A DNA stretch of 59,676 nt from contig JAVCCL010000008.1 of the NCBI GenBank assembly GCA_030765505.1, forward strand, positions 1 to 59,676. The letters are read 5' to 3'. Positions 1 through 59,676 of the stretch are shown piece after piece (the stretch's first letter is position 1; each line of letters begins with the position of its first letter). The stretch comes from Candidatus Kaelpia imicola (GTDB lineage: Bacteria; Omnitrophota; Gorgyraeia; Kaelpiales; Kaelpiaceae). Position numbers and translations under genes: made by a program. Under the pieces are notes generated by a model that did no database searches, was not told the origin of the DNA, and saw only the letters and a program-made list of their open reading frames with translations.

Positions 1-221
1 ACCGAAACGACATATCTTTCTCCGGGAAATCTTTCGTCTTGGGTTGTTTTCTCAAGTTTTAAAGTAAAAACAACTCCATCATCAGCTTCAATAGTAGCTT
101 CACCATTTTGAATTAATTGTCGAGATATTAAATCAGTTTTTACTCTTCTTGCCAAAGCGGAAGAAGATAGTAAAAACACTCCAATAAATACAGATAAAAC
201 AACACCTTTAAAATATTTCAT
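1..221 (-). CDS. Partial CDS (N-terminal part; the rest lies left of the window), signal-peptide-bearing protein of unknown function
   Basis: ATG at 221-219 reads MKYFKGVVLSVFIGVFLLSSSALARRVKTD... and stays open to base 1. The hydrophobic N-terminus looks like a signal peptide. It is absent from the ORF track because no stop lies in the window. Confidence 0.4.
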   Translation of the reverse strand, partial: MKYFKGVVLSVFIGVFLLSSSALARRVKTDLISRQLIQNGEATIEADDGVVFTLKLEKTTQDERFPGERYVVS

Positions 222-289
222 ATCTATATTAATTTAAGCCCCTATGACTATAAATATACCAGATAATAAGGCGAGATACAAATTAAGCG

Positions 290-724
290 TTATACGCCTA
301 TAAACTGCAGCTCAACTGTCCTTTGACGAGACTTGTTATCGCATTCTACAAATACAATCTGCTGCCAGGTTCCAAGAGTCAATTTTCCGCCTCTAAACGG
401 CACAGAGAGTGATGGACCTATTAATGAAGCCCTGAGGTGGGAAAATCCGTTTCCATCCCCCCAAGTGGCATTATGGGAGTATTTTCCCTCTTTTGGAACC
501 AATTTCTGGAGTAATTGAGGCAGATCATGGACCAAGCCGGATTCATACTCTATAACGGTCAAAAGAGCGGTAGAGCCCGGTATAAAACATGTCACTACAC
601 CCTTTTTCATCTTTAATTTAGATAGAGCCGCTTGAACATCTCCTGTTATATCAATTATGTCTCCATCTCCAGTTGTAGAGAGATTCAACTGCTCTTCTTC
701 AATTCTAATACTATTATCTGCCAT
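290..724 (-). CDS. yjbQ: YjbQ/UPF0047 family protein (secondary thiamine-phosphate synthase-like)
   Basis: 144 aa. Family-typical stretches are GSTALLTVIEYESGLVHDL, HLRASLIGPSLSVPF and GKLTLGTWQQIVF. Confidence 0.75.
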   Translation of the reverse strand: MADNSIRIEEEQLNLSTTGDGDIIDITGDVQAALSKLKMKKGVVTCFIPGSTALLTVIEYESGLVHDLPQLLQKLVPKEGKYSHNATWGDGNGFSHLRASLIGPSLSVPFRGGKLTLGTWQQIVFVECDNKSRQRTVELQFIGV

Positions 725-839
725 GGCGATCTAACCTCCCCTCTTTTTTAGCTATTTTCTTGGAAATAGCCCTCTTTTTGCCTTTAAAGTTTAACTGTGC
801 CGTCTTATTCTGCCTGTTTTTCATCTCTCTCATAAAAGA

Positions 840-1181
840 TTATCCCGGAGGCCAGGAAAACTTCCTGCCGCCCAAGAGGTGTAAATGGATATGAAATACG
901 TCTTGGCCGGCATCTTTATTGTTATTAAAAACAAGCCTAAAACCTGATTCAGTTACACCCTCATCCTGAGCAAGTTTTTTAGCAACAAGAACCATCTTCC
1001 CAGCTAGATTTGAGTCTTCTTCATTAAGATCAGATATTCTCTCAATATGCTTTCTATGAATAATCAATATATGCGTTGGAGCTTGAGGGTTAATATCACG
1101 GAATGCTACTAAATCATCATCTTGATAGATAAGCTCAGTTGGAATCTCACCATTTAATATTTTGCAAAATATGCACTCCAT
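840..1181 (-). CDS. HIT-family (histidine triad) nucleotide-binding protein
   Basis: 113 aa. It has an N-terminal CIFCKI and the histidine triad HIHLHLLGG. Confidence 0.9.
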   Translation of the reverse strand: MECIFCKILNGEIPTELIYQDDDLVAFRDINPQAPTHILIIHRKHIERISDLNEEDSNLAGKMVLVAKKLAQDEGVTESGFRLVFNNNKDAGQDVFHIHLHLLGGRKFSWPPG

Positions 1182-1189
1182 ATCTCCTC

Positions 1190-1657
1190 CTAAATATCTT
1201 TTATATCTACTTTGAGAGTATCTGTATCTAAAATTGCAACAGTAGAATCACCTGTCAACCAACCTGCCGCCTCACCAGGATTAACAAATAGCGCTGCCTC
1301 CCCCCTTCTTACCTCTACATTATGAGTATGGCCGAAGAGCACTATATCTGTTTTTTCATTCTTATATTGCCCGATATCATGAACTACAACTATCTTCTTA
1401 TTACCAAGAGTAAGTATAAAGGGCACTTCTTTTATCTTGCCTTCTGACCTTTTCTTAAGACCATCTCTTTCTCCGTCACAGTTCCCAAATACCCCCGCCC
1501 AGTCACAGTTAAGTTCAGAAAACGGAATTAAACTAAAAGGTGCAACATAATCGCCGCAATGGATAACAAAACCAACTTCTTTTTTATTGAATAGATCAAC
1601 CGCAGCCTTTACCTTGACTACATTATCATGAGTATCTGATATTACACCTATCTTCAT
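1190..1657 (-). CDS. YfcE/MJ0936-family metallophosphoesterase
   Basis: 155 aa with the motifs ISDTHDN, HCGDYV, GNCDG and GHTH. Confidence 0.85.
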   Translation of the reverse strand: MKIGVISDTHDNVVKVKAAVDLFNKKEVGFVIHCGDYVAPFSLIPFSELNCDWAGVFGNCDGERDGLKKRSEGKIKEVPFILTLGNKKIVVVHDIGQYKNEKTDIVLFGHTHNVEVRRGEAALFVNPGEAAGWLTGDSTVAILDTDTLKVDIKDI

Positions 1658-1718
1658 AGCATATTAAATTCTAACAGAATTAATCCTGTTTGCAATTTAT
1701 AATTATTTATGATAAAAA

Positions 1719-2498
1719 ATGAGGGCAATGGATAAGATAAATGAGCTCTGGAATATAGTCAAGCAGCTAAGGGGTGAGAAAGGCTGCCCCTGGGATAAAG
1801 AACAGGATGAAAAGACTCTTCTCCCCTATCTTATTGAGGAAGTATATGAAGTAGCCCAGGCAATTGAAGAGGATGATAAAAAAGGGTTGCTTGAGGAGTT
1901 GGGGGATCTGCTGTTTACAGTCTTATCCTACCTACATATCGCAGAAGAAAAAAAATACTTCTTAAAAGATGAGGTCATAGATAGAATCTCGAAAAAGATG
2001 ATTGAACGTCACCCTCATGTATTTTCAGACAAAGACCTTAAAACATCCGATGAAGCCTTAACTCACTGGTACGACCTAAAGAGCAAGGAAGACAAAAAGA
2101 AAGATAAATCAATTCTTGATAATGTTCCCAAAAATATATCCTCTCTTATAAGATCAAAACTAATTCAAGAGCGAGCGTCACGGGTAGGGTTTGACTGGAA
2201 GAAATCAAAAGAGGCATTTAAAAAAGTAAAAGAAGAGATACTTGAAGTCGAAGAACACCTTGATAAAGAAAATGAAAAAGATAGATTATCTGAAGAGTTC
2301 GGAGACCTCTTCTTTGCCCTTGTAAATGTCTGCAGGCTCTTAAAGATAGATCCTGAAGTAAAACTACGCGATGCAATAGATAAATTCACCAAGCGCTTTA
2401 ACTATATTGAAGAGAAGATAAAAGAGAAAGATAAATCTCTTTATGATACTACCTTAACTGAGATGGAAAAACTTTGGCAAGAGAGTAAAGATATTTGA
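1719..2498 (+). CDS. mazG: MazG nucleoside triphosphate pyrophosphohydrolase (tandem MazG domains)
   Basis: 259 aa. It has GCPWDKEQ, EEVYEVAQAIE, ELGDLLF and a second EEFGDLFFALV repeat. Confidence 0.9.
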   Translation: MRAMDKINELWNIVKQLRGEKGCPWDKEQDEKTLLPYLIEEVYEVAQAIEEDDKKGLLEELGDLLFTVLSYLHIAEEKKYFLKDEVIDRISKKMIERHPHVFSDKDLKTSDEALTHWYDLKSKEDKKKDKSILDNVPKNISSLIRSKLIQERASRVGFDWKKSKEAFKKVKEEILEVEEHLDKENEKDRLSEEFGDLFFALVNVCRLLKIDPEVKLRDAIDKFTKRFNYIEEKIKEKDKSLYDTTLTEMEKLWQESKDI

Positions 2499-2506
2499 TT
2501 TTGTAA

Positions 2507-2758
2507 TTAAAACTTCCACTCATCCCCTTTTAAGAAATCATTACCTTGATTAAAGAGCTTGTTTAACATGTCGAGCATATTACGCTTCATCTTCCTTTTA
2601 AACTTAGTCATCTCTTCAGGATGATTGGACTGAATATGCCCAAGGATATTATTTTGAATATTACTTAATAAATCTATTAAATCATTTGCTTCAACAATAA
2701 TCTTCTGACCACAGTGACACTCAATTGCAATTCTATAACTTTTTAATCCCTCTCGCAT
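2507..2758 (-). CDS. Hypothetical protein
   Basis: An 83-aa ORF with a GGAGG-type SD (aggagggtgag) upstream and no recognisable motif. Confidence 0.45.
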   Translation of the reverse strand: MREGLKSYRIAIECHCGQKIIVEANDLIDLLSNIQNNILGHIQSNHPEEMTKFKRKMKRNMLDMLNKLFNQGNDFLKGDEWKF

Positions 2759-2804
2759 CTCACCCTCCTAAGGTTGTCTTAAGTATACCCGATTAAAATC
2801 TAAA

Positions 2805-3077
2805 TCACAAATTCCAAATCAAAAATAAAATAAGAATAAATATCAATATCCCGGCAACTATCTTTATCCAACCTGACCTCTTTCCTATTGATACGCTCTC
2901 TCCGCAATAAAGACATAACAGGGAGTCCTTAGGTATCATATTCTTACAATGGGGGCACTCTATCGGATCATCAAAATCTAAATCTTCAGCTACTTCTTCA
3001 TGTTCAACAAAATCTAAATATTCATCATCATCCATCTTTAACTCCTGCTCTAACAGCCTTTTTAACAGCCTCCTCAA
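2805..3077 (-). CDS. Zinc-ribbon protein with C-terminal transmembrane helix
   Basis: 90 aa. It has CPHCKN...CLYCG followed by a hydrophobic tail, IVAGILIFILILFLIW. Confidence 0.55.
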   Translation of the reverse strand: MRRLLKRLLEQELKMDDDEYLDFVEHEEVAEDLDFDDPIECPHCKNMIPKDSLLCLYCGESVSIGKRSGWIKIVAGILIFILILFLIWNL

Positions 3078-3579
3078 CCGTTTCGCAATGAACTAACTCA
3101 CCTCTCTTGCTCTCACCTTCACCTTGAGTTATATGCCAGCTCTTTACTGCAAAGAGAGGCTTCTTTGATATCAAGGCATAACTTATCTCATTCAATGTTC
3201 CATATGAGCCATCTATTGCAATGATACTATCAGCATTCATAATAATTAGAGCATTCCTTATCTCACCCAATCCTGTAACCATCGCCAAGTCTACATACTT
3301 ATTAGCCCTATCTTTATCTCTTCCAGGTAATATCCCTATTGTGAAACCACCAGCTTCTTTAGCTCCTCTTGAGGCTGCCTCCATAACACCACCTAAGCCA
3401 CCTGTAATCAAAATCGCATTGTTTTCGGCAATCAAGCGCCCGCACTTCTTGGCCATTTTCAAAATCTCTTCAGTCGCTCTAGAGCCACCGATAACAGCTA
3501 TTCTCTGTCTATTCTTTATATCACTATTTACCATAACCAACCCTCTTAAGGAAAAGACTATCTTTTCTCCATTTATCAT
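3028..3579 (-). CDS. TIGR00725/LOG-like Rossmann-fold protein
   Basis: It has IAVIGGS, ITGGLGGVMEAASRGA and GSYGTLNE. The likely true start is MVNSD at 3534, just after the era stop. Confidence 0.7.
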   Translation of the reverse strand: MINGEKIVFSLRGLVMVNSDIKNRQRIAVIGGSRATEEILKMAKKCGRLIAENNAILITGGLGGVMEAASRGAKEAGGFTIGILPGRDKDRANKYVDLAMVTGLGEIRNALIIMNADSIIAIDGSYGTLNEISYALISKKPLFAVKSWHITQGEGESKRGELVHCETVEEAVKKAVRAGVKDG

Positions 3580-4441
3580 TAATCTTAACCTTTAAATCAA
3601 GATAGACTCTTTTGCTTAAAAAAACTTCAATCTCTTCTCTGGCATCAATCCCTACCTCTTTAAGCATACTTCCCTTCTTACCTATTAATATAGCCTTCTG
3701 CCCACTCTTCTCAACATATATAGTTACCTCTATAACAACTAAGTCTTTTTTCTTCTCTAAGAACTCATCAACGGATACCGCAATAGAGAAAGGCAGCTCC
3801 TGATAAGTACGAGAGAGTATCTTCTCTCTTATAACCTCTGCAACATGAAACCTAGTTGATTTATCGCTAAGCTGGTCCTTAGGATAATAGAATGGTCCTT
3901 GGGGTATATTCTTAGTTATTAGCTCTAGAAGCCTATCTGTATTAATACCCTTCGTTGCGCTAAGAGGTACATACTCATCAAACTTATTCCACTTTGATAT
4001 CTCTTCCAATATAAAGAGTATATCCGGCTTCCTAACTAAATCAACCTTATTTAAAATGACAAACTTTGGCTTCTTTATAGGTTTGATCATGTCAAATATA
4101 CGCTCATCTTCTTTCTCTATACCTTTCCGGGCATCTATCATAACAACTATGATATCTGCATCATCTAATGATGATTCGGCTTCCTTAAGCATGTACTTAT
4201 CCAATAAAAACTTCGACTTATGCATTCCAGGAGTATCCAAAAATATTATTTGAAAATTATCCTTTGTTAAAATAGCAGCTATCTTATCTCTTGTGGTTTT
4301 GGGGGTTGATGAGACAATTGACACCTTCTCCCCCATAAACATATTTATCAAAGTAGACTTACCGACATTAGGTCTGCCTATAACAGCAACAAAACCTGAA
4401 TGTGCAATCTTATTATCAGCTGATTTTTGCTCCATCTTCAA
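3524..4441 (-). CDS. era: GTPase Era
   Basis: 305 aa with GRPNVGKSTL, DTPG, NKVD and a C-terminal KH domain (IYVEKSGQKAILIGKKG). Confidence 0.92.
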   Translation of the reverse strand: MKMEQKSADNKIAHSGFVAVIGRPNVGKSTLINMFMGEKVSIVSSTPKTTRDKIAAILTKDNFQIIFLDTPGMHKSKFLLDKYMLKEAESSLDDADIIVVMIDARKGIEKEDERIFDMIKPIKKPKFVILNKVDLVRKPDILFILEEISKWNKFDEYVPLSATKGINTDRLLELITKNIPQGPFYYPKDQLSDKSTRFHVAEVIREKILSRTYQELPFSIAVSVDEFLEKKKDLVVIEVTIYVEKSGQKAILIGKKGSMLKEVGIDAREEIEVFLSKRVYLDLKVKINDKWRKDSLFLKRVGYGK

Positions 4442-4736
4442 CTTCCCTCTCTGTAGTTAATATAGTTATACCTCCGGAGTCCTTAGCTGCAAGAAGCATA
4501 CCGCAAGATTCAACACCTCTAATCACCGCCGGCTCAATATTCAAAACAACAACTGCCTGCTTACCCACTAAAGTATCTTTTTCATAATAAGGTTTGATTC
4601 CCGCTACAAGCTGTCTCTCCTCATCTCCCAAAGAGACCTTTATAACGTAAAGCTTATCTGCATCGGGATGATCCTGAACCTCTTTAATGGTTCCAACACC
4701 TAATTCCATATTTTTAAACTCATCAAGACTTATCAT
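4416..4736 (-). CDS. tRNA-binding domain protein (CsaA/Trbp111-like)
   Basis: 106 aa with GTIKEVQDHPDADKLYVIKV...GIKPYY...SCGMLLAA. Confidence 0.8.
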   Translation of the reverse strand: MISLDEFKNMELGVGTIKEVQDHPDADKLYVIKVSLGDEERQLVAGIKPYYEKDTLVGKQAVVVLNIEPAVIRGVESCGMLLAAKDSGGITILTTEREVEDGAKIS

Positions 4737-4758
4737 CTCGACCTCCTTATTCTAACTT

Positions 4759-5247
4759 TTAATTTAAATCTCTATCTGAGATAACTCTAATCCCTTCTCT
4801 CTTTAAAAGAGCTGTTGTTACCCCGTCTCCCCTTTTTAAGATATGCGAAAAACTGCCATCATAGATTAAGCCTACCCCGCAAGAGGGACTACTATATTTC
4901 ATTATTGCATACTTAACATTATTATTCTTTGCTATTTTTAAAGCCTCTCCGGCACCTTTAATAAATAGGCTTGTTAAATCATAACCTTATAGGTTTATAA
5001 CCCTTGATACTCCATTCAAAACAGCCTCTCCGTCTCCATCGGATATTTCTGAGACAACCCTTGGGGTACCTAGGCCAGCTAAAACCTCAGGGCAAATATC
5101 TACTATTTTATGCCCCTGACAAAACTCTTCTACAATACAGTTTGATCTGCTCTCTCCATCATAACAACATTTTTTACCAACAAGACAGGAGCTTACTAAT
5201 ATAATATCAGTTCCAGGAGGGATCGGACTTCTTCTTCTTTTTGACAT
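4759..5247 (-). pseudogene. DUF523/TudS-like (2-thiouracil desulfurase family) gene interrupted by one in-frame TAA
   Basis: The N-terminal ORF 4987-5247 reads SSCLVGKKCCYDGE...CPEVLAGLGTPR and ends at TAA 4987-4989. The same frame continues GYDLTSLFIKGAGEAL...SSPSCGVGLIYDGSFSHILKRGDGVTTALL to TAA 4759-4761. Together they give 163 codons, a normal family length. Confidence 0.65.
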
Positions 5248-5572
5248 ATGTTGCTATCTTAGAACGGTCTGATTTTTTAAGGTCACTAAAAAATATAGCT
5301 ATACTATAGTTGTCAATATCGTCAGCTGGTAATTCCGGCTCTGTTCTCACCACTATACCATCACAGGCAATCTTATGAGACTTTTTTTTGCCCATTAGAG
5401 GAACAAACATAACGATCTTAAGTTTTGTCATAACAGGAATAAACTTATCAATCCGGCAGTATGCTCCACCGCAGCTGATATTTATTGTCTCTGTTATAAA
5501 ATCAGCATCGGTATGAAAAAGCTTAAGCGGTAATACTGCATCCAAGCGATAATGTTTCCGTCTATCTTGCAT
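5207..5572 (-). CDS. PilZ-domain protein (putative c-di-GMP receptor)
   Basis: 121 aa with RRKHYR (RxxxR) and NISCGG (D/NxSxxG). Confidence 0.75.
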   Translation of the reverse strand: MQDRRKHYRLDAVLPLKLFHTDADFITETINISCGGAYCRIDKFIPVMTKLKIVMFVPLMGKKKSHKIACDGIVVRTEPELPADDIDNYSIAIFFSDLKKSDRSKIATYVKKKKKSDPSWN

Positions 5573-5629
5573 GTTTATATAGTATCAAATTTTGGATTTA
5601 AAAACAATATTACTCTATCTTAATAAATC

Positions 5630-5702
5630 TGCCCCCTGGAAGAGTCGAACTCCCATTCCAGGCTCCGGAGGCCTGTACTTTATCCTCTTAAGCTAAGGGG
5701 GC
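5630..5702 (-). tRNA. tRNA-Arg (anticodon CCG)
   Basis: The reverse complement folds as a cloverleaf. The acceptor stem is GCCCCCT/AGGGGGC, the anticodon stem CAGGC/GCCTG with loop CTCCGGA, and the T-arm GGGAG-TTCGACT-CTTCC. CCA is not encoded. Confidence 0.85.
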
Positions 5703-5710
5703 ATAAGATA

Positions 5711-6337
5711 CTAATTTAAAACCCTAAGCTCTATATCCGTACTAAGGTTATTTTTAAAAACCTCCAAGTCTTGCCCTGAACCAACTATACTCCCATAATG
5801 CATTGGAATAGCTATCTTAGCCCCTACCCTCTCCGCAGCTTGAGCTGCTTCTCTTCCGTCCATAGTATATGTACCGCCTATAGGAAGAAGAGCAATATCT
5901 ACATCCAGATCATCCATCTCAAATATTAAGTCGGTATCTCCTGCATGATATATTGACACGCCATCTATCTCTATCACATAGCCTATCCAGGAGTTTGACT
6001 TAGGATGATTATCTTTATTTATATTATATGCAGGGAATGCCCTGATCTTAAAACCAGCAACCTCTTTATGATCATAAGGAACCATTGTAACAATATTAGT
6101 ATCCTTTAAAAAAGAGATCTTAACATTTTCAGGTAACACTAAACAAGTCTCGTCCTTGCTTAACTTTAAGATATCTTCTTCTGAAAAATGATCAAAGTGA
6201 GGGTGAGTTATAAGTATCAGATCCGCAAGTTTTAAATCCTTGATTTTCCAAGGATCTACATAGATAACCTTACCTCTATGCTCTATTCTAAAACTTGCAT
6301 GAGAAAGCCACTCAATAGCATCTAAAACTTCGCTCAT
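5711..6337 (-). CDS. MBL-fold metallo-hydrolase (UPF0173-like)
   Basis: 208 aa with ITHPHFDH, HAGDT and a late PMHYG. Confidence 0.85.
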   Translation of the reverse strand: MSEVLDAIEWLSHASFRIEHRGKVIYVDPWKIKDLKLADLILITHPHFDHFSEEDILKLSKDETCLVLPENVKISFLKDTNIVTMVPYDHKEVAGFKIRAFPAYNINKDNHPKSNSWIGYVIEIDGVSIYHAGDTDLIFEMDDLDVDIALLPIGGTYTMDGREAAQAAERVGAKIAIPMHYGSIVGSGQDLEVFKNNLSTDIELRVLN

Positions 6338-6936
6338 TCCTCTTTCTTATCTTGAGCCTCTGAATCAGATACCACCTTTCCTTCTTCTTTAGTCTCTTCT
6401 GTTTCAGCTGCAACTTCAGGGGCTTTCTCTTTTGTCTCAACAGTTTCAGCATCTAGAGACTCTTCTTCCTTAGATTCCTCTACTATTTGATCTGATTCAA
6501 CTTTATTCTCTACATCTTCTTCTATCTCAACCTTCGAAACTTTTTGAACCTCTTCAGAGATAGACTCCTCTTCAACTTCTTCTTTTGCTTTTACTACCTC
6601 TCCCTCTTCTTTAGTCTCTTCTATTCCAGTTGCAACTTCAGGAGTCTCTTCTTTTACTTCTACTTCTACTTCTTGAGTCTCATCAACTACCTCAGAAACC
6701 TCTTCAATCTCAGAAACTACATCCTCAGCGGCCTTTTGAGCCTCTTCCTGCTTTGCTTTTTCACGCTCTTCTCTTGCTTTCTCTACCTCTTCTCTTACCT
6801 TATCTTTAGATTTAGACCAGCAACGCTTGGAACAGAAATAAAAACCATCCCTATAGTACCATTTTTTAATACTCAACCTCTTTTTACAACCTTTACAATT
6901 AGTAGGTCTACCTTCTCCTTCTTTTACTCTTCCCAT
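6334..6936 (-). CDS. Zinc-ribbon protein with long acidic E/K/V low-complexity tail
   Basis: The N-terminus is CKGCKK...FCSKRC. About 150 aa of E-rich sequence follow, with an internal repeat (PEVATGIEETKEEGEVV / PEVAAETEETKEEGKVV). Confidence 0.6.
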   Translation of the reverse strand: MGRVKEGEGRPTNCKGCKKRLSIKKWYYRDGFYFCSKRCWSKSKDKVREEVEKAREEREKAKQEEAQKAAEDVVSEIEEVSEVVDETQEVEVEVKEETPEVATGIEETKEEGEVVKAKEEVEEESISEEVQKVSKVEIEEDVENKVESDQIVEESKEEESLDAETVETKEKAPEVAAETEETKEEGKVVSDSEAQDKKEE

Positions 6937-6937
6937 G

Positions 6938-7849
6938 CTATTCTCCCCATTCCGCTTGAATTTTAGCTGTTTTATTTCTTACTTTATTAAGCATCTTCTG
7001 CACCTCAGAGAGATACCTGCCGCTCTTTATAACTTTGACCTTTGAAATATCAGATCTACTATAGGCAATATACTTAAGGCCGATATTAACTCTGGATGTC
7101 TTTGGACCTATTTTTTGAACAAAGACATCATAGACAATCTTTCTCTCTTTAGACCCGATAAAATCAGCAAACAATCCCTTCAATAAACTCATCTCTATAG
7201 TCTTAAAACCGGTAAGAGTACCTTGCAATCTATTAGAATGAGTAACTATCACCTTGTGATCTTCAAGAACATCCCTCAAAACATAGAAAGTGAGATCGCT
7301 ATCTGCAAGAATATCAGCTGTTATAACCTCACCCTCTAAATTCTTAACCCACATAACCTCCTGTATGCTTCTGCCTTGGACTTCAGAGGGAACATCAAAT
7401 AAAGATTCCCTATAAGAATCCTTAGTTATAGGCTGATCTTCAAGAGGCTTCTCTCTTTCATCTTCTGTTTCTAGAACCTCTTGAGGCGACATGGTCGCAC
7501 CATATGGATATATCGTGATAATATCGCCACTTTTAAGGTAGGCTTCGCTCATCATCTCCTTTACATCGCAGGCTGACACATTCTCTTTCACTTTGACAAC
7601 CTGTATCTTACCTATCTCAGCTCCATCCTTTACAACAACAAACTCCATTCCGGACTCCATGCCATTTATTACACCCTTATCTATCACTATAAAGCTATAA
7701 TGGCTATCATACTTAATAATCTTTACTGCTATCAAATCCTCTCCAGAAGATGAAAGATTTAAAAGCAAGATTAAAAAGATAGTGCTAATTACAATTACTC
7801 TCTTCATATTAACGGATATTATATCATTCCCATACCCATTTTCAAGCAC
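6938..7849 (-). CDS. Hypothetical secreted/membrane-anchored protein
   Basis: 303 aa with an N-terminal hydrophobic segment (VIVISTIFLILLLNL). I recognise no catalytic motif. Confidence 0.55.
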   Translation of the reverse strand: MLENGYGNDIISVNMKRVIVISTIFLILLLNLSSSGEDLIAVKIIKYDSHYSFIVIDKGVINGMESGMEFVVVKDGAEIGKIQVVKVKENVSACDVKEMMSEAYLKSGDIITIYPYGATMSPQEVLETEDEREKPLEDQPITKDSYRESLFDVPSEVQGRSIQEVMWVKNLEGEVITADILADSDLTFYVLRDVLEDHKVIVTHSNRLQGTLTGFKTIEMSLLKGLFADFIGSKERKIVYDVFVQKIGPKTSRVNIGLKYIAYSRSDISKVKVIKSGRYLSEVQKMLNKVRNKTAKIQAEWGE

Positions 7850-8783
7850 CGAGTTTCATCCCTAATTCTATTCTATGTCCCAAAAGAAAATCTCTGACAA
7901 CCATCCTCTTCTTGCCCTCAAGCTGTAGATCGAAGATATTAATGTTGCCTATACCGCATTTAATACTGAAATAATCATCTTCAATTCTGACTATTTCAGC
8001 CAGAGAAGCACCTGGATACTCTTTAAAATCCACTCCAGCCTTATATATCTTAAGTAACTTGAAATCTAAATAACTAAAACTACCCGGCCAAGGTAGTAAA
8101 CCCCGAACCTTATTACGAATACCAACCGCTATAGTACTCCAATCTATTAAACCATCTTCTCTCCTTAGTTTCGGAGCATAGCTTGACTCTCCTTTCTGAG
8201 GATAGAGCTTGATATCCCCCTTATTTAAGCAGCTTAAAGCCTCTTCCAGGAGTTTAACAGAATCATTGGCCAATCTCTCCTCAAGAGAGACCGTATCCAT
8301 ATCCTCAGTAATAGCTGCTCTTTTCTTAGCAACTATATCTCCGGCATCAAATCTCTCGTTCATCTTAAACAGAGTAACACCTGTCTCTCTCTCCCCATTT
8401 ACGATTGCCCAATTAACAGGAGCAGCACCTCTATATTTGGGTAAGAGTGACCCATGAATATTTAAAGGTATAATAGAGGCTAGCCCCAAAAGCTCTTTTG
8501 AGATAATACTTCCGTAGGATGCAACCACAAATACCTCCGGAGAGAGGCTCTCTATCTTCAAAACAGACTCTTTTGAGTTTACGTCGGATAATTTGAGAAC
8601 CTCACCTTTAAAACCAGACGAAGCAATAAAATTTCCCACTTTTGTAGGTTGATAATGCATACCTCTCTTTGCTTTTCTATCTGGTTGAGTAATAACAGCC
8701 TTTAAACAAAAATCTCCCCTGCTTAAAAGAAACTTTAAGGCCGGAACTGCAAATTCACCTGATCCAAAAAAAACAATATTCAT
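7842..8783 (-). CDS. fmt: Methionyl-tRNA formyltransferase
   Basis: 313 aa with MNIVFFGSGEFAVP and HGSLLPKYRGAAPVNWAI. It lies next to def. Confidence 0.92.
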   Translation of the reverse strand: MNIVFFGSGEFAVPALKFLLSRGDFCLKAVITQPDRKAKRGMHYQPTKVGNFIASSGFKGEVLKLSDVNSKESVLKIESLSPEVFVVASYGSIISKELLGLASIIPLNIHGSLLPKYRGAAPVNWAIVNGERETGVTLFKMNERFDAGDIVAKKRAAITEDMDTVSLEERLANDSVKLLEEALSCLNKGDIKLYPQKGESSYAPKLRREDGLIDWSTIAVGIRNKVRGLLPWPGSFSYLDFKLLKIYKAGVDFKEYPGASLAEIVRIEDDYFSIKCGIGNINIFDLQLEGKKRMVVRDFLLGHRIELGMKLGA

Positions 8784-9286
8784 TTTTCTCTCTTTAAAAC
8801 AGATTTTAAATACTTCTTACGTTCTTTACAGGGAAGTCTTTGAATAAATATTTTCCCATTTAAGTGGTCTATCTCATGTTGGATAATCCTGGCCATAAAG
8901 CCGTCTGCCTTCATCTCAAACTTTTTACCCTCAATATTCAAAGCCTCTACCGTAACCTCATCATATCTCCTGATGAAAGCACTAAATCCGGGAACAGAGA
9001 GGCAGCCCTCCTGGTCTACCTGAGTTCCTCTTTTGCTTATAATCTTGGGATTTATAAAGATACGGACATCCTCTCTTTTTAATTGGGGGGAGGCAACAAA
9101 TATCCTTAAATCCCGGCCAATCTGATTTGCCGATAAACCCACCCCTTGAGTTTCAAACATAACATCCACCATAAGCCTTATAAGTTCAAGAACCTCTCTG
9201 TCTATAACTTTGACAGACCTGGTCTTCCTTTTTAAGACAACCTCAGGATATTCGACAACCTCTTTTTCAAAATCTTTAGAGTTCAT
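8780..9286 (-). CDS. def: Peptide deformylase
   Basis: 168 aa with GVGLSANQIG, EGCLSVPG and HEIDHLNG. Confidence 0.92.
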   Translation of the reverse strand: MNSKDFEKEVVEYPEVVLKRKTRSVKVIDREVLELIRLMVDVMFETQGVGLSANQIGRDLRIFVASPQLKREDVRIFINPKIISKRGTQVDQEGCLSVPGFSAFIRRYDEVTVEALNIEGKKFEMKADGFMARIIQHEIDHLNGKIFIQRLPCKERKKYLKSVLKREK

Positions 9287-11261
9287 AAGGATTCACATCA
9301 ACTATTATATTAACACCTTCCAGACGCCTATTGTAACCAATAATGCTATACAGGAGCCTGGATATTTGTTCAGCGTTTTTAGTTTTAGATATCAGGTTCC
9401 AGCGGTAAACATCTTTCCTCTTTTTAACAGGGCTAGGCGCAGGTCCCAAAACATCAACCATGCCGCCTGAAGACTCTATCAGCTTAGCCTTGATCTTCTC
9501 TGCAACTTCTTTGACTTTTCTCTCATCTTTATGACGAAACTCTATCTTAATCAATTCAGAGAAAGGTGGAAAACCGATCTCCTCTCTTCTCCTTATCTCC
9601 TCAGCATAAAAACTCTCGTAGTCATGGTCTACGCTTGTCTTAATAGTAAAATGCTCCGGATTATAGGTCTGGATTATAACTGAACCTCTGTTATCCCCTC
9701 GTCCGGACCGCCCGGCAACCTGCGTAATAAGAGAGAACGTTCTCTCTCCGGCTCTAAAATCAAGTATGTTTAACGATAGGTCGGCCAAGATAACACCAAC
9801 AAGCTCAACATGAGGAAAGTCATGTCCTTTGGCCACTATCTGAGTACCTACTAAGATATCGATCTTCTTAGCTCTAAACTGACTGATAATATCATCTAAC
9901 TTACCTCTCTTGGCCAGAGAATCCGAATCAAGCCGCTCTGCCCTAACAGAAGGAAAGAGCTTGTATAGCTCAGAGAGAACCCTCTGAGTACCTATACCTC
10001 GCAAACTCAAATATCTATTATGACACTGAGGACATACTTCAGGAAGATTATCTCTATAGTTACAATAATGACATATCAGGTCTTTTGTTTTCATATGGTA
10101 GGTCAAAGTCAGATCACATCTTTTACACTTTGCAACATAACCGCAATTCTGACAGTAGATAAACGTAGAGAAACCCCGTCTATTCAGAAAGAGTATTGCC
10201 TGCATATCTCTGCTTAAAACTTCCTCCAGTTTGCTTCTTAAAGGGGGTGTAAATATCATATTGCCTATGCTTTTCTTTTTCACTGTCTTTAAATCTACGA
10301 CACCGACCACAGGAAGACTCTGATTCTTAACTCGTTCGGGAAGCTTAAGCAGAACATGTTCTCCACTCTGAGCCTTATGGTAAGATTCCAGTGCCGGTGT
10401 TGCTGAGCCTAAGATAAGAGGACAGTTATTTATCTGGGCCCTCTTTAATGCCACCTCTCTGGCATGATAGCGCGGAGTCTCATTCTGCTTATAGCTTGAG
10501 TCATGCTCTTCATCTATGACTATAAGCCCAAGATTTTCAAGCGGAGCAAAGACAGCTGATCTGGTACCAATAGAAATTCTATTTGTTTCGTCTTTTAATT
10601 TTTTCCACTCTTTAAAACGCTGAGCTTCGGTTAAACGACTATGGAGCACGGATATCTTATCTCCCAGACACTTTTTGAACCTGGATATAGTCTGAGGGGT
10701 TAAGGCAATCTCCGGAACAAGAACTATAGCAGATTGACCTCTATCCAAAACCTCTTCGATTACTCTGATATAAACTTCGGTCTTCCCTGAACCAGTAACA
10801 CCATGGAGGAGAAAACTATTAAAAGAACCAAGACTTCTATTTATCGTCTTTAAAACTTCTTTCTGATCTTTTGTTAAAACAGTAGGTCTTATGAAACTAT
10901 CGTCAGCCAAAGAGAGATAATCCTTTCTCGGCCCATAACTCTCCCTGCCTTTTCTCAAAACAGAAGGTACTATCGCTTCAATGGCCTCTCCCCAGCTGCT
11001 GTAATAATAGGATGAGATCCACTCACTTAGCTGAAGCATCTCTCTATTAAGAAACGGTTTATCATCAAGCAGTTCAACAATATCTTTTAACCCCGGAAAA
11101 CTCTTACCGCTTTCATCGATACCTACAATATAACCTACTCTAATACTATTTCTAAAAGGGGCTTTTACGCGGGAGCCTATCTCCACCTTGGATATATCAG
11201 GAGGCAAAGAATAAGAGAACACCCTATCTACAGCTAACCCGAAAACTACATTTATAAGCAT
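9276..11261 (-). CDS. priA: Primosomal protein N' (replication restart helicase PriA)
   Basis: 661 aa with LLHGVTGSGKTEVY, DEEHD and a Cys-rich zinc insertion (CQNCGY...CKRCD...CHYC...CPQC). Confidence 0.92.
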   Translation of the reverse strand: MLINVVFGLAVDRVFSYSLPPDISKVEIGSRVKAPFRNSIRVGYIVGIDESGKSFPGLKDIVELLDDKPFLNREMLQLSEWISSYYYSSWGEAIEAIVPSVLRKGRESYGPRKDYLSLADDSFIRPTVLTKDQKEVLKTINRSLGSFNSFLLHGVTGSGKTEVYIRVIEEVLDRGQSAIVLVPEIALTPQTISRFKKCLGDKISVLHSRLTEAQRFKEWKKLKDETNRISIGTRSAVFAPLENLGLIVIDEEHDSSYKQNETPRYHAREVALKRAQINNCPLILGSATPALESYHKAQSGEHVLLKLPERVKNQSLPVVGVVDLKTVKKKSIGNMIFTPPLRSKLEEVLSRDMQAILFLNRRGFSTFIYCQNCGYVAKCKRCDLTLTYHMKTKDLICHYCNYRDNLPEVCPQCHNRYLSLRGIGTQRVLSELYKLFPSVRAERLDSDSLAKRGKLDDIISQFRAKKIDILVGTQIVAKGHDFPHVELVGVILADLSLNILDFRAGERTFSLITQVAGRSGRGDNRGSVIIQTYNPEHFTIKTSVDHDYESFYAEEIRRREEIGFPPFSELIKIEFRHKDERKVKEVAEKIKAKLIESSGGMVDVLGPAPSPVKKRKDVYRWNLISKTKNAEQISRLLYSIIGYNRRLEGVNIIVDVNPYEL

Positions 11262-11314
11262 CTTATCTATTATTTTAAGTTAAGAATATCTCTTCGACAA
11301 AAAACTTCTCTTCC

Positions 11315-11923
11315 CTATTTTCCGGCTTTAGTATCCGGAACCAGTAAATCAAGCTCAGCCAAGACCTTCTTCATATCATCCCAAGTCAGCTTCTTTGCCT
11401 TGGGATTCATAAGAAGATATGCCGGATGGAATGTTGGAATAACAGGTATACCTCTAAACTCCAAGAGCTTACCCCGCTCTTTTGTGATAGAGAAACTCTT
11501 CCCAAAAAAAGTAATCCCTGCAACCCGCCCTAAAACAACTATCATCTCCGGCGCTATAATATCCAGCTGCATAAAAAGATAGTGAATACACTCCTCAACT
11601 TCATGAGGATGAGGATCTCTATTTTCAGGAGGCCTGCATTTAAGTATGTTTGTTATATATACCTCCTCTCTCTTAAGACCCATCGCGCTTATGATCTTCG
11701 TCAGTAATTGACCGGATCTACCCACAAATGGACGAGACTGCATGTCCTCATCAGCTCCAGGAGCCTCTCCAATAAAGAGCAGACGTGCATCAGGATTACC
11801 CTCGCCAAAGACAACGTTATTCCTGCTTAAATGGAGCGCACACTTCTTACACTTCTCTACCTTCCCGCAGAGACCATCTAAATAATAACTCTTACTTTCA
11901 GGTATAATAAAATCTTTTTTCAT
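11315..11923 (-). CDS. Uracil-DNA glycosylase, family 4
   Basis: 202 aa with GEGNPDARLLFIGEAPGADED, FVGRSG and HPAYLL. Confidence 0.88.
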   Translation of the reverse strand: MKKDFIIPESKSYYLDGLCGKVEKCKKCALHLSRNNVVFGEGNPDARLLFIGEAPGADEDMQSRPFVGRSGQLLTKIISAMGLKREEVYITNILKCRPPENRDPHPHEVEECIHYLFMQLDIIAPEMIVVLGRVAGITFFGKSFSITKERGKLLEFRGIPVIPTFHPAYLLMNPKAKKLTWDDMKKVLAELDLLVPDTKAGK

Positions 11924-12471
11924 TTTAAAATTATACTCTTAACAGCATCATATAGATCTTTAGCCACAAAATCTGCTCCAGCATTAACGTTAAAGATACT
12001 ATCTATTTTAATCTTACCGCTTAAAACAAGAATCGAACTCATTCCGAAATTCCTGGCGCTCTCTACATCTCTCCTGGTATCACCTATGTAAAAAAGACCT
12101 CCTCTCTCTATACCGCTATAGTTATCCATAACCTCTTCAAACATCTTTGTCTTAGGCTTCCTGCATTCACAACCGTCGGAATCCTGATGCAAACAATACT
12201 TTATACCTTTCAGCTTTACTCCGTATTTATACAGCTCATCTTCCATGGCAAAGGTAATACTGTTAAGTATCTCTTCTGAATAAAATCCTTTGCTGACCCC
12301 GGCCTGATTCGATATTAAATAGATATCATAACCATTTTCTATTAAAAGCTTTAAAGCTCTGGCTACACAAGGAAGAATCTCAAACTGTTCAACACTTCTT
12401 ACATAATCAGAGCCAAAAGCTGACGGCTCCCTATTTATAACCCCATCACGGTCAAGAAATATAGGTCTCAT
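11920..12471 (-). CDS. gmhB: HAD-IIIA phosphatase, D,D-heptose 1,7-bisphosphate phosphatase-like
   Basis: 183 aa with FLDRDGVIN, SNQAGV and a Cys cluster (CLHQDSDGCECRKP). Confidence 0.78.
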   Translation of the reverse strand: MRPIFLDRDGVINREPSAFGSDYVRSVEQFEILPCVARALKLLIENGYDIYLISNQAGVSKGFYSEEILNSITFAMEDELYKYGVKLKGIKYCLHQDSDGCECRKPKTKMFEEVMDNYSGIERGGLFYIGDTRRDVESARNFGMSSILVLSGKIKIDSIFNVNAGADFVAKDLYDAVKSIILK

Positions 12472-12474
12472 ACT

Positions 12475-13512
12475 TTAAAAAAGCTCTCTATTTTTATTTA
12501 CCCATTCAGCAAGACAACTTAAACCCTTATCCAGCTTTATAGACGGGGCCCAGTTAAGTTCATCTTTCAACTTGGTAATATCAGATATATACACCTTCTG
12601 ATCGGAAGGCCGCCAATCTGAAAAAGCTCTATCCATCTTAAGAGAGAGAGAACCCTCAAGAAGAGTGAGATACTCAAGAAGCGATATAGTATTCTCAGGA
12701 CCGCCGCCGATATTATAAAGCCCGGATTTTTTGCCTGAAAGATGGAAAGCATTAAAAGCTCTTACCAGGTCATCCACAAAGAGAACATCTCTGACCTGCT
12801 TCCCATCTCCGTAGATAGTTATCTTCTTACCCGTAACAGCAGCTATAAGAAACCAGGCCAGCCAACCTTGGTCTTCAAAGCCAAACTGGCGTCTTCCGTA
12901 GATACAACTCATTCTAAAGATACAGCCTTTAATATTGTAACTATCTATATATTCCTGCAGATAGATATCTCCTACGTATTTACTTACGCCATATGGAGTA
13001 TGCGGAACGAGGTCTATACCTGTAGTTTCAGAGATCCCCTCTATATCTTTAAAAGAGTATCTCTTTTCGGTTTCGACTAATTCGTAATTAGATACATTCT
13101 CGCCGTAGACCTTATTTGTAGAGCAGAATATAAAAGAGGCTCCAGGAGCATGCTTCCTTGTCGCCTCCAGCATATTAAAAGTCCCTACTGCGTTAATACT
13201 GAAATCTTCAGCCGGATTCTGTATTGAATATCCAACACCCGGTTGAGCTGCAGCATGTACTATGAGCTCAAAATCGTTTTTCTTAAAAACCTCTTCTAAG
13301 CCATCCCTATCTCTGATATCAAGATAGATTCTCTCAATATTTTTAAAACCAGAAAGATATTCCCAGTTATATTCAACTGATTTTTTGTCGCTTCCAAAAA
13401 GTTTTGAACGCATGAGATTATCTACCCCCACAATTTCATTGCCTTCTTCAGCATAAAACTCAGCACAATGAGAACCAACCATCCCGGCAGCACCTGAAAT
13501 CAACACCTTCAT
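12475..13512 (-). CDS. NAD-dependent sugar epimerase/dehydratase (extended SDR)
   Basis: 345 aa with GAAGMVGSH and YGVSKYVGD (YxxxK). Confidence 0.85.
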   Translation of the reverse strand: MKVLISGAAGMVGSHCAEFYAEEGNEIVGVDNLMRSKLFGSDKKSVEYNWEYLSGFKNIERIYLDIRDRDGLEEVFKKNDFELIVHAAAQPGVGYSIQNPAEDFSINAVGTFNMLEATRKHAPGASFIFCSTNKVYGENVSNYELVETEKRYSFKDIEGISETTGIDLVPHTPYGVSKYVGDIYLQEYIDSYNIKGCIFRMSCIYGRRQFGFEDQGWLAWFLIAAVTGKKITIYGDGKQVRDVLFVDDLVRAFNAFHLSGKKSGLYNIGGGPENTISLLEYLTLLEGSLSLKMDRAFSDWRPSDQKVYISDITKLKDELNWAPSIKLDKGLSCLAEWVNKNRELF

Positions 13513-13517
13513 ACTTT

Positions 13518-14399
13518 TTAAGCACTCCTCCCTTTAAGAAGTTTAATCAGTTCAACCAAGACTTCGTTCTCTTTTTTAAAGACTTTAATATCCGAAATAG
13601 CCTTCTTGGTATACTCATTTATCTTATTCTTGGCTTCTCTCTCTCCTATTACAGATATGTAATTTGGACTTACATCGGTCCTAAAGGAGGTTTTTCCGGT
13701 CTTTGACACTACACCTTTAAGAGCCAGGAAGTCATCACTTATTTGAAAGATCATACCGAAAGATTCAGCATAACTTATTAATGCATCCACTTGATCTTTT
13801 TTGAGGCCGCAAAGCAATGCGGCTACCTTAGAAGAGAGGATGAAAAGAGAGGAAGTCTTCCTTTTGTGAATCTCCTCTATCTCTTTTTTATTTATATTTT
13901 TAGAGGAGAGTGTCAAATCTAAAAACTGCCCCAACATTACACCCTCTTTACCTATCTCTTCAAAAACATCTCGATTTATCTCTATAAGCTGCTCTCTATC
14001 TTCCAGCAATTTTATAAGATCCTCTGTTATCAGCTTAAGTCCGTCCAGCATAAGAATATTGGCTGCCAAAATAGCAGTCGACTCTCCGTAGACTTTATGC
14101 AAAGCAGGCTTACCGCGCCTGAGCAAAGCATCGTCCATGGAAGGCAGATCATCGAATATAAGAGTGCTGGAGTGAATCATTTCGATTCCAGCTGCTGCAT
14201 TGAGTACTCTTTCAAGTCCTACTCCGGCTAAATCGGCTATAGCAAGCATAATGATAGGCCTTATCCTCTTACCGCCCTTAAACATAGAGAACCATAATGC
14301 CTCATGAATTTTCTCAGGCTGATCATGAATTGGAAAAACACATTTGATATATTCATCAATAAGTTCTTTTCTCTGCCTTAAATACACCTTGATATTCAT
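13518..14399 (-). CDS. Polyprenyl diphosphate synthase (FPP/GGPP synthase type)
   Basis: 293 aa with the two Asp-rich motifs FDDLPSMDD and SDDFLA. Confidence 0.88.
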   Translation of the reverse strand: MNIKVYLRQRKELIDEYIKCVFPIHDQPEKIHEALWFSMFKGGKRIRPIIMLAIADLAGVGLERVLNAAAGIEMIHSSTLIFDDLPSMDDALLRRGKPALHKVYGESTAILAANILMLDGLKLITEDLIKLLEDREQLIEINRDVFEEIGKEGVMLGQFLDLTLSSKNINKKEIEEIHKRKTSSLFILSSKVAALLCGLKKDQVDALISYAESFGMIFQISDDFLALKGVVSKTGKTSFRTDVSPNYISVIGEREAKNKINEYTKKAISDIKVFKKENEVLVELIKLLKGRSA

Positions 14400-14467
14400 A
14401 TAATCACCTCACACTTTTTCTAAATATTCAACAAGAGCTTTAGCCTCTTAATATCAACCCCCCTCTA

Positions 14468-15817
14468 TCATATATCTCTCTTGCCCCCAACAGGCTTACC
14501 CAGTGCGGAACTGCCGAAAGGAAGATATAAGAACCCGTAGCTTTCAACCTCTGAATGCTTATAGAAATTTCTTCCGTCAACGATAAAAGCAAGATTCATA
14601 ATCTCTTTTAATTTTTTGAAATCAATATCTCTAAAGTCATCCCATTCTGTTGTAAGCAAAATACAGTCTGCGTCTTTAGCCGCTTCATATTTATCGACGA
14701 CATAGCTTATCCTATCTTTAAATACCCCTCTTAGTTTCTCCAGCGCTTGAGGGTCAACCGCTACAACTATAGCACCCTCTTTAAGTAAAGCCTCTATAAT
14801 ATCTATCGCCGGAGCACCTCTTATATCATCTGTCTGGGGTTTAAAAGATACACCCCAGAGAACTATTCTTTTATCTTTTAGTATCCAGAGCCCTTCCTTT
14901 ATCTTTTTTAAGACAAGTTGACGTTGTTCTTCATTTATCTTTCTCACTTCTTTAAGTAAGCTGAAATCATAACCCAGCACCTCAGAGATATGGATAAACG
15001 CATCAACATCTTTAGGGAAACAACTGCCGCCATAACCAATGCCGGCCTTTAAGAACCTCTCTCCTATTCTCTTATCCATACCCATGCCTTCTGCAACTTT
15101 ATCAACATCTGCTCCGACCATCTCAGATATTCTGGATACCGCATTTATAAAAGAGATCTTGAGGGCCAAAAATGAATTAGAAGCATGCTTTATAAGCTCA
15201 GCACTCTTAATATCGGTAACAATGATAGGGGCTGCCAACGGATTATAGAGAGAGAATAATAGATCTCTGGCCTTAGAGCTATCGACTCCTATAACTATTC
15301 TATCAGGATGCAGAAAATCAGCTACTGCTGAACCCTCTCTTAAAAATTCCGGGTTCGACGCAACATCGAAATCAACCTCACCTTTGATATAGAGCTGCAT
15401 AGCCTGCCTTACTTTTTCACCTGTCTCAACAGGCACAGTCGACTTCTCGACTATTAAACGGTAAGAGTCCATATTAACGGCAATCTCTCTGGCAACGTTT
15501 TCAACATAACTTAAATCAGCTTCACCGTTAGGTTTAGGCGGGGTTCCTACGGCTATAAATATTATCAGACCATAATCAACCGCCTCTTTAAGCGAACTAC
15601 TAAATCTAAGACGGCCTTCCTGTTGATTCTTTAAAAGCAGCTCTTTTAACCCCGGCTCATATATCGGAATCTTACCTTTTTCAATCTCGGCTATCTTGGG
15701 CTTATCTACATCCATGCAGAGAACATTATGACCCAGTTCAGCTAAAGCTACGCCTGTAACCAATCCTACATAACCAGAACCTATAACTGATACATTGAGT
15801 CTATCTTTTAGTTTCAC
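14468..15817 (-). CDS. ugd: UDP-glucose 6-dehydrogenase
   Basis: 449 aa with IGSGYVGLVTG and GYGGSCFPKD. Confidence 0.9.
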   Translation of the reverse strand: MKLKDRLNVSVIGSGYVGLVTGVALAELGHNVLCMDVDKPKIAEIEKGKIPIYEPGLKELLLKNQQEGRLRFSSSLKEAVDYGLIIFIAVGTPPKPNGEADLSYVENVAREIAVNMDSYRLIVEKSTVPVETGEKVRQAMQLYIKGEVDFDVASNPEFLREGSAVADFLHPDRIVIGVDSSKARDLLFSLYNPLAAPIIVTDIKSAELIKHASNSFLALKISFINAVSRISEMVGADVDKVAEGMGMDKRIGERFLKAGIGYGGSCFPKDVDAFIHISEVLGYDFSLLKEVRKINEEQRQLVLKKIKEGLWILKDKRIVLWGVSFKPQTDDIRGAPAIDIIEALLKEGAIVVAVDPQALEKLRGVFKDRISYVVDKYEAAKDADCILLTTEWDDFRDIDFKKLKEIMNLAFIVDGRNFYKHSEVESYGFLYLPFGSSALGKPVGGKRDI

Positions 15818-15862
15818 AGTTTAACCCTGTTTCTGAAATTAGACTAATATTATACCAGAAAA

Positions 15863-16735
15863 TTAAAGAATAACAATATCTTCGGGTTTCTCCCAGAATC
15901 TCTGAAAGAAGAACCACTGCTCGGGGTAATCTCTAAGATATCCCTCCACAACCCTGTTGACATCAGCTATAATTCTATGCATCTCATTAAGAGTAAAGCT
16001 CTTGTAGATAAAAGGTCCTTTGATTATAGTCTTATAACCCAAGCCATCTCTAACTGTAGTTACAACAAAGAGAGGGACTTGAGCACGTAAAGAGATTAAA
16101 AAAGGGGCTTTCGGGAAATAGCAATCTCTACCAAAAAGTCTGCCTTTTATAGAGTTGCCCGTAAAATCACGGTCGCTTAAAAGACCAAGAATCTTACCCT
16201 CCTTAAGCTTCTTGAGGCAGATATTTAAGGAGTCCTTAAAGGGGAGCTCTTCAATTCCAAGCATCCTCCTCTGCCGTTTAAAGAATCTGTCTACATATTT
16301 TATAGAGTGGTCCAATGCAACAGCCGAGACAGGATAGCCCAGATAAGATAAGTAGCCTCCGGAAAATTCCCAGTTACCAAGATGCATGCCTAGGCCTATA
16401 ACACCGCTATGGGAAATCTTAAAAGATTCCCGAATCACCTCTTCTCCCTCAACCCTAAAATAGTTCTTAAAAAACTTTTCGTCCCTAGATCTATCTCTCA
16501 TAAAATCAACCAAGTAGAATGCAAAATTCTTGAAAAGTTTTCTAACGGAGGACTCCTTGAAATCGGATCCCATAACGGCTTTGAGGTTATCACGTATTGC
16601 AGCCGTACTTTCCCCGGCAAAAAAATAGTATACGAAAGAGAGTACCTGAGCAAGCTCTATAGCAAGCGAACGCGGTAAAAGTTTAAGCAGGTTTATAAAA
16701 AAAGGGTAGAAAATCTTTACAGCAATCCTATACAT
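15863..16735 (-). CDS. Lipid A biosynthesis (LpxL/HtrB-like) lysophospholipid acyltransferase
   Basis: 290 aa with the HLGNWE acyltransferase motif. Size and N-terminal membrane anchor are typical of the family. Confidence 0.72.
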   Translation of the reverse strand: MYRIAVKIFYPFFINLLKLLPRSLAIELAQVLSFVYYFFAGESTAAIRDNLKAVMGSDFKESSVRKLFKNFAFYLVDFMRDRSRDEKFFKNYFRVEGEEVIRESFKISHSGVIGLGMHLGNWEFSGGYLSYLGYPVSAVALDHSIKYVDRFFKRQRRMLGIEELPFKDSLNICLKKLKEGKILGLLSDRDFTGNSIKGRLFGRDCYFPKAPFLISLRAQVPLFVVTTVRDGLGYKTIIKGPFIYKSFTLNEMHRIIADVNRVVEGYLRDYPEQWFFFQRFWEKPEDIVIL

Positions 16736-17861
16736 ATCCTATCAGATTGAGTATCTCCCTTGAGATCTTCAAAGAAGAGTCTGGAGATCCTGCCTGTCGA
16801 GCTGAATCCGACATAACAGAGAGCTTATTGCCTTCCTGAAGCAGCTCTTCAACAAGAATACCTATATCTGTTATCCGATCACATCTTATCGCTGCGCCGC
16901 TTTTTAGCAAAAACTCTGTATTACTTATCTCCTGACCAGGTATTGGGTTGAATATGATCATAGGTAATCCTTCGGCTAAAGCTTCGGCAGTGGTTATTCC
17001 GCCAGGTTTCGATATCAATATATCGGCAACAGACATAATCCGATGCATATTCTCAATGTAACCAAAAACCTTAAACGGCTTAATTTTATTTAACCACCTT
17101 GATTTTACCCTAAGATAAAAATGCAGTTTCTTATTTACACCACAGATAGCAACTATCTGAAATCTCTTTGGTGCTTTAGAGAGAGAGTAAACAACCTGTT
17201 TTATTCTTCCCAGACCTCTGCCGCCGCCCATGACAACCACAACCGGCAAACCTGGCTCTAAGTCCAGATCTTTAAAAACCTCATCTCTATCCACTGGTTT
17301 TATAAATTGAGGCGAAATCGGTATCCCATAGACCCTGACACGCTCTTCTTTTATGCCGTTTTTAACCATCTGAACTTTCGTGGATTCATCAGAGACAATA
17401 TAAGAATCAACACTCTCGTAATACCAGAAAGAGTGGGTTACATAATCTGTAGTCACACCTACGATGGGTATATCTATCTTTTTATATTTTTTCAAATCTG
17501 CAACCATACCGCAAGGGAATGCCTGAGTGCAGACAACAATGTCCGGATTTAATTCCGAGAAAAGATTAACCAGTTTTCTGGAGCTATACTTGTGGATCAT
17601 CTTTTTAAGATTCTGAGAACGCCTAACTATATCAGGATTATCATAGAGATATCCCCAGACCTCAGGCCTCCTCCTTATGATCTGCATATAGGTAGTATGA
17701 GTGATTTTATTGAGCACGGGATTGGTGTAACTAAAGGCATCCACGCAGTTGACCTCTATATTACTATCTAATTCAGCAATAGCTTCCTGTAATGCCAACG
17801 CAGCATGATGGTGGCCTGATTTATTAGTTGTATAGAGAATAAGAATGCGACGAGGGCTCAA
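16728..17861 (-). CDS. MGDG-synthase/GT28-family diacylglycerol glycosyltransferase
   Basis: 377 aa. It has an N-terminal ILILYTTNKSGHHHAALAL and a C-terminal GT28-like KPGGITTAEALA. Confidence 0.78.
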   Translation of the reverse strand: MSPRRILILYTTNKSGHHHAALALQEAIAELDSNIEVNCVDAFSYTNPVLNKITHTTYMQIIRRRPEVWGYLYDNPDIVRRSQNLKKMIHKYSSRKLVNLFSELNPDIVVCTQAFPCGMVADLKKYKKIDIPIVGVTTDYVTHSFWYYESVDSYIVSDESTKVQMVKNGIKEERVRVYGIPISPQFIKPVDRDEVFKDLDLEPGLPVVVVMGGGRGLGRIKQVVYSLSKAPKRFQIVAICGVNKKLHFYLRVKSRWLNKIKPFKVFGYIENMHRIMSVADILISKPGGITTAEALAEGLPMIIFNPIPGQEISNTEFLLKSGAAIRCDRITDIGILVEELLQEGNKLSVMSDSARQAGSPDSSLKISREILNLIGYV

Positions 17862-17867
17862 CTCTCT

Positions 17868-19025
17868 CTACTCCTCAAGAAACTGTTCAATCCTGTCTAA
17901 AGCCTCTTTAAGTTTATCGAATTCAGCGGTATAGCATATTCTTATGTAATGCCCGTTATTCTCCGGTCTTCCAAAAGCAACCCCGGGAACAACCGCAACA
18001 TTCTTCTCTTTAAGAAGTCTGTAAGAAAGCTTTTTGCCGTCAAACTTTTCGTTTCCAAGAGAAGCGAATATATAGAAAGCGCCATCCGGATGAGGAAAGC
18101 TGAATCCAAGCTCAATCAACCTCTCCATGACATAATTTCTTCTTCTTAAGTACTCTCTCTTCATATCTCTTAAGGCATTATCTCCTTTTAAGAGAGCCTC
18201 AGAAGCCGCCATCTGAGAGATTATAGGAGCACAGAGCATGGTATATTGATGTATTTTGGCCATGGCTGCGATTACCTCAGGAGGGCCGCAAGCATAACCT
18301 ATACGCCAACCTGTCATAGCATAGGCTTTGGAGAAACCGTTTATATATACGGTTCTACCTTTCATTCCAGGAAGAGTAGAGAAAGGGGTATGCTTAAAAT
18401 CATATGTTAGATCTCCGTAGATCTCATCAGATAAGACTACCAAATCATGCTTTTTAACTATCAGGGCAAGCTCTTTTAGTTCTGACCTCCTGTAGCTCAC
18501 CCCAGTAGGATTAGAAGGATAATTTAAGACCAACAATTTTGTCTTTTTGGTAATAGAGTCCTCTAATAGCTGAGGTGTTATCTTAAAACCATTATCGGTT
18601 GTATTTATATACTTAGGTTTTGCTCCGACAAGTTTTGCAACCTGCAAATAAGAGACATAGCAGGGCTCAGGAATAAGAACCTCATCCCCCGGATTGATCA
18701 GAGCTCTTAAGGCCAGATCATACCCTTCGGATGTTCCCACAGTTATCAAAATCTCATCTTTATGGTTATAGATAAGCTTATATCTCTTTTTAAGATGATT
18801 TGAGATATCAAACCTTAAAGATTCTATTCCCTGATTTGAAGTATAGGAGGTATATCCTTTCTCAAGAGCGTAGATACCTGCCTCCGATATGTTCCACGGC
18901 GTTACGAAATCAGGCTCGCCTATTCCTAAAGATATTATATCCTCCATTCCAAGAACAAGGTCAAAAAACTCCCTTATCCCCGAAGGTGGAATAGACTTTG
19001 CCTTTTTAGATATATCTATATTCAT
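17868..19025 (-). CDS. Class I/II pyridoxal-phosphate aminotransferase (aspartate aminotransferase-like)
   Basis: 385 aa with NYPSNPTG and SKAYAMTGWRIGY (PLP lysine). Confidence 0.88.
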   Translation of the reverse strand: MNIDISKKAKSIPPSGIREFFDLVLGMEDIISLGIGEPDFVTPWNISEAGIYALEKGYTSYTSNQGIESLRFDISNHLKKRYKLIYNHKDEILITVGTSEGYDLALRALINPGDEVLIPEPCYVSYLQVAKLVGAKPKYINTTDNGFKITPQLLEDSITKKTKLLVLNYPSNPTGVSYRRSELKELALIVKKHDLVVLSDEIYGDLTYDFKHTPFSTLPGMKGRTVYINGFSKAYAMTGWRIGYACGPPEVIAAMAKIHQYTMLCAPIISQMAASEALLKGDNALRDMKREYLRRRNYVMERLIELGFSFPHPDGAFYIFASLGNEKFDGKKLSYRLLKEKNVAVVPGVAFGRPENNGHYIRICYTAEFDKLKEALDRIEQFLEE

Positions 19026-19504
19026 AAAGTAATATTCTTTCTGTGGTTACCGCTCTTAGACTCAAATATTACCCCTTCTTCTTTATACTTCTTAAGGAAA
19101 AAATGGGTAACGGTCCCCCTCACCCCTTCCAGTGGAGCAAGTTTCTCGGCAATAAACTGAGATACCTTATGGATATCCTCACCCTCAAGTATCAAAAGAA
19201 GCTCATAAGTGCCGGAGACAAGATAACAGGTCTTGACTTCAGGAAACCTGTAGACCCTCTCTGCGATATAATCAAAACCCAGATTTCTCTTGGGAGTCAC
19301 TTTAACCTCAACAATAGCCCTTACAGGTTTAGCACCCTTTACTCTATCCTCATTTACTATAGCCTTATAGCCAAGTATCACCTTATCTCTTTCCAGTTTT
19401 TTAATATCACTCTTAACCGAAGAGGGTTTACGCTTAAGCAGCTTTGCAATATCCTCCGAGGACAACTTGGCATTCTTCTTAAGTAAGTTTAAAATTTCAT
19501 TCAT
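19022..19504 (-). CDS. Lrp/AsnC-family transcriptional regulator
   Basis: 160 aa with an N-terminal HTH (LSSEDIAKLLKRKPSSVKSDIKKLE) and a C-terminal RAM-like domain. Confidence 0.85.
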   Translation of the reverse strand: MNEILNLLKKNAKLSSEDIAKLLKRKPSSVKSDIKKLERDKVILGYKAIVNEDRVKGAKPVRAIVEVKVTPKRNLGFDYIAERVYRFPEVKTCYLVSGTYELLLILEGEDIHKVSQFIAEKLAPLEGVRGTVTHFFLKKYKEEGVIFESKSGNHRKNITL

Positions 19505-19751
19505 CTTTCACCTCACTTTTTTCTAAAACGGCTATCAGATCGCCCGGCTTAACCACGCTGCCTTCAGGATATTTTAACGTAATAAGCCTGCCTGAGGAAG
19601 GTGCTGTAATATTAAAAGTGGTCTTCTCTGTCGCAAGTTCAAGGATATCTTCTCCTCTAGCCACCATATCTCCTTCCTGATAATGCCAGAATATAACTGT
19701 AAAACTATCTACATCTTCAGTTTTAGGAACCTTAATCTCAATATTTTCCAT
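19497..19751 (-). CDS. Stand-alone biotinyl/lipoyl-attachment-domain protein
   Basis: 84 aa with the hammerhead pattern VARGEDILELATEKTTFNITAPSSG...VKPGDLIA. Confidence 0.6.
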   Translation of the reverse strand: MENIEIKVPKTEDVDSFTVIFWHYQEGDMVARGEDILELATEKTTFNITAPSSGRLITLKYPEGSVVKPGDLIAVLEKSEVKDE

Positions 19752-19927
19752 CCAGAACTCCTTTGATTTTAAAATTCCCGTTCATTATATCAATAGACTC
19801 AAGATTAATACAAGACAATTAGGTCCAAGGTAAAGAATATAGTTATATTTAGATTTATACAGTTGTTAACAATATTTATTCCTGATAAAATGAAGAAGCT
19901 GGGCCTATAATAATCGGCTATCTATTA

Positions 19928-21460
19928 ATGCAAGCTTTATTAATCTCGCTACAAAAAGACCTTGATACAATCGGACTAAAATATCTCCACTACCATCTTC
20001 TGAATAATGGCTACGATTCCACTCTCCTCTATCTATCCTCATTTTACATTAAAAACGATGGGGGATTAAAAGAGATTAAAAGATTCGTCTTACAAACTAA
20101 CCCGGATTTTATTGCTATTAGCTTGATGAGTCTCGAATATTTCAAGGCTTGCAATCTGACAGAATTTTTAAAAGGTTTTATTAGCTCGACACCGATTATA
20201 TGGGGAGGAATACACCCTACTATATCTCCGGAAGATTGTTTAAATTACGCTGATTTTGTCTGTATAGGTGAAGGAGAGAGAACTATTCTCAATGTAGCAG
20301 AGAGTATAATTGAAAATAGAAATATAAAAGAGATTAATAATCTATGTTATAGGAATGCCGGCATCATAAGGAGAAATCCTCTCTACCCGCCAATCGCCGA
20401 TTTAGATTCACTGCCCTTTTATCAACACCTACCCAAGAATGCTTTCATCTTAAGCGCTAAGAACATTATCCCGCTTGATAAAAAGTCATTTAAAAAACGT
20501 TCCAGGTATACAGGGAGAACTTACAGTATAATATCCAGCCGAGGATGTCCGCTCTGCTGCACCTACTGCTGTAATAGCTTCATCTCCAAGCTCTATGAAA
20601 GCAATGCTATAAGAAGGCGCGGTGTTGATAATATTGTCAAAGATATCTGCCAAACTGTGAATGAGAATCCGGAAATTGAGTATATAAATTTTCAGGACGA
20701 TTGTTTTTTAGCGGCCCCAGAAGATTATTTCAGAGAATTCTGCATCCTTTATAAAAGAAGGGTAGATAAACCGTTTATTATCAGGTCTATTCCAATATAT
20801 GTTAATAGAGAAAAAATCAGACTATTGAAAGAGGCTGGATTGAGCTGGGTAAGCCTGGGACTGCAAAGCGGCAGTGATCATACATGCAAAGAGATATACG
20901 GGCGAAAGTCTTTAAAGTCCGATTTTCTTAAAGCGGCTAAAATTATAAAAGATTTTAATATTGCTGCATTCTATGATGTTATAACAGATAATCCTTTCGA
21001 GAACATAACCGACAAACTAAAAACTATCGAGGTTTTAAGTGAAACCCCAAAACCTTTCTACCTCCAGCTCTTCTCTCTGGTTCTCTATCCTGGAACTGAA
21101 TTATATTTAAAAGCAAAATCAGAACACTCTGATCTTACTGAAGATTATCTCAGAAAAGACTTTCTTATTCCTGATAAAAACATAATAAACAATTTTATCA
21201 AACTCACTCCTTGCATTAAAGGTAGCTGCATAATAAGACTTATCAGTATTTACAAATTAAAACCCGGCAGCATAAGATTTAAGATTCTTTTTTACCTAAT
21301 ATATATCTTCACCGCTCTTATATTAGAACCTATAAGTTATTTTAAGGTTATTAAGCTTTCCCAGAGGGGTTCTTATTTTAAGACAATCAAACTATTCCCG
21401 ATATACTCTAAAGAAGGATTTATGAGATATTTAAATCGTTTTAAGACTAATGAAAATTAA
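19928..21460 (+). CDS. B12-binding-domain radical SAM protein
   Basis: 510 aa with an N-terminal B12-binding-like domain and the cluster motif CPLCCTYC (CxxxCxxC). Confidence 0.85.
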   Translation: MQALLISLQKDLDTIGLKYLHYHLLNNGYDSTLLYLSSFYIKNDGGLKEIKRFVLQTNPDFIAISLMSLEYFKACNLTEFLKGFISSTPIIWGGIHPTISPEDCLNYADFVCIGEGERTILNVAESIIENRNIKEINNLCYRNAGIIRRNPLYPPIADLDSLPFYQHLPKNAFILSAKNIIPLDKKSFKKRSRYTGRTYSIISSRGCPLCCTYCCNSFISKLYESNAIRRRGVDNIVKDICQTVNENPEIEYINFQDDCFLAAPEDYFREFCILYKRRVDKPFIIRSIPIYVNREKIRLLKEAGLSWVSLGLQSGSDHTCKEIYGRKSLKSDFLKAAKIIKDFNIAAFYDVITDNPFENITDKLKTIEVLSETPKPFYLQLFSLVLYPGTELYLKAKSEHSDLTEDYLRKDFLIPDKNIINNFIKLTPCIKGSCIIRLISIYKLKPGSIRFKILFYLIYIFTALILEPISYFKVIKLSQRGSYFKTIKLFPIYSKEGFMRYLNRFKTNEN

Positions 21461-21483
21461 CTTCTGCAGCTCTATAGCAACCC

Positions 21484-23889
21484 TTATTTTGATAAAATCT
21501 TCTTCACAACTCTTACTGCTTCAACCGCATCTTTCGCATAGAAAGCTTTGAGGCTCCTTGCATAACCTTCTGTTACAACAGCACCTCCAAGCATAAACTT
21601 AACATTAAGCCTCTCTTTGCGAACCAATGTTACAACCCTCTCCATATTGACCATGGTGGTTGTCATCAAAGCAGATAGACCTACAATATCGGGTTTATAT
21701 CTTCTTATCTCTCTCGCTATGCTTTCGGCAGAAATATCCTTACCCAGATCAATCACACCGAAACCGTGATTACTCATTATGAGCGCTACTATGTTCTTAC
21801 CGATATCGTGAATATCCCCTTCAACGGTTGCAACCATAACCAAAGCTCTTCTCTCACTATTCTTCTTCTTAAGATAAGGCTCTAAGATAGAGAAAGCTTT
21901 TTTAACAACCTCAGCGCTGGATATCAACTGAGGCAGGAAACATTCTTTCCTGTTGAATCTTTCACCTACAATACCGATTGAAGGAATCATAATCTTATTC
22001 ACAATATTTATAGCCGTTATATCTTTGGCCAAAGCAGATTTTATCAACTCGAGAATTATATCTCTATCTCCTTCAATAATAGCTCTGGATATTTTATCTT
22101 TGATAAGGTCGGCAGAATCTACTCTGACATTCATCGATTTAACAGGATGCTTTACGGTATTAGAACCGAAGAAACGCTTTATGAAATCTTTACCGCCTCT
22201 ATCTTCAGCCAAGAGAAGCTTTTCGGCATATTTACTCTTACGACTACTCTTAATCTTATGAGAATCTAAAATAGCAAGGTTTAAACCTCTCTCTTCTGCT
22301 AAAGAGAGAAAGGTTTTGTTTATGATATCCCGCCTGGGAAGCCCAAACGATATATTGGATAGCCCTATGATAGTATTCATCTCTAACTTTTTACTTAGAT
22401 ATCCAATAGTCTTAAGCAGTTCAACCCCTGCCTCAGGTTCAGCTGAGACCGCTAAAGTAATGCCATCGACCACAACACTCTCTTTTTTAATTCCAAACTC
22501 TTTTACTTTTTTGACTAATCTGTCTATCGCCTCTCTTCTTTTCTGAAAAGACCTGGGGATACCGGCTGAGGTTAAAGGCAAGAGTATAAACATGGCTCCA
22601 TACTTTTTAACAACGGGCAAGAGCTTCTTCAGCTTCTCACTCTCTCCGGATATAGAGTTAACCATAGCACGCCCCGGATAGAACCGCAAAGCTGCCTCAA
22701 TTACATCCGGATCTGAAGAGTCGATTACAAGAGGAAGCTTTGAGCTAACCGCCAAAACTGATACCGCACTAAGCATAGCCTCTTTTTCATCAACACCTAA
22801 AACAGAGACATTTAAATCCAAGAGCTTTGCCCCTTTAAGTTCCTGTTCTCTGGCAAGCTCTCTTATGAGAGAATGGTTTCTATTTAAGATTGATTTCTGT
22901 AACTTCTTCTTACCGCTGGGATTTATCTTCTCTCCAACGGCTATCAAGGGGGAATCTTTATCAAAGACCAAACTGGAAGCTGCAGAACTTAAAGCGCTAT
23001 ATCGCCGCAACTTCTTAGAAGCCGGCTTTAAGCCCTTCATCTCTCTCTTTAAAGCCGCTATATGCTGAGGTGTCGTCCCGCAACACCCTCCTATGATGCT
23101 GACTCCGGATAAGATGAGATTCTTTCCAGCCTCTGCAAACCGGTCTTCCGGCATATTGAAGAGAGTCTTTCCGGCTATAACCTCAGGCATCCCGGCGTTG
23201 GGCTTTGCAATAAGAGGAACCCTGGCATAATCCTTCATCTTCAAGATAATACTCTTCATATCCTCAGGACCGCTGGAACAGTTGGCGCCTACAGCAGAAG
23301 CTCCTAAACTCTCTAAAGTAATAAGAGCACTTAGCGGGTCGGTCCCGTTTAATGTCCGGCCGGACTTCTCATAACTCATCGTAACAATGGTAAACTTATC
23401 ACTGATCTCACGTACCGCTATCAATGCCGCCCGTGCCTCCTGAATATCCATCATCGTCTCTATTGCGAAGAGGTCAACCCCGGCTTCAATCAACCCTCTG
23501 ACCTGTTCTTTAAAGATATCGACAGCTTGGTTAAAATCAAGTTCTCCAAACGGTTTAACAAATTTACCTGTAGAACTAATATCACCCGCAACAAGAGTTT
23601 CACCAGAACCGGCAGCATCTTTTGCGATAAGAGCAAGTTTCTTATTTAACTCTGAAATATTAATCTTTTTATCTCCAAGCTTTACTCGATTGGCTCCGAA
23701 AGTGGCACTATATATGACATCAGATCCTGCCTCTATATAGCTCCTGTGGAGCTTGCACAGAACATCTCTATTCTCCAGACACCAGAGTTCAGGCAAGACC
23801 CCTGATGGCATGCCCATCTCGTGCAAAGAGGTACCGCAGGCACCATCAAGGATAAGCACTCTTCTTTTTAATATATTCTCTATTTTCAT
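21484..23889 (-). CDS. metH: Methionine synthase, cobalamin-dependent, without reactivation domain
   Basis: 801 aa with homocysteine-binding, pterin-binding and B12-binding (EGDIHDIGKN = DxHxxG) modules. It ends after the cobalamin domain. Confidence 0.9.
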   Translation of the reverse strand: MKIENILKRRVLILDGACGTSLHEMGMPSGVLPELWCLENRDVLCKLHRSYIEAGSDVIYSATFGANRVKLGDKKINISELNKKLALIAKDAAGSGETLVAGDISSTGKFVKPFGELDFNQAVDIFKEQVRGLIEAGVDLFAIETMMDIQEARAALIAVREISDKFTIVTMSYEKSGRTLNGTDPLSALITLESLGASAVGANCSSGPEDMKSIILKMKDYARVPLIAKPNAGMPEVIAGKTLFNMPEDRFAEAGKNLILSGVSIIGGCCGTTPQHIAALKREMKGLKPASKKLRRYSALSSAASSLVFDKDSPLIAVGEKINPSGKKKLQKSILNRNHSLIRELAREQELKGAKLLDLNVSVLGVDEKEAMLSAVSVLAVSSKLPLVIDSSDPDVIEAALRFYPGRAMVNSISGESEKLKKLLPVVKKYGAMFILLPLTSAGIPRSFQKRREAIDRLVKKVKEFGIKKESVVVDGITLAVSAEPEAGVELLKTIGYLSKKLEMNTIIGLSNISFGLPRRDIINKTFLSLAEERGLNLAILDSHKIKSSRKSKYAEKLLLAEDRGGKDFIKRFFGSNTVKHPVKSMNVRVDSADLIKDKISRAIIEGDRDIILELIKSALAKDITAINIVNKIMIPSIGIVGERFNRKECFLPQLISSAEVVKKAFSILEPYLKKKNSERRALVMVATVEGDIHDIGKNIVALIMSNHGFGVIDLGKDISAESIAREIRRYKPDIVGLSALMTTTMVNMERVVTLVRKERLNVKFMLGGAVVTEGYARSLKAFYAKDAVEAVRVVKKILSK

Positions 23890-23895
23890 ATCAAT

Positions 23896-24516
23896 CTAAC
23901 CGATATCTTCTATAGCAGTAACCGCAGTGACCGACTTCTCCGGTATTAACTGGAAATAGTCATTGATCTCTATCTTGAGCCTACCGAGCTTCATCAAACG
24001 GTAAATCTCGTTCTGATATTCTATTTTAAAATCACCGTAGCCGCAAGAGATGCGTCTCAAAATAAGACGTCTCCTATCTCTTAAAAGCTCCCTGTCTAAG
24101 AATCTCTGTATCCATCTTAAAGATAGCTCTACCGATTCCGATGCCAAGGCATCTAAAACAACAGCCTTAGTCATATTCTCATCCTGAGCAATTTTAATCT
24201 CATCTATTATGCTCTCTCCGGTAGTTGCAGCCATAAAGAGAGCCTCCCGATAATTGTTTAAAAGAGAAGAGAGAAGCTCGCTCTTTATCCGAAGACCATT
24301 TTCAAATTCAACTACTGAGTTACTGTTTTTCTTAACCGGAAGCCTCAGATATGCCCCTTTAAGCTCCATCTTGAGTAGACCTTCCTGAATATAACCATCA
24401 AACTCTTCAATCTGACTAGAGACTATATCCATACCAGGCTTAAAGCCCAGTCTCTTATAAATAATCTCTCGCGGAAAATCTACGCTTATAGGGTCAAAAT
24501 ATTGTAACTTCTGCAT
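23896..24516 (-). CDS. Putative stand-alone methionine synthase activation (AdoMet-binding) domain protein
   Basis: 206 aa immediately upstream of the truncated metH. It has RRISCGYGDF, resembling the RxxxGY AdoMet-binding motif. Stand-alone activation domains next to about 800-aa MetH are known in other bacteria. Confidence 0.55.
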   Translation of the reverse strand: MQKLQYFDPISVDFPREIIYKRLGFKPGMDIVSSQIEEFDGYIQEGLLKMELKGAYLRLPVKKNSNSVVEFENGLRIKSELLSSLLNNYREALFMAATTGESIIDEIKIAQDENMTKAVVLDALASESVELSLRWIQRFLDRELLRDRRRLILRRISCGYGDFKIEYQNEIYRLMKLGRLKIEINDYFQLIPEKSVTAVTAIEDIG

Positions 24517-24564
24517 AGTATCGTACCTATTATAAACAGTTTAGGTTAAAAATAATAGCCCCTC

Positions 24565-25206
24565 TTAAATACCAATACCTCTGGTGTAGACTTTTCCGCA
24601 ATGGTGTTTTCCATCTAAAGAGACCATGCCTCTCTTAATCTCTTTAAAAGTAACCGTCCAGTCTGCTTTAACTGCTATAGTTCCTGCAGTTCCAGAGTCG
24701 GCATCCAGCCCTGAAGGAATATCTACAGAGAGAACCTCTATCTTAGACCTATTGATTAATTCAATCACACTCTTCTGAGGTTCCCTAATCTCTCCCTCAA
24801 CACCTATTCCTATTAATGCATCTATTAAAATGTCGGATTTTGTAATCTCAGAACTTAAGCGTTTAATATCAGAGACTCTCTCTATGCCTCTCACTTTTAG
24901 CCCTAATCCCTCAAGAACTCTTAACTGCACCAATGTCTCATCTTTTATTCTGCTTATACTATCTACTAAAAACAGTTTCACTCTTACACCGTTAATATAC
25001 AAATGCCTGGCTGCAACCAGACCATCTCCACCGTTATAACCTGCCCCGGAGACCACGACAACAGAACCTGGCCTCTTTAATTTTTTCAACAGAATCTCTG
25101 CAACACCCCTACCGGCATTCTCCATAAGAGCGATTCTCGGCACTCCCAGCTCATATATTGCGCGACTGTCAATCCGCTGCGCCTCTTTAAGTGATATTGC
25201 CTTCAT
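24565..25206 (-). CDS. nnrE: NAD(P)H-hydrate epimerase (YjeF N-terminal domain)
   Basis: 213 aa with SGAGYNGGDGLVAARHL. Confidence 0.85.
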   Translation of the reverse strand: MKAISLKEAQRIDSRAIYELGVPRIALMENAGRGVAEILLKKLKRPGSVVVVSGAGYNGGDGLVAARHLYINGVRVKLFLVDSISRIKDETLVQLRVLEGLGLKVRGIERVSDIKRLSSEITKSDILIDALIGIGVEGEIREPQKSVIELINRSKIEVLSVDIPSGLDADSGTAGTIAVKADWTVTFKEIKRGMVSLDGKHHCGKVYTRGIGI

Positions 25207-26219
25207 AGAACCTCCACCTTATCGATTAACCCCGAAGATATCCAGATATCGTAACCCTCCTCTCCCTGCGATATGAATATAGCCTCAATATTATCCTGGC
25301 TCTCAACAGACTTCCTGCCTTTATCAAAACCCATCACAACTAGAGCTGTTGCCCAGCCATCTGCATCAATAGCTCTAGAGGCTACAACAGTAACGCTTAA
25401 AACATCTCCTTTTACGGGAAACCCGCTTCTAGGGTCTATTATGTGAGAAAACCGTTCACCTTTATAATCGAGAAACCTTTCGTAGTTTCCGGAGGTCGCA
25501 ACAGCAAAATCCTTAATATCTATTCTCGCAATCACGCTCTCAGGTTTTTTGGGGTCCTGAACGCCTATCCTCCAGCCGTCTCCATCTAATCCAGTACCCA
25601 AGCAGTAAATGTCACCCCCTATCTCAACTATAGCATTTTTAACCCCGCCGGATCTAAGCAGATCCACAACGGAGTCTATCGCATAACCCTTGGCTATCCC
25701 CCCAAGATCGATGCTTACCTTATTATTCTTAAACCTTATTGCATTATTGACTGAGATATCAATATTCTCCCAGCCTAAACAGGATAAAACCTCCTGGACC
25801 TCCCTCTCTTTAGGCAAAAAGAGCTTACTCTCTTTAAAACCCCAAAGCTCCATTAAGGGTCCAACCGTAGGATCAAAACAACCCCCGGATTCACGGGCTA
25901 TATTAATAGCATCCCTGACAACAGAGAACATCTCATCCGATACTTTTAAAAAACTCTCTCCCCCGTAATTATTCAGATAAGAGAGCTCGCTATCTTCACT
26001 ATAGTCGCTGAACTTACCTTCTAACCTCTTGAGCTCCCGGGCAATATCATCAAAAAGATAGCTATATCTATTATCCTCGATCTTAATCATATAATAAGTA
26101 GACATAACAGAACCGCGCTGGAATAAGAGTTCGGCCCTAGCCGTTAAAGAGACAGCCAAGAAAGCTATATTGATGAACAATAATCTTCTGATAGAATATT
26201 TTAATAGTAAGCTTCTCAA
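25203..26219 (-). CDS. apbE: FAD:protein FMN transferase (ApbE family)
   Basis: 338 aa with a signal/anchor N-terminus. It has GGIAKGYA, TSGNYERF and HIIDPRSG. Confidence 0.88.
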   Translation of the reverse strand: MRSLLLKYSIRRLLFINIAFLAVSLTARAELLFQRGSVMSTYYMIKIEDNRYSYLFDDIARELKRLEGKFSDYSEDSELSYLNNYGGESFLKVSDEMFSVVRDAINIARESGGCFDPTVGPLMELWGFKESKLFLPKEREVQEVLSCLGWENIDISVNNAIRFKNNKVSIDLGGIAKGYAIDSVVDLLRSGGVKNAIVEIGGDIYCLGTGLDGDGWRIGVQDPKKPESVIARIDIKDFAVATSGNYERFLDYKGERFSHIIDPRSGFPVKGDVLSVTVVASRAIDADGWATALVVMGFDKGRKSVESQDNIEAIFISQGEEGYDIWISSGLIDKVEVL

Positions 26220-26225
26220 TTGAAT

Positions 26226-27314
26226 TTATATGGAATTAAGGATCTTCTCTAGATTTACATACCGGCCGATAATCTCTTTAACCAACTTAATTTTATCATA
26301 GTCGGTTGGCCTCAACTTCACATTTAAATCGTATATAGCAGATGCAACAGTATAGGTATCGTCTTCTGAGGTAAGAAGCGGTATTCCCACCTTCTCTATC
26401 TTGTTCAAGATCTTCTTGCTCGGCAGAATGCCTCCGGTCAATAAGATTCCTGCGATGCTGTAGTTATTTGTATCTGGAATAGAACAATACCTAATCGCAG
26501 CGATAATTATATCCTCCCTGTCCCCCGGCGTTATTATCAGAGTATTTCTCTCTACATACCTAAATGCATCCTGAGACTCCATAGCTGCTATTATGACCTT
26601 CTCTACGGTATTTCCTTTTCTCTCTATAGAGGAGATAAAGTTGAGCTCCATCTCATCGGATATCTGTTCAATCGTAGGCGCAGAGAGTATTGGGTTATAA
26701 GGGATGGTACCTAACTCATCAACCCCCAATCTGTTCAAACCCTTACTTACCAGAGAGGAGATCTTCTCATACTTCTTCTTTAAAACTTTATTCACAACAG
26801 CACCGATAACATCTGCTCCCTCTTTGTCAAAGAGAGCTTTATTGAGGACGATCTCATCTATAGGCCTGCCTACTCCCCCAGACGATACTATCAAAACCTT
26901 TGCATCTAAGATTTTGGCAACCCGGGCATTGGAATGGTCAAAGACAGAACCCACCCCTGCATGGCCGGTACCCTCAATAATTACAAGATCAGAAGAATCT
27001 GCAATCCTTTCGTAAGACTCAACTATCTTAGATGTAATCTCAGCAGGGTAAGGATTTTCGATATATCTTTCGGTAAATCCTCTCTCAACCGCAATTGGAT
27101 TAAGCAGCTTTAAAGGAAACGTAAACTTAAATACCTTCTCTATCAAAACAGAGTCTTCATCCACCTGATAACCTTCTTCAAAAAGGTATCTCTGCCCTAT
27201 CGGCTTTATAAATCCTATTCTTTTAAAGTGGTTCCTGAGGTTAAGAAGCAGCCCTAAGGCAATTGTAGTCTTACCCCCATTTTGATTTGTAGCAGCAATA
27301 AATATCTTCTTCAT
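26226..27314 (-). CDS. BioD-like P-loop + DRTGG domain protein (Pta N-terminal-like)
   Basis: 362 aa with NQNGGKTT (P-loop) and ITPGDREDII (DRTGG-type). Confidence 0.7.
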   Translation of the reverse strand: MKKIFIAATNQNGGKTTIALGLLLNLRNHFKRIGFIKPIGQRYLFEEGYQVDEDSVLIEKVFKFTFPLKLLNPIAVERGFTERYIENPYPAEITSKIVESYERIADSSDLVIIEGTGHAGVGSVFDHSNARVAKILDAKVLIVSSGGVGRPIDEIVLNKALFDKEGADVIGAVVNKVLKKKYEKISSLVSKGLNRLGVDELGTIPYNPILSAPTIEQISDEMELNFISSIERKGNTVEKVIIAAMESQDAFRYVERNTLIITPGDREDIIIAAIRYCSIPDTNNYSIAGILLTGGILPSKKILNKIEKVGIPLLTSEDDTYTVASAIYDLNVKLRPTDYDKIKLVKEIIGRYVNLEKILNSI

Positions 27315-27345
27315 TGAGATCGAATATTAGAAAGAGAGAGCTCTA

Positions 27346-27786
27346 TCAATCTTTTGAGTCTTTCTTTTTATAGCCTGCCGATGCTTTTGTCTCTATTCCG
27401 CCTCTAAGATTAAAGATAGCCTCTATTTTTAATTCAACAGGATCCAAAATTTTAACCAGATCCTCCATAATTTTGTTAACCGCATGCTCATGAAATATCT
27501 TGACCTGTCTGAACGACAAAAGATAGTACTTAAAAGACTTGAGCTCTATGCATAGTCTATCCGGTATATATTTCAAGCTTATTTTTGCAAAGTCCGGAAG
27601 GCCAGAAAAAGGACAGAGGCAGCTAAACTCATTCGTTGAATGCTCCATCTCTATTATGTTTTGAGGATACTCATAAGGAAAAGTCACCAGAATCAAAGGC
27701 TCTACTACAGAGATATCGAAAGTCTCACCTATCGCTTTGAGCGTTCTCTGCTCTATGCTGGAGGAGTCTCTGTTTTCATAAACCAT
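27346..27786 (-). CDS. queF: NADPH-dependent 7-cyano-7-deazaguanine reductase
   Basis: 146 aa with CLCPFSGLPDF and ELKSFKYYLLSFR. Confidence 0.85.
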   Translation of the reverse strand: MVYENRDSSSIEQRTLKAIGETFDISVVEPLILVTFPYEYPQNIIEMEHSTNEFSCLCPFSGLPDFAKISLKYIPDRLCIELKSFKYYLLSFRQVKIFHEHAVNKIMEDLVKILDPVELKIEAIFNLRGGIETKASAGYKKKDSKD

Positions 27787-27802
27787 ATCGGTTAGACCTG
27801 AA

Positions 27803-28606
27803 TCAGTTTTGAGGCTTAAAAGTGCGGTATTTACGGATTATGTTCTTATCTATCTTCATCTTACCTTCAGCCCCGCCCATAGGAATAAGGAGTGTAATAG
27901 TCTCAGTATCTCTCTCTACCAAGATCCCCTTTAAAGTATAGCCATTTTTAAAAATTACTTCGCAGGGATAGTCAGATACCACCTCACCCTGTTCTATATT
28001 TTTTGAAGCAATAAATCTCTTTATTCCCATCTTTAAAGGTTTGAAGATAATAATGCTGGTCAGAGCAAGCAATATTCCCCAAAAGAGAATTCTCTTCCCC
28101 CAGATAAGTATTCGATAGAGGCCTATCTTTGCAACATCCGTTATAACGCCTCTGGCCAGCTTTTTAGAACAATACATGGCCATATCGGCTTTATGGACAA
28201 GCGACTCTATATCCACAGCATCCTGAGGATAAGATGCAATCCCATAGCTGACACTGATTCTTAACAATTTTGTTCTGTATAGAAAAGGGCGCCTCTTTAA
28301 ATTTCTATTACAGAGTCTGAATAGGATTGAAGCATACTTCTTATCCTGTTCAGGAAAGACCACAATAAACTCATCTCCTCCGTAACGGAAGAGCACACCT
28401 CTATCTTCAAATGTAAGTTTTATAGTCGAAGAGATATATCTTAGAACGCTATCTCCGAACATATGACCATATTTATCGTTTATAACCTTGAAATGGTTCA
28501 AATCTATAAGGCCTATCGTAAAACTCTTCTCTGATTCAGTAAGAGAATCAATATAGGGTTGAAACTCATCTCTGGTATAAAAACCTGTCAAAAGATCTTC
28601 TTTCAT
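27803..28606 (-). CDS. GGDEF diguanylate cyclase with C-terminal TM segment and small C-terminal domain
   Basis: 267 aa with RYGGDEF, and GLIDLNHFKVINDKYGH upstream of it. A hydrophobic ILFWGILLALTSIIIF follows, then an approximately 70-aa tail. Confidence 0.85.
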   Translation of the reverse strand: MKEDLLTGFYTRDEFQPYIDSLTESEKSFTIGLIDLNHFKVINDKYGHMFGDSVLRYISSTIKLTFEDRGVLFRYGGDEFIVVFPEQDKKYASILFRLCNRNLKRRPFLYRTKLLRISVSYGIASYPQDAVDIESLVHKADMAMYCSKKLARGVITDVAKIGLYRILIWGKRILFWGILLALTSIIIFKPLKMGIKRFIASKNIEQGEVVSDYPCEVIFKNGYTLKGILVERDTETITLLIPMGGAEGKMKIDKNIIRKYRTFKPQN

Positions 28607-28608
28607 AA

Positions 28609-28809
28609 TTAAAACCTCATAAAAAAGTTCATAAAGGGTGAGTTGCTCTCCCAGCTCTGAGAGATCTTCTTAACATGGTACCTCAAAAAGAGAACGCTTA
28701 AACCTATAAGAATAAGAAGAAAAGATACTATTAAAGATAGCAACTCAGGGTAGAGAGCTATAAGTATTCCAGCAAATATTAACAGTATCGCCAGCGTCAT
28801 AAAAATCAC
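28609..28809 (-). CDS. Small two-TM membrane protein
   Basis: 66 aa with two hydrophobic helices and a tight operon position. Confidence 0.5.
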   Translation of the reverse strand: MIFMTLAILLIFAGILIALYPELLSLIVSFLLILIGLSVLFLRYHVKKISQSWESNSPFMNFFMRF

Positions 28810-28810
28810 C

Positions 28811-29503
28811 TTATCTCTTTGAACTATTATATACAGAAAATGAGGAAATTAAAATACTTAATTCAAAAAGCAATATCAAAGGCAGGGCAAGAATTACTTG
28901 AGTAAAAACATCCGGAGGCGTTAAGAGCGCAGCCAGAATAAAGCTGGCTAGATATATATATTTCCTGCCCCTCTTTAAGACCCCAGCTTCTACCAATCCG
29001 GATCTAACAGAGAAAAGAACGGCCAGCGGAATTATAGAAATAATACCGAAAGATAAGAGCAGCATAAAAAGAAAAGAGATGTAATTACTGACGGTTATCA
29101 TTGCGCTTATATTGCCTGCTTCAAAATTAAGCAAGAAGTTAAGAAAACAGGGCAAAAATAACAGGTAACCAAGCACTATTCCCGAATAGAAAAAAAGAAC
29201 TATAGAAAATATATAGAGAAAGGATGTTTTCAAACTACTCTCTCTAAGAGCCGGCTTTATATACAGGTAGAGTTGCGAGATAAAACAGGTGAAAGTCGCA
29301 AATGCCCCCAGAGAGAGAGCTATCTTTATTCTAACAATAAAAAGCTCTGCCGGATGAATATATATTAGCTTAGTTACCGGTTTTTGAATAAAGAGCAAAA
29401 GATCATCTACAAAAAGATAGCAGATAACTACAGAGAGAAAATAAAAGACGAGGATATATATCAACCTTCTTCTGAACTCTTCGAGATGATCAAAGACAGT
29501 CAA
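28811..29503 (-). CDS. tatC: Twin-arginine translocase subunit TatC
   Basis: 230 aa with an N-terminal DHLEEFRRRLIY and a polytopic profile. Confidence 0.85.
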   Translation of the reverse strand: MTVFDHLEEFRRRLIYILVFYFLSVVICYLFVDDLLLFIQKPVTKLIYIHPAELFIVRIKIALSLGAFATFTCFISQLYLYIKPALRESSLKTSFLYIFSIVLFFYSGIVLGYLLFLPCFLNFLLNFEAGNISAMITVSNYISFLFMLLLSFGIISIIPLAVLFSVRSGLVEAGVLKRGRKYIYLASFILAALLTPPDVFTQVILALPLILLFELSILISSFSVYNSSKR

Positions 29504-29513
29504 GCTTAACCTC

Positions 29514-29696
29514 TCAACTTATAGTATCATCCGAATCTTCTTCACTCTTATCGGAATCAATATGCTCAGACTCTTTTCTGAACTCCCTGAGAGTCTTGGC
29601 AAGAGCTCTTCCTATCTCAGGCAGCCTCTTGGCTCCAAAGAGAAGCAGCACGATCAAAAGGATTATAAGTATCTCGGTCATACCCATTCGAAACAT
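29514..29696 (-). CDS. tatA: Twin-arginine translocase subunit TatA/E
   Basis: 60 aa with LLIVLLLFGAKRLPEIGRALAK. Confidence 0.85.
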   Translation of the reverse strand: MFRMGMTEILIILLIVLLLFGAKRLPEIGRALAKTLREFRKESEHIDSDKSEEDSDDTIS

Positions 29697-29706
29697 CCCT
29701 CACCTC

Positions 29707-31134
29707 CTAAGATTTAGATAACTCTCTCTTCTCTTTGATTATATCACGAAAGGCTAAAATAGACAGAACAAAGATAAGATAGATAAAGATAACTCCTATT
29801 ATGCTTATCCGAGGCATATCTAAAGATGCAAAAGGAAGAGCGGCCAGATTATCCAAAACCTTAAAGAGATAATAGAATATTGGAAAACCGCTCTGGGCCA
29901 CAACCTGCGAGAGAGAAGGAATCAGAGGGTACAACATAAGCACAAAAAAAGCTGAGCTTATAAGGTAAGAGAATATAGTAATGAAAGCAGTATTTACAAA
30001 GAGTGCAATTAAGGAGATTCTGCTGAAGTAATACCAGATAAGAGGAAGGACAAATATATAGGCCCCGAAAGTAACCTTCAGATAACCAAGCAGCTTTCCT
30101 TTAAACCCCGGCCTCAATTGATCATTAAAAGCATGGAGTAGAGTAAAAATACCTGACATGGCAGCAAATGAGAGCTGAAAGCTAAGACCGAATAACGCCT
30201 GAGGCTGAAAGAGAAGCATTATAAAGGCAGCTGACATCAGGAGATTGAAAGGGTTTACCCTATAACCTCGAAACCAGAAATAGAGATATATTAAAGCCAT
30301 AAGAGTAGCCCGCGTAACAGGAGGTCTGCATCCGCTTAAGAACATATAAGAGATAAGTATTACCGCCAAGAGAAGAATCTTAAGCCTTCCATAGATACCC
30401 AATAATCTAGTCAGAAAAGCAGAGAAGCATAACAATAATCCAACATGGAGGCCGCTTATTGCAAGGATATGCACAACGCCAATCTCTTGAAATATTTCAC
30501 GCAACCCTTTGATGCTACTGCCTACTTCACCCGCTACTGTTGCTTTTACAAAAGGTGCATACTCTTTAGGATAAAGCTCATCTATTGCCGTTAACGTATA
30601 CTTTTTAATCTTATAGATATACCTCTTGAATGAAAAATACTCTTTTAGCTTAACCACCTCATCCGTAAGAAGATAGCTATTGCCTCTGATACTTCTAAAG
30701 GCTCCGCTTAAGGATAGTAAGTCTCCAGGCTCTATTAAAGAACTGTAACTATAATAGACCGTTATAGGGATAGCAGCACTAACTTCCCTGCCGTCGATAC
30801 TCTCTATAGATAGAGTAAATCTCAACCTCTCGTCTCTCTTTAGAGGGATGGACTTAACAACTCCCTCCACTCTAACCTCTTCCAAGTATTTTAAACCAGA
30901 TAGAGAGTCTCTCTTTAACTCTTCTATCTCAATGCTGAGAGCTCCTAAGAGAATAAAGGCCGAAGATATAAGTAAGACAGAGACTCTTCTCCTGATAAAG
31001 AGAGACGAAACCAACAATGATAGAGCAGAAAGAATAAAGAGAGAATAAATATTTAAATTAAAAAATCGGGCAGCTGTAAGACCTGTGATATAACTTATTA
31101 AAACAAAAAACAGATTTAACGAAAAGGGAGGCAT
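29707..31134 (-). CDS. comEC: ComEC/Rec2-family DNA internalisation channel (no MBL domain)
   Basis: 475 aa and polytopic. Its HILAISGLHVG motif is typical of the competence domain. Confidence 0.82.
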   Translation of the reverse strand: MPPFSLNLFFVLISYITGLTAARFFNLNIYSLFILSALSLLVSSLFIRRRVSVLLISSAFILLGALSIEIEELKRDSLSGLKYLEEVRVEGVVKSIPLKRDERLRFTLSIESIDGREVSAAIPITVYYSYSSLIEPGDLLSLSGAFRSIRGNSYLLTDEVVKLKEYFSFKRYIYKIKKYTLTAIDELYPKEYAPFVKATVAGEVGSSIKGLREIFQEIGVVHILAISGLHVGLLLCFSAFLTRLLGIYGRLKILLLAVILISYMFLSGCRPPVTRATLMALIYLYFWFRGYRVNPFNLLMSAAFIMLLFQPQALFGLSFQLSFAAMSGIFTLLHAFNDQLRPGFKGKLLGYLKVTFGAYIFVLPLIWYYFSRISLIALFVNTAFITIFSYLISSAFFVLMLYPLIPSLSQVVAQSGFPIFYYLFKVLDNLAALPFASLDMPRISIIGVIFIYLIFVLSILAFRDIIKEKRELSKS

Positions 31135-31135
31135 C

Positions 31136-31471
31136 TTACAGTTTAAGATATGGTTTCATCTTCTTTAACTTCTTATCTCCTATCCCTTTGACATTTTTCA
31201 ACTCTTCAATGCTTCCGAATCCTCCATTATTATAGCGGTACTCTATTATTCTCTGAGCATAGCTCGGCCCTATGCCGGGAATATTAATAAGCTCGGCATA
31301 TGAAGCAGCATTTAGATCCAGAGGAAAGATTATCTCTGATTTAGCTCTCTCTGAGATTAGATTATATTTAAACTCTTCAATACCTACAAAAGAGACAAAA
31401 AGATAGATTAGAAAAGAGAATGCTAAAAAAAATAAAAGATATTTTCCCTCTTTACTTAAGTTGATTTTCAC
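31136..31471 (-). CDS. comEA: ComEA-type helix-hairpin-helix DNA-binding protein
   Basis: 111 aa with an N-terminal TM helix and LNAASYAELINIPGIGPSYAQRI...LKNVKGIG. Confidence 0.8.
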   Translation of the reverse strand: MKINLSKEGKYLLFFLAFSFLIYLFVSFVGIEEFKYNLISERAKSEIIFPLDLNAASYAELINIPGIGPSYAQRIIEYRYNNGGFGSIEELKNVKGIGDKKLKKMKPYLKL

Positions 31472-33924
31472 ACAATAATATTGATTATCTTTTTACCGAC
31501 TACAATAAACTTTTTTATCTCTTTATTCGCCAAACGCTCTTTTAACTTATCATCTTTAAGTGTGGCCTCTTTAATCTCATCTTCTCCGGCATCATTTGAA
31601 ATAGATATCTTAGCTCGCAGTTTACCGTTTACCTGAACAGGTATCTCTATGGTCTCCTGAACAAGTGCTGCCTCTTTATATTCAGGCCAGACAGCCTCTC
31701 TAATCAGCGGAGATTTCTCTCCCATCTCTTTCCATAACTCCTCGGTTATATGAGGCGCGAAAGGCGATAGCAAGATAATAAGTTTTTCAAGAACCTCAGC
31801 CAGAAGTTCTTTACTTATAGACCTGGCCGTGACATTCGACTGAGCCCGGTTTACCAGTTCCATAATAGAGCTTATTGCGGTATTAAATTTAAAACCGCCC
31901 TCCATATCCTCTGTTATCTTTTTGATTGTCAAATTCAATATTCTGTTAAGCTCTTTCTCTCTCTCTTTATTTAGATCAGAAGGACTATACTCGCCCAATC
32001 TCTGATATAGGCGCCAGAATCTGTTTAAGAATCTATACGCTCCCTCAACCCCCTTATCCGACCACTCAGCATCTTTCTCGGGCGGCCCAATAAAAAGAAT
32101 ATAAAGACGCATAGTATCCGCACCGTATTTTTCAATCAATCCGTCCGGAGCTACAACATTACCTTTGGACTTAGACATCTTGGCACCGTCTTTTACGATC
32201 ATACCCTGAGTAAAGAGCCTCTTAAAAGGCTCCTTGAAACCAATAAAACTTAGATCAAACAATACCTTAGTAATAAACCTGGCATATATAAGATGCATTG
32301 TAGCATGCTCTATACCGCCTATATACTGATCGACCGGAAGCCAGTAGTTAACCAACTCAGTATCAAAAGCTTTCTTTTTATCCCGGGGGCTTATATAACG
32401 CAAAAAATACCAGGATGAGTCAACGAAAGTATCCATCGTATCAACCTCACGCCTCCCCTCTCTTCCGCACTTAGGACACTCTGTCTTAACAAAATCAGAA
32501 CAGAGTTTTAAGGGCGACTCACCTGTAGGTTTAAACTCTACATCTTCAGGTAAGAGTACGGGCAAATCTTCCTCAGGTAGAGGCACTATCCCACATGAGT
32601 CACAATATACTATTGGAATAGCAGCTCCCCAGTAACGCTGCCGTGATATCAGCCAATCTCTTAACTTATATTGCACCTGCTGCCTTCCAACCCCTTTCTC
32701 CTCCATATATTCGGCAATCCTAACCTTTGCCTCATCTGAGGAAAGTCTGTTAAAATCAGAAGAGTTGACTAAAATCCCCTCATCTTCGTAAGCCTCATCC
32801 ATCTCGTCTAATTTAAGACTACTTTGAGGGTTATCAACGACTATACGCATAGGAAGATCATATTTTTTTGCAAACTCAAAATCTCTCTGGTCGTGAGCCG
32901 GAACCGCCATAACAGAACCTGTGCCATATTCCATCAAAACATAATTAGCGCAGAATATAGGAATCTTCTCATTAGTCATAGGGTTTATTGCATATTTACC
33001 AATAGCTATTCCTTCCTTCTCTAAATCTCCAATATCTTTCGATCTCCTTGCAGTCTTTTTTACCCTCTCTATAAAATCAACAACGTCATCACCAGCTTCA
33101 CCCCTTTTAATCCACTCCCCTATAAAGGGGTGTTCAGGAGCAAGCACTGCATAGGTCGCACCGAAGATGGTATCTACACGCGTCGTAAAACAGTTGAGCT
33201 TCTTATCTTCTCCGACTATAGGAAAATCTATCTCAACACCATCTGATTTACCGATCCAGTTTCTCTGCATTGTCTTAACTCTCTGCGGCCACTCCTCCAG
33301 TCCACCAAGATCGTCTAAGAGTCTCTCAACATAATCTGTGATCTTAAAAAACCATTGTTCCATCTCCCGCTTCTGAACCGGGGAATTACATCTTTCGCAG
33401 TTACCATCTAAGACCTGTTCATTTGCAAGCACAGTCTTACAAGAAGGGCAATAGTTAACAGCCGCTCTCTTTTTATAAGCCAGCCCTTTCTCGTAAAGCT
33501 TTAAGAATATCCATTGAGTCCACTTATAGTAATCAGGTTCGCAAGATGTAATCTCTCTCTCCCAATCATAACCTATGCCCCAGATTTTAAGCTGAGAGGT
33601 AATCCTCTCTATATTAGAGAGGGTCCACTCTTTAGGATGGATTTTATGTTTTATGGCCTGATTTTCAGCTGGAAGCCCGAACGCATCCCAGCCTATAGGT
33701 GCTAATACAGATAGACCCTGCATAGCCTTATATCGCCCAACAACATCACCTATTACATAGTTCCTGGCATGTCCTACGTGAAGTTCATTTGACGGGTAAG
33801 GAAACATAACCAGGCAATAATATTTTTCCTTACTCTTGCCTGCTGTATCTACATTGAATACTCTTTGATCCTGCCAATACTGCTGCCATCTCTCTTCAAA
33901 CTTCTGAGGCTGATAATCCTCCAT
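31468..33924 (-). CDS. leuS: Leucine--tRNA ligase
   Basis: 818 aa with HVGHARNY (HIGH) and KMSKSKGN. Confidence 0.95.
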   Translation of the reverse strand: MEDYQPQKFEERWQQYWQDQRVFNVDTAGKSKEKYYCLVMFPYPSNELHVGHARNYVIGDVVGRYKAMQGLSVLAPIGWDAFGLPAENQAIKHKIHPKEWTLSNIERITSQLKIWGIGYDWEREITSCEPDYYKWTQWIFLKLYEKGLAYKKRAAVNYCPSCKTVLANEQVLDGNCERCNSPVQKREMEQWFFKITDYVERLLDDLGGLEEWPQRVKTMQRNWIGKSDGVEIDFPIVGEDKKLNCFTTRVDTIFGATYAVLAPEHPFIGEWIKRGEAGDDVVDFIERVKKTARRSKDIGDLEKEGIAIGKYAINPMTNEKIPIFCANYVLMEYGTGSVMAVPAHDQRDFEFAKKYDLPMRIVVDNPQSSLKLDEMDEAYEDEGILVNSSDFNRLSSDEAKVRIAEYMEEKGVGRQQVQYKLRDWLISRQRYWGAAIPIVYCDSCGIVPLPEEDLPVLLPEDVEFKPTGESPLKLCSDFVKTECPKCGREGRREVDTMDTFVDSSWYFLRYISPRDKKKAFDTELVNYWLPVDQYIGGIEHATMHLIYARFITKVLFDLSFIGFKEPFKRLFTQGMIVKDGAKMSKSKGNVVAPDGLIEKYGADTMRLYILFIGPPEKDAEWSDKGVEGAYRFLNRFWRLYQRLGEYSPSDLNKEREKELNRILNLTIKKITEDMEGGFKFNTAISSIMELVNRAQSNVTARSISKELLAEVLEKLIILLSPFAPHITEELWKEMGEKSPLIREAVWPEYKEAALVQETIEIPVQVNGKLRAKISISNDAGEDEIKEATLKDDKLKERLANKEIKKFIVVGKKIINIIV

Positions 33925-33979
33925 TAAATTCTCCCTTCTCTTGATGCCAGCGTATAGATTTCAGAGAAATCTGCAGGCA

Positions 33980-34819
33980 TTACCTTCCTTTCTTTTTCAG
34001 ATATTTTACCCTATTTAAGTTTTTGATGTCATCTTTTTCTTTATCCTTAGGTGTCTCAAGTATAATCGGCAGCTCCCTAAACTTAGGGTGATTGATAAAA
34101 TTACTAATGCCTTTACTCTTAATAAAACCTTCGCCTATATGCGCGTGACGGTCTCTCTTAGAACAACAGGGAGCATTAGAATCATTTAGATGCAATAGCT
34201 TAACACTATCTATTCCGACCTTTCTATCAAACTCTTTTAAGAAATTATTCAGTTCTCTGCTATTACTTAAATTTACTCCTGAGGCAAAAAGATGGGCGCT
34301 ATCAAGGCATATTCCAAGCTTCTTCTTATTTCCCCTTAAGATAGACTTAAAATCATCTATCTCCCAGCCCAGTTTACTGCCTTCCCCGGCTGTATTTTCA
34401 AGCAATATCAAAGGCTTAAAATCAAGCCTTTTAAAAATAGCAGCCAAAGATTTCCGCATAATATTTAAACCTTTCACCCTATCCGGATTTGAACCAAAAT
34501 GTAAAACATAATATTCGGCAACTATCTGAGATGAAAGCCTGAGATCCTCTATTATTGCAGAGATTGATCTATCTCTTACTCTTCTATCTGAAGATGCAAT
34601 ATTTAAAAGGTAGCTTCCGTGTATAACTATCGGGACTATGCCGTACTCTTTACGCTTTTCGATGAACTCCTTAACCTCATTCGGATCCAATATCTTTTTA
34701 GCATAACCTCTGGGATTACGGATAAATATCTGCATCGCACCGGAGTCGAGACTTCTGGCTTGATCTAAAGCCTTAAGAAGACCTTTTGATATTGAGAGAT
34801 GAACTCCTATGGTTAGCAT
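33980..34819 (-). CDS. nfo: Deoxyribonuclease IV (endonuclease IV)
   Basis: 279 aa with a TIM-barrel AP endonuclease pattern (IHGSYLLN, LENTAG, CLDSAH, HLND). Confidence 0.9.
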   Translation of the reverse strand: MLTIGVHLSISKGLLKALDQARSLDSGAMQIFIRNPRGYAKKILDPNEVKEFIEKRKEYGIVPIVIHGSYLLNIASSDRRVRDRSISAIIEDLRLSSQIVAEYYVLHFGSNPDRVKGLNIMRKSLAAIFKRLDFKPLILLENTAGEGSKLGWEIDDFKSILRGNKKKLGICLDSAHLFASGVNLSNSRELNNFLKEFDRKVGIDSVKLLHLNDSNAPCCSKRDRHAHIGEGFIKSKGISNFINHPKFRELPIILETPKDKEKDDIKNLNRVKYLKKKGR

Positions 34820-34828
34820 TGGAAAGGG

Positions 34829-35437
34829 TTACTGATTTCTAGAGTAGGTTGCCTTTAAAACTTCCTGAGTTAAAATCATATCCAAAATCTTTCTTAAATC
34901 TCTTACATTCTGATACTTCTGTTCTAAGCCTAAAAAGATATTCTTCATCTTCGGAGGCCTTTTAGATAGATCCTTATATGCTATGGAAGATATCTTTATT
35001 CTTAAATCTTTAACTATATACCTATTCTGGTTCTTCTTTTTCGGAAATGTTCTCTTCTTCCTAATTTTAACTAAGTTTACACCCTCTTTTTTCTGTTTAA
35101 CTATATATATCTTATCGATATCGATAAAAAACTTATTTATCTTAAAATCTCCTCTAATAAAAGATAGGGGTTCAAATTCAAATTCAGCCAGATCTATCTT
35201 TATAAATCTCTTCTCTCTGAAATCTTTAGGATTTAACAGCATCACCCCGCCTAAACGGATATAGCCTTTATGAATTTTGGAGTCGACATGCTCTATACTT
35301 ATTCTGGCATTACTCTTAATGCGAACCGCTGCATTCAAAGCAGCCTTAACAAAAGTATTCTGAAAAAAGAATATTAAGATCCCAAGAATCAGAACAGCCA
35401 AAACCAACTTTTTGATGACCCAGGTTATCAGCCCCAT
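34829..35437 (-). CDS. Hypothetical membrane-anchored protein
   Basis: 202 aa with an N-terminal TM helix. I recognise no motif. Confidence 0.5.
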   Translation of the reverse strand: MGLITWVIKKLVLAVLILGILIFFFQNTFVKAALNAAVRIKSNARISIEHVDSKIHKGYIRLGGVMLLNPKDFREKRFIKIDLAEFEFEPLSFIRGDFKINKFFIDIDKIYIVKQKKEGVNLVKIRKKRTFPKKKNQNRYIVKDLRIKISSIAYKDLSKRPPKMKNIFLGLEQKYQNVRDLRKILDMILTQEVLKATYSRNQ

Positions 35438-35452
35438 AATTTAAAGAGGTAA

Positions 35453-37249
35453 TCAAACATCCTGATATTGGTATTTATAATATTTACAATATAACCCGCC
35501 CTTCTGAATCAGCTCATCATGTTTTCCCTCTTCCGCTATCCGGCCATCCTCTATAACTATTATCCTATCAGCCCTTCTTGCAGTTGAGATACGGTGAGCT
35601 ATCAAAAATACAGTCCTACCCTCTATCAGTCTCTGTATAGCCTCCTGAACCTTAAGCTCTGACGCTGCATCAAGCTGGGCTGTTGCTTCATCCATTATAA
35701 GAATAGGAGGGTCCCTCAGAATAGCCCTGGCTATTGCAAGCCGCTGCTTCTCACCGCCTGACAGCTTAGCACCGCGCTCACCTGCCGCTGCATCATACTT
35801 CCGGGGAATCTTTTGAATAAAACCATCTGCGTTTGCCACAACCGCAGCTTTTTTTATTTCGTCCAAACTTTTATTTTTAACACCGTAGGAGATATTGTTT
35901 GCGATTGTATCGTTAAATATAACAGGCTCTTGGGTAACCAGCCCGATATGCTTTCTAAGCGAATCTATTCCTACACCCTTTATGTCAACACCGTCTATTA
36001 AAACAGCTCCTTCACTTGGATCGTAGAACCTGAGCAGCAGGTTTACAAGGGTTGACTTACCGACACCGCTTGGTCCAACAAGACATACAACCTCGCCCAT
36101 CTTAACCTTAAGATCTATACCCTTTAAAACCTCTCCTCCCCCTTCATAACTAAAGCGCACAGCTTTATATTCAACCCCTTCTTTTGGCATATCAAGAATT
36201 GAGGCATTTGGAACTTCGCAAATAGACGACTCCTGATTTAATAATTCAAATATTCTCTCTCCAGCTGCAAGCGCAACTTGGTTGAAATTATATACCTTGA
36301 TAAGACGCTTTACCGGTTTCATCAGCGCTGCCATCCCTGCCAAAAACAACATGAATATACCAAAAGACATCTCCCCCGCTATAACCTCTCTTCCACCTAC
36401 GATAAGAACCACAACACCTGCAAAAGCAGCTACAATCTCTGATGCCGGATTTATCACAAGGGTTCTACGCATCGTCTTAAGCATGAGCTTGTAGAAATCC
36501 TGGTTCAGCAGTTTAAACCTCAATATCTCTTTACCTTCCATGGAGAATGCTTTGACTATATTCATCGCGGTAAAAGTCTCCTGCATCCTGGAGTTTAGAT
36601 CACCCATCTTAGCCTGAGCCTGCTTGGATATCTTACGCAATCTCTTACCAATCTTTATAAGCGGAAAGCCAACTATCGGCATAACAACAAGAACTATCAA
36701 AGCTAGTTTGAAATGTATAACCAGAACGATGCTTAAAAATAACAACAACTGAAAAGTATAATATATGCCTTCGGCCAAACCTTCGGTAAGAACGTGACGC
36801 ATCACATAGACATCATATGTCATCCTGGATATTAAATCACCAACTCTACTTTTAGAGAAGAAATCCATAGACATATACTGAATCTTCTCAAATATCTTTG
36901 CCCTGATATCTCTTATAACCCTCTGTCCTGCAATCTCCATCAAAACAGACTGAAAATAAAAAGTGATACCTTTAAAGCATATAAGAACCAACAACGTCAT
37001 AGCTAATACAGTAAGTAGTCTCATCTGCGGCATACTATTAGCTTTGGCTATCAACTGATTTATAAAATCGGGAATATTGTCCTGCGGTAAAACTATCGGT
37101 TTATCTGTTAAAACTTTATCAGCTAAAGGAGCAAGCATACTTAAAGATGCTCCGTCTGTTAAGGTAGAGATAATCATAAATATAACAGCGCATGCAATCA
37201 CCCCTAAGTAAGGTTTGGCCATCTTTAAGATACTAAAATAGAGTTTCAT
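35453..37249 (-). CDS. ABC exporter, fused permease/ATPase (MsbA-like)
   Basis: 598 aa with six TM helices. It has GPSGVGKST, LSGGEKQR and ILIMDEATA. Confidence 0.88.
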   Translation of the reverse strand: MKLYFSILKMAKPYLGVIACAVIFMIISTLTDGASLSMLAPLADKVLTDKPIVLPQDNIPDFINQLIAKANSMPQMRLLTVLAMTLLVLICFKGITFYFQSVLMEIAGQRVIRDIRAKIFEKIQYMSMDFFSKSRVGDLISRMTYDVYVMRHVLTEGLAEGIYYTFQLLLFLSIVLVIHFKLALIVLVVMPIVGFPLIKIGKRLRKISKQAQAKMGDLNSRMQETFTAMNIVKAFSMEGKEILRFKLLNQDFYKLMLKTMRRTLVINPASEIVAAFAGVVVLIVGGREVIAGEMSFGIFMLFLAGMAALMKPVKRLIKVYNFNQVALAAGERIFELLNQESSICEVPNASILDMPKEGVEYKAVRFSYEGGGEVLKGIDLKVKMGEVVCLVGPSGVGKSTLVNLLLRFYDPSEGAVLIDGVDIKGVGIDSLRKHIGLVTQEPVIFNDTIANNISYGVKNKSLDEIKKAAVVANADGFIQKIPRKYDAAAGERGAKLSGGEKQRLAIARAILRDPPILIMDEATAQLDAASELKVQEAIQRLIEGRTVFLIAHRISTARRADRIIVIEDGRIAEEGKHDELIQKGGLYCKYYKYQYQDV

Positions 37250-37268
37250 AGTTTATGATTATAGCATA

Positions 37269-38510
37269 TTATTTAGAGATTTCCCGATAAATCCTCTCTC
37301 TGACTGAGAGATTAACCCGGGCTCTTATATAGACTCCGCCTCTCTTTTTCTTTATACCGATTATACTATCCTTAGCGATAAGATCTAGTACCTTAAGCTT
37401 GTCATCAGGCACAAAGAGGTTTAAAAAAGATTCGTATAGTGAAAGCTCGCTCTCTATATTTTTAAGAAGCAGTCCTACTCCTTCACCGTTTAAAGCAGAT
37501 ATCGGAATAGAGCCGGGATACCTCAAACTTAGGCTTGCATTATCTATACTGGGCAGTTTATCTATTTTATTCAAAACTGTTAAAATATTCTTATCCTTAA
37601 TACCGAGCTGATCTAAAACCTTATAAACAGATGCTCTTCTTTTAACAGCAAGCGGATTTGACAGATCGATTAGATGGAGAATCAAATCAGCCTCGGCTAT
37701 CTCTTCAAACGTTGCTCTAAACGCATCAATCAGGTGATGCGGCAGATCGTTTAAGAAACCTACGGTATCTGAAAACACTACCCTGCTCTTACCTGAAAGA
37801 GTAGCAGCACGTGAGACAGGATCAAGCGTCGTAAACATACTATCGGATGAGATCTGCTTTGATTTCGTCAAAAGATTGAGAAGCGTAGTCTTACCTGCAT
37901 TTGTATAGCCAATCAATACTATCGAAGAAACTTCATTTCTAGCTCTCCTTTTACGTAAAGAGAGGCGCCTCTTCTTTACCTCTTTTAACTCTCTGTTTAG
38001 ATGTTCTATTCTTCTTCTTATCCTGCGCCTATCAACCTCAAGCTTCTTCTCACCCGGACCTCTGGTCCCAATACCAGCCCCTAAACGGGAGAGCATAATA
38101 CCTTTACCGCGAAGGCGCGGCAAGAGATAACCAAGTTGAGCCAGTTCAACCTGAAGCTTACCTTCAGAGCTTCTGGCATGGCGTGAGAAGACATCCAATA
38201 TAAGCTGGGTTCTGTCTATCGTCTTAACACCTGTCTCATCTTCTATATTTTGCTGTTGAGCTGCTGATAGATCCTGAGAAAAGATTATAACGTCAGAGCC
38301 CAGCTCTCTGGCACTGTAAGCTATGTTTCCAACCTTGCCCTGACCTATAAAATAATGCGGGCCTACTCTCTTTATGCTGCAAAAATCCTCACCCCCGATG
38401 CTGCAGCCTGTAGATAGAATAAGCTCTTTCATCTCTGCTGCTCTCTCTTTTGGAGTCCAGGAGCCTCTATCTCTCCGGTCAACATTTACTATATACGCAC
38501 TCTCTTTCAT
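37269..38510 (-). CDS. hflX: GTPase HflX
   Basis: 413 aa with an HflX N-domain and GYTNAGKTTL, DTVGF and NKID. Confidence 0.9.
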   Translation of the reverse strand: MKESAYIVNVDRRDRGSWTPKERAAEMKELILSTGCSIGGEDFCSIKRVGPHYFIGQGKVGNIAYSARELGSDVIIFSQDLSAAQQQNIEDETGVKTIDRTQLILDVFSRHARSSEGKLQVELAQLGYLLPRLRGKGIMLSRLGAGIGTRGPGEKKLEVDRRRIRRRIEHLNRELKEVKKRRLSLRKRRARNEVSSIVLIGYTNAGKTTLLNLLTKSKQISSDSMFTTLDPVSRAATLSGKSRVVFSDTVGFLNDLPHHLIDAFRATFEEIAEADLILHLIDLSNPLAVKRRASVYKVLDQLGIKDKNILTVLNKIDKLPSIDNASLSLRYPGSIPISALNGEGVGLLLKNIESELSLYESFLNLFVPDDKLKVLDLIAKDSIIGIKKKRGGVYIRARVNLSVRERIYREISK

Positions 38511-39433
38511 CTCTTCCCTAAATTATTGAAAATAGATTCAGCAATGCCGGCTTTTGATTCAAAATTATAACCATAGAACCACTCTATACGATGATCTCTC
38601 TTTAACCAGGATAGCTGCCTCTTTGCAAGACGGCGGGTATTACGCTTGATAAGCCTTATAGCTTCTTCTAAACCATACTCTCCCTTAAGATATCTAATTA
38701 TCTCCTTATAACCTACTCCCTGATAAGCTGTTAGGCTCATACTACCCATCAAAGACTCAGCCTCAGAGACCAAGCCTCCAGAGACCATATTATCGACTCT
38801 TTTGTCGATATTGGCATATATCTTTGACCTCTTATCAGATAATGCATAGATCTTTAAATCGTACTTTGATGAGATCCCCTCTCTCTCTGTTTTTAACTCT
38901 GATATCCTCTCTCCGGTTAAATAATATACCTCAAGAGCACGGACTATCCTTCTTAAATCATTCCGGTGAATCCTATCCGCTGCCTCAGGGTCAAGCTCTT
39001 TAAGTTCAGCATAGAGCTTCTCCAACCCCTCATCTTCCGACCTCTTCACGAGCCTGCCTCTCATCTCATTGCTACGGGAGGGCCCTTTAAAGATACCGTC
39101 TAAAAGCGCGTATAGATACATAATAGAACCGCCGACAAGGAGAGGGATATTACCTCTGGATACGATATGAGCTATAACCTCCGATGCTCTACTTACATAC
39201 TCTGCAACGTCAAAATTCTGGCCATAATCAACTATATCTATCATATGGTGGGGAATTTTAGCCCGAATATCTCTACCGGGTTTCGATGTTCCAATATCCA
39301 TACCTTTATAGATTGCCATAGAGTCAATAGAGACCAGCTCTGTTCTGCCAATCAACTTAAAAAGTTCTATTGAGACCTCTGTCTTTCCTACGCCGGTAGG
39401 ACCTGTCAATACAATAACTAAATTTCTATCCAT
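38507..39433 (-). CDS. miaA: tRNA dimethylallyltransferase
   Basis: 308 aa with GPTGVGKT, DSMAIYKGMDIGT and HHMID. Confidence 0.92.
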   Translation of the reverse strand: MDRNLVIVLTGPTGVGKTEVSIELFKLIGRTELVSIDSMAIYKGMDIGTSKPGRDIRAKIPHHMIDIVDYGQNFDVAEYVSRASEVIAHIVSRGNIPLLVGGSIMYLYALLDGIFKGPSRSNEMRGRLVKRSEDEGLEKLYAELKELDPEAADRIHRNDLRRIVRALEVYYLTGERISELKTEREGISSKYDLKIYALSDKRSKIYANIDKRVDNMVSGGLVSEAESLMGSMSLTAYQGVGYKEIIRYLKGEYGLEEAIRLIKRNTRRLAKRQLSWLKRDHRIEWFYGYNFESKAGIAESIFNNLGKR

Positions 39434-39468
39434 AGGTTTTAATGCTTTTTAAAGTAACGAAAGACTCA

Positions 39469-40230
39469 TTAGGGGTAGATTATACCGCTATATCCTAAGG
39501 AGATAAGCTTCTTAAACTGAGATTCGACCTGGCTTCTGCTATCGAACTTACCCACGCGAACTCTATAGTAAAGCCTACCTTTATGGACTATCTTTTTAAC
39601 ATAGGTATTAAACTTTTTAAGAGCTGCTCTTTTTGAGAGATTATAAGCATTGTCGTAGTTCAAAAAAGAGCCTATCTGAATCGTAAAATAGAACTCATCC
39701 TCATTTAATATTCTACGGGCATAACTGCAAGAGAGAGAGCTGGGGTAACGCTTGATCAAAAGATTAAAGCTCTCTCTGGCCTCCTCCCAACGCCCCTGCT
39801 TTCTGAGGCACAAGCCATACTTATACATCGCATCGGATATTATCTCACTTCTGGGGAACCTCTCCATGAAGGTGTTGTAGAGAATATCAGCATCATCAAA
39901 CTTACCGCTTAAAAAGAATGTGTCGGCCTGCCCCAAAAATGCATATTCGCTCCATTTTCCGCCAAACTTCGAAAGCTTACCACAATAAATCCTGGCATCT
40001 TCAAAACGGGAACGCTTAATTAAAAGCAGGGATTTAAGATAGAGATATTCAGGAGAGGACTCTCCGCTCTTAAGATACCTATCGACTATGCGCTCTGATA
40101 TATTGTATCTCTCTTTAAGAAAATAGGCCCAGGCATCGTTAAAATCTTCGGCAGAAGAGAGAACGGTTAATAGATTAGACAATATGACAGCTGCAGAAAG
40201 AATACCGATTATTTTAAATCTCTTATTCAA
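39469..40230 (-). CDS. TPR-repeat + SPOR-domain protein
   Basis: 253 aa with a signal/anchor, TPR-like helices and a C-terminal SPOR domain (FTIQIGSF...YYRVRVGKF). Confidence 0.75.
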   Translation of the reverse strand: MNKRFKIIGILSAAVILSNLLTVLSSAEDFNDAWAYFLKERYNISERIVDRYLKSGESSPEYLYLKSLLLIKRSRFEDARIYCGKLSKFGGKWSEYAFLGQADTFFLSGKFDDADILYNTFMERFPRSEIISDAMYKYGLCLRKQGRWEEARESFNLLIKRYPSSLSCSYARRILNEDEFYFTIQIGSFLNYDNAYNLSKRAALKKFNTYVKKIVHKGRLYYRVRVGKFDSRSQVESQFKKLISLGYSGIIYP

Positions 40231-41545
40231 CTATCTCTCCAATTAAACTATTATCAACTATTTCGGCTATTTTAACATCTTTTATACTTCCAACCAAACC
40301 CTTTCCTTTTACTTTAATAGAATGGTTTTCAGAAGACTTGCCTATAGTATAGCCTCTTTTATCATCAGCCTCAAAAAGAACTTCACAAAATCTGCCTACT
40401 AAACCTCTTTTCTTTTTTAAAGCTATCTCTCCCTGGACCTGAAGCAAAATATTATTCCTATCTCTCTTATCCTGATCCGAAACAGTATCGACAAAACCAG
40501 AGGCCTTGGTTTCAGGCCGCGAAGAATACTTAAATATGAATGCAAAATCAAAGCCTATTCTCTTTAAAGCAGAGAGTGTCTTCTTGAAGTCTCTTCTCTC
40601 TTCACCCGGAAAACCAACAATGATATCCGTCGTAATTGCTCCTTGAGGATTAAATTTTCTATAGCATTTAACCAGATTGAGATAGTCGGAAAGAGTATAA
40701 TTTCTATTCATAAGTTTTAAAATCTTATCGCTTCCAGATTGAAGAGGAAGATGTAAATGATTACATACGCTTTTTAAATCTCTCATCGCCTTGAAAAGAT
40801 CGAAACCTGCATCTTTTGGATGCGAAGTCATAAAGCAGACTCTCTCGATTCCAGTCTTATCTATTTTCTCTAATAACCTTACAAAACCGCCATTCTTATA
40901 GGAGTTGACATTCTGCCCCAAAAGAGTTATCTCTTTATAACCTCTATCTTTTAAAGAACTGACTTCATTTACTATCTCCTCTGCAGGTATAGAGCGCTCT
41001 CTACCCCTTGTGTGGGGCACAATACAGTAACTACAGAAATTATCACAACCCTCCATAATAGAGACAAAAGCACTTAGAGATCTTTTCCTGTAGTCTCTCT
41101 CCTTGTAAAAGCACTTTAAGCCAACCTGCTTACCTACTGCTTTAATTCTCTCACCCTTTAAAACCCTATCTATATTTTCAATCAACTCATCCTCCTGAGA
41201 AGGCCCGAAGACCCCGTCAAGATGGCTATATCTCTTGAGAAGCTCTTCGCCGCAAACCTCTGCAGTACATCCGGTCAGAACAATCTTAAAATCCTTCTCT
41301 TTTTTAAGTTTTCTTAAGCTTCCTAAAAAAGATATCGCACGGTGCTCAGCATGATAGCGTACAGAGCAGGTATTTATGACAATAAGATTAGCATCCTCTG
41401 CTCTCTCTGTTAAAGACCATCCAGATGCAATAAGCTGGCCTAGCATCCATTCGGAATCCCGCTCATTCATCTGGCAGCCGAAAGTCCGCAAGTAGAGACG
41501 CTTTCCGGAATTATCGCAACCCTTTTGTTTTCCGTTAGTTGGCAC
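40223..41545 (-). CDS. miaB: tRNA-2-methylthio-N6-dimethylallyladenosine synthase
   Basis: 440 aa with TFGCQMNERDSE, the radical-SAM motif CDNFCSYC and a TRAM domain. The GTG start at 41545-41543 is preceded by AAAGGAGAGG 7 nt upstream. The gene is apparently full length. Confidence 0.9.
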   Translation of the reverse strand: MPTNGKQKGCDNSGKRLYLRTFGCQMNERDSEWMLGQLIASGWSLTERAEDANLIVINTCSVRYHAEHRAISFLGSLRKLKKEKDFKIVLTGCTAEVCGEELLKRYSHLDGVFGPSQEDELIENIDRVLKGERIKAVGKQVGLKCFYKERDYRKRSLSAFVSIMEGCDNFCSYCIVPHTRGRERSIPAEEIVNEVSSLKDRGYKEITLLGQNVNSYKNGGFVRLLEKIDKTGIERVCFMTSHPKDAGFDLFKAMRDLKSVCNHLHLPLQSGSDKILKLMNRNYTLSDYLNLVKCYRKFNPQGAITTDIIVGFPGEERRDFKKTLSALKRIGFDFAFIFKYSSRPETKASGFVDTVSDQDKRDRNNILLQVQGEIALKKKRGLVGRFCEVLFEADDKRGYTIGKSSENHSIKVKGKGLVGSIKDVKIAEIVDNSLIGEIVE

Positions 41546-43104
41546 TTTATATCCTCTCCTTTGTATAGCCCTTTAAAAGGCTGATAAAGCTCGAATTTCT
41601 TTATTCTCCTGTTCTCAACTGTTATGGATTTAAAGACCAGTCTTAACAGGCCTTTCTTTCCTGCAATATCCAATCCTGACTTTATTGCATCAAAATGGTC
41701 TATTACTGTCTGTAACAGCTTTCTGTATTCTTTGGATTTTTCCCGTTCAATAAGGCTGAATTCCAGTTTCTTTATCTTTAATTTCAGCTCCTTTTCTTCT
41801 TCCCTGAGCGGAAGAATCTGATTTTTAAAAGCTTCCATAGCCAGCAGGTTTTCTGAAAAAACTTTTCCAAGCCGCTCCTGCTTTGATAAATTTATGCTGA
41901 GTTTTGCTTTTATATCAGCTATTTTCTCTTTAACGTCTTCATCACAGGAAGACTCACTATCATTAATAATACCTCTTAACCTTGCCTCGTCAATATCTTC
42001 TGCAAAAATAGTTTCTATAATGGCGCAGACTACATTTTCAATATCATCTGCCCTGACATAGCCATTACTGCATTCGGTGTAATGCACAGACCTGCCGCAA
42101 CATCTGTAATATCTTCTTTTTGTTTTTACTTTTCTGCCCTCTCTTGAAGCAACGCTTAAACAGCCCCGAAACTTATGACCGCATTCTGCACAGACAAGAA
42201 TTCCGCTAAGAGGATACTCTTTGCTTCCTTTTCTGGAAGCTATCCCTTTTCTGTTTTGTTCAAGCTTTTTCTGGACAGCGTCAAAATCTTCCTGACAAAT
42301 TATCGCTTCATGCTTGCCTTTTGATACTACTATTTTTGAAGCATCATTCTTCATATACCTGTTGCCTCTCAGCGTTTTCTTTGTTTTGTCATAATGATGC
42401 ACGTTCCACACAAGCTTACCAAGATAAATCTGATTTTTAAGAATGTTGCCTACAAGTTTTGTCTGGAATCTGCCACCGCTTCTTGTTTTATACCTCTTAT
42501 TATATAAATAACCTGCTATCTGCGGAGTGCTCTGGCCTGAAAGATACATAAGATACATCATTTTAACAATGTCAGCCTCTTCTGGCACGACTTCAAGAAG
42601 TTTCTTTTCCTTATTATAATGGTATCCATAAGGGGAGTATCTTGCACCCTGCCAGTTTCCACGCTCAACACCTTTTATCATTCCGGGAAAAACTCTCTCA
42701 ATAATCCTGTCTCTTTCAAACTGGGCTACTGTGCCTAACATACTAAGAGCCATCTTTCCGGCAGCGCTGACAGTATCAAACGACTCTGTAGCTGACTTAA
42801 ACCCTATGCCTTTATTATCAAGGTCTTCAACCAGATTAAGCATAAGGCGGTTATTTCTCGCAAACCTGTCAATCTTATAAACAAGCACCATATCAAACTT
42901 TTTAAGATTTACATCTCTTAGCAGTTTTTTTAAGGCAGGTCTTTCAAGAGTGTAGCCAGAATAGCCATCATCCACATAAACATTATAGACATCATAGCTC
43001 TCACGCTTGGCATAATTGACAAGAAACTCTCTCTGAACTTCAAGAGAAGTTCCTTCTCTTGCCTGATCTTCTGTTGAAACTCTTGTATAAACTGCTATTT
43101 TCAT
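41467..43104 (-). CDS. Large serine recombinase (integrase)
   Basis: The N-terminal resolvase domain reads MKIAVYTRVSTEDQ...DRFARN. A recombinase domain, a zinc ribbon (CAECGH...YYRCCG...C) and a long coiled coil follow. The track ORF starts at 43128, but MKIAVY at 43104 is the family-typical start. The 3' end overlaps miaB by 79 nt. Confidence 0.9.
   Translation of the reverse strand: MKIAVYTRVSTEDQAREGTSLEVQREFLVNYAKRESYDVYNVYVDDGYSGYTLERPALKKLLRDVNLKKFDMVLVYKIDRFARNNRLMLNLVEDLDNKGIGFKSATESFDTVSAAGKMALSMLGTVAQFERDRIIERVFPGMIKGVERGNWQGARYSPYGYHYNKEKKLLEVVPEEADIVKMMYLMYLSGQSTPQIAGYLYNKRYKTRSGGRFQTKLVGNILKNQIYLGKLVWNVHHYDKTKKTLRGNRYMKNDASKIVVSKGKHEAIICQEDFDAVQKKLEQNRKGIASRKGSKEYPLSGILVCAECGHKFRGCLSVASREGRKVKTKRRYYRCCGRSVHYTECSNGYVRADDIENVVCAIIETIFAEDIDEARLRGIINDSESSCDEDVKEKIADIKAKLSINLSKQERLGKVFSENLLAMEAFKNQILPLREEEKELKLKIKKLEFSLIEREKSKEYRKLLQTVIDHFDAIKSGLDIAGKKGLLRLVFKSITVENRRIKKFELYQPFKGLYKGEDIKCQLTENKRVAIIPESVSTCGLSAAR
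41541..41551. repeat. Left copy of 11-nt direct repeat GGCACTTTATA (candidate att core); contains the miaB GTG start
   Basis: It matches 59098-59108 exactly, and the flanks diverge on both sides. Confidence 0.4.
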
Positions 43105-43106
43105 AA

Positions 43107-43286
43107 TCACCTGAATGTATTGCGCCACTTTATTATTTTTTTAATATCAGAATCGGTAAAAACAGGGTAATTCCTGTAATCTCTTTTAGGCTCAACCCAG
43201 CCCTTTTTAATCCAGTAACGCACTGTCTGCTCATGGACACCGAGCTTTTGTGCGGCTTTGGGTACATTGTAGATTTGCTTATCCAT
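43107..43286 (-). CDS. MerR/excisionase-type HTH protein (candidate recombination directionality factor or regulator)
   Basis: A 59-aa ORF below the track cutoff reads MDKQIYNVPKAAQKLGVHEQTVRYWIKKGWVEPKRDYRNYPVFTDSDIKKIIKWRNTFR. Its stop lies 2 nt before the recombinase ATG. Confidence 0.6.
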   Translation of the reverse strand: MDKQIYNVPKAAQKLGVHEQTVRYWIKKGWVEPKRDYRNYPVFTDSDIKKIIKWRNTFR

Positions 43287-43308
43287 GATAAGCTATTATA
43301 GGGTTTTG

Positions 43309-43629
43309 TTAGGTTTTGTCAAGCTGTTTCTTCCCTTTCACTTTCCTCTCAAGAAGTTCATTAAGATACATCATGTCTGCTTGCAAAACAATTTCAAGAA
43401 CTGTCGAAAGCCTCAAAAATTCTTCACTATTTTCTTTTATAATAAAGGTGTTTTTCTTATTTGGCTTTCTTGCAATTCTCCATATCTTTTCTTTATCTAT
43501 CCCATAGATATCCTTACTCTCAGCCCACTCATCAAAAACAGACAGCAGATCCCTGTCGGAAAACTTGTTAAAGTAATCCTTAAATGCCTTTGCCTGTATT
43601 TTGTAGAATTCTTTTTTCTTCATTTTCAA
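43309..43629 (-). CDS. Hypothetical protein
   Basis: A 106-aa ORF co-directional with its neighbours. I recognise no motif. Confidence 0.5.
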   Translation of the reverse strand: MKMKKKEFYKIQAKAFKDYFNKFSDRDLLSVFDEWAESKDIYGIDKEKIWRIARKPNKKNTFIIKENSEEFLRLSTVLEIVLQADMMYLNELLERKVKGKKQLDKT

Positions 43630-43673
43630 TATTCGTATTAATCGTTTTGTAAATTAAAATTGCTTTTTCGCAC

Positions 43674-44258
43674 TCATGGCGCAACCCTTGTCCTTATAGT
43701 CTGTAACGCCTTCATGTGAAGCTTAATAATGTCTTCATATCCAGCCGCAACAAGCTGTTCAGCACTTTTAATTCTAGCTCCCTCTGGCATGCTACTATGA
43801 AACTTGGCTAAATATTGCTGCATCAATAAAACTTTGTCATCCCAAGACATCACGTCCACATGCTCAACTAAAATCCAAGAAATATATTTTTCTTCTTGTT
43901 CTTTTTTCATATGTTCATAAATTGCATCAAGAACTGCTTTCATTCCACCGCCAACACCGGTTGAAGCTACCATGTAAGCGCCTTCTAATCCGCCAATCTG
44001 AGAAAATGACCTCTCTATTATTCCCCTCACGTTACTTAAAGCCAGCCACTCTGGCATAAGAATATCTCCCCCGACAGTAATCTGAAACTGTTGCTGGTAA
44101 AACCGTGTAGCTTCTGCCATCATTTCATCAAAAGTAGAAGGTATGCGATTTTGCATATTATACTCGTCTCTTCCTATATCGTGATACATACTAACTTCTT
44201 TCGCGATATTTCTTTCATCCAATAATCGCAAAATCATATTTAAATTTGCTTTACCCAT
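43674..44258 (-). CDS. Hypothetical protein, last gene of the E2/JAB/E1/ATPase cassette
   Basis: 194 aa with a strong SD (GAGGGAGG) and a start 12 nt after the ATPase stop. It looks largely helical, and I recognise no motif. Confidence 0.55.
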   Translation of the reverse strand: MGKANLNMILRLLDERNIAKEVSMYHDIGRDEYNMQNRIPSTFDEMMAEATRFYQQQFQITVGGDILMPEWLALSNVRGIIERSFSQIGGLEGAYMVASTGVGGGMKAVLDAIYEHMKKEQEEKYISWILVEHVDVMSWDDKVLLMQQYLAKFHSSMPEGARIKSAEQLVAAGYEDIIKLHMKALQTIRTRVAP

Positions 44259-44270
44259 AATTGACCTCCC

Positions 44271-46685
44271 TCAAATTTCATCATACAAGTTTTCATTATC
44301 TGATGGTCTTTCTATTGCCCTTCGCACTGTTGCAATATTTTTCTTAAGCGACACGCAATATTTTTCTCTTGTTAAACTATCAATTTCTTCGCTAAAACCA
44401 TTGCCAGTTATCTTGTTTGGCTCAGGGGTGGATATGTTTATTATTTCATTTCCTTTTTTTACAAAAGCCTTCCCAACACCTTTTCTCATAAAATCATTGA
44501 TTTCAACCTCTCCAAAAAATTCTTTAAACAAATTCTGGCTATCATCCCAGTCCAAGTCTAACGCCACTACTGTCTGTACATTTCCAAATGCGGTTTTAAT
44601 TGATTCAGCCATCATCTCTTTTTGCTGAAAACCAAATATAAGCCTTAAGTTAAACTTCCTACACTCCCTCAAAGAGTCTTCAAATGCTTTCTTGTTGACC
44701 GAGAGACGCTGCGCTTCGTCAATATAAAGGTTAAACCCGACTCTTTGGGAAGGAACAATATCCTGCCTTGAAAGGGCTGCATGAAAAAAAGAGCAGTATA
44801 TAATCGAACCAAGGATGTTAGAACAGTTTGATCCAAGCAGACCTGCCGGAAAATAGGCAAGAAAGATTTTTTTATTGTCGATTATGTTTCTGAAATTTAG
44901 CCTATTATCTCGCTGGGAAAAAATCCTATATATTCTCTCCTGCAAAAGAAACTTTGAGAGCTTGCTAACTACCCTCTGTAATGTTGAATTAGGTATTTTT
45001 TCAAAATCATGCCAAAACATCTGTATTTCTTTATTCTCTATAATAGGAGCAACTGACTGTCTCAACTTGTACCCCTCTTTTGATTTAGATAAAAGACCCC
45101 TCACATCAGTTAATGTGAGATTTCCTTTTAATAAGGTGTATAGGACAGGCATAAGCGTTGCCTCAATCTGCGAACCCCAGTCTTTAGCAGAATACAGCCC
45201 CTTAATTGCATCCAGTAAATCATTGACTTTTTTGCCAGCATCTTCATTTTTACCCAATGAAAAGAAATTATGAGATATTATGAAATCCTTGTCGCATGGA
45301 TTGTAATAGCAAACGTCTCTAACCCTCTCTTTAGGAATTTGTTTTTTAATGCGTTCAATTGCATCTCCATGATAATCAATGTACCCTGCGCCTTCGCCAT
45401 TATTAATATCAGCCAAAAACATATTTTCCATAAGTATTGATTTTCCTGAGCCAGTAATGCCGCCAATAATTGTCCCTTTGTTTCTCAAATGAGTAGGTTG
45501 AAAAACAGGAACTTTTTTTCCTGCAAAGTCGTTATAGCCGAGTAAAACTCCATCTCTTGAGGTTTGTTCTATAGCCTTAAAACCAACAGCCTTATCAAGA
45601 GAAAAATCTTTTCTTTCCATAATTTCCTTAGAGCCGGAATTGCATAAAGCAGATAACTCTGTTGAGCTAAGCAACATTCCATTCCTGTAAATCAAAGAAG
45701 TTACTATCATTTCTATTATTTTTTTATTTTCCATCGTTCTTAAATAATCGGCTTTTGCCAAATAATTAAATTCTCTTTTCCCGTATTGAAAACCCGCGAT
45801 TGGAAGGCTCAGACTATCTAAAACTCCTCTTATATTTTCATTTCTGCAACAAGCTCCTATGCGGATGCTTACGCAAAACAAAGGACTGTCTAGTTTCTTT
45901 CTGGCCTCTTTATAGTAATCAGAGCCAAACCCTGCATGGCTGATTAAATTCTGCTGTAAACTACCGAATTGGCCTGCCTGCAATTCTGCCTCAGTAAGAT
46001 TAATTATGTTTTCCCGCCAATCATGCGTTACTCTTTTAAAAGTAACTTGGTAAAACCCAAACTCTTGTTTTAGCTCACTCAAGGCAGAATAAATCGGCAT
46101 TAAAGGAGAAATTTTTATCCCTTCATAACCAGATAAACTTTTCCAATATGGCGCTATGGGATAGAAATCCCGAATATCAAAGGTATGATTTATAGTGTTA
46201 GTTTGCTGAAGAATTTGTAAAAAATAATTTTCTTCATTAACGTCAATTTCAATATTGGAAAATTTAGATTTGATCGCGCTCTTCACAGGTTTTTCATCAG
46301 CTCTATTTATGCTTATTTGACAGCTTATCCTTTCCTTATTTCCAATCAGCAAAAATTCAATTGGATTTTTTATAATGCTTAATTCTCTCAATAATGTTTC
46401 AAATTCTATCCATTGAATTTCATCTTTTGGCGAAAACCACAACCGCAAGTAAGCTTTCTGGGAATTTTCTGTAAATCTTTCAGGCGTGATACAGACATTA
46501 GTAGTGCCTTCTCTTAAAAAGCTTTTAAGTTCGTAAGGCTGAAAAGGGGCTTCCAAGCATACGGGCTCTGGATAGATTGTTACATCCCTGCCTTTTAAGG
46601 ATTCAAGCTCAAAAGAAGAGCGCAACTCACCCTGCAAGGCGCTTATGACCATAGACTGTTCTATCGGGCCTAGATTTTCTCTCAT
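44271..46685 (-). CDS. HerA-FtsK/TraD(VirD4)-type P-loop ATPase with unknown ~400-aa N-terminal region
   Basis: 804 aa with Walker A GGITGSGKS (45438-45464), Walker B LYIDEAQRL and RKFNLRLIFGFQQ. No TM helices are seen. Confidence 0.8.
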   Translation of the reverse strand: MRENLGPIEQSMVISALQGELRSSFELESLKGRDVTIYPEPVCLEAPFQPYELKSFLREGTTNVCITPERFTENSQKAYLRLWFSPKDEIQWIEFETLLRELSIIKNPIEFLLIGNKERISCQISINRADEKPVKSAIKSKFSNIEIDVNEENYFLQILQQTNTINHTFDIRDFYPIAPYWKSLSGYEGIKISPLMPIYSALSELKQEFGFYQVTFKRVTHDWRENIINLTEAELQAGQFGSLQQNLISHAGFGSDYYKEARKKLDSPLFCVSIRIGACCRNENIRGVLDSLSLPIAGFQYGKREFNYLAKADYLRTMENKKIIEMIVTSLIYRNGMLLSSTELSALCNSGSKEIMERKDFSLDKAVGFKAIEQTSRDGVLLGYNDFAGKKVPVFQPTHLRNKGTIIGGITGSGKSILMENMFLADINNGEGAGYIDYHGDAIERIKKQIPKERVRDVCYYNPCDKDFIISHNFFSLGKNEDAGKKVNDLLDAIKGLYSAKDWGSQIEATLMPVLYTLLKGNLTLTDVRGLLSKSKEGYKLRQSVAPIIENKEIQMFWHDFEKIPNSTLQRVVSKLSKFLLQERIYRIFSQRDNRLNFRNIIDNKKIFLAYFPAGLLGSNCSNILGSIIYCSFFHAALSRQDIVPSQRVGFNLYIDEAQRLSVNKKAFEDSLRECRKFNLRLIFGFQQKEMMAESIKTAFGNVQTVVALDLDWDDSQNLFKEFFGEVEINDFMRKGVGKAFVKKGNEIINISTPEPNKITGNGFSEEIDSLTREKYCVSLKKNIATVRRAIERPSDNENLYDEI

Positions 46686-46688
46686 GGT

Positions 46689-47786
46689 TTATATCCTTCC
46701 GCATATTACGCAATCTGGATTTTTCTCAATTTTTGCCACTAACTTCTGCGCAAAATCTTCAAAAACCCACGTATCGGGTTTTGTTGAAAACCACAGGGCA
46801 TCACCCTTATTGTCAAACTGCTTAAAATACTGGCTTATATCTTCGCCTGCCAGAATTACCATAGCGAGTTTTGTTGCAATGTCGCTGATAATGTTTACAT
46901 CTATTGATAAGGCAGGGACACTTCGCTGTTCGTTCTCATCAACACCATATTGCTTGTTTGTAGAACGAAGATTGATTGGGCCACCCTCGTTACCACTATT
47001 CCCTTTAAAACACATATAGCAAGGGTCCTGTTTTTTGCCGGAAATATAGATGATTTGTCCAGATTCTGCTTTATCCGCCAATCCTATGTAAAGAGCCGGA
47101 ATGCCTTTATTATAGGAGAGCCAATTAACATCTCGCCTGCTGTCTTCTGTGTCAGTTGCTATAACCATAAGGGCTGGTTTCCATTCATCTGTGAATTTGT
47201 CGAAAAAAGTGATGTCTTTGCAAAAATCATAAGCAAAAGCTTTGACTTCTGCATTTGGAATATTACTCATAACTGCATCTTTAAAGGCTATTGTTTTTAA
47301 CCGGCCTGCCAATAACTCCGGCATTTGCTGAATACCCCACCTGTAAGGGTTAGCAATATCCAAATAATCAGGATCGGTTATGGCTATTTCAATACCATGC
47401 TTGGCTAATTCATACCCAACCCTTGAATTAACAGAACCGCAGGAAACAAGAAAAGCTTTTTTAGCTTTTACTTTTTGAGATAGTATCTCAGAACGGTTAC
47501 GGGCATTGTAGTCCTGCATATTAAAAACTTCTACTTGGCTGATCTCCTTTCCATCAATAAAACACTTTAATCCATTGCCATTAACAAGCAATTCAACTCC
47601 TTTATTTGTAACAGCTTCTTTATACCACCTGCCTACTTCATGCCAGAAATTGTGCTTTAGGGTAGTCTTAAAGCTAACTATTTGGATAAGATTTTCTTCC
47701 TGTATTTCCCTGCCAAACAGCAGACCTGTAATACAGTCACTCCCTTTTATTTCTTGTACTGCCTTTTCATCAATTACAATCTTCAT
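46689..47786 (-). CDS. ThiF/MoeB-type E1-like adenylyltransferase with N-terminal extension
   Basis: 365 aa with FLVSCGSVNSRVGYELAKHGIEIAITDPDYLDIANPYRW, VIATDTEDSRR and two Cys pairs (CYMC, CVIC). It has a GGAGGT SD and overlaps the JAB stop by 17 nt. Confidence 0.8.
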   Translation of the reverse strand: MKIVIDEKAVQEIKGSDCITGLLFGREIQEENLIQIVSFKTTLKHNFWHEVGRWYKEAVTNKGVELLVNGNGLKCFIDGKEISQVEVFNMQDYNARNRSEILSQKVKAKKAFLVSCGSVNSRVGYELAKHGIEIAITDPDYLDIANPYRWGIQQMPELLAGRLKTIAFKDAVMSNIPNAEVKAFAYDFCKDITFFDKFTDEWKPALMVIATDTEDSRRDVNWLSYNKGIPALYIGLADKAESGQIIYISGKKQDPCYMCFKGNSGNEGGPINLRSTNKQYGVDENEQRSVPALSIDVNIISDIATKLAMVILAGEDISQYFKQFDNKGDALWFSTKPDTWVFEDFAQKLVAKIEKNPDCVICGRI

Positions 47787-48399
47787 CTTCTTTACCTCCT
47801 GTTTTCTGTAGCATTAATTCCTCAATAGTTTCTTCCTTTAATACAGGCAAGTCAGCCTGATAAACATATTTTCTTCCAAGCAAAGCTCTGATGATGCTGT
47901 CTTTTCCATTAATTACAATTAATTCTGGCTTGGTAAAAGAGAAGTCATCCGTAGCTTTTCTATGTATAAAAAAAGGACAATACTCAAGAGTGCTTTCATT
48001 GAATGTAGCTATAATAATGCTGAGTTTTTCCAAATAGCTATGTATAGGGTCGAGCAAAATTTTCTTGCACGTATTCTCATCCAATGGCGACATAGCAGGC
48101 AAATAAGAAGGATGGAGATGATGATCGCCAAGATACTGTAGGGGGAATTTTGTATTAGGATATTTCTTGCATATAGCCTGAAACACCTCGCATTGATATG
48201 TATCATCAGTTGCAAGATAACTCGGGTTTTGAACAGCATTTGACCCTGTCCGCAAAGCGTATAGGATTATACCTACACCACCCCCCATTGAAAAACCAAT
48301 AAGCGAACCTCCGCATTCGATTTCTCTGCTTTTGTTTTTAATAGCTTCTTCTTTTATTACCTCTAAAGCTGTCTTTGTGATAAACATGATATTTTTCAT
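47770..48399 (-). CDS. JAB/MPN+ (JAMM) metallopeptidase
   Basis: 209 aa with the Glu in REIECGGSLIG and HLHPSYLPAMSPLD, which is HxHx7Sx2D (48079-48123). Confidence 0.85.
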   Translation of the reverse strand: MKNIMFITKTALEVIKEEAIKNKSREIECGGSLIGFSMGGGVGIILYALRTGSNAVQNPSYLATDDTYQCEVFQAICKKYPNTKFPLQYLGDHHLHPSYLPAMSPLDENTCKKILLDPIHSYLEKLSIIIATFNESTLEYCPFFIHRKATDDFSFTKPELIVINGKDSIIRALLGRKYVYQADLPVLKEETIEELMLQKTGGKEDEDCN

Positions 48400-48435
48400 G
48401 GCTACTCCTTTGCTTTATTTTCTAAAATTTACTCC

Positions 48436-48825
48436 TTACCATGTTTCTCCAGTTTGTAGAAAATTCTCGTATAAAATGAGCCATTGAATAACCCAGCCAA
48501 TTACTGTACAAATCGTATCATCATGATTGAAATCATTATGCTCAAGGCATAGCTCCTGGTCTTCCCCATAAAGATGAGGCACATCTGAGCAAAAATCAAT
48601 ATGCGGTACGTATACTTTTATTCTGTTTCCATTAGGATAGCCATAGGGATAAGCCGCAACAACATAATAAGATTTTCTTAATTTGTCGCTTGGGCCAATA
48701 TATCCAGCCACAAATGCAGTATCATCCTCAAGTAAACCAAACTTCATTTGCGGAAAATCAATAGCCAGAAGCTCCATCTCAGATTGAAGCCTTTGCCTGC
48801 CTCTATTTGTGTCATACCATTGCAT
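48436..48825 (-). CDS. E2/UBC-like protein (prokaryotic E2 family)
   Basis: 129 aa with YPYGYPNGNRIKVYVPHIDFCSDVPHLYGEDQELCLEH. This mirrors the UBC core (YP..pP.v.F....HPN...G.iCL). The candidate catalytic Cys codon is at 48547-48549. Confidence 0.7.
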   Translation of the reverse strand: MQWYDTNRGRQRLQSEMELLAIDFPQMKFGLLEDDTAFVAGYIGPSDKLRKSYYVVAAYPYGYPNGNRIKVYVPHIDFCSDVPHLYGEDQELCLEHNDFNHDDTICTVIGWVIQWLILYENFLQTGETW

Positions 48826-48853
48826 CCTTATCTCTCCTTTAATTTATAATGAT

Positions 48854-48883
48854 AAAAGTAAGGCAGGGGCTGTCCTTACTTTT
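48854..48883. terminator. Stem-loop between the small ORF and the E2 gene (possible attenuator or terminator)
   Basis: AAAAGTAAGG (48854-48863) pairs with CCTTACTTTT (48874-48883) around a 10-nt loop. The T-rich run is strongest on the + strand (TTTTATTTTTT). On the - strand it is followed by UUUUAUCAUU. Confidence 0.35.
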
Positions 48884-48895
48884 ATTTTTTATAAT

Positions 48896-49036
48896 TTACC
48901 TACATCCCCACTCATGTTGCTTGATAGGAGCGCCGGAATTTTTGTTGTCTTCTGTCTTCGGCTTAACCGTGCTACCAGCCGCTACCATAGGAACCCCTTT
49001 CTTAATCGCCTCTTTTATCTGTTCTCTTCTGTCCAA
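48896..49036 (-). CDS. Candidate 46-codon small ORF upstream of the E2 gene
   Basis: AGGAGG (49050-49045) lies 8 nt before TTG 49036-49034. It translates to (M)DRREQIKEAIKKGVPMVAAGSTVKPKTEDNKNSGAPIKQHEWGCR. The SD directly follows the stop of the relaxase-like gene. An alternative ATG start is at codon 17. Confidence 0.3.
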   Translation of the reverse strand: MDRREQIKEAIKKGVPMVAAGSTVKPKTEDNKNSGAPIKQHEWGCR

Positions 49037-49052
49037 TGTTATCACCTCCTCA

Positions 49053-49871
49053 TTATAGATTTGCACCCTTCACTATGGCTTGCAATTCTGCTCTCTGGGG
49101 TACATGCCAGATGTTTGAGAGAATATTCTCAGGTATTATTTTTTCTGAGGTAAGCCATAGCATAGCCCCTGCATTTTTATTCAAATCTAATATATTTTTC
49201 AATCTGGTTGCAGATGGTAAAATAAAAAGAACTCTAAAGCCCTTAAATGGAAAGTTAAAAACTTCTCTAAAATGGATAAATTTCTGATTAACTAAATATT
49301 CGCTATAAGCTGAAATCTTTGTAATAATATCTTTATTCCCAGAACTCCTCTGAATAACCTGCGTGCCCATATCCTGCTCGCCAAAGAGCAAACTCTTGCC
49401 TTTTTTATTTCTAAGCACAATCATAAAATCAGGGATTATGTCTGAGGATATTGCCGGCAAATTTTCTTTTAAATCAGTTGCTTTATGCGCAACAGAGAAA
49501 CTTTCTACAGAGTAATCTTTGGTTTTGTCGCAGGCAGAACTGAAACATAAAATACAGGTGTTTACTTGTAAGTCATGCTCAACAATAAGATTCGTAGATA
49601 GCTTGAAAAAGCTAGGCTTAAAGCCTAAAAAGCGTCTGATTGCGTTTTCCCTCTGCTTATTTAAATAAAAAACTTGCTCTAATCTTCCTTGTGCATAGGG
49701 ACTTGGCTTATCAAAAGACAAGAGATAATTATTCTTCTTTAGAATATTCAATCTCCTTCTGGCTACCTTTATGCTGTCGTTAAATATAAAGAAAGAAACC
49801 ATGCTTGTTGATAAAAAGCTTAGCTTTTCAAGCCAGTAAAATAACTGAATATCGCGTGGAGTAATCCTCAT
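49053..49871 (-). CDS. Replication-relaxation (Replic_Relax) family protein
   Basis: 272 aa with ITPRDIQLFYWLEKLSFLSTSMV...ARRRLNILKKNNYL (wHTH). It also has EHDLQVN, IIPDFMIV and LFGEQDMGT, the nuclease-like core typical of the family. Confidence 0.72.
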   Translation of the reverse strand: MRITPRDIQLFYWLEKLSFLSTSMVSFFIFNDSIKVARRRLNILKKNNYLLSFDKPSPYAQGRLEQVFYLNKQRENAIRRFLGFKPSFFKLSTNLIVEHDLQVNTCILCFSSACDKTKDYSVESFSVAHKATDLKENLPAISSDIIPDFMIVLRNKKGKSLLFGEQDMGTQVIQRSSGNKDIITKISAYSEYLVNQKFIHFREVFNFPFKGFRVLFILPSATRLKNILDLNKNAGAMLWLTSEKIIPENILSNIWHVPQRAELQAIVKGANL

Positions 49872-49883
49872 CGCTACTCTCCT

Positions 49884-50081
49884 TTAATGGTTTTTCTTGT
49901 AATAGATTATTAGCCCCAGAGCAACCAATGTTGCCAGAGGGTTTGCCCTGAAGAAATTTACGGCGTCCCCGACATAATTCCAGAGCTTGTAATTAAAATT
50001 TGAAAAATGAGGTAACATTGTTTTGCCCAAAAACAATACTATTGCCAATATAATCAACTGTTTCATCTTCTCCTTTTGCAT
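49884..50081 (-). CDS. Small two-TM membrane protein
   Basis: 65 aa with two hydrophobic helices and a GGAGG-type SD. Confidence 0.5.
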   Translation of the reverse strand: MQKEKMKQLIILAIVLFLGKTMLPHFSNFNYKLWNYVGDAVNFFRANPLATLVALGLIIYYKKNH

Positions 50082-50095
50082 AATTGCCTCCTCTT

Positions 50096-50281
50096 TTAAA
50101 AATTGCTTTTAATTAGACAAACAATAAAATGGGTCAACAATGCACTGGTGAAAGGAACGAAAAATAAAGCATTCCCCTTCTTGTAGTAAATATCTCCGAG
50201 GAGCTGACCGATGTATGGCACATTGCCTCTCAACAAATAGATAGCTACATAAATCACGAAAGCGTAAAGTAAATGGCTCAT
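50096..50281 (-). CDS. Small two-TM membrane protein
   Basis: 61 aa with two hydrophobic helices and an AAAGGAGGA SD. Confidence 0.5.
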   Translation of the reverse strand: MSHLLYAFVIYVAIYLLRGNVPYIGQLLGDIYYKKGNALFFVPFTSALLTHFIVCLIKSNF

Positions 50282-50339
50282 GGTATCCTCCTTTAACTAT
50301 TTCACTACCCTCATTGGTAGTGGACTTTTTTGGCGTGTT

Positions 50340-50750
50340 TTACAACTCCCCTTTTCCATATTTTTCTAATTTCTTGAAAATCCTTTTCAGCAGGAAATCG
50401 ACTCTCTGCTGAGATACTCCTAATTTTGTAGCTATCTCTCTCTGTTTGCATTTTGCCCTATAAAGCTGAACAACCTCTTTTTCTCTGTCGTTTAAGGTAC
50501 TTATTGCCTCTTTCAATGCAATCATAGAAGCCAGTTCGTCTTTTATCCCTGCGCTGAAACCCTTAATAGTATTGAGAATGCCTATCTGGAATGAATTAAG
50601 AGGCTCGCTGGAATCACATATCTTGTCATAGTCTACCGTGTAGGTCTTTTTCTTTACCCCTGCGGTCTTGTGACGACCCGTGATTTCTTTCTTAACATCT
50701 TGGCAGATTGTTCTACAGATACTTTTTTTCGGACATATTGAACAGGTCAT
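50340..50750 (-). CDS. Sigma-70 region-4-like HTH regulator with Cys-rich N-terminus
   Basis: 136 aa. The C-terminal LNDREKEVVQLYRAKCKQREIATKLGVSQQRVDFLLKRIFKKL is a region-4/LuxR-type HTH. The N-terminus reads CSICPKKSICRTIC. Confidence 0.7.
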   Translation of the reverse strand: MTCSICPKKSICRTICQDVKKEITGRHKTAGVKKKTYTVDYDKICDSSEPLNSFQIGILNTIKGFSAGIKDELASMIALKEAISTLNDREKEVVQLYRAKCKQREIATKLGVSQQRVDFLLKRIFKKLEKYGKGEL

Positions 50751-50772
50751 CTTAGCCCCCTTTTCGAGGACT

Positions 50773-50808
50773 AAAAAAAGCCATTACTTTTAGTCCTCAA
50801 GTAATGGC
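50773..50808 (-). terminator. Rho-independent terminator upstream of the sigma-like gene
   Basis: The minus-sense RNA reads GCCAUUACUU-gaggacuaa-AAGUAAUGGC followed by UUUUUUU. That is a 10-bp stem (50808-50799 / 50789-50780) and a U-tract (50779-50773). Confidence 0.6.
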
Positions 50809-50839
50809 CTCTGACCTGCCTGGTCCTATGCCTTATTGG

Positions 50840-51034
50840 TTAATCTTTATCGTTCATTGATTTTAAAATAAGTAGCATCACCTCCTTTGGAAGTGCATGA
50901 AAATTCTTGCACCGCTTGCAAAAAAGATAAAGGGTATCTCCTTGGATTTTAGCAAGGAAATGACCGTGCCGGTCTTTAATCCGGATACAGTCTTTTTCCT
51001 TGTCATCTTTTTTGTATTTGCAGTAGTTGTTCAT
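50840..51034 (-). CDS. Small zinc-ribbon-like protein
   Basis: 64 aa with Cys pairs C5...C16 and CKRC. It loosely resembles Com-like phage zinc fingers. Confidence 0.45.
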   Translation of the reverse strand: MNNYCKYKKDDKEKDCIRIKDRHGHFLAKIQGDTLYLFCKRCKNFHALPKEVMLLILKSMNDKD

Positions 51035-51354
51035 GGTTTTCCTCTAAAAACGCCTAGAATTCGCAATTGCTATCCAGAAAAGCCAATCAGGATATAGTAT
51101 CGGCGCTTCACATTTGCCTTGATGGAGGTTATCCTTTCCACGCTTCCCTTTAAACAAATCTCTTATTTTTTTAATCACGTTTTTCATGACACATCTCCCT
51201 GTTCTACTAAAAGTATACCCTACTATATTTTGTTTGTAAAACCTTGCAAGTAAAGTAGTTACGCATACTTTCTTGTATAGTTTTTTGTATACTTTTATGC
51301 ATAGCAAAATTAGTGGTAATTAGTGCGTTTCAAGGGGAAAATGAGCTAAAAGGG

Positions 51355-52047
51355 TTAAAAAGAAGTGTTTTTTGCAAGAATTTCTGTATTTTTACTAAAT
51401 GTGAGTTGCATTACATCATTTACCACTTTTTTAAAACTAGAGTAATCTTTCCACATGTCAGATTTATAGGGCAATTTTCCTTTTGTTTTTCTGTTCAAAT
51501 GATATTCCACAGAACGTTGCTGCTCGCCAGACCCCACTGTTTTCACGATAGGCTGTAGGAAATTCCAAATGTGTTCTCCGATTGCTTTTGTCTCAGCCCT
51601 GACTATGATATTGGGGTCCCTGCAAAGATTGCGACAGAGTATCTCTTCATACGATATTGACCAGCCTTTCCTTTTTATATGAATTTCTTCTTCGCTATAA
51701 GAATCAAAGCTCTCTATTATACTTCTCAACCCTATTACGTTCTCCTCCCTCATTTTTGGGTTATTAGGGTCTTTTGGGCAAAGATGATCAAGACTGGCAA
51801 GTTTATTGATATATTTGATATAAAGAAAGTCATCATCTGTGTTTTGATTAGGATGATTTCCATGCTCGCGGTAATAATTGAATCCAAGATCGAACACCAA
51901 AGAATTTTTGCGAGGAAATTTTACAGTAGCTCTGGAAAGGTTAATTCCTTTCTTTTTTAATTCTGCTTCTAGTGTCCTCTCAAGTGGTGGCAGGTCATAT
52001 TTGACAGCAAATATAGAGTCCTTGAAATATGCAAATGATTCGGCCAT
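51355..52047 (-). CDS. Hypothetical protein, divergent from the STAND-like gene
   Basis: A 230-aa ORF. I recognise no motif. Confidence 0.55.
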   Translation of the reverse strand: MAESFAYFKDSIFAVKYDLPPLERTLEAELKKKGINLSRATVKFPRKNSLVFDLGFNYYREHGNHPNQNTDDDFLYIKYINKLASLDHLCPKDPNNPKMREENVIGLRSIIESFDSYSEEEIHIKRKGWSISYEEILCRNLCRDPNIIVRAETKAIGEHIWNFLQPIVKTVGSGEQQRSVEYHLNRKTKGKLPYKSDMWKDYSSFKKVVNDVMQLTFSKNTEILAKNTSF

Positions 52048-52169
52048 ATTATTCAGTATTGTTATAAGCGAGTATATAAGTTTTACTATTTTTAAGTTAC
52101 AAAAACTACCTATCGCGATATACTATTGAAATATGCAACAGTAAACAGGCATGATGTAGGTTCTCCTAA

Positions 52170-54923
52170 TTGGATGATACTATGGCAAATACTGGAAAAT
52201 TTAGACCTAAAATAATAAATAAGTGCATGACTAGGCAGGAATATGAACAATTGCAAAAAATAGGAAAGCGCATCCGTTCGCATCCAACAGCTCCGCTTAC
52301 TCAACAAAATCTCTATTTTACTATGTTAGATACTGAATATAAAGACGCAAGAAAAGAAGGAAAAGGACAAAGGCAAATTCCCCATAAAACAAATTGGGTT
52401 TTTGACAAAATGAATAAACAGGCAAAAAAAGAAGGAAAAGAAGCTTACAAAGGCGGGCATGAAGCTCTGGGCATACTCAGACATCGAACAAACCATGAAC
52501 TGCTGTATTTAGATAGAGAATATCCAAAAAATATTTATATAGGTAATACGTGCGGAGATTTCGTTTTCCTCACAGACCCAGAAGATATACAAAAGGCATG
52601 GGAAATAGATAGCTTCCCTAATGATAAATATGTTAAAGGAAAAAGAGGGAAAGCTAGAATTGAAGTTAACCCACTGTTAGAAACAGAGATTGAAAAACCA
52701 ACCATCCTTACACAAAACAATAGTGAATATATACGGTTTTTCAAAAAAACAGAAGACCTTGATTATAAATGCTTAACAGATTTCCCTGAGGGGTTTGGAA
52801 TACAAGAACCCTCTAATGGTTTCTTTAAAGACCTATATTCTGTTCCTATTAAGGAACAGGATGACCTTAAAAATTTTATCAAAAAAAATAAGAATGTTTT
52901 AATAACAGGCAAGTCAAAAGTCGGCAAAACAAGATTAGTCTTTGACGTATTAAGAAAACTAAAAAATTGTTACGTTCTCGCATTAAAGTCTTCGACATTT
53001 AGGAATGTTGATACCCTTAAAATCTCTGATTATTTCAACCAAAAAAGGAAAAAGTTGATTTGGTTTATTGATAATATAGATTATTACCCATGCATTCCGC
53101 TGCAAGACCCAATATGGGATATTTATGAAAAGCTATACAATATAAATAAAAATACAATAATCATTGCCACGCTTCGGTCTGATGAAACAAAGCCCAAATC
53201 TCGACTTTTGGAACATAGCCGTATCGAACCTTTAGAATTCAGAAATGAAATAGAAAATACTGAAGCAGATGATTTTATGAATCACTATTACAACGGTAAG
53301 CAACTTCCACTTCATTATGATAAGACATTTTGGTCTATCATGTTTGACATAGAATATATGAAAGATATTTACAACAACAGTAGCAAGGTTGATGAGAACA
53401 GTAGAAGTATTATGAAAAGCTTAAAGCTTTTACAAATAATTTTACCAATTGTTAAATACACACTTCTAAAATTAACATTTGAAAATATATATTATGCATT
53501 TCAAGGAACAACTGTTTTTGACGATGGTATAAGAAAATTAGAAAAACTAAATTTTCTGAAGATAGATAAAACAAAAAATGCTGTTTCCTCTCAAGAACCT
53601 TATCTTAAAGAAATTGTCTACTATCCAGACATGGATTTGGATATGAAAAATTTGATTAAAATTTTGACAAAGCATAAAAAGTTTGTCGAATTATTGTGTT
53701 TAGGCACTTATTATTATTCTAACAAGAATTTCAATGAGTGTAGTAAGTGCAATCAACTTGTTGCTAATAGTTCTTCTTCAAATGAATCAAAATCTGTTGC
53801 ATATTGCAACTGGGGTGTTATTCTTTCCGAAATAGCTGAGTTACAGGACAGTAAGGAAGAGCAAAAAAAATATTACGATAAGGCATGCAAGAAATACGAA
53901 AAAGCTATTGATTATAAAAAGGATAACGCAAAAGCATATTCCAGCTGGGGTAATGCTCTTTCTCAAATAGCTGAATTACAGGACAGTAAGGAAGAGCAAA
54001 TGAAGTACTATAATGACGCATCTAATAAATACGAAAAATCTATTGAGTATAAAAAAGATTGTGCAGAAACATATTGCAACTGGGGTGCTATATTTTTCAA
54101 AATAGCTAAACTACAGGACAGTAAGAAAGAACAAAAGGAATATTACGATAAGGCATGCAAGAAATACGAAAAAGCTATTGACTGCGAAAAAGATAACGCA
54201 AGAGCATATTACAACTGGGGTTTTACTCTTTCCGAAATAGCTGAATTACAGGACAGCAAGGAAGAGCAAATGAAGTACTATAATGACGCATCTAATAAAT
54301 ACGAAAAATCTATTGAGCATAAAAAAGATTGTGCAGAAACATATTGCAACTGGGGTGTTACTCTTTCCGAAATAGCTGAATTACAGGACAGCAAGGAAAA
54401 GCAAATGGAGTACTACAATAACGCATGTAAGAAATATAAAAAAGCTATTAAGTATAAAAAGGATTATGCAGAAGCATATTCCAACTGGGGTGCTACAGTT
54501 TTCAAAATAGCTGAATTACAGAACAGCAAGGAAGAACAAGAAAAACGGTATAGAACAATATGTGCTTTATTATCTGAAGCCTATATATTGTTCGTGCTAC
54601 AAAACAAAAGAAATTTAACTTATACTCCTATTTACATAATTAAAAATATTAGCAAAAAAATCAAAAATCCAATTCATATAGCAATAATATCAATTTTCGA
54701 GCTAGGTCTAAAAGTAAGTTCAAAAAATAAAAAAAGTTTCTCAAACAAAGAGTTAGATTTTTTGCAAGAAATCAAAGGAATATCAAGTGCGAGTGACATC
54801 GTTATTGATGCCATCTTAGAAAATAAAAAACCTGATGTTGCTGAAATTCCTAATGATAGCCGTCTTTTGAGAACCGCTGTTTATATAGCAAATAAAATTA
54901 TTGCTATAAAAAATAATAAATAA
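52170..54923 (+). CDS. STAND-like P-loop NTPase with unknown N-terminal domain and C-terminal TPR-like repeats
   Basis: 917 aa with Walker A ITGKSKVGKT (52908-52931), Walker B-like KLIWFIDNID, and six 45-aa helical repeats of the form aY.NWG..L.eIAeLQDSKEEQ.kYY. The start codon is uncertain (TTG 52170 or ATG 52182). Confidence 0.8.
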   Translation: MDDTMANTGKFRPKIINKCMTRQEYEQLQKIGKRIRSHPTAPLTQQNLYFTMLDTEYKDARKEGKGQRQIPHKTNWVFDKMNKQAKKEGKEAYKGGHEALGILRHRTNHELLYLDREYPKNIYIGNTCGDFVFLTDPEDIQKAWEIDSFPNDKYVKGKRGKARIEVNPLLETEIEKPTILTQNNSEYIRFFKKTEDLDYKCLTDFPEGFGIQEPSNGFFKDLYSVPIKEQDDLKNFIKKNKNVLITGKSKVGKTRLVFDVLRKLKNCYVLALKSSTFRNVDTLKISDYFNQKRKKLIWFIDNIDYYPCIPLQDPIWDIYEKLYNINKNTIIIATLRSDETKPKSRLLEHSRIEPLEFRNEIENTEADDFMNHYYNGKQLPLHYDKTFWSIMFDIEYMKDIYNNSSKVDENSRSIMKSLKLLQIILPIVKYTLLKLTFENIYYAFQGTTVFDDGIRKLEKLNFLKIDKTKNAVSSQEPYLKEIVYYPDMDLDMKNLIKILTKHKKFVELLCLGTYYYSNKNFNECSKCNQLVANSSSSNESKSVAYCNWGVILSEIAELQDSKEEQKKYYDKACKKYEKAIDYKKDNAKAYSSWGNALSQIAELQDSKEEQMKYYNDASNKYEKSIEYKKDCAETYCNWGAIFFKIAKLQDSKKEQKEYYDKACKKYEKAIDCEKDNARAYYNWGFTLSEIAELQDSKEEQMKYYNDASNKYEKSIEHKKDCAETYCNWGVTLSEIAELQDSKEKQMEYYNNACKKYKKAIKYKKDYAEAYSNWGATVFKIAELQNSKEEQEKRYRTICALLSEAYILFVLQNKRNLTYTPIYIIKNISKKIKNPIHIAIISIFELGLKVSSKNKKSFSNKELDFLQEIKGISSASDIVIDAILENKKPDVAEIPNDSRLLRTAVYIANKIIAIKNNK
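53799..54545 (+). repeat. In-frame tandem repeat, 135-nt unit with 270-nt higher-order period (6 units)
   Basis: Units start at 53799, 53934, 54069, 54204, 54339 and 54474. Units 2 and 4 share about 100 nt with only two substitutions by my reading. Confidence 0.85.
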
Positions 54924-54931
54924 TAACCTAC

Positions 54932-55792
54932 TCAAAACTCACCCTCGTTCACCTCAAGCCAATTCTGATAACTTTCTTTGCAAAACTCCTCAAAGTCGCC
55001 CTCTTCAAACTCCTGCTCTAAATCTTCCCTATTCTGCTTAACAAATTTCTTATAAGAAAGCTTTTCAATAACTTCCTCATACTCTATCTTGCTTTCAGGA
55101 AATTCCAAAAACGGATTTTTCTTAGTTATCTCTTTCAGCTCTTTCTCAATCTCTTTAAGCTGGTTATTATATTCCTTTTTGCTGATATAAAGCTTTAAAG
55201 TTTTGTCCTCATCACAAGAGTAATAATAATTTTTCTCTTTGCCTATCCTGTCTTTTAAACTCTTTATCTCTTCCAGCAGATAAATATACCTGTCCACAGC
55301 TTTTATCTGCAACTTCGTAGTTTCCTTCTGCAAACTGCAAAGTTTTTTCACAACCTTTGGGAAATAACAAATTCCCTTTTCAGCCAAAAACTTCTTAGCC
55401 ATAGGATAAACCACAATATCTATATCTTCAAAATTCACACTAACTTTCTTAAGATTTAAGTTTTCCATTTCCCACATACTCATCTTGTTTTCTTTTCTGT
55501 TGAAATTTCGTGGGATATACTGGGGTATTTTTACCCATCTTGTAAATTCTGCAACAAAACTATCCAAGCCATGCGTTTCATAATAGCCAACAAATGGCAA
55601 ATCCGTGCTTATGCTAATTTCTGCCTTAGTCTCAGCAAGATTCAAGCTGACTTCAAGCTTAACAATTATTCCATATCTTTTATATTCAGGAATTATATTA
55701 AAAAGATTAACCCCTTTATTTCTTCTGTCCAGCCTCTGCTGTAGTTTAATATCCTCTTTTATTTTCTCGTGTATTTCATCTATTTCCATCAT
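54932..55792 (-). CDS. Hypothetical protein with coiled-coil/acidic C-terminus
   Basis: 286 aa and the last gene of the 57495-54932 operon. It converges on the STAND-like gene with an 8-nt gap. Confidence 0.55.
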   Translation of the reverse strand: MMEIDEIHEKIKEDIKLQQRLDRRNKGVNLFNIIPEYKRYGIIVKLEVSLNLAETKAEISISTDLPFVGYYETHGLDSFVAEFTRWVKIPQYIPRNFNRKENKMSMWEMENLNLKKVSVNFEDIDIVVYPMAKKFLAEKGICYFPKVVKKLCSLQKETTKLQIKAVDRYIYLLEEIKSLKDRIGKEKNYYYSCDEDKTLKLYISKKEYNNQLKEIEKELKEITKKNPFLEFPESKIEYEEVIEKLSYKKFVKQNREDLEQEFEEGDFEEFCKESYQNWLEVNEGEF

Positions 55793-55799
55793 ATCCGCC

Positions 55800-55973
55800 T
55801 CATATCAGTTTTACTTGCTCATCTGCTATTGAAATTTCTTCTTCGCTTGTATTATCAACAAGCCAAGTTTTACCCTCATGCATTACTTTGCCTATGTCGT
55901 CTTCCTGCCATTCCATCGGCAATATCGCAAACAACGCATTACCTTTTTTATCCCAAGCTACAAATCCTTTCAT
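55800..55973 (-). CDS. Candidate small protein (57 aa)
   Basis: It reads MKGFVAWDKKGNALFAILPMEWQEDDIGKVMHEGKTWLVDNTSEEEISIADEQVKLI. Its ATG overlaps the stop of the upstream gene (ATGA). It fills an otherwise empty gap in the operon. Confidence 0.4.
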   Translation of the reverse strand: MKGFVAWDKKGNALFAILPMEWQEDDIGKVMHEGKTWLVDNTSEEEISIADEQVKLI

Positions 55974-56413
55974 TTTTCTACCTCACCTTTGTCGTCTTTA
56001 GCCAGAGGGCAAACAACAATTACAGTATCATTTATCTGAATAAACATTTCGTTGTTGTTTTCAGAACTTACTATCAACTCGCCCTCATCACCCAACAGCT
56101 TTACAACCTCGCCAAGCTGTTTCATGTTAAATCTAACAAACTCTTTGCCATTAAATCTGCTGTTAGTCACTATAAGCTTTGTTATAGTGTCATCAGATAC
56201 AGTTATTGTATCTTCATTAACAGCTATACCGTACTTCTCTGCCAATTCGTTGTCTTTAAGCAGATTGTCTGCCGAATACTTCCTAACCCATTTAAGCAGG
56301 GGTATGTTGTTTAATAAACTTTTAACCCATGCCATGTCTTTTTTTGTTTTTAGTTCTGTTTTTTGCTCCATTTTTTTTATTCCTCCATTAGTGTCATAGT
56401 TTTTCAATGTCAC
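55970..56413 (-). CDS. Hypothetical protein
   Basis: A 147-aa ORF. An alternative start, MEQKT at 56371, has a GGAGG SD. Confidence 0.5.
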   Translation of the reverse strand: MTLKNYDTNGGIKKMEQKTELKTKKDMAWVKSLLNNIPLLKWVRKYSADNLLKDNELAEKYGIAVNEDTITVSDDTITKLIVTNSRFNGKEFVRFNMKQLGEVVKLLGDEGELIVSSENNNEMFIQINDTVIVVCPLAKDDKGEVEK

Positions 56414-57372
56414 TTTGACACTTCTTTTTTTATTCTAAAAAATGTCCTTCTGCTCTTGCCTGTTCTCTGCCAAAAATGAACAGCCTGTTCAGAAACAGAT
56501 AAATCTGATTTCATTAATTTCAAAACTATTTCCTTATCTTCGTCTTTTTCAACAGTTGCCTTAAAAAGTTCTTTTGCGTTTGCCTTATCTTCTTTTACAA
56601 ACGCTATGGCTTTTTTCAGCAATCTAAAATTAAAGTTTCTGGTTGCCTCGCTTGTCTCTTCCTTAATAAGCTTTAAGCACTCCTGCTTTTGCTTCATGCT
56701 TAAATCTTTCCTGCTGTCAATTAACTTCCCAATAATCTCTATTTTTTGCTCAAAGCTCAATTTAAACTCATACGAAACTGTCCTGCTAATCATGGCACTT
56801 ACGCCTATATCCTGCTGGTTTGGTATCTTGTTGCATAGAATTATCAGCTTTGCCTTAAACTCAAAAATATCAGGCAAACCCTCTGCCTTTTCGCTTTTTG
56901 TATTGTATTGGATAAGCCTCTTGCCCCCGCTTTCCCACAAAGCCCCTTTAAGTATTGAAGTGGCAACAGGATTGCCAAAAATGCCCTCTATATCGTCAAG
57001 TATCAAAAGCTTTTTGTTTCTTGCCCTATACAATATCTCATAAATAGACAGAGGCGTTGAATATCCGTTATAATATTCGTAATCATCAGGCTCTAAAATT
57101 TCCCTCACTCTATTTATCGCAAGAACTGTCTTGCCTAATCCGCCCTCACCATAAAAAATAAGTGCGTTATATTCCTTTGTATTCAATGTCACTTTGATTA
57201 AATTCTTTGGGATATTAAATTCTGGAATATCCACATAGTTAGCAAATTTCAGCTTTTTCCATTCATCAATTATATGCCTTTGCTTTGAGTCGGGCTTTTC
57301 AGGCTTTACGCTGATAAATTTACTTGCCTCTGTAAGTGTCTTTTTCAGGTTTTGCAATTCGTGGGGTTTCAT
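56410..57372 (-). CDS. AAA+-type P-loop ATPase with C-terminal HTH
   Basis: 320 aa with Walker A GEGGLGKT (57127-57150), Walker B LLILDDIEG and sensor-like LIILCN. The C-terminal GKSRRTFFRIKKE is an HTH-like tail. Confidence 0.7.
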   Translation of the reverse strand: MKPHELQNLKKTLTEASKFISVKPEKPDSKQRHIIDEWKKLKFANYVDIPEFNIPKNLIKVTLNTKEYNALIFYGEGGLGKTVLAINRVREILEPDDYEYYNGYSTPLSIYEILYRARNKKLLILDDIEGIFGNPVATSILKGALWESGGKRLIQYNTKSEKAEGLPDIFEFKAKLIILCNKIPNQQDIGVSAMISRTVSYEFKLSFEQKIEIIGKLIDSRKDLSMKQKQECLKLIKEETSEATRNFNFRLLKKAIAFVKEDKANAKELFKATVEKDEDKEIVLKLMKSDLSVSEQAVHFWQRTGKSRRTFFRIKKEVSK

Positions 57373-57375
57373 TTT

Positions 57376-57495
57376 CTAAAATGCTGTTGCATAACTGTAT
57401 TTGTTTTTGTCATATATCGGCTTGTTGCAGATTTCACAAAAATTATTTCTCTTGCACTCTTCGCAAGGCTCTGGGCAATCGCAGTATTTTGTCAT
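57376..57495 (-). CDS. Candidate Cys-rich mini-protein (39 aa)
   Basis: A GGAGG SD is followed by MTKYCDCPEPCEECKRNNFCEICNKPIYDKNKYSYATAF (7 Cys). Its stop lies 3 nt before the ATPase start. Confidence 0.4.
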   Translation of the reverse strand: MTKYCDCPEPCEECKRNNFCEICNKPIYDKNKYSYATAF

Positions 57496-57509
57496 TTTTT
57501 ACCTCCATC

Positions 57510-57878
57510 TTAATATTCACTTGTCAAAAGAAGAACGCCGTTAATGAAATATAGTTTTATCTCTTCCGTTGGAAAATCAGTATATTCTATTTCCTGTTTT
57601 ACAATTATCGGCGTATCGCTGTCCTCTTGCATTTGTAAAACTGCCAATTTGTCTTCATTAACTTTAAGCGTCCATATCTGAAATCCTTTCTCTTTCAGCT
57701 TATGCTGATAACTACCGATAGCGTCAAGCAACCAAAAACAGTTTGCTTTTTCTGCCAAAAACTTAACCCCGTCTGTATAATTAAATTCTAACCAATGGCG
57801 ATAATAATGCTCTGTCCCTGTAAAATTGGTTAATTCCTCTTTTAATGTCCTGCTCTCATTTTTTTGTTGGTATCCCAT
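57510..57878 (-). CDS. DUF6876-like protein (family common on conjugative/mobilisable elements)
   Basis: 122 aa with LTNFTGTEHYYRHWL..YTDGVKFLAEKANCFWLLDAI, which matches my memory of the DUF6876 N-terminal signature. Confidence 0.55.
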   Translation of the reverse strand: MGYQQKNESRTLKEELTNFTGTEHYYRHWLEFNYTDGVKFLAEKANCFWLLDAIGSYQHKLKEKGFQIWTLKVNEDKLAVLQMQEDSDTPIIVKQEIEYTDFPTEEIKLYFINGVLLLTSEY

Positions 57879-57891
57879 TTTTTACCTCCTT

Positions 57892-58134
57892 TTATAAAAC
57901 TGAACTATAATCTATTATGCAATGTCCGTCATAGATTTTGCCTATAACTTTTGGGTTATTGTATAGTACTCTGATTTTGTTTTGAGGCTCTTGCTCTGCC
58001 AAAACACTCCTTAAAAACCCTTTTAGTTTTTCCTCTTGGTAATCGCTGAGGTTTGCCATATCACTCTTTACAGCTATGCCTAAGCCCTCTGAAAGCTGGA
58101 CAATAACCGAAAGGTCTTTTTTTGTTTGTCTCAT
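57892..58134 (-). CDS. Hypothetical protein
   Basis: An 80-aa ORF with no motif. Confidence 0.45.
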   Translation of the reverse strand: MRQTKKDLSVIVQLSEGLGIAVKSDMANLSDYQEEKLKGFLRSVLAEQEPQNKIRVLYNNPKVIGKIYDGHCIIDYSSVL

Positions 58135-58272
58135 TTTTACCTCTTAAAAGCCTCTTTACGAAACTTTTATATATTGCCTCGGCTTAGAAATCGCTGAGGC
58201 AGTTGAATACGCTTTGCGGTGAATTTAATTTGTCTTTCTCTCATGGGTCTTTGACTTATGAGAGATTTTTTA

Positions 58273-58431
58273 TCATATTTTCTTTACGTTATGGTCTAAC
58301 CAATAATCTATTACTTCCAAACTTACGCTTTCAAAATCGTGAGGATTATTTACATTTCTAATTTGATTTAATCTCTTGTCTATAAAATAATTTTTCTTTC
58401 CTATCTGTATTTTCGGCAGTTCTCTTACCAT
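58273..58431 (-). CDS. Candidate small protein (52 aa)
   Basis: An AGGAGG SD is followed by MVRELPKIQIGKKNYFIDKRLNQIRNVNNPHDFESVSLEVIDYWLDHNVKKI. Confidence 0.4.
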   Translation of the reverse strand: MVRELPKIQIGKKNYFIDKRLNQIRNVNNPHDFESVSLEVIDYWLDHNVKKI

Positions 58432-58581
58432 TTTTTACCTCCTTTAAACATTCTGTGTTTTAATATTTTTCGTGTTCAAATTCCCAATCATAATTTTTGT
58501 CATATACAAGAAGGAATAAGCTTGGCTTCTCGCAATGTTTTCCTATGCAGTTTTTTCATTTCTTTTAAGCTAAAATCACAT

Positions 58582-58749
58582 TTACATATTTGGATTCAAC
58601 TTCTTTTCTCTTTTAAGCTTTCTTAATAACTCAAGACAGGCTCTATTAATAAACGCTTTTTCATTAGGAATAATAAACCTGTTATCATTCTCTTTAATCC
58701 ATTCCTTTATTTTTTTCTTTAAATTTGGATTAATGTTTGCGTTTCCCAT
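58582..58749 (-). CDS. Candidate ribbon-helix-helix-like small regulator (55 aa)
   Basis: It reads MGNANINPNLKKKIKEWIKENDNRFIIPNEKAFINRACLELLRKLKREKKLNPNM. This fits a short strand followed by two helices. It is the first gene after the 500-nt non-coding region. Confidence 0.35.
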   Translation of the reverse strand: MGNANINPNLKKKIKEWIKENDNRFIIPNEKAFINRACLELLRKLKREKKLNPNM

Positions 58750-59034
58750 CTTAAAGTTTGAAACTCTGAAAATACTCTTTCTAAGTATTGTAAAGATGGT
58801 GAACTATATAAACTTTTCTATACTGAAGAATACAGCTTTTAACACGCCAAAAGTAAGGAAAAACTGGGATTAAAAAAGGTAAGAATAGCTTAATAAAGGA
58901 TGCGGTATTTTGACAAAAAAATCAAAAATAAAAGACGTGTGGCTTTTTCCCCGCTTCGCTCCTTCCCTTTTCCTTTGTAACATATAAAATTCCGAAGGGA
59001 GTCGGATTACAAAAATATAAGGCTTATATATAGA

Positions 59035-59081
59035 AAGTGTAGTTTAAGGTGTAGCTTAATAAGACAAGCAAAACTACACTT
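59035..59081. repeat. Inverted repeat AAGTGTAGTTT / AAACTACACTT (11-bp arms, 25-nt spacer)
   Basis: The arms are at 59035-59045 and 59071-59081. It lies 17 nt from the right copy of the 11-nt direct repeat. Confidence 0.6.
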
Positions 59082-59097
59082 CGGATATTAAATAAGG

Positions 59098-59108
59098 GGC
59101 ACTTTATA
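59098..59108. repeat. Right copy of 11-nt direct repeat GGCACTTTATA (candidate att core)
   Basis: It matches 41541-41551 exactly. Confidence 0.4.
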
Positions 59109-59254
59109 GCCATGCCCAGGGCTTTTTGGTAGTAGTAGTGGTAGTATTAGCTTTTCCCCGCTGATGTCCTTATTCCATTCCTGAAATAAGTGAGAAGGGT
59201 GTCTCACCCTCGTAGGGGCTGGTTTTAAGACAACCAGCAACTTCTTTTATAGGC

Positions 59255-59509
59255 TCAGGCATTAAACGCTTCAAGCACAGCTTCCTGCAATGCCTGCTTT
59301 AACTCATCATCAAGCAAGCTAACGATTTCATGCCATTTACCGTCTTTTCCCTGATTCTGCGGCATTGATACAAACAACCCGTCCTTGCCTTCAACAACTC
59401 TCACGCCTTTGACTAACATCTGCCCTGATATAACAACATCAGCGAAAGCCTTGAGCGCTGAATCACCATTTAGCTTGTGTAATCTTGCGACCTCTAACAT
59501 TTTAATCAC
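59255..59509 (-). CDS. spoVG: SpoVG-family protein (host or element origin unresolved)
   Basis: 84 aa with ALKAFADVVISGQMLVKGVRVVEGKDGLFVSMPQ...DGKWHEIV, which follows the SpoVG consensus. Two stem-loops follow it (59219-59239 and 59208-59218). Confidence 0.75.
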   Translation of the reverse strand: MIKMLEVARLHKLNGDSALKAFADVVISGQMLVKGVRVVEGKDGLFVSMPQNQGKDGKWHEIVSLLDDELKQALQEAVLEAFNA

Positions 59510-59546
59510 CTCCTCTTTTCGTAGATTTTTTTAACGAGACAAATTC

Positions 59547-59676
59547 TTACCACCCCTGTGCCTTTCTGATTGTTTCAATCTCAAGTGCTTTTCTTGGCTC
59601 AAAATGTAAATCCCTATCAACTTCCACAAAAGACACCTTTAACTCGCACAGTTCTTTAAGGCTGAAATACCCCCAC
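59547..59676 (-). CDS. Partial CDS (C-terminal 42 codons; the start lies right of the window)
   Basis: The frame is open from the window edge and reads ...GYFSLKELCELKVSFVEVDRDLHFEPRKALEIETIRKAQGW, ending at TAA 59547-59549. Confidence 0.4.
   Translation of the reverse strand, partial: WGYFSLKELCELKVSFVEVDRDLHFEPRKALEIETIRKAQGW

Follow-up and report, generated by a model that had tools for sequence, protein, structure and literature searches.

Two described bacterial systems offer the closest points of comparison for the locus considered here. In type II CBASS, the substrate tail is disordered and not a Ubl; the E1 site of Cap2 contacts nothing but its extreme C-terminus, and Cap3 cuts precisely after its last residue (10.1101/2022.03.31.486616). 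In the BilABCD systems (type I/II; gene order Ubl-E2-DUB-E1), pre-processing of the Ubl by BilC takes off one residue after the reactive Gly (PMC10557695).

The locus analyzed here lies on the minus strand of the window (the whole 59,676-nt stretch of DNA that was studied), and consists of two things, a mobile-element backbone and an inserted cassette of four genes that encode a small peptide, an E2, a JAB peptidase and an E1, placed between a relaxase-like gene and an ATPase gene. By analogy with the systems above, we favor, with moderate confidence, the reading that this cassette, borne by an integrative, probably mobilisable element, encodes a conjugation system related to Cap2/Cap3 that acts on a free peptide of 44 residues. 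A peptide-E2-JAB-E1 system is rare, and no description of one was found in the literature searched; the cassette family is tiny, as at 50% identity it forms three clusters in a set of 1.84 billion representatives.

The E2, JAB and E1 enzymes and their CBASS and Bil relatives

A reading made from the sequence alone (below, the sequence-only reading) had proposed a unit of five minus-strand ORFs, namely an E2/JAB/E1 triad followed by an ATPase and a 194-aa protein. All five were found exactly where it had placed them, the junctions recomputed from the coordinates are 36, −17, 3 and 12 nt as it had given, and every catalytic motif it listed is present and invariant in homologues (alignments of E2, JAB, E1 and ATPase). 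The triad is also genuine, as its members match the CBASS-type E2, JAB and E1 profiles of PADLOC, and ThiF of Pfam.

The E2-like conjugating enzyme (129 aa; 48436..48825) belongs to the CBASS-type E2 family, since it matches the PADLOC CBASS E2 models over its full length (best E = 4e-14) and its relatives, 74-81% identical, bear Pfam PF26395 (E2-CBASS; precomputed assignments). Its catalytic Cys93 (codon 48547-48549) is found in the segment PHLY...ELCLEH, and residues H84, E91, C93 and H96 are invariant in the alignment. Its profile also gave a weak match in the PDB to chain 8hsb_B, under the depositors' name 'Type VI secretion protein / E2'.

The next gene encodes a Cap3-like JAB/JAMM metallopeptidase (209 aa; 47770..48399), in which the JAMM pattern HxHx7Sx2D is complete (Glu28, His94, His96, Ser104 and Asp107, invariant among homologues and in an alignment with an Rpn11-like protein). 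Its best match to the PADLOC CBASS JAB models has E = 2.8e-10, and there are weak NCBIfam matches to Cap3 and TIGR02256. The window JAB is without the ~105-aa UEV/RWD-like C-terminal domain of most relatives, and BLAST places an in-frame deletion there (window residues 1-191 correspond to 4-191 of the JAB in locus L015, and 190-209 to 296-314). Most relatives carry catalytically inactive E2-fold (UEV-like) modules that are absent from the window, so the window copy may be pared down or have lower activity.

The E1-like adenylating enzyme (365 aa; 46689..47786) has an N-terminal domain of ~95 aa and, after it, an adenylation domain of ThiF/MoeB type that contains two CxxC pairs; the pairs are invariant in the alignment together with adenylation residues R96/N97, D138/D140, R149, K164 and D212. 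It matches Pfam ThiF (5e-13) and the PADLOC CBASS 'E1-E2' models, which are 426-431 positions long (best 6.5e-17). Profile searches of PDB sequences returned SAE2 (1e-7) and Cap2 (1e-5), and an AF2 model of moderate confidence (pLDDT 68) has UBA5, Cap2 (7to3), SUMO E1, PaaA and MccB as its top Foldseek matches. The loop in which a counterpart of the catalytic Cys of the Cap2 E1 would be expected (residues 255-295, a low-confidence part of the model) holds only a CxxC pair, and no such counterpart is evident there.

Although the E2, E1 and JAB match CBASS profiles best, the sequence-only reading was right that the cassette is not type II CBASS, because it is without a cyclase: no CD-NTase was found among the element ORFs scanned by profile, and the cassette has no cyclic-nucleotide effector. 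A further argument against CBASS, that E1 and E2 are separate proteins, does not hold. When the E1 was used as a tblastn query, the plasmid records of lowest E-value included a CBASS-like Arthrobacter operon that encodes a nucleotidyltransferase-domain protein with a Pro/Ala-rich tail (ending ...TVKDTPQG), a 198-aa hypothetical protein, a separate ThiF E1, a JAB and a SAVED protein. The cassette also differs from type II CBASS in its gene order (modifier-E2-JAB-E1) and in the extra inactive E2-fold modules of its relatives.

The cassette resembles BilABCD in its identical gene order and in having E1, E2 and JAB as separate proteins. It was nevertheless correctly set apart from Bil, as a beta-grasp gene is absent and the E1 is small, with a single adenylation domain and no CYS domain; the E2 in turn is without CEHH spacing, and none of the PDB chains retrieved in the profile searches bears the name of a Bil protein.

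CBASS-like enzymes, the loss of UEV-like modules from the window copy and the existence of a clearly decayed, interrupted relative (L006) would be consistent with a non-functional remnant of type II CBASS or Bil from which the cyclase or Ubl was lost. We hold this to be very improbable: the four cassette ORFs of the window are intact and keep every catalytic residue, no cyclase or Ubl Pfam family is found on any gene called in the cassette loci, and the peptide gene described below is under strong purifying selection.

A conserved small peptide gene and hairpin upstream of the E2

The sequence-only reading saw no modifier gene and began the unit at the E2, a 5' boundary that was wrong, since a 46-codon ORF and a hairpin occupy the 227 nt that separate the relaxase-like gene from the E2. 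The ORF (48896..49036; TTG start, GAGGAGG Shine-Dalgarno, TAA stop) starts 17 nt after the stop codon of the relaxase-like gene and encodes a candidate modifier-peptide precursor, LDRREQIKEAIKKGVPMVAAGSTVKPKTEDNKNSGAPIKQHEWG, followed by the two-residue tail CR; the codon of Gly44 is 48905-48907. A conserved small ORF of this kind, ending in HEWG and a variable tail in the window, precedes the E2 in all intact relatives: it lies directly upstream of the E2 in L018, L008, L010-L017, L007/L009 and L099, and this position is kept in three lineages ~50% apart. A sequence identical to that of the window peptide is also present in NCBI nr (P0054).

Across the peptide homologues Gly44 and an H-x-W-G motif are invariant, and the tails after the Gly differ in length (1-5 residues) and sequence (CR, LWECR, M, SCMGM, L, NILQS and C). 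This combination is the predicted signature of a modifier precursor that is trimmed by the JAB peptidase. The dN/dS ratios of 0.008-0.093, estimated with synonymous sites saturated (dS above 1), indicate that the gene is under strong purifying selection. Since 44 residues are insufficient for a beta-grasp fold, the peptide is probably a miniature protein tag of non-ubiquitin fold. Its proposed short extension past a reactive Gly, removed by the JAB, is Bil-like, and a flexible substrate tail that ends in Gly and is not a beta-grasp protein recalls CBASS, except that here the 'tail' would be a free peptide with its own gene.

A short tag that is probably largely disordered, not of beta-grasp fold and proposed to be attached through its C-terminus also recalls Pup/UBact. 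Pup has a C-terminal Glu/Gln and depends on the glutamine-synthetase-like ligases PafA/Dop, whereas the cassette has an E1, an E2 and a JAB and its peptide a C-terminal Gly, so the enzymes have nothing in common.

A stable stem-loop (48853..48884; AAAAGUAAGG-CAG / CUG-CCUUACUUUU, with a short U-run) separates the stop codon of the peptide gene from the Shine-Dalgarno of the E2; it has a folding energy of −17.2 kcal/mol (z = −6.2) and no match in Rfam. An equivalent hairpin is found at the same place in the six loci that were folded (z −3.9 to −6.5), with a stem of different sequence in L007, and an inverted repeat at this position was read by eye in L099. Its probable function is that of a leaky terminator, or of a 3' hairpin that stabilises the transcript.

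A terminator-like hairpin right after a small ORF is also what is found in attenuators. The ORF might then be a regulatory leader, or an unrelated small protein, with the triad acting on a host ThiS/MoaD-type protein or another substrate encoded elsewhere, and Ubl-less operons have indeed been speculated to use endogenous ThiS/MoaD (Iyer et al., 2006; PMC1779556). Such an arrangement appears unlikely, as dN/dS values of 0.01-0.09 across the whole peptide are unlike those of a mere leader ORF, the Gly is fixed whereas the position of the stop codon relative to the hairpin varies, and the peptide travels with the cassette as part of a four-gene unit that is exchanged between hosts and elements.

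The arrangement of a precursor gene, a hairpin and enzyme genes is typical of RiPP clusters. In a RiPP-like or scaffold-peptide pathway, the ThiF-like enzyme would modify the C-terminus of the small ORF product (compare MccB/MccA and PaaA/PaaP) and the JAB would be a maturation protease; PaaA and MccB are among the structural neighbors of the E1, and the conserved 44 residues can be read as a leader peptide that ends in Gly. We rate this pathway as distinctly unlikely, because the E2 is never missing and its catalytic Cys is invariant, relatives have additional UEV-like E2-fold modules, the loci seen contain no recurring exporter or immunity gene, and the enzymes match CBASS conjugation profiles and not RiPP profiles. 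In addition, no defined product could derive from the residues after Gly44, as these vary between one (M, L or C) and five.

The mobile-element backbone and its ATPase

The element is small, integrative and probably mobilisable, and the core of its backbone comprises Replic_Relax, a soluble ATPase of the TrwB/VirB4 class, the 194-aa partner of this ATPase, an excisionase-like gene of MerR/HTH_17 type and a large serine recombinase. The Replic_Relax (PF13814) relaxase/replication-like protein (49053..49871; Pfam 2.1e-8; PHROG 'replication initiation by nicking' 1e-6) is 83% identical to that of L018 and 38% to that of L004. At the other end, an integration module (41467..43286) abuts miaB (MiaB by NCBIfam) and contains a gene for a 59-aa protein that is taken as excisionase-like (43107-43286; MerR_1, HTH_17) and one for the large serine recombinase (41467-43128; Pfam Resolvase, Recombinase, Zn_ribbon_recom). 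The cassette lies between these genes, inside an integrative element, as had been suggested. The genome that carries the element has an Omnitrophota-like chromosome.

The 804-aa soluble ATPase (44271..46685) is of the TrwB/VirD4/VirB4 class within the FtsK-HerA superfamily. An alpha/beta region of ~390 aa makes up its N-terminal part, its Walker A (G409-S416) and Walker B (D656/E657) motifs are invariant, and at the C-terminus there is a conserved LYDEI motif. It does not reach the curated thresholds of Pfam, and T4CP Pfam families are found on its distant homologues. In its AF2 model (pLDDT 73), the C-terminal half, with a helical insert, is predicted to have the TrwB fold (TM 0.63-0.68, rmsd about 5 A), and in a structural comparison the full length matches TrwK/VirB4 (E = 8e-16). 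Its gene adjoins that of a relaxase-like protein, as for type IV coupling proteins, and the acidic C-terminus is reminiscent of TraD, the tail of which binds TraM; unlike these proteins, it is without a membrane anchor, as no hydrophobic segment was found, and its N-terminal region is soluble. Downstream is the gene for the 194-aa protein (43674..44258), which has no assigned fold and no profile match in Pfam, NCBIfam, PADLOC or PHROGs, but is a conserved partner of the ATPase: it is 42% identical to the product of the ATPase-following gene in L002/L003 and L007, and 43% in L006.

The sequence-only reading took the ATPase or the 194-aa protein as the functional partner of the triad, which would make a separate modifier unnecessary; conjugation might prime or restrain the partner as an effector or sensor, or the E1 might act on its C-terminus, as in CBASS. 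The operon is tight (3 nt between E1 and ATPase), the same five genes follow one another in L007/L009 and in the decayed copy L006, and a HerA-type ATPase adjoins the cassette in the other backbone too. Even so, there is little likelihood of such a partnership. The ATPase and 194-aa pair occurs without the triad in L002/L003 and in L004, where Replic_Relax is followed directly by an ATPase 51% identical to that of the window; a cassette of 74-85% identity is found in L010 and L015 beside a HerA-like protein of 407 aa that is unrelated to the 804-aa ATPase and shows no similarity to it in BLAST. The (L/V/F)(Y/F)DEI C-terminus of the ATPase is conserved in triad-less L004 as well and ends in Ile, not Gly/Ala, the C-termini of the 194-aa proteins are unconserved, and there is a dedicated peptide that is strongly constrained and has a Gly at its C-terminus. 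The cassette is thus modular, in that it sits in two unrelated backbones, one of which also exists without it; the conserved unit is peptide-E2-JAB-E1, while the ATPase and the 194-aa protein are parts of the backbone for DNA transfer.

Proposed mechanism and role

The steps that follow are drawn by analogy with Cap2/Cap3 and BilABCD. The 46-residue precursor would be produced in excess over the enzymes, because the hairpin 3' of its gene is proposed to pass only part of the transcripts. The JAB peptidase would cleave after Gly44 and take off the variable tail, the exposed Gly44 carboxylate would be adenylated by the E1, and the acyl group would pass to Cys93 of the E2, with or without an E1 cysteine intermediate. 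The lysine-rich peptide of 44 residues would then be joined by the E2 to lysines on its targets, the peptide itself possibly among them, and the JAB could also reverse this modification. In behavior, the peptide would resemble the disordered CD-NTase C-terminus that is activated by Cap2, but detached from any larger protein.

In the backbone with the 804-aa ATPase, three lineages (the window and L018, L007, and L006) have the cassette at the same site, so a functional link to the transfer genes may exist. As the main alternative for its role, the cassette might control the transfer proteins of the element itself. With low confidence, we propose that the peptide-E2-JAB-E1 cassette is a self-contained conflict module, anti-phage or inter-element, which, having no separate effector, would have conjugation itself as its output, as in BilABCD.

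Enzymes of the cassette and a conserved upstream peptide gene

The five minus-strand open reading frames (ORFs) described in a sequence-only reading of the window lie where it placed them, with junctions of 36, −17, 3 and 12 nt when recomputed from the coordinates. Its assignment of three of these ORFs as E2, JAB and E1 proteins (the triad) held up when checked with profile HMMs, as PADLOC CBASS models match each protein over most of its length (E2 against the CBASS E2 model, 4e-14; JAB against the CBASS JAB model, 2.8e-10; E1 against the CBASS E1-E2 model, 6.5e-17). A Pfam scan of the five ORFs recognized the E1 alone among the triad (ThiF, 5e-13), and close relatives of the window E2 carry PF26395 (E2-CBASS). 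The catalytic residues picked out from sequence are invariant across homologue alignments of the three proteins; these include E2 Cys93 (codon 48547-48549), JAB Glu28, His94, His96, Ser104 and Asp107 (also aligned to an Rpn11-like protein), and E1 Arg96/Asn97, Asp138/Asp140, Arg149, Lys164 and Asp212, plus two CxxC pairs.

The 365-aa E1 contains an N-terminal domain of ~95 aa and a single adenylation domain, and its AF2 model, which is of moderate quality (pLDDT 68), has UBA5, Cap2, the SUMO E1, PaaA, MccB and MoeB as structural neighbours. When Protein Data Bank chains were searched with the E1, E2 and JAB sequences by phmmer, nothing useful was obtained, unlike searches with the corresponding profiles, which gave weak or moderate matches that for the E1 also included Cap2 structures. 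Because of the profile matches, the invariant catalytic residues and the structural neighbours of the E1, the triad is real and not a chance resemblance. The possibility that the E1 N-terminal domain is a degenerate JAB/MPN domain was raised by similarity at the start of the sequence, but it was rejected when profile-profile comparison of the E1 with the JAB gave nothing.

The earlier statement that the locus lacks a modifier gene is not supported, since the relaxase-like gene and the E2 gene are 227 nt apart and a conserved 46-codon ORF, a candidate modifier gene, was found in this interval. This ORF (49036..48896, minus strand) has a TTG start at 49036 with GAGGAGG upstream, and its product is LDRREQIKEAIKKGVPMVAAGSTVKPKTEDNKNSGAPIKQHEWGCR. 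It is located directly 5' of the E2 gene in every relative with an intact 5' flank (loci L018, L008, L010-L014, L015-L017, L007/L009 and L099), with peptide identities of ~58% for L007/L009 and ~51% for L099. All eight distinct peptide sequences end in H-(E/T)-W-G and then a tail of 1-5 residues, which differs in both length and sequence (CR, LWECR, M, SCMGM, L, NILQS, C). In pairwise Nei-Gojobori comparisons over the 44 core codons, dN is 0.02-0.09, dS is saturated (1 or more) and dN/dS is 0.008-0.093, which points to an ORF that is translated and strongly constrained. The predicted mature peptide of 44 residues has a computed mass of 4.86 kDa, is basic (pI 9.6) and contains seven lysines, so peptide-on-peptide chains are conceivable; its length is probably insufficient for a beta-grasp fold.

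A stable hairpin follows the peptide stop codon in 6 of the 6 loci folded (z −3.9 to −6.5), and an inverted repeat is present at this position in L099 as read by eye. The L007 stem differs in sequence from that of the other loci, so it is the structure, not the sequence, of the hairpin that is conserved. The E2 start codon comes only ~30 nt after the hairpin, and this layout of peptide gene and hairpin fits a product that is needed in excess over the enzymes. A search of the element against Rfam produced no match.

The peptide-E2-JAB-E1 cassette is rare and the family very small. Only three peptide clusters emerged when 1.84 billion representative proteins were searched in full with the peptide HMM, and an identical peptide sequence is present in NCBI nr. 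GTDB representative genomes and IMG/VR, searched with the E1 and JAB alignments, yielded no members beyond the loci described here, and the only locus retrieved by a metagenome scan for the family was L009, which duplicates L007. A degenerate DNA pattern for I[KR][KR]GVPMVA found 7 chance matches in genome contigs, with HEWG in none of them.

The four-gene unit and the ATPase backbone

Across the window and all relatives the order peptide-E2-JAB-E1 is identical, and these four genes are the conserved unit. The 804-aa ATPase, the 194-aa protein and Replic_Relax form a separate backbone module, which hosts the cassette at the same site recurrently, not obligatorily. The view of the ATPase as a fixed partner of the triad is therefore not supported, as cassette and ATPase each occur without the other in relatives; likewise, the gene-neighbourhood survey replaces the fixed five-gene system once envisaged with an association that indicates where the cassette is carried.

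Few close homologues of the ATPase were found. The closest, in L004, is 51% identical to that of the window and is directly preceded by a Replic_Relax gene, with the triad absent. Just upstream of this Replic_Relax-ATPase pair are genes for a PP2C phosphatase, an FHA protein and a Ser/Thr kinase-FHA protein (L004 419-5920), so the same operon there contains a different reversible protein-modification set. In L002/L003 the ATPase is 47% identical and the next gene encodes a homologous 189-aa protein with 42% identity to the 194-aa one; a short upstream gene fragment in these loci has no match to any cassette protein. Cassette and ATPase occur together in L007/L009, in the order relaxase remnant, peptide, E2, JAB, E1, 176-aa protein, ATPase, 187-aa protein and HTH_17, and L006 is a frameshifted, IS-interrupted copy of this layout. 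In this decayed locus (L006 4150-10670) an insertion stands in place of the peptide gene and the first 10 E2 codons, and the JAB and ATPase genes are broken by many frameshifts, which may be long-read assembly errors.

The window peptide, E2, JAB and E1 are 74-85% identical to their counterparts in L015 and L010, where the genes next to the cassette encode a 407-aa HerA/DUF87 protein and proteins of 241/248 aa and 158/160 aa; by BLAST, none of these is similar to the 804-aa or the 194-aa protein. Downstream of the cassette, L010 has HTH_17 and tyrosine integrase genes, and in L099 the gene upstream of the cassette is on the opposite strand. Relatives also encode up to two catalytically inactive E2-fold modules each, in the form of a UEV/RWD-like domain fused at the C-terminal end of the JAB, a UEV-like protein of 158-176 aa encoded after the E1 or, in L018, a Cys-to-Ser E2 paralogue (L015 10641-11585 and 12663-13145; L007 942-1901 and 3101-3631; L018 2400-2783; L010 10569-12686); in L010 the JAB, UEV and E1 are fused as one 705-aa protein. 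These modules, which could act as readers or adaptors in the relatives, have been lost from the window through clean deletions, leaving none.

The backbone ATPase shares a TrwB-like nucleotide-binding domain that has an all-alpha insert, Walker A/B motifs and linkage to a relaxase with type IV coupling proteins (VirD4/TrwB/TraD). Its Walker A/B motifs are invariant, a Replic_Relax gene is located upstream, its AF2 model (pLDDT 73) aligns with TrwB at a Foldseek TM of 0.63-0.68 over ~410-425 aligned columns, and the full-length model matches TrwK/VirB4 with E = 8e-16. Unlike these coupling proteins, which have an N-terminal transmembrane anchor and reach curated Pfam scores for the type, it has no transmembrane segment (maximum 19-residue hydropathy 1.25) and scores 15.1 bits against Pfam TrwB_AAD_bind, under the cut-off of 20.5. 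Phage genomes contained no match to it. Its distant homologues, many from Saccharibacteria, match coupling protein families in Pfam, which suggests a common soluble coupling-type ATPase family in ultra-small bacteria. These distant homologues (P0006-P0037) are 900-1060 aa long with 20-26% identity in the alignment and carry PF26449, TraG-D_C and T4SS-DNA_transf; among those with a named source, several belong to Candidatus Saccharibacteria.

The last five codons of the ATPase gene (window 44274-44288) encode a (L/V/F)(Y/F)DEI motif that, preceded by a charged and variable linker, is present in 4 of 4 homologues (also L004, L002 and L007). The way in which the C-termini are conserved argues against that of the ATPase or of the 194-aa protein as an E1 substrate, and retention of the ATPase motif even in the triad-less L004 argues for a docking motif instead. 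This motif is reminiscent of the acidic C-terminal tail with which TraD docks TraM, and its binding partner may be the 194-aa protein or the relaxase.

Other element genes recognized by Pfam and NCBIfam, besides Replic_Relax, encode a sigma-70 region-4 HTH protein, a DUF2905 protein and a 59-aa MerR/HTH_17 protein. A 106-aa ORF (43309-43629) has no similarity to its positional counterpart in L002. A large serine recombinase gene adjoins miaB, and the two ORFs, as mechanically listed, overlap by 79 nt (41467-41545), so the 5' end of miaB either borders the element or is its insertion site. The window (59,676 bases) is as long as the longest contig recorded for its own proteins, so the assembly appears to stop within the element, at 59676, with its right end outside view. 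LeuS identities (84% and 81% with two MAGs that bear the label Planctomycetia, 71% with Candidatus Saelkia tenebricola) put the host near MAGs of Omnitrophota. Further up in the element is a gene for a 917-aa STAND-type P-loop NTPase (nSTAND3/AAA; 52170-54923, plus strand), in which nearly identical TPR repeats form a long array and which may be a defence-type sensor. The gene runs on the opposite strand through a part of the element with low GC (31-33%). A second, weak nSTAND3 match (56410-57372) and a DUF6876 protein (57510-57878; Pfam E = 3e-43) follow near the window end.

With low confidence, we lean towards the cassette being a self-contained conflict module. Its enzymes are related to those of defence systems, it travels between backbones that are unrelated, an intergenic region of its own precedes it in L099 and the HerA-type loci, and its neighbours are of conflict type (TIR and SLATT in L007, RelA_SpoT-LSDAT and NUDIX in L015, and the STAND NTPase in the window). 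The alternative, that the cassette is linked to the life cycle of the element, draws on the spacing of the window genes, where the peptide gene starts 17 nt past the relaxase stop codon and the ATPase gene starts 3 nt after the E1, on the use of the same insertion site in three lineages, and on the kinase, phosphatase and FHA set found in the same operon in L004.

Relation to known E1/E2/JAB systems

The cassette fails defining features of every family considered. Its enzymes match the Cap2-type E1 and E2 domains and Cap3-type JAB of type II CBASS, and the sequence-only reading was right that there is no CD-NTase: no nucleotidyltransferase match was obtained among the element ORFs scanned (Pfam, NCBIfam, PADLOC) or in the precomputed Pfam lists of L007, L008, L010, L015, L018 and L099. 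Nor did the window element or the flanks of the cassette in relatives show a CBASS effector activated by cyclic oligonucleotides (SAVED, STING, patatin, TM and similar). A plasmid operon of Arthrobacter sp. FW305-BF8 (L107 3946-8619) encodes, one after another, a nucleotidyltransferase-domain protein with a Pro/Ala-rich tail ending in ...TVKDTPQG, a 198-aa hypothetical protein that aligns weakly with the E2 family, a separate 436-aa ThiF E1, a JAB and a SAVED protein.

BilABCD operons have the gene order Ubl-E2-DUB-E1, and BilC trims a single residue that lies past the reactive Gly (PMC10557695). The cassette shares the order modifier-E2-JAB-E1 and a precursor extension after the reactive Gly, but the Bil modifier is the beta-grasp protein BilA, whereas the candidate here would have 44 residues after processing, and no beta-grasp ORF is present in or adjoining the window cassette. 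In addition, the multidomain Bil E1 has a CYS domain and the cassette E1 is small with a single adenylation domain, and the E2 motif is C93-x-E-H rather than the CEHH type (C-x5-E-x-H-x4-H) or canonical type of Bil; profile searches of the Protein Data Bank returned no chain named as a Bil protein. In Bub operons a serine protease of the DUF6527 family (BubE) accompanies a Ubl that has one or more beta-grasp domains (PMC11601603), and membership in the Bub or 6E groups was rejected because Pfam gave no such match. Pup was also rejected, as there were no supporting matches and the enzymes differ. PRTRC systems comprise a ParB-related protein, a PRTRC ThiF protein and proteins A to F; this assignment was discarded when no PRTRC model was matched in the NCBIfam scan of window proteins.

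Peptide pathways of the MccB/PaaA RiPP type combine a ThiF-like enzyme with a short precursor, a defined modified product and, typically, export or immunity genes and no E2. The cassette has a short peptide and a ThiF-like enzyme, with PaaA and MccB among the E1 structural neighbours; its invariant E2 Cys and the variable residues after the Gly speak against membership, as does the finding of no exporter gene in the cassette loci. The cassette is Bil-like in operon layout and Cap2/Cap3-like in enzyme type and substrate logic.

A candidate peptide modifier

The E1 site of Cap2 accommodates nothing of a disordered CD-NTase tail except its extreme C-terminus, and Cap3 cleaves exactly after the last residue (10.1101/2022.03.31.486616). 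By analogy, the precursor peptide would be trimmed by the JAB after Gly44, adenylated by the E1, transferred to Cys93 of the E2 and attached to lysines, and the JAB would also reverse the modification. We give a little less than an even chance to the proposal that the 44-residue peptide is a bona fide ubiquitin-like modifier, trimmed by the JAB after Trp-Gly and attached to lysines by a Cap2-type E1 and a free-standing E2, which functions in conflict or DNA-transfer control on integrative elements of Omnitrophota-like bacteria.

[quoted passage not shown] The candidate cassette combines the Bil operon layout with enzymes of CBASS type and a putative modifier cut down to 44 residues; if this is true, no smaller tag of this kind would be known, and E1/E2 chemistry would gain only its second class of non-Ubl substrate. 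If confirmed, the cassette would provide a compact four-gene protein-tagging system that is directly testable in E. coli, and would indicate that the ubiquitin fold is not needed at all for E1/E2/JAB chemistry, a result that would bear on the evolution of ubiquitin-like tagging.
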